NCBI GenBank assembly: GCA_023657465.1
Contig: JAGTJX010000003.1
Span: 311,889-375,888, forward strand
Direction of reading: 5' to 3'
Origin: Lysobacteraceae bacterium
GTDB taxonomy: Bacteria > Bdellovibrionota > UBA1018 > JAGTJX01
DNA: 64,000 nt
Positions 1 through 64,000 of this stretch are shown here, in pieces. The notes under the pieces were generated by a model that made no database searches, had not been told where the DNA came from, and worked only from the letters and a program-made list of their open reading frames with translations. A program made the translations under genes and the position numbers. Numbering within the stretch: the first letter of the stretch is position 1; the number at the start of each line of letters is the position of its first letter.

Positions 1-1512
1 CTTCTTACGGAACCAGTTCACTCCGAAGATGAGAGGAGGATTTTTCACCATCGCACCCATTTTAATCCAATGAGCGAAGTAATCACCCATATTGTATCCG
101 CAGAAGGGAAGCATCGCCATAGGATCGCGTCTGACTTCCCCCACTTTACCTACAGCAGCTGCAGTGGTCTCAGATCCAATAGTAGCAGCGAGATAAACTC
201 CATCATTCCAGTTCTGTGGTTGGTACACGAGAGGAACAAGAGAATCCCTCCTGCCACCGAAGATGAATGCTGAGATCGGAACGCCTACTGGGTTCTCCCA
301 ACTTTTATCAATAGAAGGTGCTTGGTGAGCTGGAGCCGTGAAACGTGAGTTCGGGTGTGCAGCTTTTCTGCCGCATCCAGGAGTCCATGCCTGTCCTGTC
401 CAGTCTGTGAGGTTCGCTGGAGGTACATCTGTCATCTCTTCCCACCACACGTCATTATCTTCTGTGAGTGCTACGTTTGTGAAAATTGTGTTCTTATAGA
501 GTGCATCCATTGCATTGGGATTGGTTTTGTAACTAGTACCTGGAGCCACACCGAAGAAACCAGCTTCTGGATTGATCGCGTAAAGCCTGCCATCAGCACC
601 TGGCTTGATCCATGCAATGTCGTCACCGATGGTGGTGACTTTCCAACCGTCGAATGCCTTAGGTGGAACGAGCATCGCTAAGTTTGTTTTTCCGCATGAA
701 GACGGGAATGCAGCACCGACATAAGTCTTCTCGCCCTGTGGAGATTCCATACCTAAGATGAGCATGTGCTCAGCTAGCCAGCCTTCATCACGAGCCATAG
801 TGGATGCGATACGAAGCGCGAAACACTTCTTACCGAGTAATGCGTTACCGCCGTAACCTGATCCATAAGACCAAATCTCTCGAGTCTCTGGGAAGTGAAC
901 GATGTACTTGGTTTCCTTATTGGATGGCCAGGTGACGTCCTTCTCGCCGTGAGCAAGTGGAGCGCCTACTGAGTGCAAGCAAGGAACGAAGTTTTTATTG
1001 CCCAAGACATCGAGAACTTTGCGTCCCATGCGGGTCATGATTTTCATGTTCACAGCGACGTATGCGGAGTCAGAGATCTCAACACCGATCTGAGCGATAT
1101 CAGAGCCTAGTGGACCCATGCTAAATGGGATCACGTACATCGTACGACCCTTCATCGAACCGCGGAATAAACCTTTGAGCACACCCTTCATCTCGACTGG
1201 ATCCATCCAGTTGTTGGTTGGACCTGCATCGACTTTGTTTTTGGAGCAGATGTAAGTTCTGTCTTCTACTCTCGCGACATCTGAAGGATCAGAGAATGCA
1301 ATATAGCTATTAGGGCGTTTGATGGGATTGAGTTTTTTGAAAGTGCCTGCAGCAACTAAGCGCTCGCAGAGCATGTTGTATTCTTCTTCAGAACCATCAC
1401 AGAAGTGAACTGCATCAGGTTGGCAGAGTTCTGCGGTTTCCAGTACCCAAGTACGTAGCTTCTCGTTCTTTACCCATTCAGGAATCATTAGATTGTGCAT
1501 ATAAAAATTCAT
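1..1512 (-). CDS. pckG: Phosphoenolpyruvate carboxykinase (GTP); N-terminal ~500 aa, C-terminus beyond the left edge
   Basis: Minus-strand translation from the ATG at 1510-1512 gives [13 protein letters not shown]... It contains GTP-PEPCK signatures ([12 protein letters not shown] kinase-1a, [19 protein letters not shown]). It is absent from the supplied ORF track because it runs off the edge. Confidence 0.9.
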
Positions 1513-1615
1513 ACGACGCGGATCACGACTTTAAAAGTGAAAAAAACGGTTTTATAGCCATATGCGCTATAAAGAATGGTGTGACGCACTCGGATCTAAA
1601 TGCTAGCTTAAGCCC

Positions 1616-2284
1616 GTGGCATTCAATCTACTCAAGTCGTTCATCCAGCCCGAATACCTTCCCTTGCTGAAGTACGCTAACCCCAAGGTTCTAAAGATCA
1701 TGTCCTGGGATAAGCCTATCCAGTTCATGAAAGGGTTAAGTAGATCCCCTGACAGCGCTCTAGAGAAAGGGTTGAAGCTCGGAACGAATGAGAAAAACAA
1801 CGCTCTCCTTCAAGCTTATTTCTACCAAATTCACTCCCTTCCTACTTGGTCTTTAGAATTTTCGTTCGAACATCTCACCTCTGAAAACGGAGAAACTCAG
1901 CTCTGGAAGCCAGAAGGATTCTTCTTCAAACCAAGCGAAACGTTCCGAAAAGGTCTATCTGATCTCTATCAAGGCTACTATGAATCAGAGACCGAACAAT
2001 TTGAAATGAGTCTAAAGTCTATTGGACTATTAGAAGCGAAGGACATCATGATGGATCACTTCGGCAATGACGGCAGTCGAAAAATCATTTTCAACGCACA
2101 GGCATTATCAAACACGATAGATAAACTTGCTGAGCGTGCGATCGACCGCAATATCCAACTCGACGAAAACTTCTTAGCCTTTGGGATCATGCTCCTCACC
2201 CTCTATAATCACTTGAGCCAAGACCAAACACCTGTCGATGTGAAGTCGATTTATCTCCAATCAAGAAAGCTATCACCCCAATGA
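1616..2284 (+). CDS. hypothetical protein
   Basis: 222-aa ORF with no recognised motifs. Its stop overlaps the next start (ATGA at 2281), suggesting co-transcription. Confidence 0.4.
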   Translation: MAFNLLKSFIQPEYLPLLKYANPKVLKIMSWDKPIQFMKGLSRSPDSALEKGLKLGTNEKNNALLQAYFYQIHSLPTWSLEFSFEHLTSENGETQLWKPEGFFFKPSETFRKGLSDLYQGYYESETEQFEMSLKSIGLLEAKDIMMDHFGNDGSRKIIFNAQALSNTIDKLAERAIDRNIQLDENFLAFGIMLLTLYNHLSQDQTPVDVKSIYLQSRKLSPQ

Positions 2285-3633
2285 AGATAGTCATCGCAGG
2301 AGCCACTGGATTTATCGGACGAAGACTCATTCATAAACTCAAATACGAACATGAGATCACTGCGCTCACAAGGTCACCTAGTAAGTCAGCAGATCCGCAG
2401 GTCAAATGGCTCAAGTGTGACTTATTCAATTACAAAGATATAGATAAAGCCCTCAAAGGTGCAGATATAGCCATATTCCTAGTCCACTCCATGCTTCCTA
2501 CTGCAAGACTCAATCAAGCGAGCTTCGAGGACATGGATTTGCTTTTAGCAAGTCACTTCGCACGAAGCGCTGAACGAAACAAAGTGAAGCGCATCGTTTA
2601 TCTCGGTGGACTTATCCCTGAAGACAAGAAACTTTCGGCGCACCTGAGATCCAGGCTCGAAGTTGAAGAAGTTTTCCTAAAATCCAAAGTAGACACAATC
2701 GCTCTGAGAGCGGGATTAGTCATGGGTGAAGAAGGATCTTCCTTCCAAATGCTTTACTGGCTAGTGAAGCGACTTCCCATGATGATTTGCCCTACTTGGA
2801 CATTGAGCGAAACACAACCTGTTGATATCGACACAGTAGTTGAAGCGATCGCGCATTCTGCTCAAAATTTTGAAATCAAAAAAGGAAACTACGATCTCGG
2901 TAGCCCGACCACTATCACTTACCAAGGACTCATGATTGAGACGGCCAAACAAATGGGGCTTAAGCGCCCGATGATCTCAGTACCTCTATTCTCACCTGGC
3001 TTATCTAACCTCTGGGTCAGTCTCATCACTGGCGCAAGTTCTCACCTCGTCGCTCCACTCGTTCAAAGTCTCAGGTATCCCATGGTCGCGAGGAAGGATT
3101 ATCTTTTCCCAATCGCTTTACCTTCAAAAAGTATTTCTGATTCTATAGCGGATTCTATCAAATCCATTCAGCCAGTACTGAGACAACAGACCCGTGACCG
3201 AGTGAAAGCTCAGAAGCGAAGAGAGAATGTCATCTCTATTCAGAGAATCACTCACGCAAAACTTACTGCTACACAGATCTCAACAACTTATTGGAATTGG
3301 CTCAAACAGAAACTAGGTTGGCTCATTGAAGTGAAGAGCTCTCCGTCTCAAGGAATCACGCTTAAGTTGAAACCTGTGAATCTGAAGCTCCTCAGTTTTG
3401 AAGCAAACTCTAGTCATGATGAAACTCTGTGCACTCATCACATCGCTGATGGACTACTCATTTCCAAAAAATCACCTACCACTGCTCGTATTGAGTTCTT
3501 AAGAACAACGCATAACGACTACGGACTCATTGCTGTGCAAGATTTTCTTCCTCGACTCCCGTGGCCAATTTATCTTCTCTCTCAAGCCTGGATTCATCTT
3601 TGGGTGACGAGAGCGTTTATTAAATCTCTCTAA
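2281..3633 (+). CDS. NAD(P)-binding NmrA/SDR-like protein with C-terminal domain of unknown function (possibly DUF2867)
   Basis: N-terminal Rossmann motif MKIVIAGATGFIGRRL. The C-terminal ~200 aa is unassigned. Confidence 0.55.
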   Translation: MKIVIAGATGFIGRRLIHKLKYEHEITALTRSPSKSADPQVKWLKCDLFNYKDIDKALKGADIAIFLVHSMLPTARLNQASFEDMDLLLASHFARSAERNKVKRIVYLGGLIPEDKKLSAHLRSRLEVEEVFLKSKVDTIALRAGLVMGEEGSSFQMLYWLVKRLPMMICPTWTLSETQPVDIDTVVEAIAHSAQNFEIKKGNYDLGSPTTITYQGLMIETAKQMGLKRPMISVPLFSPGLSNLWVSLITGASSHLVAPLVQSLRYPMVARKDYLFPIALPSKSISDSIADSIKSIQPVLRQQTRDRVKAQKRRENVISIQRITHAKLTATQISTTYWNWLKQKLGWLIEVKSSPSQGITLKLKPVNLKLLSFEANSSHDETLCTHHIADGLLISKKSPTTARIEFLRTTHNDYGLIAVQDFLPRLPWPIYLLSQAWIHLWVTRAFIKSL

Positions 3634-5141
3634 AGCGTCTTTAAAAACTCTATTATGTCTCGCTTCTGATCAGGAGTGTACATCTCTTGTCCATTCTTGA
3701 GGAACACTCCTTCGTCGTGTCCTGAATTCGACTGACCTGGCTGAGTTGTATCGTAGAAGTGAACCCTGTCACCTTTTCTAGATGGGTAACCCACACAATC
3801 ACTGTCGAAGTCCTCTTGAGGATCGATCTGCTTTCGAGAATAGTAGTGCTTCGGTCTCTCACTTGCTAGAGTGAGCACCGCACACAAACTCGGCACCGAG
3901 TTATTATGGAAGTAAGGGAAGCGTGCGAAGATTCCTTCGAGCGGTGGAGGCACATAGCCGTGCTGCACCTCAATGACTGTTACGAAATTCTTAGAAATTT
4001 GAAGGTGATTCAATCCACGCGCGAGACTCTCCATTCCCTCTCTCCGTCCCGGATCTGTTCCTACGTCGATCACGGGTGTTGGAGTCGGATACTTCACGAG
4101 GATATTCTCAAGTGTCTTCCAGTTCTTCTCATAGGCACCATGGCAACTGGCGCAGTTCGCATGAAAGAGCGCGCTTCCTTGACGTGCTCGCGCAACATTG
4201 ATCGTTCCTTTACCAAAAAAGTCAGACCAGTGAGGTGCGGAAGTATTAAATACAAACTCTCGCAGCTCCCTGATCGTATCTTCATTGGTTTTGAACCACT
4301 GATCGAGCTCGCGGAGATCCGCCCCTCGGCCAATTTCATTCCAAAGAAAGTTGGTGAAGATCGGATCGCCTGAAACAATCGAACCATCAGAGAGGAAGCG
4401 AGTTTTGTATTTGAGATTCCACCACACTGCAGGTTTAGAATCAGCAACGTGATGATCGAGTAGATCAGCGCGCGGTGACTTCTCTAATTGGCTATTGAAA
4501 CTAGCCCACTCATCGCTATTCCTTCTCGCAAGCGAGAGCGCTACCTGAGCAAGTGAAGTATCGAGCCCTAGAGACTGAGGCTTCACTATACCGATGCGAC
4601 GTGAAGCTTTCTTCATATCGATGAACATTTGTTTTTCACCAGGAGATGCGCCTGTCATGAGTTCAAACATTTCTGGAGTTGAGAATTTGAGTGCGAACTT
4701 TCCATCAGCGAAAAACTCATTCGCTCGCGGAAAGCGATTACTCATGCCCACGACAGTTTTTCCAAAGAGTGTTCCCACGTGGCAGCCAGCACAGCTGATG
4801 GTGAGGCCCTGAGCCCCATATTTTTCTATACGACCGAGTCCCATCCTAAAATGTTCAGGCTCTCCAGTGAAAATAGCGTCTAGATACTCATGCAGGCCTA
4901 ACCATTTGAAAATCGAGTCGAATGCGTTTTTCTTAGGAATGAGGCTAACGAGTTTATTAAACGCCTGCTCTGGAATGAGCATCTGAGTGGTCGAGACAGG
5001 ATAAGTATTGATGTGCTTGAAGCCAAGGCGATCCTCGGCCTTCGTGACATCCGTTTCAAAAACCAAAAGCGTGCTGAGTGTCCCTACCCAGAACCAAAAA
5101 CCCATGGTAGCGTAAAAGTATCGTGACAGATCAATCACCAC
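3630..5141 (-). CDS. di-haem c-type cytochrome (DUF1111/putative di-haem peroxidase-like)
   Basis: Two CxxCH motifs (CAGCH, CASCH) ~190 aa apart, N-terminal hydrophobic anchor, ~500 aa. The DUF1111 family assignment comes from size and motif spacing only. Confidence 0.5.
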   Translation of the reverse strand: MVIDLSRYFYATMGFWFWVGTLSTLLVFETDVTKAEDRLGFKHINTYPVSTTQMLIPEQAFNKLVSLIPKKNAFDSIFKWLGLHEYLDAIFTGEPEHFRMGLGRIEKYGAQGLTISCAGCHVGTLFGKTVVGMSNRFPRANEFFADGKFALKFSTPEMFELMTGASPGEKQMFIDMKKASRRIGIVKPQSLGLDTSLAQVALSLARRNSDEWASFNSQLEKSPRADLLDHHVADSKPAVWWNLKYKTRFLSDGSIVSGDPIFTNFLWNEIGRGADLRELDQWFKTNEDTIRELREFVFNTSAPHWSDFFGKGTINVARARQGSALFHANCASCHGAYEKNWKTLENILVKYPTPTPVIDVGTDPGRREGMESLARGLNHLQISKNFVTVIEVQHGYVPPPLEGIFARFPYFHNNSVPSLCAVLTLASERPKHYYSRKQIDPQEDFDSDCVGYPSRKGDRVHFYDTTQPGQSNSGHDEGVFLKNGQEMYTPDQKRDIIEFLKTL

Positions 5142-6688
5142 AAGAAAAAGCTCAAGCCTACTTAAAGACCTCTGCGCTCTATAAGTTAGGACACCTCCCT
5201 ACCGAGCAGCAGAACCCTAAGACCATGAATTTATCAGATCTTTCTCGGACTGACCCACTGCGCGCAATTCATATTCTCCAAGAAATCGATCTGGATGCTC
5301 TCTCCGCTCTGCATCGTAGGAGCAATCAAGTTGAGCGTTTGAGACTCGTGATCAGAGACACACTCCTAGGCGGAGGCAGGATTTATCTCTGTGGATGTGG
5401 CGCTACCGGGCGACTTTCACTCTCTCTCGAATCTTTCTGGCGCGAAACACGCGAAGGCACTGATCTCGTCGACCGCGTCGTGAGCTTCATGGCCGGTGGA
5501 GACATCGCACTTGTCCGAGCAGCTGAGAACTTCGAAGATTATTCAGACTACGGCTCTCGTCATCTTACAGAATTAGGATTCAAAGACGGCGATCTATTAC
5601 TTGCCATCACTGAGGGTGGAGAAACTCCTTATGTGATCGGCGCTGCTCTCGCTGCCAAAGATATTTCTGAAATTCCACCTTGGTTCCTCTATTGCAATCC
5701 CGATTCTGCTCTCGTTGGATCGATCGAGCGATCTCGCCAAGTCATTGAAGACTCAGGAATTGAGAAGCTGAATCTCGAAACAGGTCCAATGGCGATCTCA
5801 GGAAGCACTCGACTTCAAGCGAGCACCGTTCTCATGTACGCAGTAGGGCTTGCACTCCTCGAGTTTGAAAGTGAAGAGAAGATCGCAGACCAGATCGCAA
5901 AGTTTATCGAACAAGTTCAGCAAGCGGATCTTGAGTTCTTGGTACCTTTCATTGAGCATGAATCTAAGTATTACACCGAAGGACACGGTATCTATTATCA
6001 GACTGACGTCTATGAGATCACCGTACTCACAGACACAACCGAGCGTCATCCGACGTTCAGTCTACAGCCGTTTGAAAACTCACATGAACCGGACGCTCAA
6101 CCTTCTCTCTCTTACCTATATCTTCCTCACGCAAGAAACACTGAGGACGGATGGTTCCAGACATTGAAGCGCAAGCCACGCGCACTGGATTGGGAAGGCT
6201 ACGGCGATAGATTGGGACTTAAGAAACTCTACGGTTATGACTTCTCTGTAGCTAGTGTGGAGCGCAGGAAAAACAAATTCAAAGAAAACCACTTCTTCAA
6301 AATCGACCGCGAAGGCTTACTGATGCGGTTCCGTTTAGACGATATTCGTGGAACGATCCCCATTCACAGAATGAGTATTCTAGAGGAACACCTCATGCTC
6401 AAAATGTGCATCAATATCCTCTCTTGCCTCGTCATGGGTCGCATGGGCAGAATCGAAGGCAATGTCATGAGTTGGGTAAAACCCTCTAACGGAAAACTTA
6501 TTGATCGTACGATCCGCTACGTTCAAATGCTCTATGAGGCTAAATACAGTGAAACCAAGCAGGGTGTCGATAATCACAAGAAGAAACCTACTCCGACTTA
6601 CGAATCCATCTGCGATAAGTTATTTATTGCTCTCGAGACTTTCAAGGGAGATGAATCTATCGTAATGAAAGTTCTCTCCCAATGCTAG
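5123..6688 (+). CDS. SIS-domain protein of the MurQ/GckR (MurNAc-6-P etherase / glucokinase-regulator-like) family
   Basis: N-terminal LPTEQQNPKTMNLSDLS...GGGRIYLCGCGATGRLS resembles the MurQ N-terminus and SIS phosphosugar-binding loop. At 521 aa it is longer than MurQ and closer to GckR-like. Confidence 0.55.
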   Translation: MTDQSPQEKAQAYLKTSALYKLGHLPTEQQNPKTMNLSDLSRTDPLRAIHILQEIDLDALSALHRRSNQVERLRLVIRDTLLGGGRIYLCGCGATGRLSLSLESFWRETREGTDLVDRVVSFMAGGDIALVRAAENFEDYSDYGSRHLTELGFKDGDLLLAITEGGETPYVIGAALAAKDISEIPPWFLYCNPDSALVGSIERSRQVIEDSGIEKLNLETGPMAISGSTRLQASTVLMYAVGLALLEFESEEKIADQIAKFIEQVQQADLEFLVPFIEHESKYYTEGHGIYYQTDVYEITVLTDTTERHPTFSLQPFENSHEPDAQPSLSYLYLPHARNTEDGWFQTLKRKPRALDWEGYGDRLGLKKLYGYDFSVASVERRKNKFKENHFFKIDREGLLMRFRLDDIRGTIPIHRMSILEEHLMLKMCINILSCLVMGRMGRIEGNVMSWVKPSNGKLIDRTIRYVQMLYEAKYSETKQGVDNHKKKPTPTYESICDKLFIALETFKGDESIVMKVLSQC

Positions 6689-7137
6689 ATGCTTTCTTTT
6701 TAAAGCTAAAACTTCGTATGATTAATATTTGGCCACCATTTTTATTTTCTGGGATTTGGGTAAGCTATCCTGATTCGAACTTACGCACTGTCGTAGTTTC
6801 ACTGAGAGATTACTTCTTAAACCGAAACGCACAGGGTACTCATTACGGTGGATCGCTGTTCTCGATGACAGACCCCTTCTATGCACTGATACTCATGAAT
6901 GCCCTTGGCCCCAAGTACATAGTTTGGGATAAGTCGGCAGAGATTCAGTTTCTGAAGCCAGGAAGAAAACTCGTGCGAGCAGAATTCCATATCCCCGAAG
7001 AAGAAATTGAGAAGATCAGAATCACACTTGAAACAGAACGAAAAGTAGAGCCTGTGTTTGATGCGACTGTGGTCGATTTAGAGGGTACAGTCGTTTGCAA
7101 AGTCAAAAAAGTTCTCTATGTACGCAAACGCGCTTAG
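6682..7137 (+). CDS. hot-dog fold thioesterase-like protein (DUF4442-like)
   Basis: 151 aa with HYGGSLFSMTDPFYALILMNALGPKYIVWDK pattern, typical of DUF4442/PaaI-like hot-dog proteins. Confidence 0.4.
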   Translation: MLDAFFLKLKLRMINIWPPFLFSGIWVSYPDSNLRTVVVSLRDYFLNRNAQGTHYGGSLFSMTDPFYALILMNALGPKYIVWDKSAEIQFLKPGRKLVRAEFHIPEEEIEKIRITLETERKVEPVFDATVVDLEGTVVCKVKKVLYVRKRA

Positions 7138-7189
7138 CGAGTGCAATTTTAGTTTTCCAAAGATTTATTAAACAAACCCACCCTTTTTT

Positions 7190-7240
7190 ATGGTGACACA
7201 GCGTTCCCTTATCAGGTTGTGGCATGAGTGTGGCATGGGC
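7190..7240. repeat. left arm of ~50-bp imperfect inverted repeat (core TATCAGGTTGTGGCATGAGTGTGGCAT)
   Basis: Reverse-complement match to 7713-7762. There is a 27-bp near-perfect core and a ~45-bp span at about 80% identity. It contains the tandem TGTGGCATG x2. Confidence 0.8.
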
Positions 7241-7703
7241 AACGACATGCGGGTGGTAACCTTGCAGGATACAAAACACTCTGAAGCCTTTGCCAGGTAT
7301 CCTCCTTCGGAACGACCTTGCCATGTTCGATGTGACTGAGATGAGTTCGGTCAATTCCTGCTTTTCTAGCCAAAGATTCTTGAGTCAAGCGCAGCTGTTG
7401 TCTACGTACCCGCAGCTTCAATCCCGCGTGAACATTTTTAGACTGAATTTGAATAGCTTGGCGAGTCCTGACTTGTTGAATAGGATCATAGAATGACTGC
7501 AGTCCAGACATAGCGTCCGAATGTCGGATCTGACTCCATCTGAATTCGATGATTTTACTTTCTCGAATCGCTCTCCAAACCATGAGGGCAAAAGTTTTTC
7601 TTGCATCATGGCCTAATGATTTTGATTCAATGCTGATTTTAATTAATGCTGGCCTGTAATGGGCTTCAATCATGGTTTTCTTAAATTCGTTTTTGTTTTT
7701 CAT
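7212..7703 (-). CDS. XRE-family HTH DNA-binding protein (C-terminal HTH_3) with uncharacterised N-terminal ~80 aa
   Basis: LKLRVRRQQLRLTQESLARKAGIDRTHLSHIEHGKVVPKEDTWQRLQSVL is a canonical XRE helix-turn-helix. The ORF tail reads through the left inverted repeat. The start was chosen at MKNKNEF (7703) rather than the track start inside the right repeat. Confidence 0.6.
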   Translation of the reverse strand: MKNKNEFKKTMIEAHYRPALIKISIESKSLGHDARKTFALMVWRAIRESKIIEFRWSQIRHSDAMSGLQSFYDPIQQVRTRQAIQIQSKNVHAGLKLRVRRQQLRLTQESLARKAGIDRTHLSHIEHGKVVPKEDTWQRLQSVLYPARLPPACRCPCHTHATT

Positions 7704-7712
7704 GAACGCATA

Positions 7713-7762
7713 GCAATGCCACATTCATGCCACAACCTGATAACAGAGCAAACGTGTCACTA
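7713..7762. repeat. right arm of ~50-bp imperfect inverted repeat
   Basis: Reverse complement of 7190-7240. It ends 4 bp before the stop codon of the tgt-fusion gene (7766-7768). Confidence 0.8.
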
Positions 7763-7765
7763 AAA

Positions 7766-9775
7766 TCAGCCCTGAAACTGTGGATGCTGCTTAATCTCTG
7801 AATCCCACTCTGGATTCCTACTTCCACTACGTGACCATTGATCGATGAACTCACGCTTGAGCCACTGAACATCACTCGCCCACTTACTCTTAAATCCAGC
7901 ACGATTTCCTGCCACTGTCGTATGAGATCGCGCACCTGTCGCCCGACCCTGTCCAACGTACCAGCCGGAAGCTAAGAGCGCCCCTCGCACAGCGGTCGAA
8001 GCAGTATAAGTGTATAGCAAACACTCGCGATCTGAAGTCTTAGAGAGAATCCGCTTAAACATCTCATGCTTCCAAAGCTCTGTGTCGGTATGTGTAGAAA
8101 ACGGATCATAAAAAATAATATCTGGACTAGCAACTTTAGGGAACTGATGACGGAAGTCGCCTTCAAGCAAGATCCACTCAATCTTGCCATCTCTTGAAAT
8201 CCACCGATGATCATCAAGTAGAGTCTGCACTACACTCTCAAGCTCTCGCATATGAGGGAAAAGATCACTTCGCGCAGCCGCTAATCTCATCGCATCGAGA
8301 TCTTTCTCGAAGCTGATGATGAGACTTGGATTATTCCTCTCGGTACCACTTCTACCCATGAGCGATCTAATGACAGCAATCGCATTATGACCTGCGCCTA
8401 ATCCTACATCCCAAACGACAAGCCGCTCAGTCTCACCCACTCGTTCGCGCACACGAGATTGCTCAGCATAGATGGAGTGCGCTTCGCTATCTGGATGCTG
8501 AGTCGAATGCATGATCTCTCCTGATGTCTTGCACTTCACACTGAAGAAACCCTTGTCAGATTTTACGACTTCGAAGTTTCCTAGTTCGAGCAACACGGGA
8601 GACAGCGAAGCTGTTTCGCGTGGTGCTCCAAGTGGTAGCTTAGGCAGATTCTGCTCATCATCCTGAACAAGCGCTAATCGCTTGGCTACGTAATATTCAT
8701 AGAATGTTCCAGCTAAGATCTGCTTGCGCATCTCGCGCATGAGCTCATGATAGAAGTACAGATTGTGGTTGGCGACTAAGCTCCAACCATAGAACTCTTT
8801 GGATTTAATCAGATGATGAATGTAAGCACGGGAATGAGTGGCACATGTGGGACACTTACAATTCTCATCAATCGGACCCGAACCTAATCTATAAACTCCA
8901 CGCGAAAGCTTGATCACACCTTGATGAGTAAACGCCACACCCTGCTGTGCTTGAGCAGTGGGAAGTATGCAATCGAACATATCGACACCACGGTGAACCG
9001 CTTCGAGTAGATCAATGGGCTTACCTACACCCATGAGATATCGCGGGCGATCCTCAGGCATGAATGCTGTCGTAAATTCAGTGAAGTGTTCGCGTTCTTC
9101 GCGGGTCTCTCCTACAGCAAGCCCTCCGATTGCGTACCCATCAAACGGCATTTCACGTAAAACCTCTGCTGACTCTCGTCTCAAATCTTCGAAGAGCGCG
9201 CCTTGAACAATCCCAAACATACTTTGTGGCGAATCTCCATGAGCCTCTAAACTTCTCTTAGCCCATCGATGAGTGAGCTCCATCGCCTCTGCTGCTTCTT
9301 CACGATTGGAAGTGGATGCAATACATTGATCGAGTACCATCATGATATCTGATCCGATTGAGCGCTGGACAGCGATGCTCTTCTCAGGAGTGAGCAGAAT
9401 CTTGTGACCATCGACTTGGCTCACAAACTCTGCACCCCTCTCACTCATGCGCCTAGCGTGAGTGAGAGAGAAAATCTGGAAGCCACCTGAATCAGTGAGT
9501 ACGCTCTTCCCCCAGTTCATGAACTTGTGAATGCCACCGATATGATCGAAGACTTCAGTCCCCGGCCTGAGCATCAAGTGATACGTATTTGCTAATAAGA
9601 TTTGGGAGCCAGATTTCTGTGCATCTTCAGGCCTTAAAGCCTTAATCGTGGCCTGAGTACCCACAGGCATAAACAATGGGGTTAAAACTTCATTATGTAG
9701 CGTTTGAAACCATGCAGCACGAGCACTTGTTTTCTGCATTTTTTGTGACTTGATTTTAAAACCTAAACGACTCAT
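7766..9775 (-). CDS. tgt: queuine tRNA-ribosyltransferase fused to a C-terminal MnmC(m)/MnmD-like SAM-dependent methyltransferase domain (DUF752/Methyltransf_30-like)
   Basis: N-terminal ~370 aa carry the Tgt motifs FMPVGT, LTDSGGFQIFSL and the zinc site CKCPTCATHSRAYIHHL. The C-terminal ~300 aa carry VVWDVGLGAGHNAI and FYDPFSTHTDTELWKHEMFKRILSKTSDRECLLYTYTASTAVRGALLASGWYVGQGRATGARSHTTVAG, matching the MnmC N-terminal methyltransferase pattern (DGFaP..NPELW...TYT.A..VRR.L..aGF.V.k..G.G.KRE). The true start may be at M13 (9739). Confidence 0.8.
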   Translation of the reverse strand: MSRLGFKIKSQKMQKTSARAAWFQTLHNEVLTPLFMPVGTQATIKALRPEDAQKSGSQILLANTYHLMLRPGTEVFDHIGGIHKFMNWGKSVLTDSGGFQIFSLTHARRMSERGAEFVSQVDGHKILLTPEKSIAVQRSIGSDIMMVLDQCIASTSNREEAAEAMELTHRWAKRSLEAHGDSPQSMFGIVQGALFEDLRRESAEVLREMPFDGYAIGGLAVGETREEREHFTEFTTAFMPEDRPRYLMGVGKPIDLLEAVHRGVDMFDCILPTAQAQQGVAFTHQGVIKLSRGVYRLGSGPIDENCKCPTCATHSRAYIHHLIKSKEFYGWSLVANHNLYFYHELMREMRKQILAGTFYEYYVAKRLALVQDDEQNLPKLPLGAPRETASLSPVLLELGNFEVVKSDKGFFSVKCKTSGEIMHSTQHPDSEAHSIYAEQSRVRERVGETERLVVWDVGLGAGHNAIAVIRSLMGRSGTERNNPSLIISFEKDLDAMRLAAARSDLFPHMRELESVVQTLLDDHRWISRDGKIEWILLEGDFRHQFPKVASPDIIFYDPFSTHTDTELWKHEMFKRILSKTSDRECLLYTYTASTAVRGALLASGWYVGQGRATGARSHTTVAGNRAGFKSKWASDVQWLKREFIDQWSRSGSRNPEWDSEIKQHPQFQG

Positions 9776-9784
9776 GACGAGGCG

Positions 9785-10141
9785 TTATATACCATCAATT
9801 AGCGCTTTTAATTCATTAAAATCAAATGGCTTACTGAGCACTGCTCGAGCCTGTTTCATGACCGCGTCGTTCTCTAACTCAGCGTAAGCAGTAACGAAAA
9901 TCACTGGTGTTTTTAAGCCTTTTTCTATCATTTTCTTGAACATTTCAGGTCCAGTGCCATCTCTCATACGGATGTCACTCACGACCACATCGATCTTCTT
10001 GGATTCCAAAACTTTGAGTGCGATATTGCCACTAGAAGCACTCTCAGTTGCAAAGCCCTCAAGGCTCAATCTGTCTGTGAGAATCTCTACCAAATCAGGT
10101 TCATCATCTACGACGAGAATTGTCTTTTTCGGAACGGTCAT
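9785..10141 (-). CDS. single-domain response regulator (CheY-like receiver)
   Basis: LVVDDEPDLVEIL...VVVSDIRMRDGTGPEMF...VIFVTAY...SKPFD receiver signature; 118 aa. Confidence 0.8.
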   Translation of the reverse strand: MTVPKKTILVVDDEPDLVEILTDRLSLEGFATESASSGNIALKVLESKKIDVVVSDIRMRDGTGPEMFKKMIEKGLKTPVIFVTAYAELENDAVMKQARAVLSKPFDFNELKALIDGI

Positions 10142-10268
10142 CTCTACATATTATCCTTCTATAAGCCCTTTTGAAATTTAAGTTTGCATATTTTTGAATC
10201 TCAGAGATGATTGCTCCAAGTATTACCGTCAAATTATTGATGACACATTCCCATGGGAGGGGATCTCT

Positions 10269-11702
10269 ATGAAGAACTACATGAAATTGATCGGATTATT
10301 TTCTCTATTACTATCTATAACTTCAAACTCTTACGCTGTTCCTATTGCAGTCATTGACTCAGGTACTGACTTCGAACACCCAGATCTCAAAGCCAACGCA
10401 TGGATCAATCCAGGCGATCAAGCCGACGATGGCAAGGATAACGAGCATAACGGAAAAACCGACGATATTCACGGTTGGAACTTCGCTGAGAATAATAAAA
10501 AGTTGATTGAAAGATCACTCTTAGGAACTTTCTCACCCGATGTTTACAAATACTTCGATGTTCAATTCAAGAAGATGGCTGGTACAGCTACTGTTGAAGA
10601 TATTGACTGGATGAAAGCTCGTAGACAGGATGCAAAATTCATTGAAGAGATGAACATCTACGGAAACTTCATGCACGGAACTCACGTTGCAGGAATTTCA
10701 TCTCACAACGCACCGAAGAACGAAATCATGGCGATCAAACTTCTTCCTACAGTAGTGAAGAAGCCAAAAGGCGATAAAGCTGTTCTCGATTGGGCTAACA
10801 AATTCAAGTTCCCAGTTTCCTCTCTCCTCACTGGTCTTGGAAAAGGCTTAAGCCCACAGATGATCGACATGATCATCAAACAAGGCCTCAAATCTCTTGC
10901 AGGCGCACAGAGCGAAATGCTCATTCCTGTAGGTAGATACGTGAGACTCTCTGGAGCTAAAGTTGCAAACTGCTCATTCGGCTCTAGTCCTCGAATGATT
11001 CAGATGTTGCTTGGTCAGCTTTTCAAAGCAATCTTCAAAAAAGATATGCCTGAGAAGGAACTACGTACTTACACTTCATTCTTCATGAAGGAGCTCTCTG
11101 AGCAAGGTCGCAAATTCTCTGTGATTGCAACGAAGACATTGTTTGTGATCGCAGCGGGTAACGACGCTGAGAACAACGACGAGATGCCTTCTTATCCTGC
11201 AGGTATCAGACGCCACAACGCAATCACAGTTGCAGCGACATTCGGAGTTTCTCAACTCGCTGAGTTCTCCAACTACGGCAAGAATACTGTCGAAGTTGCA
11301 GCACCAGGTGTTGCGATTCTATCGAGTGAGCCAGGCACCGGTCACGTTCGCGTGAGCGGAACTAGTCAAGCTGCTCCGTTTGTGACTAACGTTGCAGGAC
11401 GCATCTTGGACCAGAATCCAGCTCTCACTCCTGAAGAAGTGAAGTCTGTACTCATGGGCACTGTGGATTTCAAAGAATCACTCAAAGACAAAGTCGTCTC
11501 TGGTGGTGTCGTGAATCCAGAACGCGCAGTATTGGCAGCTGAACTCAGCCGCGGAATGAATCTCACCGATGCAATGAACAAAGCACGCTTGAATGTAATG
11601 GACGTTGCTGAAACCATGATTCTGCCTCAGGTGAAGAAGCCAGGAGAGCATGTGGTTCAAGCTTCTGAACTCATGATTCCACAGTTCATTCGCTACGAGT
11701 AA
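10269..11702 (+). CDS. secreted subtilisin-like serine protease (peptidase S8)
   Basis: Catalytic triad motifs VIDSGTDFEHPDL (Asp), HGTHVAGI (His) and GTSQAAPFV (Ser). The signal peptide MKNYMKLIGLFSLLLSITSNSYA follows the SD GGGAGGGG. The track start at 10194 was rejected. Confidence 0.85.
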   Translation: MKNYMKLIGLFSLLLSITSNSYAVPIAVIDSGTDFEHPDLKANAWINPGDQADDGKDNEHNGKTDDIHGWNFAENNKKLIERSLLGTFSPDVYKYFDVQFKKMAGTATVEDIDWMKARRQDAKFIEEMNIYGNFMHGTHVAGISSHNAPKNEIMAIKLLPTVVKKPKGDKAVLDWANKFKFPVSSLLTGLGKGLSPQMIDMIIKQGLKSLAGAQSEMLIPVGRYVRLSGAKVANCSFGSSPRMIQMLLGQLFKAIFKKDMPEKELRTYTSFFMKELSEQGRKFSVIATKTLFVIAAGNDAENNDEMPSYPAGIRRHNAITVAATFGVSQLAEFSNYGKNTVEVAAPGVAILSSEPGTGHVRVSGTSQAAPFVTNVAGRILDQNPALTPEEVKSVLMGTVDFKESLKDKVVSGGVVNPERAVLAAELSRGMNLTDAMNKARLNVMDVAETMILPQVKKPGEHVVQASELMIPQFIRYE

Positions 11703-11710
11703 GACTGTTA

Positions 11711-12577
11711 ATGAATTTTCTCGTCACTGGATCGTCAACTGGAATTGGATATTACACTGCAGAAAGACTCGCACGACGAGGCTTCCAAGTGTTCGCCACA
11801 GTGAGACGATCCAGTGATGTAGACAAACTCAAGCAAGTCTCCCCCCTCATTCATCCGATTATTTGTGATGTAGCAGTGAAGAGCACCATTGCTCCTGCTA
11901 TCGAAGAATTAAAATCCAAAACCGGAGGGCTCCTTCATGGATTGGTAAACAATGCCGGAATCGCACTCGGTGGCCCTTTGGAATTCTTTCCTGTCTCTGA
12001 AATCAGAAAAGTTTTTGAAGTGAATGTATTCGGACTTCTTGAGATGACTCAGGCATGCATTCCACTCTTGAGACAGGCAGCTCAGCAGAACAAACGCAGA
12101 TGGCCCGCTCGTATCGTGAACGTCTCATCTGTCAGTGGATTAGTGGCGATGCCACTCATGGGACCTTACTCAGGATCCAAGTTTGCACTCGAAGCTCTCT
12201 CTGATTCGATGCGTGTGGAACTCCGAGGCGCAGGTATTCATGTTTCACTCGTAGAGCCTGGAGTCACTGCTACACCGATCTGGGAAACAACTCTCTGTCA
12301 AGCGAAGAAGATCAGACAAGCACTGCCGCATGAAGCAGAACCCAAGTATGGAAGAATGCTCGATCGCTTCGAGGCATTCTCAGTTTATAGAGGTCCAAGG
12401 GGAGCCCATCCCAATTCTATTGCGAGAGTCATTGAGCGTGCGCTTCTCTCACCCTTTCCACGAGCACGTTACTTCTGCGGTGGAACACAAGGAAACATTC
12501 AGAGAGTACTCTCACTACTTCCCAAGTCAGTTAATGACAGATTTTTCGCGAGAGCTATTGGTACCAGCGAAGGTTAA
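11711..12577 (+). CDS. SDR-family oxidoreductase
   Basis: TGSSTGIGYYTA cofactor motif, NNAG, and YSGSKFALEAL catalytic Tyr-x3-Lys. Confidence 0.8.
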   Translation: MNFLVTGSSTGIGYYTAERLARRGFQVFATVRRSSDVDKLKQVSPLIHPIICDVAVKSTIAPAIEELKSKTGGLLHGLVNNAGIALGGPLEFFPVSEIRKVFEVNVFGLLEMTQACIPLLRQAAQQNKRRWPARIVNVSSVSGLVAMPLMGPYSGSKFALEALSDSMRVELRGAGIHVSLVEPGVTATPIWETTLCQAKKIRQALPHEAEPKYGRMLDRFEAFSVYRGPRGAHPNSIARVIERALLSPFPRARYFCGGTQGNIQRVLSLLPKSVNDRFFARAIGTSEG

Positions 12578-12767
12578 TCTCTAATAATCGAACGACTTTT
12601 ACAGTTTAAGAAAATAGTTTTTCCATTATTAATTTCAATCCAAGAATCTGTAGGCTCATCTAAATACACAATGCCTTCTATTTTTGTTCTTGATGTACCA
12701 GAGTTAAATTTAAACATGACATCTTCTAACTCTGATTTCACGCGAAAGTGATACGAATTTTTGCGTC

Positions 12768-12796
12768 AAAAAAAACGCGCGTTATTTTCTGCGCGC
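12768..12796 (-). terminator. orphan rho-independent terminator-like hairpin oriented on the minus strand
   Basis: On the minus strand it reads GCGCGCAGAAAATAACGCGCG followed by T8. No minus-strand gene ends here. Confidence 0.3.
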
Positions 12797-12890
12797 ACCG
12801 CAATGCTTGGATGTGTCAATTGATTTATTTATCAACACCCTTTACTCTGTACACAACATAAGTTACTTCCTCTCGCAAGGGAGAAATTAA

Positions 12891-13559
12891 ATGAAAAACC
12901 AAACCAAGTTGTTAGTTTTATTAGTCGCACTCACAACAGTGAGCGCATTCGCAAAAGATGACATCGTAAAAAATGCACGCAAAGGTGACGTTGCATCTCA
13001 GTATATTCTGGATCCAAGCGGAAACTTGTTCCGTACTGTTGGAAATAACAAATGCCAAATCACAAACAACGTAGAGGATATAAAAATCTCTGCTCACCCA
13101 CAAGACAAAGCGATGATATACTTCATCAAGAACTCTGACCTCTATGTTCTTCACAATGCAGACAGAACTGGCCAATGTCCAAAAGCGAGCACTAAAGTAA
13201 TTACTTCTAATGTAGCTCACTCTTACAACAAGAAAACCAAAGAGAATTCAAACTATCGTTACAACGTAGTTTCAAACACAAAAACTCTCGTAGTGAATGT
13301 GGTTCTTGATAGCTATGGAAACCTTGAAGTTTGGGGCGATGTGAAGAAACTCGGATACCAAGACGGCATTGTTGATTACTCTATGTACAACTACTACAAC
13401 GTCAAAGGTAAGCCATTCAGCAGCTACGTGCTCTTCGCACTCATGAACAATGGTTGTATCTTAAAAGTAGATGGCGACAATGTAGCCCAGTCTAAAACAG
13501 ACTGTGAACGCAAATGGTCCAGCATCAAAGAATTCAAAGACAACAAATCATTGAACTAA
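12891..13559 (+). CDS. secreted hypothetical protein
   Basis: Signal peptide MKNQTKLLVLLVALTTVSAFA. The gene body is AT-rich and has no recognised domain. Confidence 0.5.
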   Translation: MKNQTKLLVLLVALTTVSAFAKDDIVKNARKGDVASQYILDPSGNLFRTVGNNKCQITNNVEDIKISAHPQDKAMIYFIKNSDLYVLHNADRTGQCPKASTKVITSNVAHSYNKKTKENSNYRYNVVSNTKTLVVNVVLDSYGNLEVWGDVKKLGYQDGIVDYSMYNYYNVKGKPFSSYVLFALMNNGCILKVDGDNVAQSKTDCERKWSSIKEFKDNKSLN

Positions 13560-13580
13560 ATTGTTAGGATTCTAAAAATT

Positions 13581-13616
13581 TAAAGCCGACTCTGATTCCG
13601 AGTCGGCTTTTTTTAT
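13581..13616. terminator. bidirectional rho-independent terminator between convergent genes
   Basis: AAAGCCGACTC-TGATTCC-GAGTCGGCT followed by T7 and preceded by an A-run. It sits between the 12891..13559(+) and msrB(-) genes. Confidence 0.65.
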
Positions 13617-13621
13617 GAAAT

Positions 13622-14131
13622 TTATTTTTTATTGAAAAGTGTTTTGAAAACCGAATAGTCATTTCCGTTAATCCCTTTTTTATCAAGATCTTCTTTAGGA
13701 ATGAACTTAAGAGAAGCGGAGTTAATACAGTATCTCAGCCCCCCCGCTTGTTTAGGACCATCAGTGAACACATGACCTAAGTGTGACTCACCCTCTTTTG
13801 ACTTCACTTCAGTACGGATCATTCCATGAGATTCATCTGCTTTAGTCATCACATGAGATTGATCGATGGGTTTTGTAAAACTAGGCCAGCCACTACCAGA
13901 CTCAAACTTATCTTGCGACGAGAAGAGCGGCTCGCCTGTCACCACATCCACATAGATGCCTTCTTTATGATTATCCCAGTATTCGTTCTTAAACGGGGGC
14001 TCCGTGCCACAACCTTGGGTGACATGAAACTGCTCAGGTGTGAGGATCTTCTTCAGTTCAGCTTCTGATGGTTTCTTATAGTTCTGTGCCATAGCGACTC
14101 CATTAATGAGGATTAGAAAATAGATCTGCAT
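13622..14131 (-). CDS. msrB: peptide-methionine (R)-S-oxide reductase MsrB, probably periplasmic
   Basis: GWPSF and HLGHVF SelR motifs. The likely start is at [15 protein letters not shown] (signal-peptide-like), not the upstream track start at 14191. Confidence 0.85.
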
Positions 14132-14215
14132 CACAATACAATGCCACGTATTAGTCGTTGACATGGCGCAACATTTCATCATGAATGCCACTCAAGCGAA
14201 TCAGAGTGATTTCAC

Positions 14216-14428
14216 TTGAAAACATTCATTTTTTTAGCACTTTTTGCATCTTCAATCACCGCTCAGGCAGCCTCTGACTACATCAAGATAATTGGTTTCC
14301 ATGGTGAGAACGAAGAACAAACCAAGGCTGATTGCAAAGTGATTGAGGCTCAAGTTCGAGAAAGAAGGGGTAACGGAAGAATCGGGTATGTAAAAATTCT
14401 AAATGAACGTCATAAAAACATCTCTTGA
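14216..14428 (+). CDS. small secreted hypothetical protein
   Basis: 70 aa with signal peptide MKTFIFLALFASSITAQA. Confidence 0.35.
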   Translation: MKTFIFLALFASSITAQAASDYIKIIGFHGENEEQTKADCKVIEAQVRERRGNGRIGYVKILNERHKNIS

Positions 14429-14583
14429 AATGCGTCGCATTTTTCATTTAAGCTCATTAAAGCTAGGGAGTGGCCTTAACCACAAGCCATCTCGAGCCTA
14501 ATCCACCTTAAATATCAAAACGCTTTCATTCAAGATAAAACTTAATCATATCAATGATTTAGCTCATTGAGTCATTATTTCTC

Positions 14584-14614
14584 TTGACAGTCACCGTGTA
14601 TTTAATGTTAAGAT
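14584..14614 (+). promoter_or_regulatory. candidate sigma-70 promoter (TTGACA ... TAAGAT) for the 14640-17901 operon
   Basis: TTGACA at 14584 and an A/T-rich -10-like TGTTAAGAT. The spacer is slightly long. A strong RBS AAGGAG lies before the ATG at 14640. Confidence 0.25.
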
Positions 14615-14639
14615 ATCTTAACACATAAAGGAGTTATGT

Positions 14640-15488
14640 ATGATCAGACAGGATGTCCGAATCTTCGCATTAATAGCGGTGGCTATCACAGCTACTGCGT
14701 GCGGAAAAAACACTAATAGTCTCGTAAAGAAAGTGGCTGCTCAGGCTACAACAATGAATGGAGACATATATGCAGCAGTCAGTGCAGATCTCAATACTGA
14801 GACCTACTCTGTTGCTGCGTTTTCTCTGCCCATTATCGACCCCAATAATCCAGCGATCCAGTACGGATCTATTAGTCTCAAGCCCAATGCCATCGGCGGC
14901 GGTGGACGGATTGTTATTTCAGTCAATGTAAGCAAAGCAGCTCATATCAATTCATCGGTCGCAACCACACTACCGAATGGAACTGCATTCCCGCTAGGTC
15001 TTCCTCCTACCGATAATCTGGTAGCTATCCCGATCGGTAACAACGGAGCCAAACTCTACGTTCTCATGGGTGCAAACACGCTCATGATTGGAACCGCGAT
15101 CCCCTTCTCAGCTCTGAATGATGTCGGAAGATATGTACCTGGAGTGAACGTGTTCTCTTCAGTTTCATTCGGCAAGATCAACTCATTCATCGGTGTGTTT
15201 GCTGGGAGTGAAATCAATCAGACAGGTCTAGGTATTTTCGCTGACCTCTCACAGATTCTACCGAATCAACCGACAGTGGCTCCAGAAGTCATTGCAAGTT
15301 CAGAATCTAGTAGTGTCTCAGCTGTCAGTGGTGAATCTCAAGCTTCGAGCAGTGGAGCCTCAAGCACTCCTGTCGTGAAGATCACTCTTAATGGATCCGC
15401 TCAGGGTTCTAAAGAAACCCAGAGACAACTTGCGTACCACTTATGGCGCGTGAGCGAAGAAGGACCTGCTGTCCTTAGGTACCGATAA
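14640..15488 (+). CDS. lipoprotein, function unknown
   Basis: Lipobox-like LIAVAITATAC|GK. The C-terminal half is Ser-rich. Confidence 0.6.
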   Translation: MIRQDVRIFALIAVAITATACGKNTNSLVKKVAAQATTMNGDIYAAVSADLNTETYSVAAFSLPIIDPNNPAIQYGSISLKPNAIGGGGRIVISVNVSKAAHINSSVATTLPNGTAFPLGLPPTDNLVAIPIGNNGAKLYVLMGANTLMIGTAIPFSALNDVGRYVPGVNVFSSVSFGKINSFIGVFAGSEINQTGLGIFADLSQILPNQPTVAPEVIASSESSSVSAVSGESQASSSGASSTPVVKITLNGSAQGSKETQRQLAYHLWRVSEEGPAVLRYR

Positions 15489-16270
15489 TGTTCCTCATCG
15501 TTTTTATGGTAGCCACATCTGCACACTCTGCAGATGTGGTAAACCAATCCCAAACTGAAAATGTCTTGGGCAGAGCTATGGGCGCCACTACAACATCCAG
15601 TGCACCTGAAGGATTACAACGCCTGAAATCCTCGACTGCACTCGTTGTCCTAGGGAAGATCATTCCCGCTCTTCAAGCTATCGGAGGAGTACCTAGTCTA
15701 CCGAACGAGCCAGGAACTCTTGAGTACTATTCTTTTGGCAAAAGAATTTTCGCTGAAAGCTCTTATTCAAAAGGGAATGGATTCCTTCAAGCAGAAGTAG
15801 GTCTTGCTCCTGTAGAAGTCAGAGTGCCCATCATTAAGTATCCCATTGGTCCCCTTGTTCTGGGTATCGATGGAGGCGTGAGATTCCAAGCTCAAGTACG
15901 AGGTCAGATTCAACCCACGATCTGGACCAATCCAGTGAGTAACTCCATCATCAACATGAAGATCTCAGGCAATGCAGCGGGACAAGCGTTCTTAGAAGGC
16001 TCCGCTCAACTCGTCGTTCTTCGTGGCGGATTGGGTGGAGACGTCGAGCTCATCGACGGCAAAATTGATTTGGATTCTAGTTTTTATTTTAACGGTACGA
16101 GTCCGCAAGCCCAGCTCTCTACTCTTGTTCAGATGATGTACGGAGGATTCTATGCCTTTGCAGATGTCTTCAACGTTTTCGGATGGAAATGGAAACGTTT
16201 TTGGAAAGCAGACCTCTTCACCTGGAAGGGCAAGTGCTTTTCGTCAGGAAAACTATCTTGTACAAATTAA
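15488..16270 (+). CDS. secreted hypothetical protein
   Basis: Signal peptide MFLIVFMVATSAHSA. TAATG stop/start overlap with the upstream gene. Confidence 0.5.
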   Translation: MFLIVFMVATSAHSADVVNQSQTENVLGRAMGATTTSSAPEGLQRLKSSTALVVLGKIIPALQAIGGVPSLPNEPGTLEYYSFGKRIFAESSYSKGNGFLQAEVGLAPVEVRVPIIKYPIGPLVLGIDGGVRFQAQVRGQIQPTIWTNPVSNSIINMKISGNAAGQAFLEGSAQLVVLRGGLGGDVELIDGKIDLDSSFYFNGTSPQAQLSTLVQMMYGGFYAFADVFNVFGWKWKRFWKADLFTWKGKCFSSGKLSCTN

Positions 16271-17901
16271 AAATCGTTCTTGCGATCACTCTCCTCACCA
16301 GCGTGGGAGTGCTGATCGTGGGATCACACAAAACCGAAGAACCGTCCAGTCATATTGAGCGAGATGATCGCACACCTGCGTCCCGATTGAAATGCTCTCT
16401 TCATTCCCTTGAGTTTGCACCGAAACCGGGAATGAACTACACCTATTCTTACTCACGCAAAATAGACTTTCATGGAAGCTCAATCGAACCAGTCTTCTAC
16501 CATGGAGACCTCATTGTCTCTGTTATTAAGACTAACGATAAAGGATTTGAAGCCATCGTTCAGAATTTAATCACTGAGAATCAAGATCATTCACATATAA
16601 GTTTAAGAGTACTGGTGTCTACAAACGGAGAAGACATTACTTTGTTTCAGAGTCACTCTCTTCAGCCTGACGAAAACCAAAGCATCTCCATTCTGAAGGA
16701 CATGATCTCACTTCTGATTTTCTCGTCACAGGAAGATACTACTGGAAAGTATCACTCAGAAATGAAGCTAGAAAGTGAGAGCAGTGAGCTTAGGAATTTT
16801 GTAAAAACAAAACTCACTTACATTGCTCAGAATTCACCGACTCCTGCCATACTCAAATCCAAACATGATCTCATTTGGGATTCTCATTTAGGAATGCCTC
16901 TAACCCTTTCTGGCGATGAACTCACCCAATTCGGTAATCTCACAATTCAAATCCTAGCAAGCTATCAGATCAATCTCACTCACGTGAATCAGAGTTCAAA
17001 CATCGATCCACTCATCTCATCACTGACAGAGAATACCCCTCTCGCACTAGAACTTGATACTAACGAAAAAACAGATGAGAAACTTCTTCATACAATGCAA
17101 CAGGCGAAGGCGATGGATTGGGAAGTGATCACTCAAAAACTCAATCAAATTGAAGTGCTCAATTCTCAAGAGCAACTCAAAGTCTTCGGTGAACTGGTCA
17201 AATCTCTCAAAGCTGGAAAAACCAGAGTCACCGGACTCATGGATTTCCTCAAGACAAAGAATGTTCTTAAGCAAGGTGAGAAGTCTGCGATCTTCAAAAC
17301 ATCGACTGGCGCTCTGGCTTCCCTGGGTACTCCAGAGGCACAATCTGCGCTGATTGAGATTTATAATGATCCAGCAGTCCCCACCTCGGGTCGCGGGACT
17401 ATCCTCTCTGCACTCACAACCATGTCATCACCGCAGACGCCCGAAACGCAGAAACAACTGATTGAAACAGTGAAGAATGAATCCAACCCTAATCTCTCGC
17501 TCGGTGCTGCCTACGCTGTGAGCGCTTTTCCAACAGCTCCAGTCGTAGAACTCATTCGCGATATGAAGCATGAACAGCTTGAAACCGCAATCGATATGAT
17601 TGGAAACAGTGGGAGTGAGAAGTTTCTTCCTGATCTAACTAAAATCATTACTGGGGACAATCCCACTTCAGTTAGAGCTAAAGCTGTGTTTGCATTAAGA
17701 TCCATTCCAGGTGTTTCAGCTGCTCAATTCCTAGGTCAGTGTTTAAGCGATCATGATGTTCAAGTTCGTGAATCAGCAATCGATGTTATCCTCAGCACTC
17801 CCTGGACGAGTCACTATAGTGCAGCCATTAATAACTGCATATCTCAAGAGACGAATAGGTATATACGTTCTCAGTGCATCAAAGCTCATCCGAGCAGCTA
17901 A
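16183..17901 (+). CDS. membrane-anchored protein with C-terminal HEAT/PBS-lyase-like repeats
   Basis: TM segment IVLAITLLTSVGVLIV. C-terminal repeats such as VRAKAVFALRSIPGVSAAQFLGQCLSDHDVQVRESAIDVI. An alternative TTG start at 16258 with SD AGGAAA would remove the 88-nt overlap with the upstream gene. Confidence 0.5.
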   Translation: MEMETFLESRPLHLEGQVLFVRKTILYKLKIVLAITLLTSVGVLIVGSHKTEEPSSHIERDDRTPASRLKCSLHSLEFAPKPGMNYTYSYSRKIDFHGSSIEPVFYHGDLIVSVIKTNDKGFEAIVQNLITENQDHSHISLRVLVSTNGEDITLFQSHSLQPDENQSISILKDMISLLIFSSQEDTTGKYHSEMKLESESSELRNFVKTKLTYIAQNSPTPAILKSKHDLIWDSHLGMPLTLSGDELTQFGNLTIQILASYQINLTHVNQSSNIDPLISSLTENTPLALELDTNEKTDEKLLHTMQQAKAMDWEVITQKLNQIEVLNSQEQLKVFGELVKSLKAGKTRVTGLMDFLKTKNVLKQGEKSAIFKTSTGALASLGTPEAQSALIEIYNDPAVPTSGRGTILSALTTMSSPQTPETQKQLIETVKNESNPNLSLGAAYAVSAFPTAPVVELIRDMKHEQLETAIDMIGNSGSEKFLPDLTKIITGDNPTSVRAKAVFALRSIPGVSAAQFLGQCLSDHDVQVRESAIDVILSTPWTSHYSAAINNCISQETNRYIRSQCIKAHPSS

Positions 17902-18185
17902 AGCTTCCGTCTGAAATAGATCTTTCCGAATATTTCTGTGTAAAGTGAGCTCAAAATTATTCCCAAGAAAATATAAAGAGCATCAAGTTCCGCATAGAAA
18001 ACATAAATGAGAGCAAGCAAAGTCAGCATTCCAATTGTCGCTTTGTGAGCGAATTCAAGACTCTTCAATTGAATGAGCTCTTCACGCTCGTCCTTCACTC
18101 GTCTTGAATCCCAAAAATCAAAACCCAAATAAATCGCTACACTCAGAATTGCAATGCTTCGAATGATCGTTGCCAAATCGTTCAT
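17898..18185 (-). CDS. small two-TM membrane protein, partner of the XRE regulator
   Basis: 95 aa with two hydrophobic helices. It overlaps the stop of the upstream HTH gene. Confidence 0.5.
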   Translation of the reverse strand: MNDLATIIRSIAILSVAIYLGFDFWDSRRVKDEREELIQLKSLEFAHKATIGMLTLLALIYVFYAELDALYIFLGIILSSLYTEIFGKIYFRRKL

Positions 18186-18388
18186 TTGTCCTCCAGGTAA
18201 AATAAATCTTCGACTTTGGTATTTAAAACACGTGCAAGTTTAAGCGCGAGTTCAATGGAAGGCACAAACTTACTGCTCTCAATGGAATGGATTGTTTGTC
18301 TTGAACACGAGATTTTATCCGCCAACTCCTGTTGCGTCAGATCACCGTTAGTCACACGAGCGATCTTCACCTTGTTCTTAAGCTCCAT
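18182..18388 (-). CDS. XRE-family HTH transcriptional regulator (YozG-like, 68 aa)
   Basis: LTQQELADKISCSRQTIHSIESSKFVPSIELALKLARVL HTH_3 signature. Confidence 0.75.
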   Translation of the reverse strand: MELKNKVKIARVTNGDLTQQELADKISCSRQTIHSIESSKFVPSIELALKLARVLNTKVEDLFYLEDK

Positions 18389-18447
18389 TATTTAAAGAGT
18401 ACTTCAAGCTTGACTTTATGTAAAGCATACTTTACTTTATTATAAGT

Positions 18448-19044
18448 ATGAAAGACAAATTATTGAAAATTAAGGCAAATATCCCGTTCTTAGTTGCGAT
18501 GAGCTTCTTCATTCTCGTTCGCTCTACATTTGCGAACTACTACATCGTTCCTAGTGGATCTATGGAACCCACGATTGCCATTGGAGATCGAATCTTCGTC
18601 AATCGTGTTGCTTATGACCTGAAGGTTCCACTCACAAACATCATTCTCAAAAACCTAGATGAACCCAAGCGTGGGGACATCGTTGTATTTGAATCACCCG
18701 TTAAACCTGGACTTACTCTGGTGAAACGTTTGGTTGCATTACCAGGAGATGATGTTCTGATCGAAAATGGATTCCTATTCATCAATGGAAAACCAGGAGA
18801 ATTCGAAAACCACGTCAAAAGAATTCCAGAATACTTTAGACCCGAGTCACGACACTTCATAGTACCCGAAGGTCAGTACTTTATGATGGGAGATAATCGT
18901 GACAACTCAGCTGATGGACGAGTGTTTGGTTTTGTTAAACGAGAGCTACTCATGGGCAGAGCTTCACGAGTGCTTTTCTCAGTCGATCTTCATCAGAATT
19001 TCTCTCGGATAGTGGCCTGGAATAGAATTGGCAAGAGTCTCTGA
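18448..19044 (+). CDS. lepB: signal peptidase I
   Basis: S26 motifs SGSMEPTI (Ser box), VKRLVALPGD and GDNRDNSADGR. Confidence 0.85.
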   Translation: MKDKLLKIKANIPFLVAMSFFILVRSTFANYYIVPSGSMEPTIAIGDRIFVNRVAYDLKVPLTNIILKNLDEPKRGDIVVFESPVKPGLTLVKRLVALPGDDVLIENGFLFINGKPGEFENHVKRIPEYFRPESRHFIVPEGQYFMMGDNRDNSADGRVFGFVKRELLMGRASRVLFSVDLHQNFSRIVAWNRIGKSL

Positions 19045-19062
19045 TTCAGGGATACCTGAATA

Positions 19063-19079
19063 AATAATAATAATAATAA
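19063..19079. repeat. (AAT)n microsatellite, ~5.7 units
   Basis: AATAATAATAATAATAA is preceded by the palindrome TTCAGGGATACCTGAA (19045-19060), which lies immediately after the lepB stop. Confidence 0.6.
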
Positions 19080-19089
19080 ATTTTAAAGA

Positions 19090-19392
19090 CTATGGGCAAT
19101 AGTAATTAAAACTCTGCCAAGCCCAGTAATAGTTTCCATTACTGTCTCTGACTTTAGTATAGCCTGTGCACTCAACGCTTCTATATGGATTCACATACCA
19201 AGAGCAAGCACTTGAAGTATCGCCGCTACCATAAACGTAACTTGAACCGTATACAGCACAGGAAATCTTGCCGATATACTGGCCGTAAACATTGTAACAA
19301 GCAGTATGAGCATAGCATGAAGAGTAGCTCGTAGATTGAGCTACAGCATGAGGATTTGATAAATTAACTAACAATAAAAACGTTGCAAACAT
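19090..19392 (-). CDS. small secreted Cys/Tyr-rich protein (8 Cys)
   Basis: Signal peptide MFATFLLLVNLSNPHAVA. The mature ~80 aa region is rich in Cys, Tyr, Ser and Gly. Confidence 0.5.
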   Translation of the reverse strand: MFATFLLLVNLSNPHAVAQSTSYSSCYAHTACYNVYGQYIGKISCAVYGSSYVYGSGDTSSACSWYVNPYRSVECTGYTKVRDSNGNYYWAWQSFNYYCP

Positions 19393-19655
19393 TTCAGTAA
19401 CTTCTCCCTAATTGATGTTGATACGCGTGAATTATAGAAATTTACGAAACGAGTCAATATTAAATTGAGTAAATGTAAAAAAAATCGATTTTAAACCCGT
19501 ACTTTGTTCCTTATGAAGATGTGGCATGTACATTAAAGTCTGCAGGTGGCTCTTGCGATGTGATCTAATCACCTAATCAAGGCACTGCTTCCAACTTGGT
19601 CTACTCGATTCACGATGCAGTAGCTGCAGGAGAATAATCTAGTGTCATTAAACCA

Positions 19656-20290
19656 TTAGTATTGCTTATGTCTCTTTGGCAAAATCACAATGAACTTAGT
19701 ATACTGTGAACGTTTATCAATGGTGAGAGTGCCGTTATGATTATCAATCATCATCTCTTGGAGTTCTACTCTCCCTCGAATCGCATCCAGAGACTTCCCT
19801 AGCTCATGGGCAATACCAGCTGCAAGTTCACCCACACTTACCATTTTATCAGATTGGACTAGAATGGCCCGGTCACACTCTAATTGTTCTTCAATTAGTT
19901 TTCGCTCTGTGATGTCTACACGGATAGCAACATATTTAAACGGACGGTTCTCCTCACCTACAAAAGGTACGATGGTAGTAAATACCCAATAGAACGATCC
20001 ATCTTTAGTTTTATTTTTGATTTCACCTTTCTATACTTTTATTGAAGAAAAAGTCGTCCAGAGTTCTTTGAAAAAATCATGAGAGTGATGACCAGAATTG
20101 ACAATTCTGTGATTTGTTCTATGAGTTCATCTCTAGAATACTTCGAGATTTCACAGAATTTATCATTTACATAGGGAATAGTTCCTTTGGCATCCGTGAA
20201 TGCAACCATCGAAGAATAATCAAGTGCATGCCTCAAATCATCTACTTCTTTCAAGCTACGCTGTAATTGTTCTTCTACACTGAGGAACTA
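19656..20290 (-). pseudogene. degraded paralog of the PAS sensor histidine kinase at 39350..40474
   Basis: Fragments VAFTDAKGTIPYVNDKFCEISKYSRDELIEQ and KDGSFYWVFTTIVPF...VSVGELAAGIAHELGKSLDAIRGRVELQEMMI-DNHNGTLTIDKRSQYTKFIVILPK align to the intact kinase in three frames. There is an in-frame stop, and ~170 aa of the HATPase domain is deleted. Confidence 0.75.
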
Positions 20291-20310
20291 CATCCATTGA
20301 AGAAAAGAAT

Positions 20311-21118
20311 CTAATACTTATCAGCGTTAAATTTGAATTTAAGTAAAAACGACAGATTGAGCGTATCACCTAATCCTGAGTGACCATCGTAAAGTAGAAC
20401 ATCTGCAGTCTTCATCGCATTGACCATGTACCTATGGAATGTCATGTCCTTGGAATCTATCACAGTATCAGCGAGTAGAGCAGGAATTCTAGGGTCAATG
20501 TACAGGAACGAATTTAAAGATTCGCGAGGGCGCACCTCTGTCGTATCCCTTATAAACAATATTTTGGAAATAAGGAATTTGGAAGCCCTCGTCTGCTTTT
20601 TTCATGACTAGAACGAAACGCGAAGTTCCCGCCACGGGAGCTCCTTTATAAATTCGAACTCCTGGTTTACCGGCCGCCTCGATCGAGAATATGGACGGGA
20701 AACTTTTGGCCAACCATTCTGGGATAGGCTCATCTCCCTTTTCTGAATGAATAAGGGTGCGAAAAACTACTGAATTTTTATCTCCCAAAGCAATATAGGC
20801 CGTCCCATTTTTCGAGAGGATTCGCTGAAATTTTGAGAGAACGGCGTACAGTTCCGAGGTGTAAGTGAATACACCGAATACATCGCTAATGAGATCGAAG
20901 GGAGCGCTCCCCGTTAGCTCTTCATCTGGTATCTTTTCTAAATACCGGCCTGTGAGTACTCGAACATTCGAAGTTTTGGGAACTTCATAAGACCTTCTCC
21001 ATGGATCGATTTTGAAGGTTACCACAGTAACCTTAGGCAAAGGCCCTGAAAAGGAATTCAGAATGTTGTTGTAAAAATTCAGATATTTTTTGTAAGCATC
21101 AGGGGCTAGAAGGTGCAC
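20311..21118 (-). pseudogene. hypothetical protein (methyltransferase-like segment), frame-disrupted
   Basis: Two overlapping ORFs (20495..21118 with a GTG start, and 20311..20559) appear to be one gene broken near 20500-20560. FDLISDVFGVFTYTSELYAVLSKFQRILSKNGTAYIAL resembles a post-I methyltransferase motif. Confidence 0.3.
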
Positions 21119-21936
21119 CTAAGAGTTCATAATAGTCGCTAAGGCCACGCTCAACATCGAAATTGTGTTTAGAAATCGAAATCTCCGCATTCAATAAGTT
21201 ATCATCACACGCAGACCACGAAGTGAGTGGAAGCGTAAGAATGAGTAATACCAGAAGTGGTATTGTACTTGAGTTTGATGCGCCTCAACGGTTCAAGCTG
21301 GTCCCCATTTCTAAAATTATACGGTAAACCCAAGAGCGAATGTACTGTTGGTTTTTTGACCAATGATTTGTTTCCTAATCTTGTTTCTAAATCCTTTGTT
21401 ATTCCTCGCAAACCGGATTTCTTGGTTTTTGCGATTTAATCTTTTGCTTTAACAAGTACCTTTCGAACTAAAGATTAGGGCTTATTACTATCAGTCCTTC
21501 TAGCCCCTGGTAAGAGACTTCATTCGAGTCTTGGGTATTTACCGCCTGTAGATTACGAAGCAGAAGTCTTGAAACTAAAACCCGCTGATCGTCCTGTTCA
21601 GAAGATCAGGGGAAAAGCTGTCTAGTTCGATGGGGTCATTCCACTATCCACCTATCAATCCTTCATCCGGGCTCTTTGTAAACTCAATCACGTTAACCCA
21701 GAGGTAAAGACAAAAATCATGGAGCGACTCGTTCATAGAATCGAAATCACGCGAGCTGGGTTCAATATTGCGTTTTATGCAGGGTCAACTGAAATTGAAC
21801 GAGGGCTAGACGAACTCCAGCCAAAAGATTTTTCTTTGACCGCTAGTTCGAATGTCTTGACTAATGGTGGCAACGTCGACTTTGGTTTGGATTCAGCCAC
21901 TTACACGGTTTTATAGCCAGATTTAGCCAAAGTCCA

Positions 21937-22887
21937 TTAGACAGATGGCAAAATCTGCTTTGCTTCAAAGAGATCAACGACTTCCTTCATTGCAGCCATA
22001 TCACTCGGTAATACCCTGAGGGTCTGAGTAGCACCTTTTTCATCTACACCAGCCAACCGGATATACTTCTGCATGGTCTTTAAATCAGCCCAGCCACAAA
22101 TCTTCATGACCCTTGCCGAAGCAACGTCATTGGCTAAAAGCTGGGTTGCAAAGCAAGCACGAAGCGTATGGAAACGGACAGAACGTACACCAATACCAAT
22201 GCAGAACTTCCGTAACATATTCGCCTGACGCCCAGCATCCCACTCATGGAATCGAGGAAGTACATGCTCCCTCTTTTCTGCACTGGCCTTTAGTTCTAAC
22301 AACAGAACCAAAAGCTCATCTGAAATAGGAACTGTTCTCCAGCATCCACTCTTAGTGCTCTTCACCACTCTCCGTCTAGAATGATAGGACTTGGAGACAG
22401 TGATTTTTCGATCTTGAAGGTTAACATCACTCCACAACAAAGCATGGAGTTCGCCATTCCTCATTCCCGTTAATAAAGCCATTACCCATATGGAATACCA
22501 AGGATGCTCAAGCTGCTTGGCACTGCGTAGTAGACACCGAATTTCATCAAGGTTCAATATTTCAGGAACCTTTTCAACCTTTCGATTGCTCAACGCTAGT
22601 CCTTGCACGGGAGCTTCACGCACACCTGGAATCAACCTTTGCTCGATTCCCCATCGGTAAACAAGATTGATGGTGTGCTTGACTTGTTTTCGATAACCGA
22701 GAGAACGACCAGCATTTTCCATCAATGAAAATACCTCTCTGGCATCTCCTATCGTCAGCATTGACGCTGGCCTTTCCAACCATGCTTTCGTCCAGCGACT
22801 TAAACTACTAACATGATCGGTGATGGTGTTCGGCTCATAAGAATATTTTGTTTTATCTCTTACGGCTTCTTCCCATCTCGCAATCAC
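21937..22887 (-). CDS. tyrosine-type site-specific integrase, core-binding and catalytic domains
   Basis: HTLRACFATQLL (HxxR) and KICGWADLKTMQKYIRL (catalytic Tyr) at the C-terminus. GTG start overlapping the upstream ORF stop (GTGA). Confidence 0.85.
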   Translation of the reverse strand: MIARWEEAVRDKTKYSYEPNTITDHVSSLSRWTKAWLERPASMLTIGDAREVFSLMENAGRSLGYRKQVKHTINLVYRWGIEQRLIPGVREAPVQGLALSNRKVEKVPEILNLDEIRCLLRSAKQLEHPWYSIWVMALLTGMRNGELHALLWSDVNLQDRKITVSKSYHSRRRVVKSTKSGCWRTVPISDELLVLLLELKASAEKREHVLPRFHEWDAGRQANMLRKFCIGIGVRSVRFHTLRACFATQLLANDVASARVMKICGWADLKTMQKYIRLAGVDEKGATQTLRVLPSDMAAMKEVVDLFEAKQILPSV

Positions 22888-23096
22888 GGCCTCCCAGGTA
22901 TGCCCTGGGAGGCGCGCTTGACTAACTTTTCTGTGATCTCTCTTGTGAGTTTTTTTTCTTCAGCGAGAGCTGCTTTCTCAGATTCAAATCCAGCAACCAT
23001 TTTTTGTTCTCTGATTGCGGGATTCTCTTTACTTCGGATATTAAGATAAATTTTCCAAAGTTTTTTTCCATCTTTTTCATAACTAGATACAGACAT
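22884..23096 (-). CDS. integrase N-terminal arm-type DNA-binding domain, separated from the catalytic ORF by a frame change
   Basis: MSVSSYEKDGKKLWKIYLNIRSK resembles P4-type integrase arm-binding N-termini. 70 + 316 aa adds up to a typical integrase length. Confidence 0.5.
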   Translation of the reverse strand: MSVSSYEKDGKKLWKIYLNIRSKENPAIREQKMVAGFESEKAALAEEKKLTREITEKLVKRASQGIPGRP

Positions 23097-23371
23097 CAGA
23101 TACCTCTTTCTTGAGAGCTACCCAACTGTTCCTCTAAAGTGGATTTTCGGAAGTAAAGGCGACGCCTCCATTTGCGGCAACGGACTTGTCCGCGACTGAC
23201 CGCTGTATGAAGTGCGCCCACCGATGGCAACCGAAGATACTTCGCAGCCTCGACTGAGTTCATCCAAACCAAATTGTCAAAGATCGGTTCTGAAGAATTA
23301 TTATTTTCTTCAGATTCATTGTTTAAAATCATATCATCTTTCTGTAAAAAATCAGCAGAAAACAAGGGCAT
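23096..23371 (-). CDS. excisionase/AlpA-type HTH (HTH_17) DNA-binding protein
   Basis: MNSVEAAKYLRLPSVGALHTAVSRGQV pattern. Confidence 0.55.
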   Translation of the reverse strand: MPLFSADFLQKDDMILNNESEENNNSSEPIFDNLVWMNSVEAAKYLRLPSVGALHTAVSRGQVRCRKWRRRLYFRKSTLEEQLGSSQERGI

Positions 23372-23691
23372 TACGCGGTGTTTTCATTAATTTTATTTGC
23401 GTTATTTTTTTTGCGCTCGGCTCGATGCTCAAGCTGTGAAATATATTCTTCACCGTAAAGCTCCACCAAGCGCTCTGCGCGCCTTGTGAGTAATTTCTTT
23501 CGGTGGGATTGAGAAACGAGCCTCTTCGACAACCGATCAAAATCCGCCTCACTGAGAGCTTTACAGGCATCAACTAAAAGAGTGTTGACCAAAGGGCTGA
23601 TTTTCTTTCCGCTAAATTCATTCTTATTTTTAATCTGTCCTCGCACATGGTCAAGCGCAATTAATGTCTCTGGGTTAAGGGCTACTTTCAT
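23371..23691 (-). CDS. hypothetical protein
   Basis: 106-aa basic ORF in the element operon with no motif. Confidence 0.4.
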   Translation of the reverse strand: MKVALNPETLIALDHVRGQIKNKNEFSGKKISPLVNTLLVDACKALSEADFDRLSKRLVSQSHRKKLLTRRAERLVELYGEEYISQLEHRAERKKNNANKINENTA

Positions 23692-24008
23692 TTCTTTTTG
23701 GCCTCTTTTTCTTGAGGGATTCCAAGAAGACTAACGTCTCCTTCCAGAATCCATTCTCGATGAGCCTCTATGAGACGATTATTTTCAATCTTCTCGGGAA
23801 TCATGACAGCTCGAAGCTGCGGAGCCGATATTTCGGGAACTACTGCGCCTGCTTTAGCACCCGTCTCAAATACTACGGACTCACGTACAAGCTGACGGCT
23901 GAGGCGTGCAGCCTCATCAGGAGGTACAACCTCCTGCGAACGAGTATGAGCACAACCTGTAAACGCAAGTGCGCAAAATGGAATCAATACTAAGCTAATA
24001 ATCTTCAT
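23688..24008 (-). CDS. lipoprotein (possible TraV-like transfer lipoprotein)
   Basis: Lipobox ALAFTGC|AH. The TraV analogy rests on position only. Confidence 0.45.
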   Translation of the reverse strand: MKIISLVLIPFCALAFTGCAHTRSQEVVPPDEAARLSRQLVRESVVFETGAKAGAVVPEISAPQLRAVMIPEKIENNRLIEAHREWILEGDVSLLGIPQEKEAKKK

Positions 24009-24844
24009 AATAATCCTTTGTGTGTATCAATTGAATCAACCTCACTATGTGGGGGTGATAAGGGACTGCTCAAAGAGCAAAAATCCTTATAAAACAACGG
24101 AACTGCATTCACTACGCCTTGAGATATTGTCGCAATTTTATCTAACGACTCTCCAGGATATTTGTGCTGAATGCCAAAGTACCTAGAGTCAAGAGATTTC
24201 AAGCCCTCAAAAGTAACGATGAGGATACGTTTCTCAAACTCAGGTGGCAGTTTACCGATCTTCTCTTGATATGCGGTCAGTATGGTTTTGTTTCTCACTA
24301 CCACCAATAATCCTGCACAAATCATTTCCTTCAAGAACGTAGCTCTATATTTTTCGATCAGCTCATCCATGAGGTAATCGTTCTTTTGTGTACTCTCTAC
24401 CTCAACTGCCAATTCAAACTTTCCGTCACTGTTTGAAATCTGAATCAATCCATCAGGAATTTTCTCATGGCAGAACTGCTTAATCTCAAAAGAACCAATT
24501 TCGTGTTCAGTTGCGATCAAAGTAATGAATGAATATCTGGACAATACCAAAAATGTTTCGGTTACTGCAATAGCATGAGCTGCGTTGCGATGATGGATTC
24601 CAGAATTCCCAATATGCGATGTTGAAAGCACCTGATTTCGAAGTTTTTTAGTAGCCGCAAAAATATTGAAAGGTGCAGACGGGAAATAAGGTTTATCTAC
24701 AAATGCTGTCGTCCTAAGTTCTTTCAACATTCTATAAACAGTTGCTCTCGTACATCTGCCAGCGCATGAGTCGATAACCTGATCTAAAGTCATGATGCCA
24801 AAACGAACTAATTGGTGGGACAGAAAGGCGTTATGTTTTCTCAT
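24005..24844 (-). CDS. replication-relaxation family protein (Replic_Relax-like, N-terminal wHTH)
   Basis: The N-terminal GIMTLDQVIDSCAGRCTRATVYRMLKELRTTAFV winged-helix pattern and ~280 aa length are typical of PF13814 proteins of conjugative plasmids. Confidence 0.45.
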   Translation of the reverse strand: MRKHNAFLSHQLVRFGIMTLDQVIDSCAGRCTRATVYRMLKELRTTAFVDKPYFPSAPFNIFAATKKLRNQVLSTSHIGNSGIHHRNAAHAIAVTETFLVLSRYSFITLIATEHEIGSFEIKQFCHEKIPDGLIQISNSDGKFELAVEVESTQKNDYLMDELIEKYRATFLKEMICAGLLVVVRNKTILTAYQEKIGKLPPEFEKRILIVTFEGLKSLDSRYFGIQHKYPGESLDKIATISQGVVNAVPLFYKDFCSLSSPLSPPHSEVDSIDTHKGLL

Positions 24845-26202
24845 TTCAACTGTACCTTTTTTGAAGGACGGAAAGACTGGTTCACTCCAACTAATGAACG
24901 GCTATATCCTGCCTGAATGAGCTTTTCAGTATGTTGTTTAATCATTTCTTCTATCTGTATGTTCTTAATGAGAGGGGCTTGAATGATCTCATTGCTTGAT
25001 CGCTGATACACAGCCCTACCAGGATGAGAACCTAATGTGGATGCTGTCATGTCACCGATTACCAATGTTGAAGCCGAAACCGATGGAACAGAAAAGCAAA
25101 TCCTAGTCGGTAAATTGTCTTTGCTCTGCATATCAATAGTGCTTTTGTCTGGTCGTTGTGTGCCTAAGACCAAATGAATGCCAGTGAATCTCGCCAACCT
25201 AGCAAGAGTCGCTATTCTCTCCTGAAGTCCTGACTTGGCAGATTTCTCTAATGCCTTTTTTGATAGTTCAGCCAATTCATCAACAACGATTACTACAGGT
25301 CCTACAGGAAATCCTTGCAGTGCCTTTTCTTGTTCAAGATCTTTCAATAAAAATTCATTCCAATTAGTTTTACTCTTCTGAATCAAATATTCTTTTCTTT
25401 TTTCAAAAAGCTCTAAACACTGATCCAGTAATAACTCTGCATCTGAATAAGATGTCACCATGCTGAAGTTTGGAGCTTTACGAAATGATTGGAAGTCAAT
25501 GCCTCCTTTCATGTCGATTAAACACAAATACGATCCACGCGTTTGTGTCAAAACCGTAGTCATGAATTGCTTGATGAACTGAGTTTTACCTGACCCCGTT
25601 TGACCAGCCACAAGCATATGAATCATTTTCGTAAGTGACAGTTTTTCTACGACTTCATCTCCATGCCCAATAAAAAACTCTCCCTGAGAAAGTGAGTTTA
25701 GGTCTAGTTCGTGAAATGCTACAGAATCTGGAATATTAGTTCGTTTTAAAACGACTTCAATTTCTGGAACCGTCGCTGATGGCTTTGAAATGGATTTAAT
25801 GGGCTGACTGAGCCTCGACGAAAGCTGTAAAATATGTTTTTCAAAGTCACTGGCATCATATCCAGCCGCTCTGATTCGGATTCGATCATTCTTAAGCGGG
25901 TACTTTCCTCGTACGATCCACGTAGGCTCTCCATAGCCCTTAGAGTAATCGAGTCCAATCGTCTCAAATGCTTTGTCAATTGGGCGAACGACTGAGCCAA
26001 TCGCAATGAAACCAACTAATAGATTGGCAAGTACAATCATTCCAATGCTCATGGGGTGCAGAGCTTCAAATAGGATGACATCTAAAGCCGTAGCCAATAT
26101 CCAAAAGTATATATACTCTCGGTTCACCCTCGCTTGCGCAATGAACACAGCGCCGTATCTACGAAGTCTTTTATAAAAAGTATTTTCAGTAGATTGAGTC
26201 AT
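24841..26202 (-). CDS. FtsK/SpoIIIE-family DNA-translocase ATPase (TcpA/TraB-like coupling protein)
   Basis: N-terminal TM helices, Walker A LVAGQTGSGKTQF and Walker B VVIVVDELAEL. Confidence 0.7.
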   Translation of the reverse strand: MTQSTENTFYKRLRRYGAVFIAQARVNREYIYFWILATALDVILFEALHPMSIGMIVLANLLVGFIAIGSVVRPIDKAFETIGLDYSKGYGEPTWIVRGKYPLKNDRIRIRAAGYDASDFEKHILQLSSRLSQPIKSISKPSATVPEIEVVLKRTNIPDSVAFHELDLNSLSQGEFFIGHGDEVVEKLSLTKMIHMLVAGQTGSGKTQFIKQFMTTVLTQTRGSYLCLIDMKGGIDFQSFRKAPNFSMVTSYSDAELLLDQCLELFEKRKEYLIQKSKTNWNEFLLKDLEQEKALQGFPVGPVVIVVDELAELSKKALEKSAKSGLQERIATLARLARFTGIHLVLGTQRPDKSTIDMQSKDNLPTRICFSVPSVSASTLVIGDMTASTLGSHPGRAVYQRSSNEIIQAPLIKNIQIEEMIKQHTEKLIQAGYSRSLVGVNQSFRPSKKVQLK

Positions 26203-27095
26203 CGGCTACCCTTCGCGCTACGAATTTTAACAAAAACGGATGCACCTGATTTCAAACTTAGCTCTGGTTGAGTTTCCTTAAGATCCTTAGTGGCTTCTGT
26301 CGAAAGGCTCATAGATACTTGTTGATTGGTTTCAATAGAAGCACGCTGAAGCTCTTTTGATGTGGCAGAATTATCTGTCAACCCATTCATGACCTTTGAC
26401 ATGGCGATCTGGTCGGCTGCAACGATTCCTTTATTGAGTGCAACGCCCAGTAATCTTGTCAACAATCCAGAGGAGTAATCGGCCTCTATGCCTACGGTTT
26501 TAAGATCAGAGTCAATTGCGTAACCCGTAATTGGGTATGCTCTTCCTTCTTTATTTAAAAGCTCAGAAAAACTGAAATTCAAACGCTTCTTATTGATATT
26601 CGTAGAGAGAATTCCACGAATTTGTCCACCAACAATCTCAGAGATATCCAACACTGCTGTGTGATCTTCCGAGACGAACTGATTCAACCGAATTTGCACT
26701 GGACTCTCTGGAGCAAGTGAAGAAATATCACCCAATAGAATTCCTTCAAAAATAACTTCGAGTCCATCTAACAACGGTCTCTCAATAACGGAGGGAGTAT
26801 TACTTGTACGTGTAGCGCTCGAGGATTTCGAACTCCAGCTAAACGCCTTGGCTAGATCAAACCCGAATCCTTTGGCCTCACTCTTTGAAAGAGATGTTTT
26901 CTGCAAGAATTCAACCGAAGGTTTTATAGAGTCACTTTGGATTGATTGTACAATCACGACATTCTGTTCAGTGAAATATGGTTTTAATTTAAAAAAACCA
27001 ACTAAAGAAACAAGAAGTATACAGGCTAACAGTATCATTTCTCTTTTAACTTCGGGTTTGTCTGTCCATTTGAATTTTTCGATTATTGTTTTCAT
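26199..27095 (-). CDS. VirB10/TrbI-like protein (tentative)
   Basis: N-terminal TM, Ser-rich linker and C-terminal beta-rich domain. Assigned by size and position only, so weak. Confidence 0.3.
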   Translation of the reverse strand: MKTIIEKFKWTDKPEVKREMILLACILLVSLVGFFKLKPYFTEQNVVIVQSIQSDSIKPSVEFLQKTSLSKSEAKGFGFDLAKAFSWSSKSSSATRTSNTPSVIERPLLDGLEVIFEGILLGDISSLAPESPVQIRLNQFVSEDHTAVLDISEIVGGQIRGILSTNINKKRLNFSFSELLNKEGRAYPITGYAIDSDLKTVGIEADYSSGLLTRLLGVALNKGIVAADQIAMSKVMNGLTDNSATSKELQRASIETNQQVSMSLSTEATKDLKETQPELSLKSGASVFVKIRSAKGSR

Positions 27096-27543
27096 CCGTT
27101 CTCCTTTCGTTTTTGTAGGTGTCATGCAAAAGATTGATTCTACGTTTTGAATGAGAGGATGTAATTTCTACAACATCATCATAGTTGTATTTGTCAGCCA
27201 TATGCAAAAGTACGACATAACGTCCTGCTTTGGTGTAGATGATTAGATTTCCAGGTTCATGAGATAAAGGACGGATACTTAAATCCTTTCCCAGAAAATT
27301 GATTTCCAGAGATTCTGGAGAACCTGGAACGACTTTCTCAGGCCGTGAAAGAAAAGGTAAAATAGTCACTCTTTTCAAAGCTACTCTCACGATTGCAGAT
27401 TTTCCTGGTGACAACTCTACTTTTCTCATAACGCCTGCATGACTTTTTTCTGTTACAGAAACGAAAAGCATCAGACTCAGAATGATTGAGGGATAAAGAA
27501 TGAAAAAAAATCGCTTAATGTCCTTCATTTGCAGTCTCCTCAA
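27046..27543 (-). CDS. VirB9/TrbG-like secreted protein (tentative)
   Basis: Signal peptide followed by a beta-rich domain. The assignment is positional. Confidence 0.3.
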   Translation of the reverse strand: MRRLQMKDIKRFFFILYPSIILSLMLFVSVTEKSHAGVMRKVELSPGKSAIVRVALKRVTILPFLSRPEKVVPGSPESLEINFLGKDLSIRPLSHEPGNLIIYTKAGRYVVLLHMADKYNYDDVVEITSSHSKRRINLLHDTYKNERRTDENNNRKIQMDRQTRS

Positions 27544-28099
27544 ATTCCTCGACCCCCACTACCTGAAGTCCATAGGGATTTTCAGGACTGACGGAAGACT
27601 CTCGATACGTTAATCGAACAATGAGTGGAGTAGCTGCTGCCATTGTCCCAATTCTCAAGACTCGACTAATATGCGCTACAATCTTCTTCTCTGAGTTTGA
27701 AAACCCAAACCCTTCAAAAGTAAAAAAACATTTGGCTTTCTGGTTTTGAGCTAGTGACTGAAAGGAAGAAATTGAAGCTTTGAGCTTCTTAAAAACAGCT
27801 TCGTCGGTAAGTGTTTTAAGTAAAGCTTCTCTCTTTGAAAAAGTGTCATTATTCCACTCAAAGCGGCTTATTAAATATTGTTTTGTGAATGCTTCTATTC
27901 TGAAAACAGATACTTCCCAAGGCTTTGTCTTCAACATTCGGTGTATCGAATCGTCATCCACAATGACAAAAGGTCTGTTTGTAAGGATAACTGGTATAAA
28001 AACAATAGCCATTCCCAGTAATGCACAAAGAGAGTAAATAATTTTCTGAGTCTTCCTGGCAGACTCTTGTAAAGTTTCAATTGGCTTAAGGTATTCCAT
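27515..28099 (-). CDS. VirB8/TraE-like bitopic membrane protein (tentative)
   Basis: Single N-terminal TM (IVFIPVILT) plus a ~150 aa periplasmic domain; size typical of VirB8/TraE. Confidence 0.3.
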   Translation of the reverse strand: MEYLKPIETLQESARKTQKIIYSLCALLGMAIVFIPVILTNRPFVIVDDDSIHRMLKTKPWEVSVFRIEAFTKQYLISRFEWNNDTFSKREALLKTLTDEAVFKKLKASISSFQSLAQNQKAKCFFTFEGFGFSNSEKKIVAHISRVLRIGTMAAATPLIVRLTYRESSVSPENPYGLQVVGVEEFEETANEGH

Positions 28100-28111
28100 A
28101 TTTTATTCTTT

Positions 28112-29011
28112 CTATTTTTTTGAAATGTTTGGTTTCGATGGTTTTCGGAAAGGCAACTTTTTCATTGCAGTTCTTGCAACAGACCCAAGACCTGTTGTTG
28201 CCATGCTCTTGGCTCCGCCATAAGCTGTTTGCATTTTTGAGATAGGAATTCCTGATAATGAAGCTCCCATTCCTGAAGTCATAGTTTGCAAAGCACTTGC
28301 ACCTGCTGAAGCTAATTGACCGTTTAGAAAGGAATGAACTAGCATTGGCGTGCTTGCCAAAAGTCCGGCCACGGCGAAGTTAAGAACCGCTGTGTCGAAC
28401 CACTGCGACAGGTTTGCTGGTGTTTCTGAAAAGCCAATCCCAAGCAACAAACGAGCTAAGATAACCCAGATAGGTTTCCATAGTGAAAGCTCAAGCATTC
28501 CCATGAAAATTCCTTTCGGAATCGCATGGAATGTTGGAAATAGACATCCTAGTAAGGCAATAGGACCTAAAATATGCAATAGGTTCCAAAGAGAGAGGTG
28601 CAAAATATCCAGAAATCGTTTTACTACCGCAAGTACAAGAAACGAAAGCGTGGAAATAATTGAAAGTCCGATCTGCCCTAACTTTAACCAATTACTTGTG
28701 CCAGAATCTTTGATTTCAGTAGCTTTGTCGCCGATCTTTGAGAAAATCTGAATAAGGGCGTCATCTCCACCAAATGTTTGGATCAAATACATTTCTAATC
28801 CTTGAATGGATGAGGAAATTTGCATGAACCCGACTAAAAGAGCTATTGCAATAATAAGTCGTCGAAATAAACCTTCGATCTTTGACCCAGAAATTTCACC
28901 ACTAAAATAAATCGCCATCATTGCTAACAAGAAGGCAACTGGCAAAGCTGCCCAGAAAACCGAAGAGCTAGCTTGAAATAATTCACGTGTTGTTGAGTTA
29001 AGGTCAATCAT
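28112..29011 (-). CDS. VirB6/TrbL-like polytopic inner-membrane protein
   Basis: ~6 TM helices and a Gly/Ser/Ala-rich C-terminus; 299 aa. Confidence 0.5.
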   Translation of the reverse strand: MIDLNSTTRELFQASSSVFWAALPVAFLLAMMAIYFSGEISGSKIEGLFRRLIIAIALLVGFMQISSSIQGLEMYLIQTFGGDDALIQIFSKIGDKATEIKDSGTSNWLKLGQIGLSIISTLSFLVLAVVKRFLDILHLSLWNLLHILGPIALLGCLFPTFHAIPKGIFMGMLELSLWKPIWVILARLLLGIGFSETPANLSQWFDTAVLNFAVAGLLASTPMLVHSFLNGQLASAGASALQTMTSGMGASLSGIPISKMQTAYGGAKSMATTGLGSVARTAMKKLPFRKPSKPNISKK

Positions 29012-29718
29012 TGAGAACCTCCGATAGAATTCAGAGAACTCATTCCGTTTCTTTTCATGTCTCTATCAATCAGCGAATGAGTTTCAACGAAAGATTCAAA
29101 TTCTGCGTTTTCTTTGGTTGAATCTTGAATTTTTTTTGTGGAAGATATTTCTAACTGTTTTGCTTCCAAACGATTTCCATGGCTTACAGCATGAAGTAAA
29201 ACTCCCATGGTTTCTGCCGTCAACCTCGTAGCGCTGACTTGACTGGCAACTAGTGCTGCTGTCTTTACTTTGTTTCCCTTTTCATCAAGAAAATTAGAGT
29301 AGTCGAACGCATCTTGACTGAGAAAAAGACCCTCGACACCTGTACGATAATTGTTCTGAGTGACTTTAGGGGATCGTTCACTGACCTCGCCATACACTCG
29401 CCTTGCTTCCCAAACAGCTCGGTCAATCTGCTTGGCTCCTTCATAAACTTGAGGTGGGAGTGAAATATGTGCGGTCTCAGCTAGATTCAAGACTTCCTTC
29501 ACGCCACGATTCATTTCCTCCAGAATACTTACCGTTTCCTTTGCCTTGCCTAGCATTTGAGAAATAGCCTGAACTTGGGAAATGGTTTGTGTAAGAATAT
29601 TAATCAGGATTGGAATATCCATGCCAAAAAAATCTGCGCGAACTTCTTGGGGTTTAATTAAGAATCCGCTCATGAATATGCAGCATATACTGATCCAAGC
29701 TGCGATTTTTTTCTTCAT
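29008..29718 (-). CDS. VirB5/TrbJ-like secreted coiled-coil protein (tentative)
   Basis: Signal peptide followed by a helical 200-aa domain. Positional assignment only. Confidence 0.35.
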   Translation of the reverse strand: MKKKIAAWISICCIFMSGFLIKPQEVRADFFGMDIPILINILTQTISQVQAISQMLGKAKETVSILEEMNRGVKEVLNLAETAHISLPPQVYEGAKQIDRAVWEARRVYGEVSERSPKVTQNNYRTGVEGLFLSQDAFDYSNFLDEKGNKVKTAALVASQVSATRLTAETMGVLLHAVSHGNRLEAKQLEISSTKKIQDSTKENAEFESFVETHSLIDRDMKRNGMSSLNSIGGSQ

Positions 29719-31151
29719 GCTGCTTCTCCTTCTGCTCCGTGAGGGTAATGAGATGCCATGTGAAGCATCAAATCACTCAAGGATAGATTTTGATTTTTTT
29801 CTGAAACTTCTTTGAGCAATGAATTGTCAGGTGGATGTGTCGTTGAAAGCCAATACTCAAGCGGAGTTGGTCTATAAATTAAAGTGCCTTTGATCGACTC
29901 AGATTGCAGAAAGAATTCTGAATAAACACCTCTGACCTGTGACAGAGAAAAAGCATCTTTAGTTTCAACTGCATTGAGCTTCAAGTCATCTTTAAGTGTT
30001 TTTTCATTGCCTCGTTGCCTGAGAATAAAGCGATTAGGTGCATTGGCTAAGATCCCATCTCCGATTTCATCATTCTTCAAGTCTTTTACAGTCTGAGAAA
30101 TGGCTATAGCAGCACTAGAAAACTTTCTCATTTGTCGAAAACAATCTTCAACCCAACGAGCCGATGAATTCGCTCGTCCATCTCCTGATGAGCGAATCAT
30201 AGTATGTGCTTCATCTACAACAATGAGCGAACGTTGTGGAAAGCGCTTTTTAACTTCCCTCCAAATACAATCCATAACGACCAACATCGCCGCGCGAAGC
30301 AAATCAGGGTATCTCTGACATTCCTTCATTTCAAAATGTAGATGAGTTCCATCTAATAAAACATTTGTCTCCCCATCAAAAAGTAATCCGTAAGGATGCG
30401 GGTTACACCAGAGCGAAAGAAGTTTGGACAAACGCTTCATCTCAGAGTGTTGGCTACTCTCTAAGTGTTCGCGAAACTGTGAAAGACGTTTTGGCACATT
30501 GCTTTCGTAGAAAGTTAATATTTCCGTTTCAAGCAATGCTTTTTCAAGCTTCCCTAGGGTTCCTTGATCACCTGTGATTTCCTCTAAAAGAGCAGTAAGG
30601 AATTTAATTTTTTCTGGATCAGGGTGAGTTCCATTTTTAGGAAGGTCGAAGGGATTGATGCGTGTTCCTCCGTTCGGAGAAAGATCAATACTAGCACCTC
30701 CCAAGTAATCGATTGTGCGCTTGAAACTATTTCCAACATCGATAACAAAAGCAGACGGACGATCTTTGCTTTCACCTGCTGCCATTCCTAGAATCAATCC
30801 ACAGGCCAAAGTACTCTTACCTGAACCTGTTGATCCGATCAAAATGGCATTCGCACTCGGGCTTTTTTCAAAGAGCGAATATCCCATGATGCTCTGGTAG
30901 GGAGTTTCAAAAAGTATCTCAGCACTTTCGTGCCCATGGCCAACTCCAAACAATGGGAGAAAATCACAGAGGTGGCTTGCTAGTATTCGCTTCGGTCTAG
31001 TTATAAAAGTAGGTGCAAAAGGAAGGATTGAGAAGAATACAGGATATGCACCCACAGTTTCTTCAAACCATTGACAACCTGAACCAATTTTTGAGGTTTC
31101 ATCCAAGAGATGTTCAAAAGAATTATTCATGATCTGCACCCTCAAAAGTAA
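29715..31151 (-). CDS. VirB4/TrbE/CagE-family ATPase, C-terminal ATPase portion (separate frame from the N-terminal portion)
   Basis: Walker A IGSTGSGKSTLA and Walker B LIVVDEAHTMI. The frame is open from 31151, and the first start codon in that frame is a TTG at 31145. Confidence 0.8.
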   Translation of the reverse strand, partial: LLLRVQIMNNSFEHLLDETSKIGSGCQWFEETVGAYPVFFSILPFAPTFITRPKRILASHLCDFLPLFGVGHGHESAEILFETPYQSIMGYSLFEKSPSANAILIGSTGSGKSTLACGLILGMAAGESKDRPSAFVIDVGNSFKRTIDYLGGASIDLSPNGGTRINPFDLPKNGTHPDPEKIKFLTALLEEITGDQGTLGKLEKALLETEILTFYESNVPKRLSQFREHLESSQHSEMKRLSKLLSLWCNPHPYGLLFDGETNVLLDGTHLHFEMKECQRYPDLLRAAMLVVMDCIWREVKKRFPQRSLIVVDEAHTMIRSSGDGRANSSARWVEDCFRQMRKFSSAAIAISQTVKDLKNDEIGDGILANAPNRFILRQRGNEKTLKDDLKLNAVETKDAFSLSQVRGVYSEFFLQSESIKGTLIYRPTPLEYWLSTTHPPDNSLLKEVSEKNQNLSLSDLMLHMASHYPHGAEGEAA

Positions 31152-32199
31152 TTACATGAAAAGAAGTCGCTAGCAGCTTGTCACCAGAGGAAATCATTGC
31201 TGATAGCGTATCTTCAACATCCTGAAGCTGGCTTTCTGCATATAGATTTCTAACAGTATTTCCCGATGCCATCCCTTGAGCTAATCTCTGTTTGCGTGAA
31301 AGACGCTCCCTTTCTTCGGTTTGCGGTAGTACCAACAAGGTCATAACAAGTGAAAATGGCTTTCCTAAAACCGTTAAGGAACTCATCAAGCAGGGAAAAG
31401 AACTCTCTGGAAGAGTTTTTAAAGTTCCAATTTTTACCTTCGCTCTTCCTAGATTCAAGCCGCTTCTCGACTCAACAAGCTCAGATAAGCAAAAGTTTTC
31501 TGATAAAGCCTGATTTTTACTTTCAGTTAAGTTTAGAAAAATTTTCCTATCAGGATTTAAAAAGCGAAAAATAATTTCCATCACATCGCCTTTTTTAGCT
31601 TCATCAGTTTCAAACCCCAATGCATCTAAACCAGATTTTAATGCTTCATAAACTGCCATTGTTTCTTCACGGATCGCTTGAGAAGTCTTCAATTGCGTTG
31701 AATGATTTCTATTCGACGCAATAAAGGAAAATGCGCCCAGTTGCTTACCTGTCCGTATCTTCACTGAGGGTGGCACTCGTAGCGTCATGTAAATCTTCGT
31801 TTGGTGCAAAAATCCATCACTCCAGAGTTTCTTCAATTCATTCAGCTTCATTTCAAACAGTCTTTGGTTTGCAGAACCTTCTTCTTTGACCGCTTCATGT
31901 GAATGAGTTTTTTTCCAGTTAGTAAATGCCTGATCGGAACTTTCATTGGTTCTTTCTCGATTCAGTAGGATTTGAACTAAAGTACCTTCTGGAATGAGAC
32001 CTAAAACCGAAAGCAAACCCGATCTCATGACTTCAAAATCATCATCGGTATAAGACATGCAGTTTTTTGGAACTAATGAGAATGTTTTGGTAGCACTCCC
32101 ATCCTTTAACCAAAGCAGTCCTGTTTCTTCCTCAAAAGAAACGTAGGGCATAAGATCGTGAAGCAGGTGTTCGCCTGGTCTTTTGTCGATTGCGTTCAT
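31123..32199 (-). CDS. VirB4/TrbE/CagE-family ATPase, N-terminal domain
   Basis: CagE_TrbE_VirB-like N-terminal pattern (LLWLKDGSATKTFSL...). The combined length of 358 + ~476 aa equals a normal VirB4. The frame break lies within 31125-31151 at a TTTT run. Confidence 0.75.
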   Translation of the reverse strand: MNAIDKRPGEHLLHDLMPYVSFEEETGLLWLKDGSATKTFSLVPKNCMSYTDDDFEVMRSGLLSVLGLIPEGTLVQILLNRERTNESSDQAFTNWKKTHSHEAVKEEGSANQRLFEMKLNELKKLWSDGFLHQTKIYMTLRVPPSVKIRTGKQLGAFSFIASNRNHSTQLKTSQAIREETMAVYEALKSGLDALGFETDEAKKGDVMEIIFRFLNPDRKIFLNLTESKNQALSENFCLSELVESRSGLNLGRAKVKIGTLKTLPESSFPCLMSSLTVLGKPFSLVMTLLVLPQTEERERLSRKQRLAQGMASGNTVRNLYAESQLQDVEDTLSAMISSGDKLLATSFHVITFEGADHE

Positions 32200-32485
32200 T
32201 TTTTTCCTCCAAACTAAATGGGCTAATTAATGTTATTCGTGATCGAAATAACTGAAGTAGATAGTGAATCCCGTGCTGAGGTGGGTGTGTTCGATTCAAA
32301 ATTAATAAGGTGATTCCAACGCCAGCCGAAAGCAGCAGTGAAATAAGTGCAGAGAATGGCACTCCTCTCAGCAGCGGACTGATGATGGCATACGCAAGGG
32401 CACAGGCTGCAAGCTCCATTGGCGATAACCCCATGATCCTTGCAGGTTCTTCCAGATTCCTCGGAATCTTTTGTTGTAAGGACAT
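32132..32485 (-). CDS. VirB3/TrbD-like small membrane protein (tentative)
   Basis: ~115 aa from MSLQQK, with a hydrophobic hairpin ALAYAIISPLL...LISLLLSAGVGITLLIL. It overlaps the VirB4 start, as is common for VirB3-VirB4 pairs. Confidence 0.4.
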   Translation of the reverse strand: MSLQQKIPRNLEEPARIMGLSPMELAACALAYAIISPLLRGVPFSALISLLLSAGVGITLLILNRTHPPQHGIHYLLQLFRSRITLISPFSLEEKNERNRQKTRRTPASRSYALRFF

Positions 32486-32766
32486 TAAGCTGCCACTCGG
32501 TGCTGTAGGAATGACAAGATGCTTGGCGCAGTAAAAGAAATCACAGTGCCTACGCAACTCCAAAACAACATTCTTTTTGCGCTTTCGTCACCCATTGCTA
32601 ACTTGAAACCAGCAAAAATAATCCCACCAATACAAAATGTGGGTGCCAACACATCTAAGATTGCCGATTGCAAGTTGCTCATCATGGACTCGACGCTTGC
32701 AAAAGCAGAAATTGGGGTTAGTAGAACAGTCCAAATCAAAGGACTCAGTTTTTTATTTTTTTTCAT
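32485..32766 (-). CDS. VirB2/TrbC pilin-like protein
   Basis: 93 aa with a signal peptide plus two hydrophobic helices (TFCIGGIIFAGFKLAMG, LFWSCVGTVISF). Confidence 0.5.
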   Translation of the reverse strand: MKKNKKLSPLIWTVLLTPISAFASVESMMSNLQSAILDVLAPTFCIGGIIFAGFKLAMGDESAKRMLFWSCVGTVISFTAPSILSFLQHRVAA

Positions 32767-33000
32767 TTTTATTCTCCAATATTTTTTCTATTCGGATTTC
32801 TCTCAGCCACTCTTTTAGTGAAAAATCATCAAACTGAGTTTCCGAGTCGTTTAACTCTCGATTGGTCTGATTCGTACCAATCACAGTAAAGGCAGAGTCG
32901 AACTTGGTTACAGGCTTCATGAAGTCTCCATCCACATCGAGGGCAAGTATTTTGAATTCGGTTTAACCAATTAAATTTGTTCATATGTGCTTTCTGTGAA

Positions 33001-33192
33001 TTACGAAGCACGAGGCAGCTGAAATTGCATGGACTCACTGAGGGCTTCTTTTGCCCATTGTGGAATCAATCGTTGATCTCGATTTTCAATAGTTGGACTA
33101 TAGTTGCAATCAGCGCAATGGCTGTGGGTTGCTAGCACTTCGTAAGCATGGGTACTGCAACGGGGACATTCTAAGAAATTAACCTGGTTCAT
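33001..33192 (-). CDS. small zinc-ribbon protein (CPRC...CADC)
   Basis: 63 aa with two CxxC pairs. It is the first ORF of the transfer operon. A second CxxC ORF (32829..33038) overlaps it in another frame. Confidence 0.4.
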   Translation of the reverse strand: MNQVNFLECPRCSTHAYEVLATHSHCADCNYSPTIENRDQRLIPQWAKEALSESMQFQLPRAS

Positions 33193-33204
33193 TGTTTACT
33201 CTCA

Positions 33205-33228
33205 TTCTGAGGGGTAATTCCCTCAGAA
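33205..33228. promoter_or_regulatory. perfect 9-bp-arm hairpin/operator-like palindrome TTCTGAGGG-GTAATT-CCCTCAGAA immediately upstream of the transfer operon
   Basis: It ends 13 nt upstream of the ATG at 33192. Confidence 0.4.
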
Positions 33229-33304
33229 CTATAAATTGCAAGCCAATGCCAATTCTGATGAGACTCGTGAGACTGGTAAACAGTTGAAATGTATGATTTT
33301 TGAA

Positions 33305-33320
33305 ATTGAGACGAGTCTCA
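33305..33320. promoter_or_regulatory. palindromic motif TTGAGAC-GA-GTCTCAA (copy 1 of 2)
   Basis: The same arms recur at 53852-53869. Both copies lie ~100 bp upstream of minus-strand genes at the edges of accessory blocks. Confidence 0.4.
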
Positions 33321-33568
33321 AGAAAGAAATCGAATCTCACTCAGTATCAAATGAGTTTCATTGAAGCCTATGAATCTCAGAGTTGTATCAATATTTAAAA
33401 AATATTAAAAATGATACAAACCTGAGATTTCTTGGAGAAACGGGTGAGACAGCTAATCATCACTTCAAATAGCAATAACTCGCTAAGTAGCAAATAACTG
33501 TAGGTAAAACCCATAAAAAACAAATGACACCACCGCCACAAGAAATAAGGTGAGTTTCATAGACAGCC

Positions 33569-33904
33569 TCACTCTTTCTCAACAGATGCACGTTCAGAGA
33601 ATTTTACTCCTGCATCGACTTTTATGACGGAATAATGTTCGTCGAGTAGTTGTTCTACTCTTCCTGAACCAAGTTTTATTTTCTGACAACCTACCGTCGT
33701 GCGTGTTTCAGCTGCTTTGGGGGAAACACAAGAGTATCGGTAAATCGACACTTGATCCCCTTCGTTTAATTCATTGCTACCTAGGTTCACGTGCGCTTCA
33801 GAATCGCCCACCTTCATGATCACCGAACCCCGCTTAGGGGCGTGTGAGCATGCGGATAAAAGTAAAAAACAAACCATGGTTTCTAAAATTACTAATTTTT
33901 TCAT
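33569..33904 (-). CDS. lipoprotein, function unknown
   Basis: Lipobox LLLSAC|SH. Confidence 0.5.
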   Translation of the reverse strand: MKKLVILETMVCFLLLSACSHAPKRGSVIMKVGDSEAHVNLGSNELNEGDQVSIYRYSCVSPKAAETRTTVGCQKIKLGSGRVEQLLDEHYSVIKVDAGVKFSERASVEKE

Positions 33905-34023
33905 GAGATCCTCTTTCTTTTTTGCGTTACATTGATCTTATGTATTGCAAAGGCTTTGCCAGCCCTAAGAGGTCTAGAATTGAGTAGAGCTACTACATTC
34001 GGACAATTTTGCTCATGACTGAG

Positions 34024-35472
34024 TTATTCTGTTTCTTTGTTTTTATCTTCTACAAGATCAAGCTCTTCATCAGTCACATGCTGCTCAACAAAGCCATACT
34101 CTCTTTCCTTGCGATAAAGAGTTCTTCGTGTGAATCCAAGAATCTGCGCAGCCTGTTCTTTTCTTCCGCCTGTCTTCTCTAATATGACTTGCATGTATCT
34201 ACGCTCGAGCTGCTCAACAGTAGGAAAATCAGTGATTGCAGAACCAAAGAACTCTTCAGCATTTGTCACACCAGGCGTAGGAATATCGCCTTCACTAATC
34301 ATACTATCAGTAGCAAGCACAACAGCACGCTCAACCACGTTTTCAAGCTCTCTTACGTTTCCATCCCATCTAAAGCTCATGAGCTTATTCATGGCGCGCT
34401 TACTAAAACCTTTCACACGTAAATTATTGGTTGCAGAGTACTTTTGCAAAAAATGTTCTGCCAAGAGAGGCACATCTTCTTTTCTCTGTCTCAGGGGAGG
34501 AATAACAATAGGAATGACGCTGAGACGGTAATAGAGATCTTCTCTGAATCGTCCATCCTTCATTGCCGATTTAAGATCTTTATGGGTAGCAGCGATGATC
34601 CTGACATCTACATCCTTGGTCATGTTTTCACCCACCGCACGGACTTTCTTTTCTTGAATCACGCGGAGTAGCTTTGTTTGAAGGAGTACATTCATGTCCC
34701 CAATTTCATCTAGAAAGAGAGTTCCTCCTTCAGCTTCTTCAAACAAACCTCTTTTACGTTGAATCGCTCCTGTAAAAGATCCTTTTGCATGGCCGAACAA
34801 CTCAGACTCTAAAAGAGTTTCTGGGATAGCTGTACAATTGATAGCAACAAAAGGTTTTTTCGATCGTGGCCCGCTTTCATGAATAGCGCGCGCTACCATT
34901 TCTTTTCCGGTGCCACTTTCTCCCATAATAAGAATATTCGCAGTTGCTTGTGAAACTCTGGAGACCAGGTCAAAGACTGATTTCATCTCAGGACTTTTGC
35001 CTACAATTCCATTCATTGACCAAGAACGTTTCACGACTTGCCTGAGTGCTGTGTTATCTCTCTGAAGCTTACGATGCTCCATCGCGCGAAGCACGTTGAC
35101 CGACATCTCAGCTAGTTTGAATGGTTTTACAATGTAATGAAACGCTCCACGCCTCATTGCTTCGATCGCTGTCTCAATACTTCCAAAAGCTGTGATGAGA
35201 ATCACGGGAATTTCTGATCTGATTTCTTGTAGGCGAGAAGTGAATTCTAGGCCGCTGATCTCTGGCATGTTGATATCAGAGATAATCAAGTCGACATCTC
35301 CATTCTCTTTTTCAATGGATAGTGCGCCTCCTGGCGAAAGGTTCTGAATCGCATCGACTGCGGAAGGAAATACGTGCACATCATATCCTTCGCTACTGAG
35401 GAAGTCCTTGAGTAAGGAGCGCATTTCCTTTTCATCGTCGACCACTACAATTCGACCTTTAAAATCACTCAT
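34024..35472 (-). CDS. sigma-54-dependent response regulator (NtrC family: REC + AAA+ + Fis HTH)
   Basis: Receiver D-box, GAFHYIVKPF, Walker [25 protein letters not shown] and a C-terminal HTH. Confidence 0.9.
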   Translation of the reverse strand: MSDFKGRIVVVDDEKEMRSLLKDFLSSEGYDVHVFPSAVDAIQNLSPGGALSIEKENGDVDLIISDINMPEISGLEFTSRLQEIRSEIPVILITAFGSIETAIEAMRRGAFHYIVKPFKLAEMSVNVLRAMEHRKLQRDNTALRQVVKRSWSMNGIVGKSPEMKSVFDLVSRVSQATANILIMGESGTGKEMVARAIHESGPRSKKPFVAINCTAIPETLLESELFGHAKGSFTGAIQRKRGLFEEAEGGTLFLDEIGDMNVLLQTKLLRVIQEKKVRAVGENMTKDVDVRIIAATHKDLKSAMKDGRFREDLYYRLSVIPIVIPPLRQRKEDVPLLAEHFLQKYSATNNLRVKGFSKRAMNKLMSFRWDGNVRELENVVERAVVLATDSMISEGDIPTPGVTNAEEFFGSAITDFPTVEQLERRYMQVILEKTGGRKEQAAQILGFTRRTLYRKEREYGFVEQHVTDEELDLVEDKNKETE

Positions 35473-35582
35473 AAATCCAATGTCCTTAATATCAAGTTTG
35501 AGACAATTTTTCCCAATGGCGAGAAACTATAACTCGCTAGTAGCATGATTTACTAGTAAATTTAACTACTTAGCTCAATATA

Positions 35583-35600
35583 AAGCAGGATGCGTGCCAA
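35583..35600 (-). promoter_or_regulatory. sigma-54 -24/-12 promoter (TGGCAC-GCATC-CTGCT) upstream of the activator gene
   Basis: The minus-strand sequence TTGGCACGCATCCTGCTT matches the TGGCAC-N5-TTGCW consensus. It is located ~110 nt upstream of the ATG at 35472. Confidence 0.55.
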
Positions 35601-35608
35601 CTCCTAAA

Positions 35609-36091
35609 TTAGCTGGACGAGTGATCATCTAATAAGCTTCGTAGCATCCAAGCGGTCTTTTCATGCAACTGAATCCTCTGTGTAAGTAGATCTGCTGACG
35701 CTTCGTCATGTGCCTTATCAATCATAGGGAATATCGCTCGAGCAGTACGAATGATAATCTCGTGACCCTCTACTAGCTGACGAATCATCTCTTTGGCAGG
35801 GGGAACACCGTCTGCCTCTAATACAGAGCTCATTTTTGAAAATTCTCGATAAGTTCCGGGTGCTGGAAAACCAAGTGAACGAATTCTTTCTGCAATCAGA
35901 TCAACAGCAAGAGCAAGCTCTGTGTATTGCTGCTCGAACATCAAATGCAAAGTCTGGAACATCGAACCAGTCACATTCCAATGAAAGTTATGGGACTTTA
36001 AATAAAGCGTATATGAATCCGCAAGTAACCTTGAGAGTCCCTCTGAGATTTCTCTTCTACTCGTTTCATCAATTCCAATATTTATCTTCAT
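35609..36091 (-). CDS. dps: Dps (DNA-binding ferritin-like starvation protein)
   Basis: Ferritin-like di-iron motifs HNFHWNVTGSMF...HLMFEQQYTE; 160 aa. Confidence 0.85.
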   Translation of the reverse strand: MKINIGIDETSRREISEGLSRLLADSYTLYLKSHNFHWNVTGSMFQTLHLMFEQQYTELALAVDLIAERIRSLGFPAPGTYREFSKMSSVLEADGVPPAKEMIRQLVEGHEIIIRTARAIFPMIDKAHDEASADLLTQRIQLHEKTAWMLRSLLDDHSSS

Positions 36092-36106
36092 ATGTCATTT
36101 CTCCTT

Positions 36107-36466
36107 TTATCTGACGGTTTGTTTATTAAAGTACTTCATCGCAAATGCAGCAATCTGTTGATCCGTTGGATGATCTGAAGATTCACAACCCACTACTTTC
36201 TTTGCAGTGAGTGGGTGTTTTCCTTTCATGTAATTCTCAAAATGCGTTTTAGCGATACCTGGCCCGAGAATCAAAACCCGCTTGGCGGACTCAATGCTGA
36301 GTGCGATTTTTTCATAGAAATTCCAATTGTCTTTTTCGTCAGCATTCAAACGATGAGTATGATGCTCGACCATGGATGCGTGCAGCGTTTCTCGTTTCAT
36401 TTGATCGTCTGAAAAATGAAACAGCTTTGCATTTTCAAAATCTAACCACACAACTGATGAACTCAT
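36107..36466 (-). CDS. host-attachment-family (PF10116-like) small protein, paralog of 42988..43428
   Basis: KRVLILGPGIAKTHFENYM aligns with the VTIVASPHFLGVLRKEL core of the family (LivvAaP..LG.LR). Weak. Confidence 0.35.
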   Translation of the reverse strand: MSSSVVWLDFENAKLFHFSDDQMKRETLHASMVEHHTHRLNADEKDNWNFYEKIALSIESAKRVLILGPGIAKTHFENYMKGKHPLTAKKVVGCESSDHPTDQQIAAFAMKYFNKQTVR

Positions 36467-37662
36467 TTCTCCTCCTTTTGCTTTTTTGATAAAGCATCTA
36501 GCTCATTCAATTTCTTGCGAACTTCATTGGGAATATCAGTTCCACCACTGCCACTAAAACCTAAGTACACGCTTTGCTCGTAATGCTTAAAGCATTCTCT
36601 AGATCTATCCGAGTGTGGAGAATTATGAATACAAGCTAAATAATAAAACTCATTGCCCTCATTGAGATTCACATCTCGAAGGACTTCATAGCACAACCCT
36701 AAAAAGTACAGAGCTTCTGCCGATCTCAAACTCTTTGGATATAAAGCTAATAAATCATGTAATACGGCGCTAGCACGAAGATAAAGAACATCCGCCGATC
36801 GATCATATGGATATTTTTGAATTTCCTTGGCTTGACTCATAAGTTTTATTGCTAGAGCAAAATAACCCTCTTCAGTCATAGGCTTTTCACTCGGTTCATT
36901 TTTCCAAGACTTTAAGCTCTCTTTCCATTGCAAGGCTTGTTCTTTAAAAAAGAATGGAGCTTTTGTATTAGCCAACACTTTCTCTACAATGACTAATGCA
37001 CGGTCAGGATTTTTTTTAACACGAATCACCAATGCCAAAGAAGAACGAGCAGCCTTCTCCCAATCGTAGAGATAGTTTTCAGTAGCACGAGGCTCTGAAA
37101 TTAGTTTTTGATACTCATCCAAAGCTCGATCAAATTGACGAATTGCTGTATAGAAGTTGCCCCTTTCCAAAGTTCGTAAAGACTCGAATCCAGAAGGCGC
37201 TGTAAGTGAAACGAGGCTTGGACCGTCACTATTTCTTGTATGACAAGCAACGCAAAAGCGAGTCACTGACTTTAGAACATCCCTAGAGTAAGCACGGTTT
37301 CCCCACTTCATTGACTTTACCGCAAAGTCAGCCTCACTCGAAAACTGACCTGCAATCCACGGAAGCGTTGGATCTCCATCAGGAAAAACCATCTTTTTAG
37401 AACTTAAATCATGCGCATGGTCGGCTAGCTGTTGCGCTGAACGTTCAATTTTTTTGAAGTTTTTCGGATTGTTGTACCTTTCGTCACTATTCAGATCGAG
37501 AAGCAAACTTCCCAGAACTTTTTCAATCTCTCGCATTTTAGTGCTCCACTTAGGGTTTTTATAAGTGGAGCACTCCTCTTGCGTGATTCCCCTGAATGGC
37601 AGGAGCGCAAAGAACATAGTAAAAATAAATCCTGTCCAACTCATGGGTAGTTTAAGTTTCAT
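36463..37662 (-). CDS. secreted protein with a single CxxCH haem-binding motif and TPR-like helical C-terminus
   Basis: Signal/TM anchor, RFCVACHTRNSDGPS. Confidence 0.4.
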   Translation of the reverse strand: MKLKLPMSWTGFIFTMFFALLPFRGITQEECSTYKNPKWSTKMREIEKVLGSLLLDLNSDERYNNPKNFKKIERSAQQLADHAHDLSSKKMVFPDGDPTLPWIAGQFSSEADFAVKSMKWGNRAYSRDVLKSVTRFCVACHTRNSDGPSLVSLTAPSGFESLRTLERGNFYTAIRQFDRALDEYQKLISEPRATENYLYDWEKAARSSLALVIRVKKNPDRALVIVEKVLANTKAPFFFKEQALQWKESLKSWKNEPSEKPMTEEGYFALAIKLMSQAKEIQKYPYDRSADVLYLRASAVLHDLLALYPKSLRSAEALYFLGLCYEVLRDVNLNEGNEFYYLACIHNSPHSDRSRECFKHYEQSVYLGFSGSGGTDIPNEVRKKLNELDALSKKQKEEK

Positions 37663-37674
37663 AATTGCTCCAGA

Positions 37675-38091
37675 TCAGTACTGAATTCTCTCTTTGTAAT
37701 TTTCAGTAAGAAATTCTCCGAATACTCGCATGCCGTCGGTAGCTGTAAAGATTCCAACTACTTTGCCATTCTCTTGCTGAATGATCGCGCATCCATACTT
37801 ATGCTCTGCCATTTCAGTAATGACGTGATTCAATGGAACATTCGGGCTCACAGTGTAAGGCTCAGGAGTCATCACATCTTCAACTAAGAGTGGATCTGAA
37901 CCAGCTAAGCTTGCAGCGAGCTTTAAATCTCGATCTGTCAAAACTCCAACCAGCTTGCCGCCCTCTTGGACAGGAAGATGGCGAACTCGATACTCTCTCA
38001 TCATCGAGAGCGCACGATCAATCGAGATGTCCTTTCCGATCGTATGTGGCTGGGTCGTCATGTACTTTTGAATTTGTGGCATTTGTTTCAT
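37675..38091 (-). CDS. CBS-domain pair protein
   Basis: Two CBS repeats (VRHLPVQEGGKLVGVLTDRDL... and CAIIQQENGKVVGIFTATD). Start at MKQMPQIQKYM with RBS AAGGAGAAAAAT. Confidence 0.8.
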   Translation of the reverse strand: MKQMPQIQKYMTTQPHTIGKDISIDRALSMMREYRVRHLPVQEGGKLVGVLTDRDLKLAASLAGSDPLLVEDVMTPEPYTVSPNVPLNHVITEMAEHKYGCAIIQQENGKVVGIFTATDGMRVFGEFLTENYKERIQY

Positions 38092-38131
38092 ATTTTTCTC
38101 CTTATGGTTTTTAAGTTCACTCCTATTCATA

Positions 38132-38149
38132 AAGCAGGGAATAGGCCAA
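38132..38149 (-). promoter_or_regulatory. sigma-54 -24/-12 promoter (TGGCCT-ATTCC-CTGCT) for the CBS/cytochrome/Dps operon
   Basis: GG and GC lie at the consensus spacing, ~40 nt upstream of the ATG at 38091. Confidence 0.5.
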
Positions 38150-38318
38150 GATGAGGACAGAACCACGTCATCTATAAACGGCTGAAACTATTGATTTTTT
38201 AATTGATCTCATTTTTAGAAGAGCCTTTTAAAAGCAACCGAATCAGACAATTTGTCTCAATGATCAGTTGTTATTTCTCAAAGCGTTTTTTTATTACCAT
38301 TTTATGCAGCGAAGGTAT

Positions 38319-38334
38319 CGGCATGGATGTTGCT
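38319..38334 (+). promoter_or_regulatory. sigma-54 -24/-12 promoter (CGGCAT-GGATG-TTGCT) for the usp gene
   Basis: Consensus GG-N10-GC with TTGCT at -12, ~50 nt upstream of the ATG at 38384. Confidence 0.5.
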
Positions 38335-38383
38335 CTAGCTCTTAAGCAGATAACTTTTGATAACAGAGAAAGAGGAATAAAAA

Positions 38384-39343
38384 ATGACGATAGCTAGGAA
38401 AAAAATGAAGATTCTTTGGGCACTGGATCCATTCGATGATCTAGATGAAATTTACACAAAGTCCTTCCAGGCATTAAATAGTCTTTCAAACTATGTGCAG
38501 CTTGAAGTTGATCCTGTGTATTTATTAAGCCCTCTTCAATTAAACATCGATTTTAATCTTACGACTGTAAATTCCGAAGTCTATATTTCTGCTGCCAAGA
38601 AGGCTTTGGAAAAAAAATTAGAAGGAATTCCCTTGTCAGAATTGAATGATCCAAAAGTGCTAGTGAATAGCTCATCTCGCTTAAGGCAAGTCGTTCAGGA
38701 ACTAGCTGACCAAGCTCTTTCTAGAGAATACGATATGATTCTTGTTGGATCACATGGAAGAAAAGGACTGAATCGTATGATGATGGGGAGTTTTGCTGAA
38801 CAACTCCTGCTTCAATCAAAAGTACCTGTATTCATCATTGGAAATGAAACAGAGAAATTGAACACTCGTTGGAATCAGAAGCCCATTCATATTCTGATTG
38901 CAAACGATCTATCTAATCCAAGCTCGTCATTCTTTAGTAAAGCACTAGGGTTAGCTCAATCACTTGAGGCAAAAATTACGCTATTAAGAGCAGTAACTCG
39001 ACCAGCAGAAATGGTTTTACAATCTGGTGTTTATTTACTTTCTGGTGGCTTTATTCCAACACCAATTTTTATGCGCCAAGAAGATGAACGCCTAAAGAAT
39101 GCGGCCAATATCATTCTTCACGAAGCTGAAAAACAACACATACAAACAGAAATGATCTTGGATAATAATGCTCAATCCGTTGTGCAATCCATTTTGAGTC
39201 ATGCAAAGGAAAGCAATGCTTCGTTCATCGTTATGGCTGCAGAAAGTGGGCAAGTTGCATCAACACTTCTTGGAAGCATCACAAGGCAAGTTGTTAGACT
39301 AGCCCCATGTCCAGTGCTAGTTTATCGAGTCGACAAAAAATAG
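38384..39343 (+). CDS. tandem-domain universal stress protein (UspA x2)
   Basis: ILVGSHGRKGLNRMMMGSFAEQLL and SITRQVVRLAPCPVLVY ATP-binding-type Usp motifs in each half. Confidence 0.8.
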   Translation: MTIARKKMKILWALDPFDDLDEIYTKSFQALNSLSNYVQLEVDPVYLLSPLQLNIDFNLTTVNSEVYISAAKKALEKKLEGIPLSELNDPKVLVNSSSRLRQVVQELADQALSREYDMILVGSHGRKGLNRMMMGSFAEQLLLQSKVPVFIIGNETEKLNTRWNQKPIHILIANDLSNPSSSFFSKALGLAQSLEAKITLLRAVTRPAEMVLQSGVYLLSGGFIPTPIFMRQEDERLKNAANIILHEAEKQHIQTEMILDNNAQSVVQSILSHAKESNASFIVMAAESGQVASTLLGSITRQVVRLAPCPVLVYRVDKK

Positions 39344-39349
39344 CCCTAT

Positions 39350-40474
39350 TCATTTAGGAAGGGTGATTACAAATCGAGTATTGGGTGAAGCCTGATCTAG
39401 ATAAATTTGGCCGTTATGTTTTTCAATGATTGTTCTGGAAATACTTAATCCCAAACCCGAACCCTTTCCAGCGGGCTTTGTTGTAAAAAAAGGAAGGAGA
39501 ATTTTTTCAGCGATTTCCTGCGGGATGCCTTTTCCGCTGTCAGTTACAGCTATCACTATGCATGAGTCCTGATCTAATACTTGGATTTTAATCCATTTTT
39601 CAGAAAATCCTACAATAGCGTCTCTAGCATTGCCGACTAAATTCACCAGAATTTGACTGATCTGAGTTTCTTGGCAATTGACTTCGATCCGGTCATCAAC
39701 CTCAGAGACATCTACGAGAATATTGTTCTTCTGGAGACCTTCATTTGCAAAACTTAAAACATCTTTCACTAAAAGACCTACTGACACTTTTTGAAAAGGA
39801 TCATGAGTGCCATCTCGCGACAATGCTCGCATTCCACGAATGATCCGAGTCATTCGCTCGGTCAGCTCTTTTACTGTCCCAATACTTCTCAAAATTTCTT
39901 CAGACGTGGACTTTCCTGATAAAATTTGCATTTCAAGAAACTCCATCCTGCCGCTGATTGCAGCTAATGGATTTCCTAACTCATGTGCGGTGCCTGCCGC
40001 TAATTCACCCAAGCTCGCCATTTTCTCAGCATGCAACAGAGCTACGCGCTGATCTTGCGCCTGTTCTTCTATCTGTTTTAGTTCGGTAATATCCGTTCGA
40101 ATCGCAACATACTGAATAGGCTTTCCTGATGAATCCATAAAAGGAACAATCGTGGTAAAGACCCAATAGAAGGTTCCATCTTTAGCTTTATTCTTGAGCT
40201 CACCTTTCCATACTTTTCCTGCAGAAATTGTTCTCCAAAGATTGCTAAAAAACTCTTTATGATGATGAGCTGAATTGATTAGACGATGAGTTTTTCCAAT
40301 CAACTCCTCTCTCGAATATTTTGAAATCTCGCAAAATTTGTCATTCACATACGTGATGACTCCATTTGCGTCTGTAAAAACGATGATGGAGGATTGATCC
40401 AAAGCACGACGTAACTCGTCCGCATCTTTTTCGCTTCTGATTAGTCGTTCTTCGACGCTCATTTGCTTACCCAT
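39350..40474 (-). CDS. cytoplasmic PAS-domain sensor histidine kinase
   Basis: PAS (FTDANGVITYVNDKF), H-box LGELAAGTAHELGNPL, and HATPase motifs (NLVGNARDA, DSGKGIP, GSGLGLSIS). Confidence 0.85.
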   Translation of the reverse strand: MGKQMSVEERLIRSEKDADELRRALDQSSIIVFTDANGVITYVNDKFCEISKYSREELIGKTHRLINSAHHHKEFFSNLWRTISAGKVWKGELKNKAKDGTFYWVFTTIVPFMDSSGKPIQYVAIRTDITELKQIEEQAQDQRVALLHAEKMASLGELAAGTAHELGNPLAAISGRMEFLEMQILSGKSTSEEILRSIGTVKELTERMTRIIRGMRALSRDGTHDPFQKVSVGLLVKDVLSFANEGLQKNNILVDVSEVDDRIEVNCQETQISQILVNLVGNARDAIVGFSEKWIKIQVLDQDSCIVIAVTDSGKGIPQEIAEKILLPFFTTKPAGKGSGLGLSISRTIIEKHNGQIYLDQASPNTRFVITLPK

Positions 40475-40653
40475 ACTGGTGTTGACAACTTATTGATTTT
40501 GGCAACCCCAGTCAATTTAATTAAAAATGTATTGTATGGTCGCTCGATTAAGATTTCGAATCCATACGTTTCCTGTGTATTGCACCCAGTAATAAGCAAG
40601 GCTCGCTATGAAGAGCACACCTATCAGAATAGGGAACACTCTCGATTTCACCT

Positions 40654-42009
40654 TCATATTTCAAACTCCTGTTCTTGCGCAGGGATGACACTCTCCCAGC
40701 CCAATTCATCTTTCATTTTTACTCTGAGTGCATCGGAAGACTGAGGTTCTCCATGATTGATAAAGGTTTGTCTTGGTGCTGCTTTGAAACCTCTCAACCA
40801 ATTCAGGGTTTCTGCTTGGTCGGCATGAGCAGATAAACCTGATATTTCCAGAACACTCGCTCGAACAGGAATGTATCTACCGTGTATTTTCAGTTCCGAG
40901 ATACCATCTTTCAGTAAACGTCCTCTTGTACCTGCGGCTTGATAACCAACTAGTAGAACGGAGTTTTTAGGGTCGGGTAAATGTGCCGCCAGATGGTGCA
41001 ACACTCTTCCACCCGATATCATTCCACTTCCTGCAATCACGATAGAAGATTCTTCAGACCTCATCACGTCAATAGATTGTTTTTGACTTTGAACAACAGT
41101 TACAACATCCCACATTGCTTTCATCTGCGTTCTATCCAAAGTATGCCAATTGGGATGGGACTCAAATATCTCAGTCGCTCGTATTCCCATCGGAGTATCT
41201 AAATAAATTGGAATTCCTGGGAGCTGACTTCTCGATTTAAGGAGAGAAAATAAAAAAAGTAAATCTTGTGCTCTGCCTACTGCAAAACTAGGAATAATGA
41301 GTTTCCCCTTTTTTGAATGGACATCAAAAACTATTTTAGAAAGCTCTGTGAGAGGATCAGAGGGATGATGAGTTCTATCTCCATATGTAGATTCCAACAC
41401 TAAATAGTCAGCCTTCTCAATTCTCTCGGCTTGAGGGTAAAGAAGAGGTCTTTCACGACCGAGATCTCCTGAAAATACGAGCAATTTTTTTTCAATTTCC
41501 AGTTCAATAAAGGTCGATCCTAGGATATGCCCACTCGGAGTTAACCTAAATTGAGCTCCTCCAGGAAGCTTCTCCCACCGATTGACACCCGTAGTATCAA
41601 AACGCTTGAGGGCTTCCTTCACGTCCTTTTGCGAATAAAGAGGATTAGCGGGATGGTGTTTACTGTAGCCTTTTTCATTAGCAAAATCGGCATCTTCTTC
41701 CTGTAGCTTGGCACTGTCCAAGAGGATAATTTCGGCAAGATCACGTGTTGCTGAGCTACAAAAAATACTTCCGCGAAATCCTTGCTTTACTAACAAAGGA
41801 ATGTAGCCAGAGTGATCCAAATGAGCATGGGTCAATAAAATGGAATCTATTTCTCTGGGATCAGCTGGAAAACGCTTCCAGTTGTTTAACCGTAGAGACT
41901 TGACTCCTTGAAACAACCCACAATCCACCAAGAGGCGGTGTTTACCATATGTAACTAAAGTCTTTGAACCCGTTACAGTTTGAACACCGCCTAAGAATTG
42001 AATCTTCAT
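40654..42009 (-). CDS. MBL-fold beta-CASP metallo-hydrolase (RNA/DNA-processing nuclease family)
   Basis: HAHLDHSGYIP (HxHxDH) motif and a beta-CASP-type C-terminal half; 451 aa. Confidence 0.7.
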   Translation of the reverse strand: MKIQFLGGVQTVTGSKTLVTYGKHRLLVDCGLFQGVKSLRLNNWKRFPADPREIDSILLTHAHLDHSGYIPLLVKQGFRGSIFCSSATRDLAEIILLDSAKLQEEDADFANEKGYSKHHPANPLYSQKDVKEALKRFDTTGVNRWEKLPGGAQFRLTPSGHILGSTFIELEIEKKLLVFSGDLGRERPLLYPQAERIEKADYLVLESTYGDRTHHPSDPLTELSKIVFDVHSKKGKLIIPSFAVGRAQDLLFLFSLLKSRSQLPGIPIYLDTPMGIRATEIFESHPNWHTLDRTQMKAMWDVVTVVQSQKQSIDVMRSEESSIVIAGSGMISGGRVLHHLAAHLPDPKNSVLLVGYQAAGTRGRLLKDGISELKIHGRYIPVRASVLEISGLSAHADQAETLNWLRGFKAAPRQTFINHGEPQSSDALRVKMKDELGWESVIPAQEQEFEI

Positions 42010-42986
42010 TGTTGCACTTGCTGTATTTTTTCTTCAGTTATTTGAGTTCTTTTTTCCTGATGTTCTGAATCAGGATGGATCACCCAAACAGGTTGTTCTG
42101 AATAACGAATCACCTGACGAGCCGTGCTTCCTATGATGACAGAGGAAACAGCACCACTATGAGAAACCATTGCAATCATGCTACTCAATCGTTTGGAACA
42201 CTTAAGGATCGCTTGAGCGACTGAAGTTCTTTTTGAGCGATCAAAAATGATGCCCATATGAATTCCTCGCATTTTTGCTATTTCTACATATTGCTTTGCA
42301 GATTGCTTAGCTCCTTCCAATTGCTCCTTCATGATTCTGTCGTAATAAGCATAAGTACTCAAAGGAACATCAAACACGGGATAACCCGCAAAGCCTTCTT
42401 TGTAGAATAAAACAATTTTGCTTTTATTCTCGGCAGCAAAACGAAGAACCTTTGCAAAAGCTTCGCTTGATCCTTGCGAAAAATCTGTTGGAAAAAGGAT
42501 TGTCTTAAATTCGAGTGTTCTATGCCAAGTGGGATGAACAATCATCAAAGGAACGTCTGAATATAAGCTGAGTGTTTCAGCAAAACTTCCCAAAAGCCAG
42601 CGTCGCAACCCTTTACGACCATGACTTGATACAACGATCAGTCCTGCGCCAATTTTTTTTGCGTATGCAATCAAAGCGTGTCCTTGATCACGTGCCGATG
42701 CGGATTTTGCAGAAACAACATGAAATGGTTGAATCCCAGGAATCACAACTCTTCTTAAGGTTCCTTCTAGCCTTTCTGCGCCTTCGTTTTTAATCCTACC
42801 TAAATAGCCAGGGTCTTCCTGAGAGAGGAGATCCAAAGACGATCTTGAGTTAATATAAACAGGCTTAACCCATTTTGAACCGTTCTTTACAATTCCACGC
42901 AAGCACCAAGCTGCTGATTTCAACACATCTTCGTCACTAGAAAATGGATCGACTGCCCAAATAATTTTTTTATTTTCATTTTTCAT
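42006..42986 (-). CDS. tandem-domain universal stress protein
   Basis: IVVSSHGRKGLRRWLLGSFAETLSLYSDVPLMIVH and a second Usp-like half. Confidence 0.8.
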   Translation of the reverse strand: MKNENKKIIWAVDPFSSDEDVLKSAAWCLRGIVKNGSKWVKPVYINSRSSLDLLSQEDPGYLGRIKNEGAERLEGTLRRVVIPGIQPFHVVSAKSASARDQGHALIAYAKKIGAGLIVVSSHGRKGLRRWLLGSFAETLSLYSDVPLMIVHPTWHRTLEFKTILFPTDFSQGSSEAFAKVLRFAAENKSKIVLFYKEGFAGYPVFDVPLSTYAYYDRIMKEQLEGAKQSAKQYVEIAKMRGIHMGIIFDRSKRTSVAQAILKCSKRLSSMIAMVSHSGAVSSVIIGSTARQVIRYSEQPVWVIHPDSEHQEKRTQITEEKIQQVQQ

Positions 42987-42987
42987 A

Positions 42988-43428
42988 TCAAGCTACCTTT
43001 TCAATTAATTCTGTTTTTATTTCTTTCACTAACGCTTGCTTAATCGAACTGTGTAACTCTTTTCTCAGCACACCTAAAAAATGAGGACTGGCAACAATCG
43101 TTACTTTGTTACAAAGTCCTTTTTGATGAGAAAGATAAAGAACTTCAGCGATTTTTCTCGCAAACTTTCGAGAGTAATGCCCTAGTTTTGCATCCTGACT
43201 CCCTACAGCGTAGTGTAGAGTACGAGAGCCATCCATTCGTCCTTCATGTTTACGTCCGTAGTTATTAGTCAAACGTAGAATATATTGAAAATCCTTGTGA
43301 TTTGATTTTGATTCATAAAATACAGCATCTGCTTGATTTGCTAAAATGTACCATCGTGAATTCTTCATGACTGAGACCTTTCTCTTTTGTAGGACTGAAT
43401 CGAAAGAGGATTGAGGGGGGGAACTCAA
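42988..43428 (-). CDS. host-attachment-family (PF10116-like) protein
   Basis: RWYILANQADAVFYE...KVTIVASPHFLGVLRKELHSSIKQALVKEIKTELIE matches the family core (LvvvAaP..LG.LR......E..Kdlt). Confidence 0.45.
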   Translation of the reverse strand: MSSPPQSSFDSVLQKRKVSVMKNSRWYILANQADAVFYESKSNHKDFQYILRLTNNYGRKHEGRMDGSRTLHYAVGSQDAKLGHYSRKFARKIAEVLYLSHQKGLCNKVTIVASPHFLGVLRKELHSSIKQALVKEIKTELIEKVA

Positions 43429-43450
43429 TCCTCTTTCGAGCCATATCGTC

Positions 43451-43966
43451 CTAGTTGATTTTTTTTGTCTCTTTAGACGTCTTGCCTAGAACCTTTTCAA
43501 CTAAAGTTCCTGCTGATTTTGCAATCTTGACGCTCTCTGCTTGTGCTTCTTCCAATTTAGGAAATGCAATTCGCAAAACACCGTCTTGATATTCAGCTTC
43601 GACTTGAGAAGCTTTCAGAGCCAAAGGAACACTAAAGCTACGGTAGAAAGACCTGTAGTTTTGTTTTTCTTTTAATTCAGCTTTGACTGCTAGCAATCCA
43701 TTCCCAACCTGAAGATTGATATCTTCGATTTTCATTCCAGGAACATCCATAGCGAGCAGATAGTGTGTTTTGCCTTCTGTGATTTCACAGGATGGTTCAA
43801 AAGCGACTCTCTCTCCCAACCAGTTATTGTCGAGATCAGCAAAGGCCGCAGCAGTTTCCATAATTTGGTTGATTTGGCGTTGAATTCCAGACACTCCCCA
43901 AAATGGGTTATGAAAAGTTGTTGCTGGTTTCACACTCTTACGATTTGTTTCAGTTAAGTTGTTCAT
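43451..43966 (-). CDS. Hsp20/alpha-crystallin family small heat-shock protein
   Basis: Alpha-crystallin domain YLLAMDVPGMKIEDINLQV...DGVLRIAFPK. Start at MNNLTETN with RBS AAGGAG. The track's longer N-terminal extension was rejected because it overlaps the sigma-54 promoter. Confidence 0.85.
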   Translation of the reverse strand: MNNLTETNRKSVKPATTFHNPFWGVSGIQRQINQIMETAAAFADLDNNWLGERVAFEPSCEITEGKTHYLLAMDVPGMKIEDINLQVGNGLLAVKAELKEKQNYRSFYRSFSVPLALKASQVEAEYQDGVLRIAFPKLEEAQAESVKIAKSAGTLVEKVLGKTSKETKKIN

Positions 43967-44013
43967 TTTTTTATCTCCTTGTTTGTTTTTTTGTTTGCGT
44001 ACACCTTTAACTA

Positions 44014-44029
44014 AGCAAAGGACCTGCCA
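44014..44029 (-). promoter_or_regulatory. sigma-54 -24/-12 promoter (TGGCAG-GTCCT-TTGCT) for the hsp20/host-attachment/usp/MBL operon
   Basis: The minus-strand sequence TGGCAGGTCCTTTGCT lies ~50 nt upstream of the hsp20 ATG. Confidence 0.55.
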
Positions 44030-44102
44030 AAGTGCCAAGTTTTGTAATGCCTTGATATTTTTAGATTTTTTTATAACGCATCTCATTAATAAGAAAATCA
44101 TT

Positions 44103-44121
44103 TTGAGCAAAAATTGCTCAA
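44103..44121. promoter_or_regulatory. perfect palindrome TTGAGCAA-AAA-TTGCTCAA in divergent promoter region
   Basis: 8-bp arms with a 3-nt spacer, between the hsp20 operon (minus strand) and 44179..45021 (plus strand). Confidence 0.4.
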
Positions 44122-44178
44122 AAGTTATTCGATTCGTCTCATGAAGTGATAAAAGTAAAAAATTGAAACGATTGATAC

Positions 44179-45021
44179 ATGACTAAAAAATGGCTTAAGC
44201 CAGGATTGATTTTGATTGGGATTTTCATGCTCGCTTGGTTTTTACCGAGTGCCTCTGTCGACCCATGGAACATCTTGAATCCAAAAAAGATCATTATTCT
44301 CATTTTTGCTCTCGCCTTCATTCAGGTGATGGGATCTGTCATGATCCAATTTTTGGGTGCTCATGCAGGCAGCGTTTTTCTGGGATTTTTTGGTGGACTG
44401 ATCTCAAGCACGGCCACGACTTCAGAAGTAGCGCGGCTGAGTAAAGTCTCACAAAAAACAGACCCACGAGGAGAAACTCTCATTTTCCTTTCATCCACGT
44501 TTGCAATGCTCTGTGAGGGAATAGCCATACTTTTTTTAGGATCAAAAGACACTCATCTTTCTCTACTGCTCATTTTCTTCGGACCTGTTTTGGTTACAGG
44601 AGCTATGATTTTTTATTTTTTTAGAGGTTTGACGATTGATCATTTACAAATGAAGGACTCTCAATTCTCCATTTTTCAGATCTTAAAGCTTTCCGCCTTT
44701 ATTATTCTTATTTTGGCGCTCTCAAAAATACTGCAATCATTTTTTGGACAAACAGGTTTTTTCGTTCTGACATTCATTGCTTCTCTATTTGAAATGCATG
44801 GGTCAGTAATCGCCAATATTCAACTACACGATGCGGGCAACTTCGGTGTAAAAGTTTTGGGTAATTTAGTAGCTGTTTCTTTATCAGCATCCTATCTCTC
44901 CAAACTGTTTTTAATATCAACCATGGGAAGTTCCACTCTAAAAAAGCAAGTGACCCAATGTATAGCCTTTTTGCTTTTTTCGCTGATGATCAGTTGGCTC
45001 GCTTTTTTTCTTTTTGCATGA
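44179..45021 (+). CDS. polytopic membrane protein (DUF4010-like)
   Basis: ~8 predicted TM helices in 280 aa. The family guess is weak. Confidence 0.35.
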   Translation: MTKKWLKPGLILIGIFMLAWFLPSASVDPWNILNPKKIIILIFALAFIQVMGSVMIQFLGAHAGSVFLGFFGGLISSTATTSEVARLSKVSQKTDPRGETLIFLSSTFAMLCEGIAILFLGSKDTHLSLLLIFFGPVLVTGAMIFYFFRGLTIDHLQMKDSQFSIFQILKLSAFIILILALSKILQSFFGQTGFFVLTFIASLFEMHGSVIANIQLHDAGNFGVKVLGNLVAVSLSASYLSKLFLISTMGSSTLKKQVTQCIAFLLFSLMISWLAFFLFA

Positions 45022-45173
45022 ACAAGCTGGGTCATAATGTCTGATAGCCGAGTTCTCTTAACCCTCTATTATCTCTTAGACTCTATATAATTGTCTCAAC
45101 TGCCACACCAGCGTACTCAGCAATGTGGCACTATTCATGCACTCTAAAACTTAACAAAGGTTGGAGAATTATT

Positions 45174-45563
45174 ATGGGTTTTAAAAAAATTTGCTTCTTA
45201 CTTTCAGCCAGTGTCCTTCTTATGAACCTGAGTGTTGCTGATGATGCTTATCAAAAAGCTTTTGAAGGAATGGGTGTAGCCATTAATCTTCATTATATTT
45301 TAGGTGATAAAAACGCGAAGCTATTTATTGCTGGAAATAAAGTTGCACAAGTGGGCTTAGGGAATGGTACAAAAGTCATTGAAATCAGTTCCATCGATCA
45401 GAATGGTAACCGTGAGTTGCTCCGCTTTTCTCCTCAGGCGGGCTACTACAAAGTAGAAACACTACCCAGCGTTCCTCCTCCTTACACTTTAGTGGTAAAA
45501 ACTAAAATCAAAAACAAAGAAGAGCACATCAAGATTAATGTGCAGCCCGGTGTAATCCATTGA
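45174..45563 (+). CDS. secreted hypothetical protein
   Basis: Signal peptide MGFKKICFLLSASVLLMNLSVA. The longer track ORF starting at 45123 was rejected. Confidence 0.45.
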   Translation: MGFKKICFLLSASVLLMNLSVADDAYQKAFEGMGVAINLHYILGDKNAKLFIAGNKVAQVGLGNGTKVIEISSIDQNGNRELLRFSPQAGYYKVETLPSVPPPYTLVVKTKIKNKEEHIKINVQPGVIH

Positions 45564-45598
45564 CTATTGTTGTCTTGAATTGAATAATAGAGCCTCAC

Positions 45599-46416
45599 TT
45601 GAAATACAAAAAAAGGGTAATTTTTTCTAGACACCCAAAAAACAAAACTCGCGTAGACTTAGACCCCAAAGGTACTACTCATCATGGTTTTTGGGGGCTC
45701 TATGAAATCGCTCTTAGAAGATTTAAGACTGTAGTTTATCTCCTCACGATTTTACCGCTTTATTTTCTTTGCAGTTTGCTCATGGGACTTTGTTTTATCC
45801 CTGGCGTGAAACTCTATCAATACATAGATGTGGCCACAACCACTTCATCAGAGTTCATGAGATATTTTTCACTAGGAACAGCGGTTGCTACTGGATTTTT
45901 TCTTTATGGTTTTAGTCTCGTTCTGGTTATTCCCACAACCAATTTTTTATTGAGAGCAAAACCCAAAGTGTTTCGTGGCCCTTACTACTCTATCGATTTT
46001 CTGCAATGGTATGTGCACAACGCTCTCACTTATCTCATGCGGTATACATTTTTGGAATTCATCACTCCCACACCCTTTAATCTACTTTTCTTTAGATTGA
46101 TGGGAATGAAAATTGGTCATGGAACTCAACTCAACACGAGTAATGTTTCTGATCCAGCGCTCATTGAAATCGGTGACCGTGTGACAGTCGGTGGATCAGT
46201 CACGCTTTGTGCTCATTACGGAATGGGAGGATTTCTTATTTTGGCTCCCGTACGTATTGGTAATAACGTCACTCTAGGACTCAAATCCTCCTCATGGGTG
46301 GAGTCATAATTGAAGACAATGCAAAAATTCTTCCTCACTCTGTCGTAATGCCCAAAACCAAAATCCTTATGGGTGAAACTTGGGGTGGTGTTCCAGCACG
46401 ATTATTGAAAGATTGA
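45599..46416 (+). pseudogene. membrane-anchored hexapeptide-repeat (LbH) acyltransferase, frame-disrupted near 46290-46310
   Basis: Hexapeptide repeats IEIGDRVTVGGSVTLCAH continue in the +1 frame as LMGGVIIEDNAKILPHSVVMPKTKILMGETWGGVPARLLKD after the listed stop at 46309. The N-terminus has two TM helices. Confidence 0.5.
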
Positions 46417-46439
46417 GCTGGAAAAAGCTGACTCGAGAT

Positions 46440-47207
46440 TTATTGAGCAACCCAACCACCATCTACTGCTAGAGGGTGTCCTGTTACAAATGATGAAGCA
46501 TCCGAACAAAGCCAGAGAACGGCCTGAGCAACTTCTTCAGGTTGACCTACTCTGCCAATGGGTTCGCCATCGGATAGTTGCTTTTGGATTTGAGCTTCGC
46601 CATGAGTCACTCGTTCAATCATGGCGGTTTGGATGACGCCTGGACAGACAGCGTTTACGCGAATCTTGGATTTTGCATACTCAAGAGCAGCAGTTTTTGT
46701 GAGGCCTATGACTCCATGTTTACTAGCTACATAAGCAGGAGATCCCTGAAAGCCAATGAGTCCAGCAACAGATGAGCAGTTGACGATGGATCCGCTACCT
46801 TGTTTGATCATTTGTGGAATCTGGTACTTCATGCAAAGCCAAACGCCTTTGAGATTAACATCAATCACTCGGTTCCAGTTTTCTTCTGTGGTATCAGCTG
46901 TGTATGCAGATTGTCCTTCGGTACCTGCATTATTAAATGCAAAATCGATTCGACCAAAAGTTTCGATGGTTTTGCCAATTGCACTTTTAACTTCAGAGTC
47001 CTTTGAAACATCACATTTTATCAAAAGAGAACGAACTCCCAACTCCTCGACCTTCCTTGCGGTTTGAGCCCCTTCATCGGTAAGTACATCAGCAATGACT
47101 ACAGAAGCTCCTTCCTTTGCGAAGGCGAGTGCAGTCGCTCTGCCGATCCCAGAAGATGCCCCAGTGATGAAAACAACTTTCCCTTTAAAATTATTCTGTA
47201 AACTCAT
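46440..47207 (-). CDS. SDR-family oxidoreductase (FabG-like 3-oxoacyl reductase family)
   Basis: [16 protein letters not shown] and [13 protein letters not shown] motifs. Confidence 0.85.
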
Positions 47208-47455
47208 TTATATTTTTTCTCTCTCTTTCAAGACTAGTTCCTGCACGAAGAGTGCCAGCGCTCATCTTGCTGCTTATTTGTTTAGAGCTCTTATTTTGAA
47301 ATGATTTGAGACAAATCTACTCAACGATCTAACCATACGGTTCATTTAAAAATGGAAGGTAGGTTCAATTACATCCTGCTATAGTTGAGAGCAATTCATC
47401 ATTGGCACACTATCTGCACTCTCTATTTATGAAAACAATCAAGAAGGAAAAATTT

Positions 47456-48109
47456 ATGAAAACTGATTCTCAAATTCAAACAGATGTTATGCAAGAGCTC
47501 AAATGGGATCCACGTGTGACGCACGAACATATTGGTGTTTCGGTTCAAAATCACATTGTTACCTTAGGAGGTAGTGTTCCTAGTTTTGTAGAGAAAAATG
47601 CAGCTGAACGTGCCGCTCAACGAGTGGAAGGAGCGACAGCAGTTGTAGAAAAAATTGAAGTGAAACCTGTCCACTCTTATGTGAGAGATGACCAGGATAT
47701 TGCGAGCTCCATCTCAAGTGTGTTCAAGTGGAACATTCAAATTCCTGGAGAGCAGATTAAAGTTTCTGTGGCCAAAGGCTGGGTAGCTCTGAGAGGTGAA
47801 GTGGATTGGGGATTCCAAAAGAACGCAGCCGAAAAAGCTGTGCGAGCTCTAATAGGCGTGAACGGATTGTTCAACCATATTATTGTTAAATCGCGAGTAC
47901 AAAGTGCAGACATCAAACAAAACATTGAAGATGCTTTTCGACGTGCGGGTGAGCGTGAGGCAAAGAATATTAATGTATCTATTTTGAATGGCCATGTAAC
48001 TTTGAGTGGAAAAGTGCATTCACTTTCTGACTTACGTGAAGCCAAGATTGCCGCTTGGTGTGCGCCTGGTGTAACTGAGGTCGAAGATCACCTCGTGGTC
48101 ACAGCGTAA
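47456..48109 (+). CDS. BON-domain protein (OsmY-like, two BON domains)
   Basis: Repeated V.V.NG.VTLGG.V......AE pattern twice. Start at MKTDSQ with RBS AAGGA. Confidence 0.7.
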   Translation: MKTDSQIQTDVMQELKWDPRVTHEHIGVSVQNHIVTLGGSVPSFVEKNAAERAAQRVEGATAVVEKIEVKPVHSYVRDDQDIASSISSVFKWNIQIPGEQIKVSVAKGWVALRGEVDWGFQKNAAEKAVRALIGVNGLFNHIIVKSRVQSADIKQNIEDAFRRAGEREAKNINVSILNGHVTLSGKVHSLSDLREAKIAAWCAPGVTEVEDHLVVTA

Positions 48110-48663
48110 TGATATCTGAAAAAATTGTAGAGAAGACAATTGATGACGCTATCGCTCTTTTTAGAGAGAGTGAACTCAATGCGATCTATTCTAGACGAGC
48201 AGTAAGAAGTTACTCTCATCAAAGAGTTTCTTCTGAGTTGGTTGACAAACTGATCGATGCCGCCATTCAAGCACCGAGCGCAATGAACTCTCAGCCTTGG
48301 GGTTTTGTGGTAATTCAAAATCAGGAACTAATCCATGAGCTATCAGTAAAAGTCACCTCAGATTTTGATGTATTCTATGAAGCAACTACTCTGATTATTG
48401 TGTATGCAAAGAAGGATGGATTTGAGCCTGTGGGCGACTGTTATCTTGCTATACAAAACCTCATGCTGGCAGCAACAGCATTAGGATTGGGAACTTGTCC
48501 CATTGGATATGCTCGGGAGACTCTCAAGTCAGAAGAATGGAGACAAAAACTCTCTATTCCGTCTGATTACGTTCCTGTTCTTCCTATAGTTGTCGGTTAC
48601 ACTCAGGATGTTCCGACGAAGTCTGATCGCAGTCCACCTCAAATTTTCAAATGGATCAAATAG
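48109..48663 (+). CDS. nitroreductase-family protein
   Basis: RRAVRSY...APSAMNSQPWGFVVI signature. Confidence 0.8.
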   Translation: MISEKIVEKTIDDAIALFRESELNAIYSRRAVRSYSHQRVSSELVDKLIDAAIQAPSAMNSQPWGFVVIQNQELIHELSVKVTSDFDVFYEATTLIIVYAKKDGFEPVGDCYLAIQNLMLAATALGLGTCPIGYARETLKSEEWRQKLSIPSDYVPVLPIVVGYTQDVPTKSDRSPPQIFKWIK

Positions 48664-48686
48664 TGGCAACGACAAGTTATTTGAGT

Positions 48687-49526
48687 TCAAGATGATTTTC
48701 TCAGCCGAAGCAAAAACTGCGGAAGTTTCTCATTCAAGTCTGATGCAATTAGGCTCAGATGATCCTTGCCATCATCAATCCATTGATCTGCCATAGCTCC
48801 ATGAAGAAACACTCCCAAGCTCGCTGCCTTGATTGGAGCTAACCCTTGACTGAGAAAAGATGCGATCATTCCCGTTAAAACATCTCCCGTTCCTGCTTTG
48901 GATAAAGAGGAGTTTCCAGCAAGGATACGAAAAATGTGCTGTTCATCGGCTACGAGAGTGTGGTGTCCTTTTAAAACAATAATGCAGGAATAATTTTCTG
49001 TAGCGATTTGAATCGCTCCTTCACGGTCCGAACGAATTCTCTCTGCCGACCATCCAATCATTCGAGCGAGTTCCCCCTCGTGTGGAGTGAGTATCCAGTT
49101 TTTAGGAAGACGTAGTTTATTTTTTGAAATCACAGTGAGTGCAGTTGCATCCACAACGACATTTTTTCTCTTCTCTCGAATCCATTTCTTGAGTAACTTC
49201 AGAATCTTTAATTGGTCTGACATTCCTGGGCCAATGGCAGTCGCTTGAAACTTGAGTTGACTGAGCTGTTTAACGGAATGAATTTGAAGAAAATCAGGAT
49301 GACGAAATACAGGGAATTGTTTCTCGTCATTAAACAAATAGACATAACCTGCACCCACGCGAGCTGCTGAGGTTGCACTTAAAATAGCCGCTCCCCACAT
49401 TCCTTTGGATCCAGCAACAATGAGACACTTGCCCCCCTTGGTTTTGTTGTCGGTTTTTTCTCGTGTAGGAAGATCATGACGTGCAAGCGAACGAGTATAG
49501 TTCAATATTTTTTTGAGTTTTTTCAT
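48687..49526 (-). CDS. nnrD: ADP-dependent NAD(P)H-hydrate dehydratase (YjeF C-terminal domain)
   Basis: GGKCLIVAGSKGMWGAAILSATSAARVGAGYVYL and LSKAGTGDVLTGMIASFLSQGL. Confidence 0.75.
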   Translation of the reverse strand: MKKLKKILNYTRSLARHDLPTREKTDNKTKGGKCLIVAGSKGMWGAAILSATSAARVGAGYVYLFNDEKQFPVFRHPDFLQIHSVKQLSQLKFQATAIGPGMSDQLKILKLLKKWIREKRKNVVVDATALTVISKNKLRLPKNWILTPHEGELARMIGWSAERIRSDREGAIQIATENYSCIIVLKGHHTLVADEQHIFRILAGNSSLSKAGTGDVLTGMIASFLSQGLAPIKAASLGVFLHGAMADQWIDDGKDHLSLIASDLNEKLPQFLLRLRKSS

Positions 49527-50920
49527 GAATTGCTAACTCTGTTTTGTGACTGACGAGTTTTAACCAAGCCCAATTCATTGGCTCGTCTGAAGAATGTGGC
49601 TCTGGATAACCCAAGAGACTTTGCCGCCGAGTTTCGGTCTCCTTGAGCTGCATAGATTGCATCCTCAAAACGTTTTCGTTCAGTTAAAATCAAGCTGCCT
49701 CGATAAGTGCCCCCCAAAATGCGTTCTAAGGTATGAGGTTTGAGGCGCGCTACTTCTGGAAGAGCCTGGCAAACATCTTTTTCACGAATGATGTCACCAT
49801 CGCAACGGCTTCTCATGTTCTCGACCACACCTTGAAGTTGCCGAATGTTTCCAGGCCAACGGTATGCCTGCAAAAGTTCAAGAGCTTCCTTCGTTATAGT
49901 CTTACGTTTAAAGGATGTTGCGTGAGAAAGAAAAAACTCGACCAACTCAGGAATATCTTCTGACCTCTCCCGAAGAGAAGGCACATGAATCTTCTCACGT
50001 GCAACACGGTAATATAAATCTTCACGAAATAGTTTTTCCGTGACCAATTGCTCAAGGTTTTTGTGAGTTGCAGAAATTGTCCTGAAATTCACTTTTTTGA
50101 TTTCATTCGACCCTAGTCGAGTTATTTTTCGCTCTTGTAATGCTCGTAACAGTTTAGGTTGCTGAGACATCGGCATATCGCCAATCTCATCCATAAAAAC
50201 AAAGCCACCCGCGGCAGCCTCAAAAACACCGATCTTGTCTCGGTCGGCTCCAGTAAATGCACCGCGAATATGGCCAAACAGCTCAGATTCGATCAAGTTA
50301 TCATTTAGAGCTGCACAGTTACGCGCTAATAACTCTTTTGTAGGATCAGCTTGATTGGAAATAATGCTCGCCACTACTTCTTTTCCCGTACCCGTTTCTC
50401 CTGTCAAAAGAATATCCATCGCTCCTGATGCAACTACACGCGCAATGTCTTTTTTCAGCTGTTGCATGGGAAGTGAACTTCCAATCAACATCGTTGAATT
50501 TGAACCACTTCTCAGAGTCATTTCAACAGTGCGTCTTTTGATCTCTCTTTGATCTAAGATGAATTGAACTTTTTCTCGGATTTCTTTGGGTGAAGCAGGT
50601 TTTGAGATGAATTGGGAAACTCCCGAGTTAAAGACTTGTATCAAGTTCGATGGATTTGTTTCACCAGAAATAACGATTACGTCAGCGCCTCGATCCAATG
50701 CATGAATCTTTTTAAAAACCTCAAGCCCACTTCTTGAATCATTTTCAAAATTGAGATCAAGTAGAATAATGTCAAAGAAGGATAGCTCAATGGCTACCAA
50801 TGCTTCGTCGATACTTTTACAAGTATGCACTTCACATTGATCCTCAAGAATCATTGGCACTTGCTCAAGCCAAGTAACCTCATCATCAACTGCTAACACG
50901 CGAGGCAATCTTGAACTCAT
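49523..50920 (-). CDS. sigma-54-dependent response regulator (NtrC family)
   Basis: REC domain, Walker [24 protein letters not shown], and a C-terminal HTH. Confidence 0.9.
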
Positions 50921-52245
50921 GTTCCAGCCTCTCTATCTGTTAGCAAAGTTACAGTGAACTTAGCCCCTTTAAGAGTATCTGAAGAGCCAGCTAGTAACTG
51001 ACCTCGGTGCGATTCGATGATTTTTTTGGAGACAAATAAACCCAAGCCTGAACCATGAGATTTTGTACTTCTCAATGGTTTGAAAATTTGATCCGAAGGT
51101 GTCTTCAAGCCCGGACCTGAATCTTCAATTTGAACTTTTACTTGCCCTGATTCAATGACGGTTTTGATTTGAACAATAGGACTTTGATCGCTTCTGCTTT
51201 CAAATGCTTCAATGCCATTTTTAATAAGATTGGTGAAAGCTCGCTCTAATTGGATGGCATCGTGTGAAACCATCAAATCTGAAACGCTGGAATCGAAAAC
51301 TACATTAACCTTCCGTGACAACGCTAAATGACGATTAGACTCGATGGAACTCCGGATTGTCGCATTGAGATTACCCAAAACAGGGCGCACGGGGATTTCT
51401 CTGCTTCCATCCAAAGTCAATTCTATGATCTTTTTCATTTTAGGAAGATTGATGGTGCTCGTCTTCTGCAGCATTTCCAAGCGACTCTTCCGTTTTTCAG
51501 ACTCTTCAGTCACTTCATTCACTAATTCCATTGCGCTCATCACAGAATGAAGCAGCGTCTTCACATCATGAACTACCCCCCTTGCCAATTGTCCGAAAAC
51601 AGCTTGCTCCTGTTTTTCAAATGATTGGCTGAGACGATTAGAAATATCTTTGATTTCTATTGGCCATTCCGGTGAGGGCTCGGAGCGATTAGCGGTTGTA
51701 TGCACCAAAGACTGAATGGGTTTTAAAATGTATTTTCTCAAATAAATTCTTTGAATGAGAATACCAACAGCCAATGTGAGGAAAATAGGTAAACCACTCC
51801 AAAGCAATAAATGAAGATCCATGCTTTCAAAATACGATGGAGCGTTAACTGTAATATCAGAGAAAATCTTCGACTCAAGACCAGGTGCTCGTTGATAGTA
51901 GTGAACGGCTCCATCGAAAACTCTCGCACAACTGTCTTTGCTCGTCTCAATACACGAAGGCTTTGCAGAAATACCAACTGAGAGTAGTTTTAAATCCGTA
52001 GCGAGCTGTTTTGAAACTGCTTCAATTGCGCCATCTTTTCCCAACATTAATTCCGCTGAGAGTCTGCGCGAAACAATCGTTGATTTGTGCGCCAGTAGAT
52101 CAACAGATCTGGCAACCATGCTGCGGTATTCACGATATTCCACTATAGCAAATGCGGCGACACTCACAAAAAAGGCCAAGGCTCCTGGGATCAACCACGA
52201 TCTCAGGACAAACTCTTGCAATGACCGTTCCTTACGCGAAGTCAT
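50917..52245 (-). CDS. membrane sensor histidine kinase
   Basis: Two TM helices, H-box VVHDVKTLLHSVMSAMEL, and HATPase G-boxes (DSGPGL, GSGLGLFVS). Confidence 0.85.
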   Translation of the reverse strand: MTSRKERSLQEFVLRSWLIPGALAFFVSVAAFAIVEYREYRSMVARSVDLLAHKSTIVSRRLSAELMLGKDGAIEAVSKQLATDLKLLSVGISAKPSCIETSKDSCARVFDGAVHYYQRAPGLESKIFSDITVNAPSYFESMDLHLLLWSGLPIFLTLAVGILIQRIYLRKYILKPIQSLVHTTANRSEPSPEWPIEIKDISNRLSQSFEKQEQAVFGQLARGVVHDVKTLLHSVMSAMELVNEVTEESEKRKSRLEMLQKTSTINLPKMKKIIELTLDGSREIPVRPVLGNLNATIRSSIESNRHLALSRKVNVVFDSSVSDLMVSHDAIQLERAFTNLIKNGIEAFESRSDQSPIVQIKTVIESGQVKVQIEDSGPGLKTPSDQIFKPLRSTKSHGSGLGLFVSKKIIESHRGQLLAGSSDTLKGAKFTVTLLTDREAGT

Positions 52246-53372
52246 TGAGTTGACCTCGTATAAGTGATGTTCCCGCCATTCAGATCAAAAATGCTGACAC
52301 CCCAAGGAGAGGCGAACAACTTTGAGCCCTGTTTTTCAAAACTCTTTTTGAAATCCGTAGAGGTCTTGGGCTTGGATTTACATAGAAACTCGACGGTAGC
52401 CTCTAAGCTTTTTAAAATGCCGAGAGCCGATCCACTGGAAGGCATTTCTGTCTTTGGTAAATCTTTATAAATCGACAACTTTTTCAAACCCTGTTCGACA
52501 GGCGGCATTCCACGCACAGTAAATCCTTCAACCTCATGATTGTGGTCTGCATTTTGAACAAATCCAAACTTGGAATCCCCCCAGCCATCTCCACCTACGA
52601 AGAGAGGATTTTGGCCGCTGCCTTCAACGGCGGACATCACATGGCTAGTTGTTTTAGAGTAATTGGGTAACAATACAAAAGCTGGTTTCTTTGTTCGGAT
52701 AGACGCAACAATCGCGCTCGTTTCAGGAAAATCGCCCGTTATTTTTAGATCATCAACTTTCTTCAAACCTAATTTCTTCGCCTCTCGGTCAAAAGCATTT
52801 GCGAAGTCTTTACAGGATAAACAATCTTCACTCACTACAGAGATATAGGTCTTGTTCGCTCCAATTTTTTTCAGACGAATTGAGATTTCAATAGCAGCTG
52901 ACTTCGCCATGACTGAATTGGTTGGGGATAATGAAAGATGTAATTTTCCGAGAGCTTCCACTTCACTGGAGGATGCTAGTAAACTTACAGTAGGAGTCGA
53001 CTCAGCTCCTTTCACTAAAAGTAGATAATGATTGCTTCGCCGAGGTCCGACTAATAGCCATGCACCATTTTTTACGGCGGATTCCGCGTGCTCTTTTGCT
53101 TGAAGTGGATCGCTCGCATCATAGAAAAAAGTATTCGATTCAAGTTCATATCCGCATTGAGCGAGTTTTCTTTTGTTAAGTCTTTTTCCAATATCAAGAG
53201 CCGCTAAGTAGTCCTTTTCAAACCGCGCAGACGACGTTGTGTCTTTTGGTGCTAATGCTTCAAGAAACGACAGCTTCACAAGCGTGAGCTTGGTTTGTTT
53301 TTTAGGTGGAGTTGCAAAAGACCACGACGAGCCAAGGACAATGAGTAGTAATGCAACCCAAGACAACCTCAT
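52242..53372 (-). CDS. periplasmic solute-binding protein (Leu/Ile/Val-binding-like Peripla_BP_6 family), first gene of the SBP-HK-RR operon
   Basis: Signal peptide MRLSWVALLLIVLGSSWSFA with a ~350-aa type-I periplasmic binding fold. The family assignment is moderate. Confidence 0.55.
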   Translation of the reverse strand: MRLSWVALLLIVLGSSWSFATPPKKQTKLTLVKLSFLEALAPKDTTSSARFEKDYLAALDIGKRLNKRKLAQCGYELESNTFFYDASDPLQAKEHAESAVKNGAWLLVGPRRSNHYLLLVKGAESTPTVSLLASSSEVEALGKLHLSLSPTNSVMAKSAAIEISIRLKKIGANKTYISVVSEDCLSCKDFANAFDREAKKLGLKKVDDLKITGDFPETSAIVASIRTKKPAFVLLPNYSKTTSHVMSAVEGSGQNPLFVGGDGWGDSKFGFVQNADHNHEVEGFTVRGMPPVEQGLKKLSIYKDLPKTEMPSSGSALGILKSLEATVEFLCKSKPKTSTDFKKSFEKQGSKLFASPWGVSIFDLNGGNITYTRSTQ

Positions 53373-53375
53373 GAA

Positions 53376-53756
53376 CTAAATCCTTTTCCAAATCAGGATT
53401 GCTCGGCCAAAAGACTCTTGAGGAGTAACTAGTGTAACTTCATCGCCTTTGAACTCGGCGTAACGGATCATCTCCCGTCCAATCCTGGCTGGATTAGAGG
53501 CTTGGGTGACCTGATGCTTGATCGTGTTTCCTTCAACTCGGTAGGTACCAGAATAAAAAAGAACGGAGTCGAACTTGTTCTCAAATTCGTTCTCTGAGTC
53601 GTTCTCAACTTTCTTATTGATGCTAACGCTGACGTGACCTGAGTCGGTGTAGATGAGCAGTCCATGGGTATCTTTCCCCCAAGGCGTGATCTGCTTCTCA
53701 TTGTCTTCGATATTGAACGCAACAAGCTTCCAAGTGCCAATTACTGATTGGGTCAT
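53376..53756 (-). CDS. lipocalin-like domain protein (Lipocalin_5-like)
   Basis: GTWKLVAFNIEDNEKQITPWGKDTHGLLIYTDSGHVSV pattern. Confidence 0.5.
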   Translation of the reverse strand: MTQSVIGTWKLVAFNIEDNEKQITPWGKDTHGLLIYTDSGHVSVSINKKVENDSENEFENKFDSVLFYSGTYRVEGNTIKHQVTQASNPARIGREMIRYAEFKGDEVTLVTPQESFGRAILIWKRI

Positions 53757-53851
53757 AATATGCCTTCTTCTAAGTTAAGTATCAGGCTAGTTTGTATATA
53801 TGAGACCAGAACTTGTCAACAGATTGAAAACAAAGAAGAATTTAATTTTTA

Positions 53852-53869
53852 TTGAGACTTGAGTCTCAA
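53852..53869. promoter_or_regulatory. palindromic motif TTGAGACT-TG-AGTCTCAA (copy 2 of 2)
   Basis: It shares TTGAGAC...GTCTCAAG with 33305-33320 and lies ~95 bp upstream of the lipocalin gene start. Confidence 0.4.
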
Positions 53870-53870
53870 G

Positions 53871-54116
53871 CTATGTCTTTAGATTTACTTGGAATTCTGT
53901 AAGCCTTTCTATTTTCTCAGCCGCGTCATAAACCTCCTTGCGGAAGTCTTCAAGGATATAGCTAATCCCAAGCATTGTTTCTATGGGGTCTACAGGGGTC
54001 TCTTGAAAATACCCCTGACACTCTACAAACCAGGCCACTCCTGAGAGCTTTCGACTTAATCGGTACAAATCTGTGTAGACGGCCTCTACAGCAACTTTAT
54101 TAGAGCTATTTATCAT
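53871..54116 (-). CDS. hypothetical protein
   Basis: 81 aa with no motif; located in the tRNA-adjacent islet. Confidence 0.35.
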   Translation of the reverse strand: MINSSNKVAVEAVYTDLYRLSRKLSGVAWFVECQGYFQETPVDPIETMLGISYILEDFRKEVYDAAEKIERLTEFQVNLKT

Positions 54117-54184
54117 TGACCCTCCCTGAATACATATGATCGTGCTTACACATCATCATGCTTATTTGCAACGATTGTTTTATG

Positions 54185-54415
54185 GCAACAACTCTCAGCA
54201 ACGATGATTTAAGATTTCTTAAGAAGCTAGGATTGAGAATCCGTTCCTTACGAAATGAAAAAGGCTGGACGCTTGAGGATGTTGAGTCGCATGGCTGGAA
54301 CGGCTGGCAGCATCTTCAAAAAATTGAATCTGGAAAAAACATCACTGTTGTGACGCTTCGTAAAGTTGCGAAGCTATACAGGATCACAATCTCTCAACTT
54401 CTTGAGGGATGTTAG
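54185..54415 (+). CDS. XRE-family HTH transcriptional regulator
   Basis: LRIRSLRNEKGWTLEDVESH...LQKIESGKNITVVTLRKVAKLYRITISQLLEG. Confidence 0.7.
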   Translation, partial: ATTLSNDDLRFLKKLGLRIRSLRNEKGWTLEDVESHGWNGWQHLQKIESGKNITVVTLRKVAKLYRITISQLLEGC

Positions 54416-54536
54416 AGTTTTTCTATCAAGAACAAAAATACCAAAATTAGAGTAAGCCACGAGCTGTTAGCTGATCACGAAACTGATCGATTTGTTCTTT
54501 CCTTTCACAACCATCTGATGCTACCATTAACAGCAG

Positions 54537-56999
54537 TTAGGTAAACGCGAACTGATCCTCACAGCCTTGCGCCTTACAAACAGGTTTATTGAGCGAGTCT
54601 GGCCGCTTGAACCGCTTTCCTTTACAAGATGTACATGCAAATTTTTCACGAAATTCCTTGAAATTTCTCCAACGGATCTTCTCATCTCCAACCGATCCCC
54701 AACTATTCGGATCAGATTGAAAGTGACTTCCAAAATTTTCGATTAGTCCTCTTTGTAAGGAGAGGAGAAATGGATTTTGGTGACCTGGAACTGTAGGTGG
54801 AAAGAGGCTTCGATTTTCTAGAAACGTGTGTAAAGCCAAAGCAAGCTCATGGCGCTGATGTGAATGCTCCTTGCCGATTTCCCTAATACGAATACTTACG
54901 CCAAAATCTCGACCGATCTTATTTAACCATTCTTCTTCAGCCTGTCTCATCAAGTTGGCAGCAGACTGCTCTAATCGGTGTAATTCTTCAATCTCATGGT
55001 CGAGAACTTGGTGGTCAGAGTAGCGTGGTCCGAAGGTCTTATCGAGTCGGGAAATCCTTTTAAATCTCCATTGAGTAGGTGTTAACTGATCTTCAAGAAA
55101 GCGATAGAACTGTTCGTCGTGAGTCAAAATAAAAACCTGAAAGCCTGATAGGTGTGTCGCAATAACGTCAACAACAGCTTTTCGTCGATCAGCATCGTAT
55201 GAGGTAACAACATCATCTAGAACAATAATTGGGAATCCTTTATTAAACATGCAGATTGAGGCAAGTCTGATTGCCAATGCAAGCGTATGAACTTGTGAGT
55301 CACTCAGATATCCGGCTGGTGGAACACTTTTTCTACCTTCAGCGAAATCAATGAGTAAATCTAGTTGGTGCTGAATTTTTTTATCACCAGGCGGAAACGA
55401 CAAATGAATTACTGGAACACCTTCGACACCAGTTTGGATTTCGTTGTAGAAGAAATTTATTTTGTCTGTCAAGGTCGAGATCAGAGTTTCGACATAGGAT
55501 TTAACTGAGGTGTCGACTATCGACGCATATTTTACTACAGCATCATGAATTTTTTGAACTTCCGACTTTCGACGTACTTCATAGTCAGCGCGCTCTTTGA
55601 GACCCGTTAACTTCTCTAGTGCATCATGCCCCGATTTCCATGTCGGCTTTCCTACCTCCTGCGGCTTCGGAATGGCAGGAGATAAATGTTCGAGTAACGT
55701 CTGAAGAGTCGTCTGCGCCAAATCAAATTTGATCGGGCTTCCAGAATAGGTGTATTTATCGCAAGCCGTCGCTGCTTCCTGAATAGGCTGAAGATCGATT
55801 GAAGATGATGTCTGTTTTAGTAAGTCCAAGATCGAGTTTAGGCAATCTTTCACTTCGCGTATCTTGGTCTCAACAACCATCTTTGACGCTTTCAATGCTT
55901 TCTCGGTGTCATAGTAGGTGGTCAAATGCTTCAGACTATTTTCCAAAGTAACTTTGATCCCATCAACTGATTTCGATGGTGTCTGGGTAATAGGCGTCTC
56001 GCAGACCGGACAATTATCTAATTGGATAGTAGGACTTTTAAAAAGTAGTTCAGCTTCGCGCCAAACATCAGCAAAGATAGCTTTTTCACTTTGGTTTTTT
56101 GTTTCAGAAAATAGTTCTTGGGCCTTCTTGTAGGATTCAATCGCAGTGTTACAGGTCGAAAAAGTGGCAACAGTAAGTGCCACTTTTTCGACCTTATTCC
56201 CAAGAGTTTGCTTGATCTTGTCGGTAATAGTTTTGTTAAGTACAGAGCTTTCATTTGATAATGCTTCAGCAGCACGATCGAATAGAACTTTCTTGATTCC
56301 CGCACACGAATCAAGAGCATCCACCTTAAGTACATTGTCGAGTGGAGTCAGTATAGTGTCGTTAAACCAAGCTACGCACCGAACTTCGTTCCACTGTTGC
56401 TCTTGACTGTTAGTGAGCCGTTTGACTTCACCGTTAATAGTGTCGAGCTGAGTCTGGTCATTGAGTGCACGATTGAGCTGTACACGCAGTTCACGAAGTG
56501 AATCTTGCGTCTTGAGAAGAGGATTGAAACCAAACCAGTTTGAAACCGCTTCGTACCTATCTGATGGACTCGTTGCCTCAACAAACTTCCTAAGCTCAAA
56601 CCCACGAATGATGTACGGAACCTTCATCGCTTCAAGTGCGGTAGCAAGATCGTCTGGAATCACTTCAGGAGTTTTAGCAGAGCGACTGAAAGGCTGTACC
56701 TGTGCCGCCCCAATAAACTCAACTTTAACAAAAGGACTAATATTCGCCTTGGTCGCAGCATGATGTACAAGTGCCTCTTTACCGGCCTGAGTTCCAGAGC
56801 GGACTTTACCAAGCCGCTCGACAAAGCCATCTTTGGAAAAAACAAATTCCATGGCGTCCACCAAACTGGATTTACCTTTTCCGTTGGGAGCCACTACAAC
56901 AAGTGATGACCCATTCTTTCCGAAGTCGATGGGCTGTTCCGAGAGGTAGGCACGAAAACCGGAGAGCGTGAGCTTTTTAAGCCTTGGAGGTATTGTCAT
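54537..56999 (-). CDS. SMC/Rad50(SbcC)-like ABC ATPase with central CPxC zinc hook and novel Cys-rich C-terminal extension
   Basis: N-terminal Walker A VVVAPNGKGKSSLVDAMEF and a long helical middle with DNCPVCETP. The C-terminal Walker B/D-loop is IIVLDDVVTSYDADRR, followed by FILTHDEQF. The extra ~170 aa end in CTSCKGKRF...CKAQGCEDQ. There is a strong SD GGAGG before the ATG. Confidence 0.7.
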   Translation of the reverse strand: MTIPPRLKKLTLSGFRAYLSEQPIDFGKNGSSLVVVAPNGKGKSSLVDAMEFVFSKDGFVERLGKVRSGTQAGKEALVHHAATKANISPFVKVEFIGAAQVQPFSRSAKTPEVIPDDLATALEAMKVPYIIRGFELRKFVEATSPSDRYEAVSNWFGFNPLLKTQDSLRELRVQLNRALNDQTQLDTINGEVKRLTNSQEQQWNEVRCVAWFNDTILTPLDNVLKVDALDSCAGIKKVLFDRAAEALSNESSVLNKTITDKIKQTLGNKVEKVALTVATFSTCNTAIESYKKAQELFSETKNQSEKAIFADVWREAELLFKSPTIQLDNCPVCETPITQTPSKSVDGIKVTLENSLKHLTTYYDTEKALKASKMVVETKIREVKDCLNSILDLLKQTSSSIDLQPIQEAATACDKYTYSGSPIKFDLAQTTLQTLLEHLSPAIPKPQEVGKPTWKSGHDALEKLTGLKERADYEVRRKSEVQKIHDAVVKYASIVDTSVKSYVETLISTLTDKINFFYNEIQTGVEGVPVIHLSFPPGDKKIQHQLDLLIDFAEGRKSVPPAGYLSDSQVHTLALAIRLASICMFNKGFPIIVLDDVVTSYDADRRKAVVDVIATHLSGFQVFILTHDEQFYRFLEDQLTPTQWRFKRISRLDKTFGPRYSDHQVLDHEIEELHRLEQSAANLMRQAEEEWLNKIGRDFGVSIRIREIGKEHSHQRHELALALHTFLENRSLFPPTVPGHQNPFLLSLQRGLIENFGSHFQSDPNSWGSVGDEKIRWRNFKEFREKFACTSCKGKRFKRPDSLNKPVCKAQGCEDQFAFT

Positions 57000-57237
57000 C
57001 TACCTCCTCCTTCTTTTCAGCCTGTGCTCTTGTCGCCGCGAGATCCATCAGGCGCTTCAACGCCTTTGTGATATTTTCTTTTTCGTCACCGTTTGGATTA
57101 AGGAGATCACTTTCGATGGTAGCCAACACTTCGACATCGCCGTCTTTAATTTCCTTTAAGGATTTTTTTAAATCCGAGTAAAGGACTTCTATGCTGAGTA
57201 TCTTGGAATCAGCCACATCTGTGTTTGTCGTCATCAA
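56977..57237 (-). CDS. small acidic protein, translationally coupled upstream partner of the ATPase
   Basis: 86 aa, net acidic (many D/E). Its stop overlaps the ATPase start by 23 nt. Confidence 0.4.
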   Translation of the reverse strand: MMTTNTDVADSKILSIEVLYSDLKKSLKEIKDGDVEVLATIESDLLNPNGDEKENITKALKRLMDLAATRAQAEKKEEVDDNTSKA

Positions 57238-57365
57238 TGCCCCATCGAAATAAACGATCGTTGCTATCGGATTCAGGCAGGTTATATTCGCATTTCACTA
57301 TTTTGTCGCTCGCTTTGATATGACCAGTATCGTCAATAAAGAAAAATTAAACATCAGACACTCTG

Positions 57366-57524
57366 CTAATAACGTGCTGATTTAGGTGAAGAGCTGTTCT
57401 TCATCGACCTCACAAACTCCTTTTTCGCAAACTCGCGGAGCTTTCCATACTGTCCAAGTGCAATCGACAACACGATCACTGCAATCAACCCGTTAATCAA
57501 ATCCCTTAAATCAAATGCCTTCAT
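57366..57524 (-). CDS. small (52 aa) single-TM membrane protein
   Basis: Not in the ORF track (<60 aa). Found by eye as MKAFDLRDLINGLIAVIVLSIALGQYGKL..., with SD AGGGAG upstream of the ATG. Confidence 0.35.
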   Translation of the reverse strand: MKAFDLRDLINGLIAVIVLSIALGQYGKLREFAKKEFVRSMKNSSSPKSARY

Positions 57525-57748
57525 ATTTCGTTCTCCCTTTTTGGTTAAACGACCAATGACAATCTGGTTGGATAAACTCTTTTTCCAAAAAACACCTTAG
57601 CCAAAAGCTAGCCAAATTTTAGCCAACTCAAGACAGTCGAGGCATTTTCGGGACAGTTCGAGGCTTCGTTTTGAGGCTCAACAGCAAGATAACGGGGTTA
57701 TATGTTTCAACTACTTAGAACTCGGAACCAAAATCGGTTGCCGAAAAA

Positions 57749-57835
57749 TGGTGGCTCCGAAGAGAATCGAACTCTTACACCCTTGCGAATACCAGATTTT
57801 GAGTCTGGCGCGTCTACCAATTCCGCCACAGAGCC
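57749..57835 (-). tRNA. tRNA-Leu (anticodon CAA)
   Basis: 87-nt cloverleaf GGCTCTG-TG-GCGG-AATTGGTAGAC-GCGC... with anticodon loop CTCAAAA. It has a long variable arm, T-loop TTCGATT, acceptor 3' strand CGGAGCC, discriminator A, and an encoded CCA. The D-arm is nearly identical to E. coli tRNA-Leu. Confidence 0.9.
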
Positions 57836-57863
57836 ACTCAAGGTAGAAAAATGATCTACCACA

Positions 57864-58880
57864 TCATCTGATCCAAGACCAAGATCTCATTGCAAGATCC
57901 CCGTCTGGAGAGAGATCATACTTAGCTCCCATAGGGAGCGGCGCGTTGTCGCCCCCGTGGCCACAGGGCAAACCCTGAGCAACAGGGATTTTAAACTCCT
58001 CAGTGAGTACAGAGAATATCGCAGCGATCAGATCCTTGTCCTTCACTTGAGGTCTCAATTTCTCTAGGTTCATGGGCCTTGGTGACTTGGCTATCATCGC
58101 TCGCTTCTTGGGATCTTTGATGTACTTCAATGCCCCAGGTACTTTATCGACACAATCTGTGAATGAACCCAAAACCACAGCCTTTACACCTTCGAAGAAC
58201 TTCGCGTGAATGAGGTGGTGAACCATTCGATCTAATCTTGCAGCAGTCTCTGAGAGATCTTCGAGGAAAACAATTTTTCCTTTTGCATTGAGCGAGAACT
58301 CCGTTCCCACCATATCATTCACTAGACAGAGATTTCCACCCGTCATTTCACCTGAGATCAAGTTGCGAGGTTTTTCACCTAACCATTTTAATTTTCGACC
58401 TATCCACGCTGGAGGTGTGGGCATACCTCTGATCCAAGAATAGAGCACACGTAGCTCACGAGGCTGAGCATAGAGTAGACCTCTGTGGCCTGGCATGACT
58501 GCATGAAGTGTAGACCAGTTCCATCGTGTGCGAGTAAACTCCAGAAGTGCAGTTGAGTCTGAGTATCCAATGTAAAGTTTGTGTGGGGGTAATCCACGTT
58601 TCTCGGTTTCTTTCGCAAGTAACGGAAGCAGCTGAATCGCGCCATATCCACCTCGAGCAGCCCAGACTACATCAATCGTTGGATCATAAGCTGCATCTAA
58701 GAAGTCCTTCAAACGAGTCGCAGTATCACCTGCGTAATACAAATGCTTCTTCAAAACTCCACCGTAAACCTTAGGAATGAATCCTGCTTGCTTCAGTGTT
58801 TCTAATCCCATTTTGAGTTCGTTGCGCGCAACGACGGATGAAGGCGCAACGATTGCGATGTTTTTCACTCCCAACTTCAT
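57864..58880 (-). CDS. LD-carboxypeptidase (peptidase S66, LdcA/MccF-like)
   Basis: N-terminal IAIVAPSS...LKDF..A..DP, a central Ser-containing segment and C-terminal GHGGDNAPLPMG. Confidence 0.7.
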   Translation of the reverse strand: MKLGVKNIAIVAPSSVVARNELKMGLETLKQAGFIPKVYGGVLKKHLYYAGDTATRLKDFLDAAYDPTIDVVWAARGGYGAIQLLPLLAKETEKRGLPPHKLYIGYSDSTALLEFTRTRWNWSTLHAVMPGHRGLLYAQPRELRVLYSWIRGMPTPPAWIGRKLKWLGEKPRNLISGEMTGGNLCLVNDMVGTEFSLNAKGKIVFLEDLSETAARLDRMVHHLIHAKFFEGVKAVVLGSFTDCVDKVPGALKYIKDPKKRAMIAKSPRPMNLEKLRPQVKDKDLIAAIFSVLTEEFKIPVAQGLPCGHGGDNAPLPMGAKYDLSPDGDLAMRSWSWIR

Positions 58881-59494
58881 GCTCTTTTGATCTCCCTGAT
58901 TTCTTGAACAAGTCCTGCGATTCCACCGTTATCATGCGCTGAGATCCAGTGAATCTGGGACATATCAGCATCCCAACGCTTCAATCCTTCTTTGATTTCT
59001 TTTTTAGCGGCGGCAGTTGCTTTTTGATTCTTCAATTGATCTATCTTAGTAAACACGAACCCCACATCGACTCCTAGACCTGTCAGAAACTCAATCGCCT
59101 GAATGTCGACGTCCATGAATCCACGTCTAGAGTCCATCAGTACATAAACACGTGCGAGAGACTTATCTGTTTTGAAATATTGCTCGATGAAACGATTCCA
59201 TCTGTCTCGCTCATCTTTAGAAGTCTTTGCGAATCCATAACCAGGAAGATCCGCTACGATGATCTTGTGTTCCGTCCAACGGAAGAAATGAATGCCCTTT
59301 GTTTTCCCAGGTTGCTTAGAAACATAAGCAAGTTTCTTCTCGGCAAGGACTGCATTGATCAAACTACTCTTACCAACGTTTGAACGACCAACGAACGCTA
59401 CACGTGGAGTATTGTCTCCCATGAGGTATTCATCTTTGATGACCTGCGGTATATTGGAAATATCTCCAATAGTGACTAAGTATTGTCCTGCCAT
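58877..59494 (-). CDS. engB: ribosome-biogenesis GTPase YihA/EngB
   Basis: G1 GRSNVGKSSLINAVL and G3 DLPGYGF. Confidence 0.85.
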   Translation of the reverse strand: MAGQYLVTIGDISNIPQVIKDEYLMGDNTPRVAFVGRSNVGKSSLINAVLAEKKLAYVSKQPGKTKGIHFFRWTEHKIIVADLPGYGFAKTSKDERDRWNRFIEQYFKTDKSLARVYVLMDSRRGFMDVDIQAIEFLTGLGVDVGFVFTKIDQLKNQKATAAAKKEIKEGLKRWDADMSQIHWISAHDNGGIAGLVQEIREIKRA

Positions 59495-59617
59495 GAACTT
59501 AAAATCTAAACCAAACGGTACAAAAACTAAACCATTACCAGGGATCTACTCAAAATAAACAACACTAGAGGTTGGCCCAGAGTTTGCTCAGAAGACATCT
59601 GAGAGGAAATCTGGACT

Positions 59618-60940
59618 ATGGAATCAAAATGGAACATCGAGATCACTGACCCTAGCGGAGAGAAGCGCGTGCTCAATCTCAGAAACTCGCCACTCACCAT
59701 CAACCAAGTACTGAAGGAAGAGATACCTTGTCCTGTTGAGCTCACACCTTTTTTAGGATCCTTCTGGCTGAAATCGACTGGAGCACCCGATACTGTTCGA
59801 GTCGGAGATCACTACTTCATTGATGGTCAGATCCCTGTAGAGACACCCATCACTATAGGAAACACCAAAATCACAATCAAACGAGCACCGATTGAAACAG
59901 AGCTACCTGAATTTCCCAAGGGCTACACTCCCTGGCTTGCTGCAAGTGAGTCAGGGATAGATGTGATTACTAAAACCAAGAAAATTGCAAAAACCAAACT
60001 CTCTGTCTACATCGCTGGTGAAACCGGAACCGGAAAAGAAATCTTAGCCTCCCTCATTCATGGTTGGAGCGAAAATGCTTCAGGACCATTCATTCCTCTT
60101 AACTGCGGAGCGCTCGCGGAGTCTGTCGCTGAGAGTGAACTTTTCGGTCACACTAAAGGATCATTCACTGGCGCACACAAAGATCGCCCTGGCGCACTCT
60201 TGCAAGCACATGGAGGAACGCTTTTCTTGGATGAAATCGCGGATCTCTCTCATGATCTTCAAGCAAAGCTCCTTAGATTCCTTGAAAATGGCGAGGTGAG
60301 ACCCGTGGGTTCTGACCGCATCCTTCACTCGAAAACTAGGATTGTTTGCGCCACCCACAAACCCCTTCGCCAGCTCGTAATCGATGGCAAGTTCAGGCGA
60401 GATTTGTATTATCGCTTGGCATCGATCAGTATTGAGATTCCCCCACTCCGAGCGAGATTAGAGGATATCGACTTCCTCTCGAGTGAGTTTGCTCGTGGAT
60501 GCAATCGAACACTTTCTCATCCTTCCATCATCAGATTGCGAGGTTATGAATGGCCCGGAAATGTCAGGGAGTTGAAACATGCCATTGAACGCGCCTCTAC
60601 CATGGCAAGCCAATTTGACCCGACTTTAGGATCTGAGCACTTTGAGTTTCTCAATGAAGAAGCATCATCACTCAGTGAGAATGGTAAAATCAATCCCCTG
60701 GGATCTCGAATGATGACGATGAAAGAAATCGAAAAAGCGATGGTGATGAGATCATTAAAGCTCGCGCAAGGACACAGAGCTACCGCTGCAAAGCTTCTCG
60801 GAGTCGCGCGCAGCACACTCTTTGATATGATGAAACGACATGGAATCAGAGGACCTAGAATGAGTTTTCCTGATCCAACAGCATTAACTCAATATCAGTT
60901 TAGTAAAAAACACGCGCTCCACTCGCCCATCAGGCAGTGA
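59618..60940 (+). CDS. sigma-54-dependent Fis-family transcriptional activator with FHA-like N-terminal domain (no receiver)
   Basis: [24 protein letters not shown], and a C-terminal HTH. The N-terminal 100 aa are beta-rich and FHA-like (tentative). Confidence 0.85.
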   Translation: MESKWNIEITDPSGEKRVLNLRNSPLTINQVLKEEIPCPVELTPFLGSFWLKSTGAPDTVRVGDHYFIDGQIPVETPITIGNTKITIKRAPIETELPEFPKGYTPWLAASESGIDVITKTKKIAKTKLSVYIAGETGTGKEILASLIHGWSENASGPFIPLNCGALAESVAESELFGHTKGSFTGAHKDRPGALLQAHGGTLFLDEIADLSHDLQAKLLRFLENGEVRPVGSDRILHSKTRIVCATHKPLRQLVIDGKFRRDLYYRLASISIEIPPLRARLEDIDFLSSEFARGCNRTLSHPSIIRLRGYEWPGNVRELKHAIERASTMASQFDPTLGSEHFEFLNEEASSLSENGKINPLGSRMMTMKEIEKAMVMRSLKLAQGHRATAAKLLGVARSTLFDMMKRHGIRGPRMSFPDPTALTQYQFSKKHALHSPIRQ

Positions 60941-61657
60941 GACGTTGATCTTAATCAGAATTTTTTCCTGAATGCTCTGCTTACCTGCACTACTCATTAA
61001 GTCTTTGCGAGAGAAACCAATGAGTGCTTGGCTAATTTGGTCGCGGACCTCATTCATGTGACTAGAGATATAGGCTTTGGTCGCAAGCGAATCACAGAGA
61101 ATAGTGACTTCCATTTGAGCGATGTTTTGAATATCGCGCGGCTCTGGTTCAGATAGGAGTTTCTTCATTTGGAATTGAAAAACTCCCAAGTTCAAATTCC
61201 TTTGTAAGTATTCTTCACCCAAGCGTTTCTTCTCTGCTTCGGCTTTCTTTGCTAATTCTTCGGGAGAAATCTCTTGCTGTTTCTTGATCTCTGCTTGGCT
61301 TGCTCTATATCTCATCCAAATGTTGAAGATTCCAACGCTTGAAACAATCAGTCCCAACATCGATGCGATGAAGATCCAGCCCCAAATTTTCACATGAGTT
61401 TTTTCTGAATTGATGGACTCACCTACAGCACCGAAGAGTCCCACCCGCTTAGCAATAGGTGCTGCCTTTGGTTTTTCAACTTTCTTAGGAGCATCGGTAC
61501 CCTCAGGCCCAAACCCTGCAGGTGCTTCCGCGGCTGGAGCTTCGGCTGCAGGCGCGGCTGTAGCTGTAGCTGTAGCCGGAGTGGCTGCAGGAGTTTCAGG
61601 CGTAGCTGCGGCTTGCGGCGCTGCGTCAGTAGCTGGTGTTTTAGGTTCGTCTGCCAT
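60884..61657 (-). CDS. FliL-like membrane protein with Ala/Pro-rich N-terminus (tentative)
   Basis: Single TM (IWGWIFIASMLGLIVSSVGIF). The C-terminal domain resembles FliL (QMEVTILCDSLATKAYISSHMNEVRDQI). Start at MADEPK with RBS GAGGAG. Confidence 0.45.
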   Translation of the reverse strand: MADEPKTPATDAAPQAAATPETPAATPATATATAAPAAEAPAAEAPAGFGPEGTDAPKKVEKPKAAPIAKRVGLFGAVGESINSEKTHVKIWGWIFIASMLGLIVSSVGIFNIWMRYRASQAEIKKQQEISPEELAKKAEAEKKRLGEEYLQRNLNLGVFQFQMKKLLSEPEPRDIQNIAQMEVTILCDSLATKAYISSHMNEVRDQISQALIGFSRKDLMSSAGKQSIQEKILIKINVSLPDGRVERVFFTKLILS

Positions 61658-61714
61658 AATCGTTCTCCTCTTATCGTACACCACTTTCTCATCCTGAAAA
61701 GGCATGATAGCGTC

Positions 61715-62680
61715 ATGAGTTCGATGGAAGGCTGGTTAGATTTCGAAAAGCCCATAGAGTCTTTGGAGAAGGAGTTGGACCTTCTACGTCTTGAATCCAA
61801 AGATTCTCATAAAATCAAAGACCTAGAGAATAAACTCAAAGGAGTCATTGAAGAAATCTACAAAGGACTCACTCCTTGGCAATCCGTTCAACTCTCCCGC
61901 CACCCTTTACGCCCACAGACTCGCGACTATATTGAAAACCTCTTTCCTGATTGGATGGAGCTCCATGGTGATCGAAGATTCGCAGACGATGCAGCAGTCG
62001 TCGGCGGACTCGCTACACTCCCTGGAACAAAAAAATCCGTGATGGTTATCGGCCAACAAAAAGGCAGATCCACTAGGCAGAGAATGGAAACTCACTTCGG
62101 AATGGCAAAACCTGAAGGCGTTCGTAAGGGCATCCGGCTGATGGAAACTGCTGACCGATTACAAATTCCCGTCGTGACCTTCGTCGATACTCCAGGCGCC
62201 TATCCAGGTCTAGATGCTGAAGAACGCGGACAAGCTCAAGCCATCGCAGAGTCTATCGAAGTGATGTTAGGAATCGATGTTCCCACATTAGCCATCATCA
62301 TAGGTGAAGGTGGATCAGGTGGCGCACTCGCGCTTGCAGCAGCTGATCGCGTACTCATGATGAGTCTCAGTATGTACTCTGTCATCTCTCCTGAGAGTGC
62401 GGCAGCGATTCTTTGGAGTAATTCTGGCCTAGGTGAGAAGGCAGCAGAGAAGCTCAAAATTTTCGCACCCGATCTCCTCAAGCGCAATCTCATCGATGGC
62501 GTGATTAAGGAACCACTCGGTGGCGCACACAGATCTTGGGATGCAACCTTTGATCTTGTGAAGAAAACTATTTTGAATGAAATGAAAAAATTAGAAAAAA
62601 TGCCGACACAAACCCGTTTGAAAAAACGTCACTCACGTTTTAGAGCCATTGGTAATGAAGCATTGGGAATGAGATCATGA
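61715..62680 (+). CDS. accA: acetyl-CoA carboxylase carboxyltransferase alpha subunit
   Basis: FVDTPGAYPGLDAEERGQAQAIA and IGEGGSGGALA motifs. Confidence 0.9.
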   Translation: MSSMEGWLDFEKPIESLEKELDLLRLESKDSHKIKDLENKLKGVIEEIYKGLTPWQSVQLSRHPLRPQTRDYIENLFPDWMELHGDRRFADDAAVVGGLATLPGTKKSVMVIGQQKGRSTRQRMETHFGMAKPEGVRKGIRLMETADRLQIPVVTFVDTPGAYPGLDAEERGQAQAIAESIEVMLGIDVPTLAIIIGEGGSGGALALAAADRVLMMSLSMYSVISPESAAAILWSNSGLGEKAAEKLKIFAPDLLKRNLIDGVIKEPLGGAHRSWDATFDLVKKTILNEMKKLEKMPTQTRLKKRHSRFRAIGNEALGMRS

Positions 62681-63603
62681 AACAACAAGCTCATGCATCG
62701 ATGACAGGCTTCGCAGTCATAGAAGGCAAAATCGGAAAACTCCCCGTCAAAATTGAAATCAAATCTCTCAATCACCGTTTCATCGAAATCAAACTGAGAA
62801 TCCCTCGAGAATTCACAGGATTCGATTCAGCGATCAAGTCCACACTCACACAGGGACTCAGCCGCGGCTCGATCGAGTTTAGTCTTCAATACCTAAAAGA
62901 AGACGCGAAGCCAGGAGCTAGATTCACGACCGACATGGAAGCAGCGAAGAGCTATCTCAAAGCTGCCTCAGATCTCCAAAAAAAACTCAAACTCAAAGGC
63001 AAAGTCGAAATCTCTCAACTCCTCACACGCGGAGACTTCATCAAGTATGAAGATCAGTCTTCTACTCTCGATTCTGAGAAGAACTGGGTTGAACTGAAAA
63101 CCCTCATCGACAAAGCAATCGTAGAACTCAAAGCATCACGCGAAAAAGAAGGCTCACACCTCATGAGCCGTGTATTTCATCCTATGATCGCAGACATGCG
63201 TACTGGGTTTGAGAAAATCGGTAAACTCCGAGACGAAGGCCGTGGAGCATACAAGGACAAAATCAAATCCCGCATTGATGCTCTTTTTCAAACCTACAAT
63301 GTTGAGACCCATGGTACGGAAGCCATCTTGGAGACAAGACTTGCACAAGAACTAGCTCTACTTCTCGACCGTACCGACATCGAAGAAGAGCGCGTTAGAT
63401 TCGGAAAGCACATCGATCACTTAGACAAAATTTTTCATGAGAACGGCCCCGTCGGCAAGAAGATCGACTTCGTCCTTCAAGAGCTAGGACGCGAGATCAA
63501 TACACTAGGGAACAAAGCCCAGGATGTCGCGATCTCTGAAGAAGTCGTCAAAATCAAAGTGAAGCTAGAGCAACTCCGCGAACAAGGACTGAATTTAGAA
63601 TGA
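62677..63603 (+). CDS. yicC: YicC-family stress-induced protein
   Basis: MTGFAVIEG...IKSLNHRF N-terminus and DUF1732-like C-terminus (VLQELGREINTLGNKAQD). Confidence 0.8.
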   Translation: MKQQAHASMTGFAVIEGKIGKLPVKIEIKSLNHRFIEIKLRIPREFTGFDSAIKSTLTQGLSRGSIEFSLQYLKEDAKPGARFTTDMEAAKSYLKAASDLQKKLKLKGKVEISQLLTRGDFIKYEDQSSTLDSEKNWVELKTLIDKAIVELKASREKEGSHLMSRVFHPMIADMRTGFEKIGKLRDEGRGAYKDKIKSRIDALFQTYNVETHGTEAILETRLAQELALLLDRTDIEEERVRFGKHIDHLDKIFHENGPVGKKIDFVLQELGREINTLGNKAQDVAISEEVVKIKVKLEQLREQGLNLE

Positions 63604-64000
63604 GCAAACCCAAACTCATTATCGTATCCGCTCCATCCGGGGCAGGCAAAAGCACACTCTGTCAGAGGCTACTCAAGGACTATCCTGAAAAGTTTAAGTT
63701 TTCGATTTCGTCCACGACTCGTAAACCTCGTGGCCAGGAACAAAACGGCAAGGAATATCACTTCCTCTCCAAGCCTGAGTTCCAAAAAGGAATCGAAGCT
63801 GGACAATTCGCTGAATGGGCAAACGTGCATGATGAGTTCTATGGAACTTCAAAGTCAGAAATCGATGCAGCTTTCTTAGCAGGCAAGTCCATCATTTTAG
63901 ATATCGACGTCCAAGGAGCAGCAAGTCTCCGTAAGAGTTATCCTAATCAGCACATTGATATTTTCGTAGCACCACCCTCTCTTGAAGTACTCGAACAACG
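63600..64000 (+). CDS. gmk: guanylate kinase (N-terminal part; continues past the window edge)
   Basis: P-loop SAPSGAGKSTL with SSTTRKPRGQE. The ATG overlaps the yicC stop. Confidence 0.85.
   Translation, partial: MSKPKLIIVSAPSGAGKSTLCQRLLKDYPEKFKFSISSTTRKPRGQEQNGKEYHFLSKPEFQKGIEAGQFAEWANVHDEFYGTSKSEIDAAFLAGKSIILDIDVQGAASLRKSYPNQHIDIFVAPPSLEVLEQ

Follow-up and report, generated by a model that had tools for sequence, protein, structure and literature searches.

In the window, which is the whole 64-kb stretch of DNA analyzed here, a small regulator gene (7212..7703, minus strand) lies between a DUF4442 gene (6682-7137, plus strand) and a gene for a TGT-Methyltransf_30 fusion protein (tgt; 7766-9775, minus strand), the latter two being assigned by domain matches. 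The regulator gene is on the same strand as tgt and downstream of it. The neighbors called in the window encode a cytochrome, a SIS protein, the DUF4442 protein, the TGT fusion, a response regulator, and an S8 peptidase. The regulator protein has 163 aa, is identical to NCBI MCM0606239.1, and consists of a small N-domain with a beta-beta-alpha-beta arrangement (~residues 8-61), a linker, an XRE helix-turn-helix (HTH) domain (~89-144), and a CxCxCHxH tail. The XRE HTH domain matches PF13560 (HTH_31) and PF01381 (HTH_3) at residues ~97-150, in agreement with the ~160-aa XRE-HTH protein with an unknown N-terminal domain that a preliminary description of the locus had reported. The true start codon is the ATG at 7703. 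The ATG at 7724 is also in frame but lacks conservation, as one of the orthologous loci (L003) has an intervening stop codon. All four orthologues are without a Shine-Dalgarno sequence ahead of the regulator ATG. The structure model (pLDDT 79) matches XRE repressors only, including ClgR, C.AhdI, P22 c2, and 434, with lambda cI matching the HTH domain as well. Domain and fold searches found no recombinase or transposase domain or fold in the protein. Inside the gene, the palindrome TCCGA-ATG-TCGGA (7515..7530; codons IRHSD; alignment positions 186-201) is the longest nucleotide run that is invariant across the four orthologues, and it may be a third operator, although its status as such is uncertain.

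The inverted repeat that brackets the regulator gene greatly exceeds chance expectation and is the only one of its kind in the window. The repeat search gave arms of 28 nt at 7209-7236 (plus strand) and 7716-7743, which differ by one mismatch (96% complementary) and are separated by a spacer of 479 nt. Both the 28-mer arm and its 19-mer core TGTGGCATGARTGTGGCAT occur exactly twice in the 64 kb even when up to three mismatches are allowed, with 0.00-0.03 copies expected. Among the 54 window ORFs of at least 120 aa, only the regulator is bracketed in this way (score 19 versus 10 or less elsewhere in that run). The right arm (7716..7743), which is on the 5', promoter-proximal side of the gene, reads TTATCAGGTTGTGGCATGAATGTGGCAT on the minus strand, with two TGTGGCAT units at a spacing of 11 bp; the arm is kept in the orthologous loci L001, L003, and L004. 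The left arm (7209..7236, plus strand; TTATCAGGTTGTGGCATGAGTGTGGCAT) is on the 3' side and covers the final seven codons (CHTHATT) and the stop codon of the regulator. The motifs GTGACAC (7193..7199, plus strand) and GTGTCAC (7754..7760, plus strand) extend the left and right arms, respectively. Because they sit 9-10 nt outside the cores, with an indel between, the imperfect repeat comprises ~44-45 nt per side. The left extension is specific to this genome, and the outer GTGACAC was not conserved when L004, L001, and L003 were compared.

Much of the preliminary description of these repeats was borne out. The two imperfect inverted repeats, which it had given as ~50 bp long, are real, GTGACAC is present at both outer ends, and the CCCACCC/GGGTGG pair that it had placed around the left repeat is found at 7179-7185 and 7243-7248. 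As a terminator, this pair was rejected: its local fold is no better than that of shuffled sequences (z = +0.7), and the pair is not conserved in L004. The distance of 4 bp between the right repeat and the tgt stop codon needs correction, since the actual gap from GTGTCAC to the stop codon (7766-7768) is 5 nt. The repeats do bracket one gene, as had been described, but that gene is not simply enclosed by them, since the left arm is inside the ORF. Likewise, the segment is located between the stop codons of DUF4442 and tgt but does not fill this space, as 55 nt are left over between the DUF4442 stop codon and GTGACAC.

The core of the right arm is probably the sigma-54 promoter of the regulator. 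The sigma-54 consensus is TGGCACG-N4-TTGCW with a GG-N10-GC geometry. The -24/-12-type element in the arm, TGGCATGAATGTGGCA (7717..7732, minus strand), keeps the GG-N10-GC geometry and reads TGGCAT-GAATG-TGGCA, with two deviations from the consensus (C to T in the -24 element and T to G at -14). The pattern TGGCAYG-N4-TKGCA has two matches in the 64 kb, which are in the two arms, and none is expected. The -12 C (7718) precedes the ATG by 14 nt, and this distance is 13-14 nt across the four orthologues. The position of the -12 C places the predicted start at ~7706 with a leader of ~3 nt, and the mRNA is therefore expected to be practically leaderless. The source organism clearly uses sigma-54, as the window encodes three PF00158 (Sigma54_activat) proteins; the rpoN gene is not in the 64-kb window, and no activator binding site was identified. 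Sense-strand sigma-70-like promoters upstream of the regulator and terminators between tgt and the right arm were also searched for, and none was found, with counts at the level of shuffled sequences in both cases. The -12 element reads TGGCA where the usual form is TTGCA/T, and the arm could be an operator only.

Homologues of the regulator above 60% identity are rare, with only three among 5.8 billion proteins. They come from three metagenomic relatives, and the HTH proteins are 93% (L004), 74% (L001/L002), and 64% (L003) identical to that of the window. These relatives are labeled Oligoflexia or Bdellovibrionales, and the source MAG is labeled Xanthomonadaceae. The gene order S8 peptidase, response regulator, tgt fusion, HTH, DUF4442, and SIS is common to L004, L001/L002, and L003, the same inverted repeat is at equivalent places in L004, L001, and L003, and the segment has an identical orientation in all four orthologous loci. 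Synonymous sites beneath the 3' arm are invariant across the four orthologues; the rest of the gene diverges. From center to center, the arms are 498 bp apart in three orthologues; L001 has 509 bp (+11), which is about one helical turn more. The outer arm positions vary between the orthologues and match within each locus (TATCAGGTTG, TATAG(C/G)TTTG, and TATCGGTTTG). Since the recognition helix is identical in all four orthologues and the arms nevertheless co-vary, the outer positions indicate concerted evolution, which could result from gene conversion between the arms or from selection for complementarity.

An exhaustive HMMER search placed the regulator in a wider family of ~140-220 aa proteins, which have the same N-domain and XRE HTH domain at 23-35% identity. 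The family comprises at least ~30 clusters at 50% identity. Six paralogue loci (L126-L131; 23-30% identity) were fetched, and all six have a sigma-54-like element, with the -12 C placed 12-16 nt ahead of the start codon. These elements are TGGCACGGCCCTTGCT in L126, TGGTATGAGTCTTGCT in L127, TGGCGCGGGAATTGCG in L128, TGGAACAGGATTTGCT in L129, GGGCACATTCCCTGCT in L130, and TGGTTCGAATTGTGCT in L131, and they are of the TGGCAC/TTGCT type, more canonical than the element of the window. At the level of sequence, the paralogue comparison gives what we regard as decisive support for the sigma-54 reading of the arm core.

To score the repeats of these loci, the 160 nt upstream of the start codon were compared with the region around the stop codon, and the best ungapped inverted match was taken, with 200-300 shuffles as the reference. 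The window, L004, L001, and L003 scored 23-27 with arms of 27-33 nt. Gene-bracketing inverted repeats were significant in four of the six paralogues (scores 16-43), and the arm sequence is specific to each locus. L129 has the highest score (43; arm of 46 nt with one mismatch), followed by L128 (22; 46 nt, ~80% matched), L130 (17; 20 nt with one mismatch), and L127 (16; 31 nt). No significant bracketing repeat was found in L126 and L131, which scored at background and have no arm. Shuffled sequences gave maxima of 10-16, and at the eight positive loci the observed score was not attained in any of 300 shuffles. Direct repeats scored in the same way as a control were never significant. The 3' arm is at most ~55 nt from the stop codon in all repeat-bearing loci and is often within the ORF. 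The 5' arm of the paralogues is upstream of the sigma-54 element and ends 29-111 nt before the ATG, and only in the clade of the window does it overlap the promoter. Since the 5' arm overlaps the promoter or is upstream of it, the gene's own transcript would lack this arm, which points to a site that functions at the DNA level. A profile search with the N-domain gave no members beyond those already known, and NCBIfam gave sub-threshold HTH matches only. The members are annotated in databases only as generic XRE regulators, and our literature search found no published description of the protein family or of the bracketing-repeat architecture. Judging from these loci, the bracketing repeat is a trait of the protein family, and the architecture is common to this small uncharacterized family.

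These features suggest a resident, sigma-54-driven, near-leaderless XRE regulator that represses itself through paired operators at both ends of its gene, a model in which our confidence is about evenly balanced. In this model, sigma-54 RNA polymerase with an enhancer-binding activator would start transcription at the right-arm core, ~3 nt before the ATG, and the practically leaderless mRNA would be translated into the 163-aa XRE-type DNA-binding protein. The protein would most likely bind the TGTGGCAT-N3-TGTGGCAT repeats in both arms. Binding at the promoter arm, over its own -24/-12 element, would switch off its own synthesis. The inverted 3' arm, across its own stop codon and 498 bp away, would provide a second site, and repression would be strengthened by looping the gene out. 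Polymerases arriving from tgt or DUF4442 on the flanks could also be stopped at the 3' site. Both arms show the same face to polymerases coming from either flank and may therefore act as roadblocks. The preliminary description had offered a repressor-plus-operators module as an alternative, and this is the reading that we favor, extended with the sigma-54 promoter and the family-wide bracketing.

The tandem TGTGGCAT units are plausible candidate binding sites of the HTH protein. Two copies of the unit, spaced by 11 bp, overlap the -24/-12 element, and the unit recurs in the 3' arm. Direct sub-repeats of 11 bp, which correspond to one helical turn, are significant in both window arms and in the 5' arm of L127. 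The loci whose recognition helix reads (R/S)THLSHIE (the window clade, L129, and L130) share [TG]TGGCA[TA] units in their arms, and L128 has both a different recognition helix and a different arm core, GACGTCAAAGGTGTC. Autoregulation by occlusion of the -24/-12 element with cooperative looping is suggested by the sub-repeats, the correlation of helix and motif, the arm spacing, and the structure matches to XRE repressors only. We infer the protein binding, the looping, and the transcript start from the sequence, its conservation, the promoter geometry, and the family architecture. Several observations stand against the operator model. XRE dimers usually bind palindromes, and the arm units are direct repeats. 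The covariation of the outer arm positions is not explained by binding specificity alone. The arms of L129, which are near-identical over 46 nt, exceed the need of a simple operator, and two of the six paralogues (L126 and L131) are without a significant bracketing repeat.

The two arms could also be convergent sigma-54 promoters, with the right arm driving the regulator mRNA and the left arm giving a full-length antisense RNA or acting as a silent closed-complex roadblock. In that case, transcriptional interference or antisense pairing, and not HTH binding, would determine expression; this arrangement can coexist with the autoregulation model. Sigma-54 contacts its promoters at about -27 to -9, and the arms are identical over this whole region. 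The left arm has a sigma-54-like element at 7220-7235 that points antisense into the gene and is by sequence as good as that of the right arm; that both arms match TGGCAYG-N4-TKGCA, with no third match in the 64 kb, and the use of sigma-54 by the organism, with three activators in the window, are in line with two functional promoters. In the paralogues L127, L128, L129, and L130, however, the 3' arm copies the sequence upstream of the promoter and not the promoter itself, so the role of the 3' arm across the family is not that of an antisense promoter. A conserved antisense ORF or start codon is also lacking; an antisense ORF from the ATG at 7247, just past the left arm, was considered and rejected because this ATG is absent from L001 and L003. 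Taken as the explanation of the locus, convergent promoters seem unlikely to us.

A recombination unit is more doubtful. In this case, a single-gene cassette that can invert or was once mobile would have the arms as its termini or crossover sites. Either the small protein or an enzyme acting in trans would move or invert the cassette, which would resemble an insertion sequence in having its promoter in one end and its ORF running into the other. Such a unit would have terminal inverted repeats, as do insertion sequences, MITEs, and invertible switches, and the 28-nt arms with the outer GTGACAC are of this kind. In 8/10 loci, a single gene together with its promoter is enclosed by repeats with locus-specific sequences, as in insertion-sequence families, and the concerted evolution of the arms also fits. 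The next relative, L122 (tgt 67% identical), is without the HTH and DUF4442 genes. A single arm-like copy, CAGGTGTGGCATTTGTGCGGCAC, is left there; it is oriented oppositely to tgt, and a leader-like GCGCTCAT comes after it. This is not a clean empty site, and the relic would be compatible with a past inversion that was followed by loss. Against a recombination unit, the repeat is confined to one locus whose gene order is held to 64% identity, and the segment has the same orientation in 4/4 orthologous loci, with only the L122 arm relic being opposite. There is no target-site duplication; the flanks TTTTTTATG|GTGACAC and GTGTCAC|TAAAATCAG prolong the inverted symmetry and do not form a direct repeat. 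No site-specific recombinase gene is in or near the segment among the called neighbors.

The search for further copies that the preliminary description had proposed also speaks against recombination. It was run on the 64 kb and on sequence collections, and the paired motif was found in none of the genome, JGI metagenome, or IMG/VR collections outside the four orthologous loci. The core alone gave 110 single matches in the 596-Gb genome collection, which is about the chance level by an estimate for 17 specified bases, two single matches in JGI metagenomes, and five in IMG/VR. A tblastn search of the regulator protein against plasmids and phages gave no matches. The preliminary description had named a single-copy repeat and a conserved gene order as signs of a resident regulator, and this is what was found, with the tgt-HTH-DUF4442 order and the repeat kept in L004, L001, and L003 and no other paired copy in the sequence searched. 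That the family of ~140-220 aa proteins is a new type of self-contained cassette, inverting or once mobile, that carries its own sigma-54 promoter and has its protein acting at its own ends, strikes us as very improbable; the one-gene bracketing, the locus-specific arms, the concerted arm evolution, and the opposite L122 relic are compatible with it.

We give equally little credence to an RNA panhandle, in which read-through transcripts from tgt or antisense transcripts from DUF4442 would fold into a duplex of ~30-45 bp that closes the ORF, and RNase III cutting of the duplex would insulate the gene from outside transcription. A 641-nt sense RNA does fold with the arms paired (z = -3.2; none of 20 shuffles was as good), no terminator was detected between tgt and the right arm, and the covariation of the outer arms preserves complementarity. 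However, the core is invariant in sequence across the orthologues, beyond what mere complementarity asks for, G-U pairing does not consistently accommodate the differences between the arms on either strand, and in L128 the arms match at only ~80%. The gene's own sigma-54 transcript would also be without the 5' arm. An Rfam scan of 6900-8000 gave a sub-threshold chance match only. The miniature mobile element with terminal inverted repeats that the preliminary description had suggested is not supported, as the segment is at a single locus with conserved gene order and at the same position to 64% identity, has no paired copies elsewhere in the collections searched, and shows neither a target-site duplication nor a transposase fold.

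The proposed autoregulatory design shares parts with several known systems. In phage lambda, the cI gene is bracketed by the inverted OL/OR operator clusters, gives a leaderless PRM transcript, and is autoregulated with long-range looping. The likeness of the locus to the lambda cI immunity region is in the bracketed Cro/cI-type gene and in the structural match of P22 c2, 434, and lambda cI to the HTH domain. The lambda system differs in its phage context, its sigma-70 promoters, its 2.4-kb loop, and its operators that control lytic promoters, whereas the regulator described here is in a chromosomal housekeeping neighborhood, with one gene, a loop of ~0.5 kb, and arms that are near-identical over 28-46 nt. 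The regulator protein had no match in the phage collection. The controller (C) proteins of restriction-modification systems also combine operators on their own promoter with a leaderless mRNA (PMC2175313). C proteins such as C.PvuII and C.AhdI have ~70-100 aa and no N-terminal domain, and they work with sigma-70 and side-by-side palindromic operators upstream of the gene. In contrast, the present locus has a sigma-54-like promoter, direct sub-repeats, and a second site 498 bp away in the 3' end of the gene, and no restriction-modification system. For sigma-54-driven XRE regulators, a precedent is XrpA of Cereibacter sphaeroides, an XRE-family repressor whose expression needs the sigma-54 factor RpoN3 and the cognate activator AprX (PMC11999139). 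In XrpA (120 aa), the HTH is N-terminal and the C-terminal region is helical (PMC11999139), which is the opposite domain order, and XrpA is not a homologue of the regulator family. Neither "inverted repeat" nor "leaderless" appears as a term in the XrpA paper (PMC11999139). Insertion sequences and MITEs share inverted ends of 25-50 bp, a promoter in or next to one end, and an ORF that runs into the other; the regulator locus is unlike them in that it lacks both a transposase fold and a target-site duplication and occurs as a single copy, whose position is fixed across species-level divergence.

The analysis removes a false lead, in that the evidence does not support a transposase-less mobile element. 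If the autoregulation model holds, the locus would represent a compact and unusual design, a sigma-54-driven, near-leaderless XRE repressor with operators at both ends of its gene, one of them in the coding sequence. It would also be a testable case of repression of a sigma-54 promoter by direct occlusion, and the DNA site would constrain the C-terminus of the protein that it serves, in the form of the CHTHAT tail. A gene-bracketing inverted repeat together with GG-N10-GC 12-16 nt before the ATG would likewise offer a simple signature by which further members of the family can be found and annotated. The design would recur across a poorly known protein family in Bdellovibrio-like and deltaproteobacterial metagenome genomes.

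Within the regulator gene, GTCCGAATGTCGGATC at positions 7515-7530 contains a palindrome, TCCGA-ATG-TCGGA, where the codons for I-R-H-S-D lie. In the alignment of the four orthologues, this segment is the longest run of nucleotides unchanged in all four, synonymous sites included. The palindrome may act as an operator inside the gene, or it may form a hairpin in RNA. The C-terminus of the regulator carries a Cys/His-rich tail, CxCxCHxH (7215-7256), which is confined to the four orthologues and is encoded in part by the 3' arm of the inverted repeat. The tail could serve in metal binding, or could have arisen as a side effect of the DNA site. At L129, a distant paralogue locus, the 3' arm is translated in the same frame, giving KCHN.

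In L122, the next relative, the HTH gene and the DUF4442 gene are both absent, and tgt is 67% identical. A lone arm-like sequence, CAGGTGTGGCATTTGTGCGGCAC followed by GCGCTCAT, is found on the minus strand at 8060-8083 of this locus. It is similar to the 5' arm plus leader and is oriented opposite to tgt. On an unrelated contig, L116 (JAEEGL014658068.1), TGCCACA repeats are clustered at about 436-510 (ATGCCACACTCATGCCACAATACC...GATGCCACATAGTGCCACACGCCTGCCACA); this cluster may be an iteron-like array.

The 64-kb window encodes sigma-54 enhancer-binding activators at 34024-35472 and 49523-50920 on the minus strand and at 59618-60940 on the plus strand, and two of these three contain receiver domains. 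An additional sigma-54-like site, TGGCACTCTTCGTGCA, is present on the minus strand at about 47257.

The tgt gene beside the regulator (7766-9775, minus strand) encodes a tRNA-guanine transglycosylase fused to an MnmC-like Methyltransf_30 domain. Both domains are present in all 120 matches listed in the protein search, several of which bear the labels Oligoflexia or Bdellovibrionales. The named relatives of the fusion are nearly all labelled Oligoflexia, Bdellovibrionales, or Bacteriovoracia, and the G+C content of the window is 43%. The NCBI label of the source MAG is Xanthomonadaceae (P0004 and MCM0606239.1, 982-kb contig), and this label is probably wrong.

No bracketing inverted repeat was found at L131, another distant paralogue locus. 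Two tandem copies of GGGGCTTGGCA[CT]AGAA lie there in the sense orientation at about 1150-1216, at the 3' end of the ORF, and the GG-N10-GC spacing characteristic of sigma-54 promoters occurs in these copies as well. The paralogue locus L126 includes a second ORF of ~106 aa (2139-2459), which matches the regulator family only in the N-domain (profile positions 13-53, E 3e-5). This partial match suggests that the N-domain of the family can occur by itself.

Follow-up and report, generated by a model that had tools for sequence, protein, structure and literature searches.

The nearest known system to the locus described here would seem to be NmpRSTU of Myxococcus xanthus, described in 2025, in which the sigma-54 activator NmpR responds to hypoxia by inducing an operon that begins with a CBS gene and includes its own gene, along with a USP gene and a P-type ATPase/cbb3 operon (PMC11841059). 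The DosR/DevR regulon of Mycobacterium tuberculosis is likewise induced by hypoxia, and in Burkholderia cenocepacia, an obligate aerobe, anoxic survival requires the lxa (low-oxygen-activated) gene cluster (PMC3721108).

Here we describe, in an uncultured Bdellovibrio-like bacterium, a 15-kb cluster of genes for dormancy-type stress proteins that appear to be co-activated by one sigma-54 activator and are probably induced when oxygen or redox state falls. The window (the whole 64-kb stretch of DNA analysed) comes from a metagenome-assembled genome whose record label, Xanthomonadaceae, is doubtful. A sequence-only reading had proposed a sigma-54-driven stress regulon with four promoters; it missed four further promoters and an operator, and the regulon reaches to 48.7 kb, beyond the limit set in that reading. 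The genes are as follows:

33569..33904, minus strand: small lipoprotein of 111 aa with lipobox LSAC (ORF, no Pfam match; unit U1)
34024..35472, minus strand: NtrC-family sigma-54 activator (Pfam receiver, AAA+ with GSFTGA, HTH_8)
35609..36091, minus strand: Dps-like ferritin (Pfam Ferritin 8.4e-25; NCBIfam Dps below cut-off)
36107..36466, minus strand: stand-alone eRF1/Pelota central-domain protein, 119 aa (weak pelota match and fold)
36463..37662, minus strand: 399-aa protein, secreted, with TPR-like helices and a single invariant haem c motif, CxxCH(TR)
37675..38091, minus strand: CBS-pair protein, first gene of unit U3 (Pfam CBS 1.1e-27)
38384..39343, plus strand: tandem universal stress protein, two Usp domains (Pfam)
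39350..40474, minus strand: soluble PAS-HisKA-HATPase kinase (Pfam)
40654..42009, minus strand: MBL/beta-CASP/RMMBL ribonuclease-type protein (Pfam; below the NCBIfam Cas14 and aCPSF1 cut-offs)
42006..42986, minus strand: second tandem universal stress protein (Pfam)
42988..43368, minus strand: Host_attach/baeRF family 12, stand-alone eRF1-type domain (Pfam, 64.2 bits against a cut-off of 26.7)
43451..43969, minus strand: Hsp20/alpha-crystallin, first gene of unit U5 (Pfam)
45174..45563, plus strand: small protein with signal peptide, no known family (Pfam)
46440..47207, minus strand: short-chain dehydrogenase/reductase (Pfam adh_short_C2 8e-75)
47456..48109, plus strand: protein with three BON domains, OsmY-like (Pfam BON 4.5e-48)
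48109..48663, plus strand: nitroreductase (Pfam Nitroreductase 8.4e-32), its start overlapping the BON stop codon and probably co-transcribed with the BON gene

Pfam agrees with the sequence-only reading on the activator (receiver, sigma-54 AAA+ and HTH_8), the Dps-like ferritin, the CBS pair, the two tandem-Usp proteins, Hsp20, the MBL/beta-CASP/RMMBL nuclease and the PAS-HisKA-HATPase kinase. The haem-motif secreted protein also held up, with CxxCH and signal peptide invariant in five orthologues of the 399-aa protein; its homologues form about 100 clusters, for which the few sources that name an organism give Bdellovibrionota and none Myxococcus (a tally that leaves out the window's own record, labelled Xanthomonadaceae). 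Only one of the two proposed host-attachment proteins, that at 42988-43368, belongs to Pfam Host_attach (baeRF12). The other, at 36107-36466, is not a member, although it is predicted to fold like the related eRF1/Pelota central domain (AF2 model with pLDDT 85.9; top Foldseek matches Pelota, aRF1, eRF1 and Balon/Rv2629). Unit U3 comprises the CBS, haem protein, eRF1-like and Dps genes, followed by read-through into the activator gene, an order kept in two related loci (L046 and L127).

Between 33.9 and 47.5 kb there are eight sigma-54-type promoters, those marked as new serving the lipoprotein, the small secreted protein, the short-chain dehydrogenase and the BON-domain protein followed by the nitroreductase:

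33946..33961, minus strand: TGGCAAagcctTTGCA, 1 mismatch, intergenic, 41 nt before the lipoprotein ATG (new)
35584..35599, minus strand: P1, TGGCACgcatcCTGCT, the activator's own promoter, 111 nt before the ATG
38133..38148, minus strand: P2, TGGCCTattccCTGCT, 3 mismatches, 41 nt before the CBS ATG at 38091
38319..38334, plus strand: P3, cGGCATggatgTTGCT, 2 mismatches, 49 nt before the Usp ATG
44014..44029, minus strand: P4, TGGCAGgtcctTTGCT, 44 nt before the Hsp20 ATG at 43969
45126..45141, plus strand: TGGCACtattcATGCA, 32 nt before the ATG at 45174 (new)
47242..47257, minus strand: TGGCACtcttcGTGCA, 34 nt before the short-chain dehydrogenase ATG (new)
47403..47418, plus strand: TGGCACactatCTGCA, 37 nt before the BON ATG at 47456 (new)

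The four promoters proposed earlier (P1 to P4) are indeed where they had been placed, all with exact GG-N10-GC spacing and good ribosome-binding sites, 41-111 nt upstream of the starts. At no more than one mismatch, TGGCAC-N5-TTGCW occurs seven times in the window against 2.24 expected (none of 100 shuffles reaches seven), six of these sites falling within 33.9-47.5 kb. Read by eye, all seven are intergenic and aimed at a start codon that has a ribosome-binding site and is 29-111 nt away, or 29-44 nt if P1 is set aside. A few weak sigma-70-like hexamer pairs are also present, for example at 38357-38385.

Across 12 orthologous loci, 28 of 46 sigma-54-like sites lie in non-coding DNA (8.8% of the sequence; P = 1.8e-18), and the conserved sites occupy equivalent positions upstream of activator, CBS, Usp and cbb3 genes. 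Of 13 aligned loci, 8 keep P1 in the form TTGGCAT-N5-CTGCTCT, and the few nearly invariant columns include one G of the -24 GG and the GC of the -12 element. P2 and P3 deviate at -24 and individually do not rise above chance; their counterparts upstream of CBS and Usp genes are conserved in relatives, as TGGCC[CT]-N5-[CT]TGCT for P2 in L127, L128, L129 and L130 (with variant sites in L046 and L051), and as sigma-54-like sites for P3 in L046, L128 and L129.

Five of the six promoter-bearing intergenic regions also carry a 19-bp palindrome of consensus TTGAGACAA-N-TTGTCTCAA (core TGAGAC-N5-GTCTCA), and the sixth has a single half-site only:

33998..34016: operator-like palindrome TTCGGACAATTTTGCTCAT, 13/18 matches, centre 46 nt upstream of the -24 element
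35498..35516: operator palindrome TTGAGACAATTTTTCCCAA, 16/18, in the activator leader, downstream of P1
35519..35537: candidate second, weaker site GCGAGttatagtttCTCGC, low confidence, centre 21 bp from the first
38242..38260: operator palindrome ATCAGACAATTTGTCTCAA, 16/18, common to divergent P2 and P3 (upstream of both, its centre 103 nt from P2 and 68 nt from P3)
44103..44121: operator palindrome TTGAGCAAAAATTGCTCAA, centre 83 nt upstream of P4
45091..45099, plus strand: exact half-site TTGTCTCAA, just upstream of the promoter at 45126..45141
47306..47324: operator palindrome TTGAGACAAATCTACTCAA, 15/18, common to two divergent promoters (centre 58 nt and 88 nt upstream of those at 47242 and 47403)

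All four copies of the exact 9-mer TTGTCTCAA fall in the promoter-bearing intergenic regions, which total 1156 nt. When the window and related loci are pooled, a sigma-54-like site stands no more than 160 nt from 11 of the 18 palindrome matches, whereas such surroundings make up 8.8% of the sequence (P = 4.5e-8). The shared site between P2 and P3 has equivalents in L051, L127, L128, L129 and L130, and the leader placement downstream of P1, an unusual position for an enhancer that may serve repression, is kept in L049, L127, L128, L129 and L130. The weaker leader site aligns with GAGAC/GGGAC palindromes of relatives. The NmpR-type motif GCGCA-N5-TGCGC is not enriched here.

The activator scores below all NCBIfam equivalog cut-offs (AtoC, 479 bits against 714; NtrC, 457 against 559; ZraR, 427 against 760). 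Its orthologues are 72-80% identical across Bdellovibrionota (61-80% in the 12 related loci), and eight of them agree fully in GSFTGA, the Walker motifs and the predicted phospho-Asp of the receiver, D66, with an almost unchanged HTH. The sigma-54 wiring of the cluster, as originally proposed, is well supported as far as sequence allows. The promoter matches are enriched, all intergenic and correctly oriented; they recur in 12 related loci and come paired with a palindromic operator that is itself conserved. The activator encoded alongside has a conserved HTH and an invariant GSFTGA loop. The rpoN gene itself is absent from the 64-kb window; that sigma-54 is used in this organism is supported by the three activators with GAFTGA-type loops which the window encodes.

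The probable sensor partner of the activator is the soluble kinase at 39350-40474. Its PAS domain is predicted to bind FAD: the best PDB match is the MmoS FAD-PAS 3EWK (1.8e-50), followed by Aer 8DIK and NifL 2GJ3, and the Aer FAD-pocket residues are conserved as H63, N95 and R126 (pocket per PMC9668731). The transmitter is AtoS/NtrB-like (NCBIfam). A kinase with a similar PAS (about 62% identical) adjoins the activator gene in L128-L130. In relatives this PAS serves an inverting relay of NmpUTS-like type, but in the kinase of the window it is joined to a direct transmitter. A cbb3 oxidase operon adjoins the activator gene in L127, L128 and L129, as does a ccoI-type P-type ATPase gene in L049, and in L049, L127 and L129 these genes are preceded by a sigma-54-like promoter and an operator-like sequence; the 64-kb window has no cbb3 operon.

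What the sequence itself shows is which motifs are present, where they stand, that they are enriched and conserved, and which domains the proteins have. From this we infer that the activator binds the palindromes, is partnered by the kinase and answers to a signal of low oxygen or a reduced state. The kinase would monitor oxygen or respiratory redox state through its FAD-binding-type PAS and phosphorylate D66 of the activator, which would then bind the palindromes centred 46-103 nt upstream of the -24 elements and, by ATP hydrolysis and its GSFTGA loop, open sigma-54 holoenzyme complexes at 33946, 35584, 38133, 38319, 44014, 45126, 47242 and 47403. The output would be a set of proteins for survival and for shutting down translation: Hsp20, two tandem Usp proteins, the CBS-pair protein, Dps, the BON protein and nitroreductase, as well as the dehydrogenase, the secreted haem c protein, two stand-alone eRF1-type domain proteins and the beta-CASP nuclease; in relatives, the genes of the high-affinity cbb3 oxidase are likewise preceded by these motifs. 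Feedback would come from read-through of the CBS operon and P1, both feeding the activator gene, and from the operator sites in the leader downstream of P1. Taken as a whole, we regard this two-component, sigma-54-dependent scheme as reasonably likely to be correct.

The low-oxygen or reduced-state reading, and with it the hypoxia/dormancy interpretation of the sequence-only reading, is plausible but inferred, from the FAD-type PAS sensor, from the motif-bearing cbb3 operons of relatives and from genes resembling those of the lxa locus and the DosR regulon, among them one for an eRF1-like protein of Rv2629/Balon fold. A true sigma-54 regulon could instead answer to starvation or energy state, to oxidative or redox stress of opposite sign, or to a stage of the predatory cycle such as the non-growing attack phase. 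Hsp20, Dps, Usp and BON proteins are generic stress equipment, the window is without a cbb3 operon, FAD-PAS sensors report redox state and not oxygen as such (PMC9668731), and the direct transmitter in place of the relatives' inverting relay could mean induction under oxidising instead of reducing conditions. Yet the promoter/operator pair stands at cbb3/ccoI-type genes in three relatives, the closest characterised system is hypoxia-induced (PMC11841059) and the DosR and lxa sets, both induced by hypoxia, have a similar gene content (PMC3721108, PMC10901736), so that we consider a different signal unlikely, if well worth bearing in mind.

We think it improbable that the palindromes serve another transcription factor, or the promoters another activator, with the adjacent activator controlling something else. 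The palindrome is assigned to this activator purely by association, the window alone encodes three sigma-54 activators with GAFTGA-type loops (the other two at 49523-50920 and 59618-60940), and the leader site downstream of P1 is in a typical repressor position; but the palindrome accompanies the activator in 10 of 12 loci (themselves retrieved via orthologues of the activator), the nearly invariant HTH matches a conserved target, half-sites five bases apart are NtrC-family geometry, as in NmpR (PMC11841059), and the promoter-bearing intergenic regions contain no FNR boxes. That the -24/-12 matches are fortuitous or non-functional, with transcription from sigma-70-type promoters, seems more improbable still. 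The mismatches of P2 and P3, a window count at chance when two mismatches are allowed (31 against 29.6 expected) and the weak sigma-70-like pairs would fit such an account; the excess of intergenic, correctly oriented one-mismatch sites, their conservation and non-coding placement across 12 loci and their pairing with the palindrome speak against it, and sigma-70-type matches in the cluster are below expectation (24 against 30.5).

The favoured reading, a low-oxygen or redox regulon under sigma-54, is less unprecedented than the sequence-only reading implied, since a sigma-54-wired hypoxia regulon is already known in NmpRSTU (PMC11841059; compared here also from PMC6211767). Both have an NtrC-like activator gene in an autoregulated operon headed by a CBS-domain gene, a USP gene in the regulon, a P-type ATPase/cbb3 oxidase operon (here in the Bdellovibrionota relatives) and inverted-repeat half-sites five bases apart upstream of -24/-12 promoters, and next to the activator gene of L128-L130 come a sensor kinase, then a receiver protein, then a receiver-kinase hybrid, the order of nmpU, nmpT and nmpS. 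They differ in the sensor (FAD-type PAS here, haem protoglobin there), the operator (TGAGAC-N5-GTCTCA against GCGCA-N5-TGCGC) and the phospho-Asp (D66, after a conserved 12-residue insertion, against D54 of NmpR). The window and L046, moreover, replace the relay by one kinase combining a U-type PAS with an S-like transmitter, and Hsp20, Dps, BON, nitroreductase, eRF1-type proteins, beta-CASP nuclease and haem c protein are additional here.

With the DosR/DevR regulon the cluster shares an alpha-crystallin Hsp20, several (tandem) USPs, a CBS-pair protein (Hrp1/Rv2626c), nitroreductases and an eRF1-like ribosome factor, there Rv2629/Balon (PMC10901736); however, that regulator is of NarL/LuxR type and works with sigma-70-class polymerase instead of as a sigma-54 AAA+ activator, its DosS/DosT sensors are GAF-haem proteins and not a PAS kinase, and Balon has three domains whereas the eRF1-like proteins here have one. 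The lxa locus likewise co-regulates USPs (six of them), alpha-crystallin and phospholipid-binding (BON) proteins (PMC3721108), but through an Anr/Fnr-like TGA-N6-TCA motif in place of the sigma-54 wiring seen here. The generic NtrC-family two-component systems AtoSC, ZraSR and NtrBC, finally, share the domain architecture and give the activator its best NCBIfam similarities, but with scores far below the equivalog cut-offs and an unrelated gene neighbourhood and targets.

The four -24/-12 elements proposed in the sequence-only reading (here P1 to P4) were all found where it had placed them, 41-111 nt from a start codon and each with a purine-rich ribosome-binding site. Four more promoters were absent from its list, and with these added, and a further good match at 59573 excluded, we take the regulon to comprise eight predicted promoters over about 33.5-48.7 kb.

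Predicted sigma-54 promoters and the units (U1-U8) that they would serve
33946-33961, minus strand: added promoter ahead of a small lipoprotein gene (U1, lipoprotein)
35584-35599, minus strand: P1, TGGCACgcatcCTGCT, 111 nt to the start codon of the activator gene (U2, activator)
38133-38148, minus strand: P2, TGGCCTattccCTGCT, 41 nt to the CBS start, the true ATG being at 38091 and not the GTG at 38166 (U3, CBS, haem c protein, eRF1-like protein and Dps, with read-through to the activator gene)
38319-38334, plus strand: P3, cGGCATggatgTTGCT, 49 nt to the tandem Usp start (U4, tandem Usp)
44014-44029, minus strand: P4, TGGCAGgtcctTTGCT, 44 nt to the Hsp20 start, true ATG at 43969 (U5, Hsp20, baeRF12, tandem Usp and beta-CASP nuclease, possibly on into the kinase gene)
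45126-45141, plus strand: added promoter ahead of a small secreted protein gene (U6, secreted protein)
47242-47257, minus strand: added promoter ahead of a short-chain dehydrogenase gene (U7, dehydrogenase)
47403-47418, plus strand: added promoter ahead of a triple-BON gene and then a nitroreductase gene (U8, BON protein and nitroreductase)

The obligatory GG-N10-GC spacing is exact in all eight, within the consensus TGGCAC-N5-TTGCW, from which five promoters depart by one mismatch, P3 by two and P2 by three. The 64-kb window holds seven sites with at most one mismatch to this consensus against 2.24 expected, a number that none of 100 shuffles reached; all seven are intergenic and oriented to a start codon, the distance being 29-111 nt overall and 29-44 nt without P1, and six of them fall within 33.9-47.5 kb. 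Sigma-70-type hexamer pairs are not enriched in the cluster (24 against 30.5 expected); for the kinase gene there is, in addition, a weak sigma-70-like promoter at 40559-40531. The seventh site (59573-59588, plus strand; TGGCCCagagtTTGCT) is a good -24/-12 match and was left out of the regulon: it stands 29 nt ahead of the start of a different, third sigma-54 activator (59618-60940; GSFTGA, no receiver domain), and that activator probably belongs to a separate circuit, as no TTGAGACAA-type palindrome lies near the site. A second two-component sigma-54 module (49523-53756, minus strand) encodes a lipocalin-like protein and a periplasmic binding-protein-like protein together with the following pair:

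50917-52245, minus strand: histidine kinase
49523-50920, minus strand: activator with GAFTGA

Three sigma-54 activators in one window imply rpoN for the genome. Just downstream of tRNA-Leu(CAA) (57749-57835) there are also two overlapping TGGCTA-N5-TTGGCT repeats (57599-57625), without the -12 GC register that a sigma-54 promoter has.

The activator of the cluster (34024-35472, minus strand) matches Pfam Response_reg (1.5e-27), Sigma54_activat (1.1e-72) and HTH_8 (5.7e-12), and is by these domains an NtrC-family response-regulator activator with a phospho-acceptor Asp in its receiver, an AAA+ domain and a Fis-type HTH. D12, D13, D66 and K116 are invariant among orthologues; across eight of them the GSFTGA loop (residue 231), the Walker motifs and the phospho-acceptor D66 do not vary and the HTH hardly does, which fits a conserved DNA target. 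It falls below the NCBIfam curated cut-offs for the named equivalogs AtoC (478.7 bits, cut-off 714), NtrC (457.3, 558.6), ZraR (427.1, 760), NtrX (367.2, 600) and GlrR. An exact-sequence look-up of the activator gave no match; the protein is 100% identical to one from an NCBI MAG labelled Xanthomonadaceae, and its orthologues (72-80% identical) come, where named, from Bdellovibrionota, Bdellovibrionales, Oligoflexia or Bacteriovoracia. The source MAG itself bears the Xanthomonadaceae label in NCBI (locus tags KA715_), and GC is only about 42%. Together with the labelled close homologues of the activator, haem and eRF1-like proteins, which are Bdellovibrionota, Oligoflexia or Bacteriovoracia MAGs, this GC content suggests that the label is probably wrong.

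Reading of the intergenic regions brought out a recurring 19-bp palindrome, TTGAGACAA-N-TTGTCTCAA (core TGAGAC-N5-GTCTCA), which was first spotted by eye and tested afterwards; a search of the cluster for direct and inverted repeats failed to bring it out.

Copies of the candidate operator palindrome
33998-34016: full palindrome at the lipoprotein promoter 33946
35498-35516: palindrome in the activator leader, downstream of P1
35519-35537: weaker palindrome in the activator leader, 21 bp from the 35498-35516 site
38242-38260: full palindrome between the divergent P2 and P3
44103-44121: full palindrome at P4
45091-45099: half-site at promoter 45126
47306-47324: full palindrome between the divergent dehydrogenase and BON promoters

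The exact half-site TTGTCTCAA has four copies in the 64 kb (1.52 expected), every one inside the 1156 nt of promoter-bearing intergenic DNA. Over the whole window the counts of the degenerate palindrome core (at most three mismatches) and of ATTGTCTCAA (at most one) are at chance; what stands out is where the copies lie and that they are conserved, rather than how many there are. Full-site centres stand 46-103 nt upstream of the -24 elements, except at the activator's own promoter P1, where the palindrome is downstream; the same downstream placement recurs in the orthologous loci L049, L127, L128, L129 and L130. An Rfam scan found tRNA only; the leaders gave neither a riboswitch nor a small RNA. 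The activator leader also carries a short perfect palindrome, TTTACTAGTAAA (35540-35560), between P1 and the operator sites, whose conservation in relatives is not obvious.

The relatives were compared through 12 orthologous loci with DNA. A metagenome scan yielded true orthologues in seven of 80 loci, the others holding generic NtrC paralogues without the cluster, and a genome-collection scan with the beta-CASP protein gave only matches of at most 50% identity, with no gene order in common (Variovorax, Blastocatellia and a Bacteriovorax stolpii MAG). Across the 12 loci the gene set is kept and its order shuffled: genes for the CBS protein, the 400-aa haem protein and the 120-aa protein form one operon (in some loci with the activator gene too), the PAS kinase gene adjoins the activator gene, and tandem Usp, beta-CASP nuclease and Hsp20 genes lie close by. 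A Pfam search of the relatives' small neighbouring ORFs was uninformative. The element TTGGCAT-N5-CTGCTCT is found 84-127 nt ahead of the activator gene in L048, L049, L127, L128 and L130; L096 and, with three mismatches, L129 have it upstream of that gene too. When these activator promoters are aligned, one -24 G and the -12 GC belong to the few columns that hardly vary. Similarly, TGGCC[CT]-N5-[CT]TGCT recurs ahead of the relatives' CBS genes, and their Usp genes have similar sigma-54-like sites upstream. In all, 28 of the 46 sigma-54-like sites in the 12 loci are in non-coding DNA, which makes up 8.8% of the total (P = 1.8e-18). Of 18 palindrome matches (at least 14 of 18 positions, searched in the window plus the loci), 11 have a sigma-54-like site no more than 160 nt away, against 8.8% of the sequence (P = 4.5e-8), and two further matches adjoin three-mismatch sigma-54-like sites. 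Some relatives also carry PF27154 (ORF11_beta) genes with sigma-54-like promoters (L046 6970-7737; L128 18763-20675; L130 3865-4328), in some cases with the palindrome between divergent copies; no PF27154 homologue was recognised in the window.

Could the motifs be there by chance? With up to two mismatches to TGGCAC-N5-TTGCW, the count over the whole window is indeed at chance level (31 against 29.6 expected), but the placement of the sites and their conservation speak against this explanation, and we consider it very unlikely. That the palindromes belong to a different regulator is likewise disfavoured, since they travel with the present activator. Wiring of the cluster through sigma-54, as the sequence-only reading had proposed, is thus the interpretation favoured by promoter enrichment, placement, conservation in relatives and the paired palindrome.

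Most of the earlier gene calls were borne out by Pfam: the activator (receiver, sigma-54 AAA+ and HTH_8), a Dps-like ferritin, the CBS pair, Hsp20, two proteins with two Usp domains each, a soluble PAS-HisKA-HATPase kinase and an MBL/beta-CASP/RMMBL nuclease. The supposed haem-motif secreted protein (399 aa; 36463-37662, minus strand) does have a signal peptide, and its CxxCH(TR) is invariant in five orthologues. Of two supposed host-attachment proteins one held, that at 42988-43368 (minus strand; Pfam Host_attach 64.2 bits, cut-off 26.7; baeRF_family12 54.5, cut-off 27.7). The other, the 119-aa protein at 36107-36466 (minus strand), did not: it has no Host_attach match even at E = 1, and its hhalign comparison with 42988-43368 was not significant. 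Its membership is rejected at sequence level, and the two have only the fold class in common.

The mycobacterial DosR regulon contains Hsp20, USPs, the CBS protein Hrp1, nitroreductases and Rv2629; its regulator DosR/DevR is of the NarL/LuxR type with GAF-haem kinases, in contrast to the sigma-54 AAA+ activator and PAS-type kinase found here. The gene content of the cluster parallels this low-oxygen survival set and also the lxa locus of B. cenocepacia, with its six USPs, alpha-crystallin and BON proteins (PMC3721108). Wiring of the lxa type, through Fnr/Anr, was rejected: the FNR box TTGAT-N4-ATCAA occurs in none of the cluster's intergenic regions (10 matches in all, 6.3 expected).

The 119-aa protein belongs to no Pfam family and has a weak pelota match. 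The best structural matches of its confident model (pLDDT 85.9) are the hibernation factor Balon, including Rv2629, and the central domain of Pelota, aRF1 and eRF1, with TM-scores against Pelota/aRF1/Balon of 0.6-0.7 by the query and 0.2-0.3 by the targets. Balon is a three-domain, aeRF1-like protein that binds the ribosomal A site, whereas the 119-aa protein matches its central domain alone. Balon genes are reported to adjoin genes for Hsp20, OsmY and Hrp1, and Rv2629 is induced by hypoxia (PMC10901736); a role in translational shutdown has been proposed for stand-alone bacterial eRF1-type domains (PMC6514570).

The candidate partner kinase (39350-40474, minus strand) points to the signal. 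The best solved relative of its PAS domain is the FAD-binding PAS-A of MmoS (3EWK, E = 1.8e-50), with Aer (8DIK) and NifL PAS1 (2GJ3) next. The flavin-pocket residues of Aer (PMC9668731) have counterparts in the kinase: H53, N85 and R115 correspond to H63, N95 and R126, and T18 to S28. In L127, L128 and L129 a cbb3-type oxidase operon (ccoI/S/N/O/Q/P/G) adjoins the activator gene, as does a ccoI-type P-type ATPase gene in L049, and a sigma-54-like promoter with operator-like sequences precedes the cbb3/ccoI-type genes of L129, L049 and L127; the 64-kb window has no cbb3 operon. From the FAD-type PAS, the cbb3 operons of relatives and the low-oxygen-like gene content we infer that the regulon responds to low oxygen or redox state. 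The hypoxia/dormancy character suggested earlier thus gains support, with low oxygen itself as the presumed signal. Some other signal is a serious alternative, though an unlikely one; the main weakness of the low-oxygen assignment is that homology does not reveal which sign the response has in this organism, since the related relay of Myxococcus inverts its signal.

In the low-oxygen circuit that we propose, a flavin would let the kinase sense a drop in oxygen or in respiratory redox state, and the kinase would phosphorylate D66 of the activator (a pairing suggested by the relatives' gene neighbourhood). The activator would then oligomerise on the palindromes, as their co-occurrence and conservation suggest, and remodel the sigma-54 holoenzyme at the eight promoters, where the motifs are present and their function is predicted.

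Immediately adjacent to the regulon is a mobile element (21937-32563), and GC is about 0.40 over 18-46 kb against 0.45-0.47 in the flanks. The element includes:

21937-22887: tyrosine integrase
24841-26202: FtsK/SpoIIIE-type ATPase
29715-31145 and 31123-32199: TraC/VirB4-like genes in two overlapping ORFs (TraG P-loop and TraC_F_IV, respectively)

Although Bdellovibrio-like bacteria usually pass for strict aerobes, oxygen fluctuates in the sediments, biofilms and soils that they inhabit, and we know of no regulator described for their anoxic survival. The cluster would offer a complete circuit (a predicted FAD-PAS sensor, one activator, a 19-bp candidate operator and eight promoters) through which the state of respiration would govern chaperones, the protection of DNA and, probably, the silencing of ribosomes. 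Its interest lies chiefly in the rewired sensor and in the eRF1-type and beta-CASP genes under regulon control, whose products are candidate new ribosome-hibernation or rescue factors. A wider, joint reading, which we regard as doubtful, is of a redox-sensed sigma-54 hibernation programme found throughout Bdellovibrionota, with its input rewired by collapse of a relay. Its core would be the CBS pair, a haem c protein of the periplasm whose labels to date are from Bdellovibrionota alone, and the stand-alone eRF1/Pelota central-domain protein; with baeRF12 and the beta-CASP ribonuclease, this core would form a module not described before, one that shuts ribosomes down and removes mRNA upon respiratory failure. 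An inverting NmpUTS-like relay of three proteins would have collapsed to a single chimeric kinase, with the FAD-PAS sensor of the relay and the transmitter of its last kinase.

The closest likeness is to NmpRSTU of Myxococcus xanthus. NmpR is an NtrC-like, sigma-54-dependent regulator whose gene lies in an autoregulated operon headed by a CBS-domain gene; hypoxia induces the CBS promoter, an induction that depends on NmpR, and the experimentally defined regulon comprises a USP gene, P-type ATPase and cbb3 oxidase genes, hemN, a hemerythrin gene and nmpUTS (PMC11841059; PMC6211767). Here, too, a CBS-first operon behind P2 feeds the activator gene (minus-strand order CBS, haem protein, eRF1-like, Dps, activator, as in L046 and L127), and USP genes are in the regulon (at P3 and in the P4 operon). 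The P-type ATPase/cbb3 part is seen only in the relatives L049, L127 and L129, with promoter and operator. L128, L129 and L130 have three genes beside the activator gene in the order of nmpU, nmpT and nmpS: the first encodes a PAS kinase, the second a lone receiver protein and the third a receiver-HisKA-CA hybrid. In Myxococcus, NmpU is active in oxygen and turns NmpS off. The clusters of the window and of L046 lack this relay, having neither receiver nor hybrid kinase genes. In its PAS, the window kinase shares about 62% identity with the first kinase of L128-L130, the NmpU-like one. In its transmitter it is nearer to the S-type (NmpS-like) hybrid, at about 31% identity (E = 1e-29 to 1e-32), than to the U-type, where identity is about 25% (E = 1e-13). 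The FAD-type PAS is thus found on two transmitter types, direct NtrB/AtoS-like (window, L046) and relay kinase (L128-L130). On the simplest reading, a three-protein relay would have given way to one kinase, in which the sensor of the relay is joined to a transmitter that can pass phosphate straight to the activator, a case of one output regulon "re-plugged" to new inputs.

The two systems also differ. The sensor domain is an FAD-type PAS here (Pfam found no globin domain) and a haem protoglobin in NmpU; the candidate operator is TGAGAC-N5-GTCTCA against GCGCA-N5-TGCGC for NmpR. Wiring through the NmpR box was rejected, the box being unenriched (18 matches against 14.3 expected at up to two mismatches) and absent from the promoters except for the variant GAGCA-N5-TGCTC at 44105. 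The phospho-acceptor is D66, with a conserved 12-residue receiver insertion, rather than the D54 of NmpR (PMC11841059), which suggests divergence of the two activators. Hsp20, Dps, BON, nitroreductase, the eRF1-type proteins and the beta-CASP nuclease are extra to the Nmp regulon. The haem protein has 101 homologues, and the few organism labels among them, its own Xanthomonadaceae record aside, are Bdellovibrionota and none is Myxococcus. The resemblance is nonetheless close: likened by gene order, domains and descriptions, the system is a predicted variant of a regulon kind already described in Myxococcus, and would extend the NmpR-type oxygen regulon to a second phylum with another sensor domain and another relay.

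Follow-up and report, generated by a model that had tools for sequence, protein, structure and literature searches.

A candidate two-gene defence cassette in a layered low-GC region beside tRNA-Leu(CAA)

RloC and PrrC are anticodon nucleases in which an ABC ATPase is fused to a C-terminal HEPN-type tRNase (PMC2610378, PMC3710099); the RloC triad was defined by Davidov & Kaufmann 2008 (PMC2610378), and the C-domains of PrrC and RloC were classed as HEPN by Anantharaman et al. 2013 (PMC3710099). In Lamassu (LmuA, LmuB, LmuC; PMC12663957) the "long" form of LmuB is marked by a single CxxC and an hhhhDD Walker B. In the window, i.e. the whole stretch of 64,000 nucleotides analysed here, a 3.3 kb insert holds an uncharacterised two-gene module resembling an anti-phage system, in which a small acidic protein is paired with a Rad50-like ATPase whose tail may be an RNase. 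The locus as a whole is best explained as a layered block of an acquired low-GC segment of ~40 kb, a conserved frame and the 3.3 kb insert with its candidate defence cassette, an explanation that we regard as probable while leaving appreciable room for doubt.

The ATPase and its closest described relatives

The cassette and its parts are as follows.

54537..56999, minus strand: Rad50/SMC-type ABC ATPase, 820 aa, with a coiled-coil insert (Pfam SMC_N, 1e-16)
56865-56891: Walker A of the ATPase
56001-56012: CPVC zinc hook of the ATPase
54540..55094, minus strand: C-terminal domain of the ATPase, residues 636-820, a helical, HEPN-like bundle followed by a C4 zinc ribbon
56977..57237, minus strand: orf86, small acidic helical partner, 86 aa, overlapping the ATPase start by 23 nt

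An earlier note on this DNA had read the two genes as an ATPase pair; they are a single SMC_N/AAA_23 ATPase and a small ORF that is not an ATPase. A PDB profile search with the ATPase leads to Rad50 and SMC heads, and its AF2 model (pLDDT 80) has Rad50 and SMC as top Foldseek matches; the protein also matches PADLOC LmuB at 3e-29. Further motifs are the signature GYLSDSQ, the Walker B IIVLDD and the H-loop THDE, conservation having been scored in 16 and in 69 sequences. Within the C-terminal domain R685-x3-E689 and N755-x2-S758-H759 are conserved, with C789, C792, C808 and C813 as the zinc ribbon cysteines. Conservation does not extend to the canonical HEPN arginine (R-x4-6-H); position 754 holds E, and this in only 59% of sequences. 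By analogy, the domain is a possible HEPN-like RNase effector.

The likeness to RloC extends to a single polypeptide of about 800 aa, to an ABC head split by a coiled coil with a CxxC zinc hook (C291 in RloC, C330/C333 here), to a helical C-terminal Arg-x3-Glu followed later by Ser-His (GkaRloC R692, E696 and H737 vs R685, E689 and S758-H759 here) and to a patchy spread in defence contexts. However, the Glu-to-His distance is 36-52 residues in RloC and 69 here, a C4 zinc ribbon is added at the C-terminus, and a small acidic partner gene is obligatory upstream, RloC having no such partner. With Pfam AAA_13 this ATPase reaches 21 bits, the cut-off being 36; no link of the ATPase or its C-terminal domain to AAA_13, RloC or PrrC was found at the sequence level, and the C-terminal profile retrieves only its own family, the RNase role being predicted here by analogy. 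Rad50-Mre11/SbcCD gives the best sequence and fold matches for the head, coiled coil and zinc hook, but here the coiled coil is far shorter, a gene for an Mre11 or SbcD nuclease is not adjacent, the C-terminal domain and zinc ribbon are extra, and the family is mobile and patchy.

The two-gene cassette and its spread

The cassette moves as a unit between unrelated genomes. Nucleotide homology to two other genomes, L001 (GC 0.53) and L002 (GC 0.42), covers exactly 57234-54542 and nothing else, at ~70% identity, and cassette loci span many phyla, one archaeon and one plasmid; the ATPase family, with 312 clusters out of 1.84 billion representatives, is rare and of patchy occurrence. An orf86 homologue lies directly upstream of the ATPase gene in all 82 loci that have upstream sequence. 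A split-half HMM test detected 41 of 41 such homologues, and an HMM made without the window clade matches orf86 at E = 9e-8; orf86 itself (pI 4.6) has no match in Pfam, PADLOC or NCBIfam, and is probably translated from the ATG at 57234.

The neighbours of the cassette in L002 are UvrD, HEPN, a restriction-modification system, Vsr and an integrase; over the loci as a whole they include restriction-modification, HEPN, STAND, reverse-transcriptase and Gabija-like genes, with HD-CE + HATPase as a further recurrent class. Of the 74 nearest downstream genes, at least 24 have a PADLOC family match with E <= 1e-8. Directly after the cassette a variable gene on the same strand is found in 29 of 83 loci, and is Mrr + STAND, DUF3223, or HD-CE + HATPase.

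This variable gene is among the features that could make the cassette a reduced Lamassu, in which LmuC and LmuB remain and the effector LmuA is lost or acts in trans. LmuB is the top PADLOC match of the ATPase, the SMC-like gene has a small gene in front of it, the place that LmuC takes before LmuB, the single zinc hook and hhhhDD Walker B fit "long" LmuB (PMC12663957), the LmuAB structure 9ux7 appears among the Foldseek matches, and both occur in defence islands. Yet a separate LmuA-like effector gene is missing from the window and is not a conserved feature of the 83 loci; LmuC models do not match orf86, in which no LmuC similarity is detectable; the ATPase carries its own conserved C-terminal domain of 185 aa, an effector-like fusion missing in LmuB; and Rad50 and SMC outrank LmuB in the fold search. 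We therefore think a reduced Lamassu unlikely.

Less likely again is a housekeeping or DNA-repair SMC-like complex of SbcC/Rad50 or RecN type, in which the pair would have no defence role and the C-terminal domain would only bind nucleic acid. Its closest solved relatives are indeed Rad50 and SMC heads, HEPN-like folds that lack the canonical R-x4-6-H motif can be non-catalytic (PMC3710099), and an SbcD-like Metallophos gene lies near a few cassette loci. Such a role fits poorly with the rarity and patchy spread of the family, with copies of ~70% identity in genomes as different in GC as 0.42 and 0.53, with the defence-type genes that the pair adjoins, and with its absence from this locus in the closest relatives.

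For the candidate defence cassette, we infer that the 820-aa protein acts as a Rad50/SbcC-type zinc-hook ABC ATPase that dimerises via its hook; what it senses is probably DNA ends, or DNA that is foreign or damaged. An ATP-driven rearrangement would then free the fused HEPN-like domain, with its R-x3-E…S-H of RloC/PrrC type, to cut RNA, most likely tRNA, so that translation would stop and infection would be aborted. The zinc ribbon may serve in nucleic-acid or partner binding, and the co-translated acidic protein of 86 aa would be either an LmuC-like adaptor on the ATPase or an inhibitor that silences the nuclease.

The 3.3 kb insert and its conserved frame

The earlier note had placed the genes in a small accessory islet at 53757-57748, ending at a tRNA. 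The features of this block, apart from the cassette, are listed here.

57749..57835, minus strand: tRNA-Leu(CAA) (ARAGORN), its 3' end (57749) being the synteny breakpoint with L003
57525..57748, minus strand: spacer between tRNA and orf52, about 78% nt identity with L007 48-493
57366..57524, minus strand: orf52, small basic single-TM protein, 52 aa; a frame gene, not part of the insert
54117..57398, no strand: window-specific insertion of ~3.3 kb between orf52 and orf81; edges approximate
54158..54415, plus strand: XRE-family HTH regulator (Pfam HTH_3, 2e-7), convergent with the ATPase and divergent from orf81
53871..54116, minus strand: orf81, small acidic protein, 81 aa; a frame gene, directly after orf52 in L007

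ORF and Pfam annotation bears out the position of the block, which is flanked by LD-carboxypeptidase (Peptidase_S66) with engB and, opposite these, by the Lipocalin_5, SBP, HK and RR operon; the 3' end of the tRNA does face the block. The membrane ORF of 52 aa and the XRE regulator are likewise present as described. The ORF of 81 aa is present too but is no orphan; like the ORF of 52 aa, it has a homologue directly downstream of tRNA-Leu in L007.

The relatives compared are all metagenome contigs, and none is above ~75% nucleotide identity. Gene order at the tRNA differs in L003, L004, L005 and L007, so that the content is accessory as had been supposed: L003 has unrelated genes after tRNA-Leu, L004 and L005 have no tRNA behind LD-carboxypeptidase, and L007 keeps the tRNA with both small ORFs. 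There the order is tRNA-Leu, orf52 and orf81 adjacent with overlapping (ATGA) counterparts, then the lipocalin operon, and the ATPase cassette is absent. By blastn, window 57839-57399 matches L007 48-493 and window 54065-53962 matches 595-698. Together tRNA-Leu, spacer, orf52, orf81 and lipocalin operon thus make up a frame kept in another lineage, and this frame is interrupted in the window, where an insertion of 3.3 kb bearing the XRE regulator and the two-gene cassette separates orf52 from orf81. The product of orf52 (pI 10.2) shares 71% aa identity over 42 residues with L007 368-493, the homology breaking at about 57399, so that its last ~10 codons come from inserted DNA; that of orf81 (pI 4.7) shares 53% with L007 547-780 and has no family match in Pfam, PADLOC or NCBIfam.

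The XRE gene, whose start may be the ATG at 54182, lies inside the insert but outside the conserved cassette, and none of the 89 fetched loci has it next to the cassette. The frame interval is occupied by different defence-type genes in other relatives, by PIN_4 and a 378-aa gene in L007-L009 and by a PDC-S06 AAA_13 ATPase in L006. The insert, which shows no terminal repeats above chance and is flanked by two conserved small genes at ~350 nt from the tRNA, would have arrived as a cassette exchange at a defence hotspot, by recombination in or near the conserved flanking genes and not by an integrase at the tRNA.

A single small integrative islet spanning 53757-57748, brought to the tRNA-Leu 3' end by a site-specific recombinase and later ameliorated, is contradicted by the L007 gene order. 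It would agree with a block that abuts the tRNA 3' end, varies in content among relatives and is indistinguishable in composition from its left flank. But spacer, orf52 and orf81 are kept in L007, only ~54.1-57.4 kb is window-specific, and the composition boundary does not fall at 53757. Since the block has neither integrase nor att repeat, tRNA-directed entry of the 4 kb is unsupported, and we consider this origin highly improbable; of the tRNA 3' end as an integration hotspot there remains a real synteny breakpoint with L003.

The 40 kb low-GC segment

Comparison with L003 and composition place the 4 kb block at the tip of a low-GC segment of ~40 kb and not in one small island.

17902..57748, no strand: low-GC segment of ~39.8 kb, missing at the L003 tRNA-Leu locus; both ends approximate
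21937-22887: integrase (Pfam Phage_integrase)
about 24.8-32.2 kb: conjugation-type genes (Pfam FtsK_SpoIIIE, TrbI, TraG P-loop, TraC_F_IV)
34-53.7 kb: stress and regulatory cargo

The same tRNA-Leu is present in L003 and L007, and L003 is the closest relative that has it. L003 aligns to window 64000-57744, blastn homology ending 5 nt beyond the tRNA 3' end; past this breakpoint it carries, colinearly by tblastn, homologues of window 16183-17901, 15488-16270 and 14640-15488. The stretch from ~17.9 kb to the tRNA-Leu 3' end is thus absent at the L003 locus. GC is 0.412 in the segment vs 0.452 and 0.465 in the flanks, and GC3 is 0.362 inside (n=31) vs 0.446 outside (n=20; p = 2e-8), both flanks being at 0.45 against 0.36; the difference holds with the non-ICE cargo alone (p = 3e-7). 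The steps lie at about 57.7 and about 17.9 kb and none at 53757, where the note had bounded its islet; the block (GC 0.430, dinucleotide signature inside the window's range) resembles its left neighbours because these sit in the same low-GC segment, and the suggestion of an old, ameliorated insertion becomes unneeded.

Gain and deletion in the L003 lineage both fit the gene map, and composition alone argues for gain. The alternative is that 17.9-57.7 kb is ancestral and was lost or rearranged in L003, L004 and L005, its low GC3 being regional or functional, and that only the 3.3 kb insert was acquired. A simple deletion yields the L003 map, L007 shares the linkage of tRNA, orf52, orf81 and lipocalin operon, many Bdellovibrionota carry the SBP, HK and RR operon at about 50% identity, and att repeats were not found at either end of the segment or of the insert. 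Against this, GC3 steps sharply by 0.084 on both sides over 31 genes of unrelated function, the segment holds an integrase and a type IV secretion/conjugation gene set, and its GC3 is like that of lower-GC relatives and unlike the window's own flanks (L005, L006 and L007 are mostly at 0.28-0.41, lipocalin and orf81-like genes being higher there). We hold the ancestral alternative to be doubtful, a more serious one than those above; most likely, the segment came from a lower-GC donor within the same, Bdellovibrionota-like, group.

Like tRNA-associated genomic islands and ICEs, the segment abuts a tRNA 3' end, is variably present in relatives with a distinct composition, and has a tyrosine integrase, a coupling-protein-like FtsK ATPase and VirB4/TraC-like and TrbI-like genes. 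Unlike them, it has no flanking direct repeat of the tRNA end, no relaxase was identified in its 40 kb, and its integrase, located at the end away from the tRNA, may be frameshifted or disrupted, as read from a 70-aa and a 316-aa ORF in different frames. Its cargo includes the lipocalin, SBP, HK and RR operon, which is common in Bdellovibrionota and hence typical of the host lineage and unusual for a mobile element. The earlier note had likewise found no repeat of the tRNA 3' end, and the present searches agree: no 13-mer is shared with it anywhere in the window, Smith-Waterman over the window gave a best score of 24 against shuffled maxima of 20-30, and targeted searches at candidate far boundaries found none. 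The spacer between tRNA and orf52, which is not conserved in L003, contains three TTGGCTA repeats 11-12 nt apart (about 57590-57625), possibly a promoter or operator.

Genes beside tRNA-Leu and the search for attachment sites

The ~4 kb block at 53757-57748 of the window abuts a tRNA-Leu(CAA) gene, the sole tRNA found in the window by ARAGORN, whose 3' end faces the block. The block and its immediate neighbours, read from the tRNA side, are as follows:

57864-58880: LD-carboxypeptidase (Peptidase_S66), a conserved neighbour, with engB beyond it
57749-57835, minus strand: tRNA-Leu(CAA)
57366-57524, minus strand: orf52, a 52-aa ORF with a single TM segment
56977-57237, minus strand: orf86, an 86-aa ORF that overlaps the start of the ATPase gene by 23 nt
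54537-56999, minus strand: SMC_N/AAA_23 ATPase of 820 aa
54158-54415, plus strand: XRE/HTH_3 protein
53871-54116, minus strand: orf81, an 81-aa ORF
53376-53756: Lipocalin_5 gene, the conserved neighbour on the other side of the block

The 52-aa membrane ORF, the XRE regulator and the 81-aa ORF that the earlier note had listed are all present between the LD-carboxypeptidase and Lipocalin_5 genes. However, the five ORFs hold only one ATPase, and the supposed ATPase pair is therefore a single 820-aa ATPase accompanied by a small non-ATPase partner. The three small ORFs (orf86, orf81 and orf52) give zero matches in Pfam, PADLOC and NCBIfam, and there is no integrase among the ORFs of the block. 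The earlier failure to find a direct repeat of the tRNA 3' end at the far boundary is borne out by k-mer and Smith-Waterman comparison: the rest of the window has no copy of the 3' end and shares no 13-mer with it, local alignment to it reaches at most 24 as against 20-30 in shuffled sequence, and the Smith-Waterman scores for an att repeat at 17.8-22 kb, 32.5-34.1 kb and 53.7-54.2 kb likewise lie inside the shuffled range. Scans for promoters and terminators yield just as many candidates as shuffling predicts.

The spacer between tRNA-Leu and orf52 carries three TTGGCTA(A/G) repeats with 11-12 nt spacing at ~57590-57625 (minus-strand sense), an array conserved at ~255-300 of L007, a relative's locus; the array may serve orf52 and orf81 as promoter or operator. 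Its TGGC-N9-GGC pattern also resembles the -24/-12 element of sigma-54, several activators of which are encoded in the window.

The 40 kb segment at the tRNA gene

Relatives of the window share a conserved upstream gene order, relA-gmk-yicC-accA-fliL-sigma-54 activator-engB-LD-carboxypeptidase, that is common to the window and to three relatives' loci, L003, L004 and L005, at amino acid identities of 87%, 80% and 89% respectively. A genome scan with the LD-carboxypeptidase protein as single query returned zero relatives. Downstream of LD-carboxypeptidase the three loci are each unlike the window and unlike one another, and among them the tRNA is present only in L003. Nucleotide homology between the window and L003 runs from 64000 down to 57744, i.e. 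it ends 5 nt beyond the tRNA 3' end (57749), so that the tRNA 3' end is indeed a breakpoint as had been proposed. The L003 genes that follow tRNA-Leu directly are homologues of window genes at 16183-17901 (HEAT repeat), 15488-16270 and 14640-15488, colinear in order and orientation. Since L003 is colinear with the window on both sides, window 17902-57748 (39.8 kb) is an insertion or a deletion relative to L003. As to the source organism, the database proteins that are 100% identical (entries P0001 and P0023) come from an NCBI MAG labelled 'Xanthomonadaceae bacterium'. The homologues of LD-carboxypeptidase are named Bdellovibrionota, and with all close homologues as well as the gene content indicating Bdellovibrionota, this label probably arose from an error of taxonomy or binning.

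The conjugation-type genes of the segment encode two ATPases, one of FtsK/SpoIIIE type and one TraG-P-loop/VirB4-like, together with a TrbI-like and a TraC_F_IV protein. A further ~20 kb is taken up by genes for stress response and regulation, namely Dps, CBS, two Usp, Hsp20 and BON genes, one for a beta-CASP nuclease, and two-component systems, among them the lipocalin-SBP-HK-RR operon. The mobility genes are placed as follows:

21937-22887, minus strand: tyrosine integrase (Phage_integrase, 316 aa), at the distal end of the segment
21937-32563, minus strand: ICE-like module of the integrase, an HTH_17 ORF and conjugation-type genes

Upstream of the integrase are a 70-aa ORF in a different frame and the HTH_17 ORF, which is excisionase-like; with the 70-aa ORF in a different frame preceding it, the integrase may be frameshifted, i.e. 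split from this N-terminal ORF. No relaxase is recognised among the ORFs scanned and the ICE-like module is without flanking repeats; at the ends of the 40 kb segment and around the conjugation module att-like repeats do not rise above chance by k-mer, Smith-Waterman or targeted boundary comparison. Short PAS-like ORF fragments (ORFs 20039-21118) adjoin the integrase and look like gene remnants at the segment's distal end. A 158-nt fragment (19962-20119) is 74% identical to 40139-40296, within a PAS histidine-kinase gene (39350-40474).

Composition of the segment and its flanks
Segment, 17.9-57.7 kb: GC 0.412; mean GC3 0.362 (31 genes)
Left flank, 1-17.9 kb: GC 0.452; GC3 only as a pool of both flanks, 0.446 (20 genes)
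Right flank, 57.7-64 kb: GC 0.465; GC3 pooled with the left flank

The GC3 difference between the segment and the pooled flanks has p = 2e-8 (Mann-Whitney), and the non-conjugative cargo by itself has a GC3 of 0.365 (p = 3e-7). When two breakpoints are fitted without constraint, the low-GC domain comes out at ~12.5-56.3 kb, which marks the resolution limit of such a test. Loss of 17.9-57.7 kb in the L003 lineage is compatible with the gene map alone, but the composition and the mobility genes favour a gain in the window over that deletion. Since genes of L005, L006 and L007 are mostly low in GC3 (0.28-0.41, with lipocalin and orf81-like genes higher, and 0.45-0.5 in L003 and L004), a lower-GC relative is a plausible donor of the gained segment. 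The lipocalin gene (53376-53756) has a GC3 of 0.54-0.59 vs 0.31-0.39 for its operon partners in the window, L006 and L007, a codon bias peculiar to this one gene.

The block is thus the tRNA-proximal tip of a 40 kb segment which differs in composition from its flanks and which one relative lacks. The earlier description of a single ~4 kb unit does not hold in size, boundaries or integrity: the block is composite and the island is about ten times bigger than flagged. Atypical composition holds for the 40 kb segment only; set against the left flank, the 4 kb block is not different, its GC, dinucleotide signature and codon-usage distance all being in range. Accessory DNA beside a tRNA gene is in itself ordinary and textbook; more value attaches to the cassette within it, for which modest interest is merited.

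Conserved frame and variable cargo

L006 and L007-L009, loci reached through homologues of the SBP gene, reveal the frame into which the cassette is set. In L007 a tRNA-Leu(CAA) at 52-138 is followed by a spacer 78% identical to that of the window, an orf52 homologue (71% aa identity) and an orf81 homologue (53%) that overlaps the former by an ATGA junction; beyond orf81 come four other genes including one for a PIN_4 protein, and then the lipocalin, SBP, HK and RR genes. Nucleotide homology between the window and L007 falls into three stretches (57839-57399, 54065-53962 and 53851-53369), and therefore the window-specific DNA is ~54.1-57.4 kb. This 3.3 kb insert comprises the XRE, ATPase and orf86 genes with their upstream region and lies between genes that are adjacent in L007. 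Its terminal repeats, direct or inverted, are at noise level only, with 79 inverted pairs in 4 kb.

L007 has a 3.8 kb insert of its own between orf81 and the lipocalin gene, and its cargo at 858-4335, seen also across L007-L009, consists of genes for the 442-aa PIN_4 protein and for proteins of 378, 189 and 128 aa. In L006 a split PDC-S06/AAA_13 ATPase, a candidate defence ATPase, lies upstream of the lipocalin gene (2-1914). The window cassette matches defence models, and the PIN_4 gene of L007-L009 does so weakly. The interval from tRNA-Leu to the lipocalin operon thus holds different defence-type genes in each relative examined and appears to be a hotspot for cassette exchange, with three cargoes in three lineages. 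The accessory character claimed for the block stands: gene order differs in the relatives, L003 being without the 17.9-57.7 kb segment and L007 without the 3.3 kb insert. The 3.3 kb insertion is lineage-specific and its core is a two-gene cassette, orf86 plus the ATPase, that has been horizontally transferred across phyla.

Spread, architecture and proposed function of the cassette

A first, word-based search found 22 ATPase relatives only; an alignment-based scan of species-representative genomes finds 121 full-length relatives at 33-40% identity. These occur in Alpha-, Beta- and Gammaproteobacteria, Chloroflexota, Planctomycetota, Acidobacteriota, Actinomycetota, Nitrospirota and Gemmatimonadota, as well as in one Nitrosopumilaceae archaeon and on one Bradyrhizobium plasmid; a scan of viral contigs finds none. 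In the closest copies, the loci L001 (contig GC 0.53) and L002 (contig GC 0.42), nucleotide homology to the window covers exactly 57234-54542, i.e. the two genes only, at ~70% identity in both. XRE, orf81 and orf52 never stand beside the pair elsewhere in the fetched loci. The small partner is a constant feature: an ORF of 65-100 aa abuts or overlaps the ATPase start in 82/82 fetched loci with upstream sequence. These small ORFs share the motif D..L..IL..H.L...P...AV..A..AI..LA..RA ahead of an acidic tail, a split-half HMM recovers 41/41 held-out ORFs, and an HMM made without the window's clade matches orf86 with E = 9e-8. This unnamed protein pair is conserved in at least 82 fetched genomes of many phyla and unites features of RloC and Lamassu, both of them studied defence families.

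The family alignment displays conserved ABC motifs in the ATPase: Walker A APNGKGKSS, signature GYLSDSQ, Walker B IIVLDD, D-loop TSYDADRR and H-loop THDE. A central zinc hook, C330-P-V-C333, is 100% conserved in 69 sequences and sits in a coiled-coil insert with long helices at 345-394 and 454-521 of the AF2 model (pLDDT 80). Rad50 and SMC heads are the best matches both in a PDB profile search and for the AF2 model, the Lamassu LmuAB structure 9ux7 being at rank 43 in the fold search, below Rad50/SMC. The best PADLOC model is LmuB PDLC03859 (3e-29, residues 139-637), and apart from the generic ATPase models every Pfam and NCBIfam family stays below its cut-off.

Residues 636-820 form a separate C-terminal domain. 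Its profile has 312 matches among 1.84 billion cluster representatives, and the best 150 of these all belong to this ATPase family, the domain being C-terminal on proteins of ~800-830 aa or fragments thereof. Conservation of the domain in 69 family representatives is as follows:

R685: 98%
E689: 95%
N755: 95%
S758: 86%
H759: 97%
C789, C792 and C808: 98% each
C813: 90%

Comparison of the domain to the PDB with Foldseek gives no significant match; the proposed HEPN-like fold is an assignment of moderate strength. Reading the zinc ribbon as an HNH nuclease was dropped, there being no conserved His or Asn between the cysteine pairs.

The anticodon nuclease motif of RloC and PrrC is Arg-x3-Glu-x36-52-His, often with Ser before the His (R692, E696 and H737 in G. 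kaustophilus RloC; PMC2610378), and their C-domains are classed as HEPN (PMC3710099). The window's R685-x3-E689 and S758-H759, 86-98% conserved, mirror this motif, although the Glu to His distance of 69 residues is outside the published 36-52. The ABC motifs of RloC/PrrC (Walker A, signature, Walker B/D-loop and switch His) and the coiled-coil insert of RloC with its CxxC zinc hook are also present, whereas the RloC-like Pfam model AAA_13 scores 21.2 bits vs a cut-off of 36; distant family members too score below it. On the Lamassu side, the features published for 'long LmuB' (PMC12663957), namely one CxxC motif only, a Walker B of the form hhhhDD and a small gene preceding it, suit the ATPase part as well. 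However, the LmuA effector, a protein with a conserved C-terminal domain, is not in the block and no conserved third gene exists across 83 loci; LmuC is optional in some types and lies just upstream of LmuB, whereas the small gene here is always upstream but has no PADLOC or Pfam match. Among ABC-ATPase defence proteins with fused effectors the cassette appears closest to RloC, with Lamassu-like traits.

The surroundings of the cassette are defence-like. L002 has UvrD, HEPN, an Eco29kI restriction-modification system, Vsr and an integrase nearby. The 74 nearest downstream genes include 11 for DUF3223/HamC2, nine for Mrr + nSTAND3 (PDC-S73), two for defence reverse transcriptases and two for GajB-like helicases; eight further loci have an HD-CE + HATPase protein.

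The cassette is accordingly proposed as a putative defence or abortive-infection module. In the suggested mechanism the Rad50-like zinc-hook ATPase would act as a sensor of DNA ends or damage that governs the fused RloC-like HEPN RNase, with the small acidic partner orf86 as a presumed adaptor or inhibitor. A more specific and rather doubtful proposal is that the pair is an undescribed, self-contained two-gene anti-phage system, in which a Lamassu/SbcC-like zinc-hook sensor, a RloC-type HEPN RNase and a zinc ribbon act under a dedicated small acidic partner, and which travels as a 2.7 kb cassette among bacterial phyla and into archaea. So read, the pair would link RloC-type anticodon nucleases with Lamassu in both evolution and mechanism. 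Confirmed activity would make the pair a new compact ABC-ATPase system, its effector fused and its small regulator dedicated to it, and would offer a tractable test of Rad50-like sensor control over a fused nuclease. The pair would also join the few candidates for defence so far noted among Bdellovibrionota-like bacteria.

Two minor observations may be added. In further ATPase-homologue loci (L016-L089) the ATPase gene is followed on its own strand, frequently with an overlap, by a third gene that varies in kind, in 29/83 loci (DUF3223/HamC2 in 11, Mrr_cat + nSTAND3 in 10 and HD-CE + HATPase_c in 8); such genes may be alternative effectors or separate neighbouring systems. The ATPase ORF of the window also contains a perfect 17-nt inverted repeat with an 8-nt loop at 56153-56194 (residues ~269-282, variable and of low model confidence). 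The L001 and L002 homologues lack this repeat; its 3' arm aligns with them but its 5' arm does not, and this suggests a templated (quasi-palindrome) mutation.
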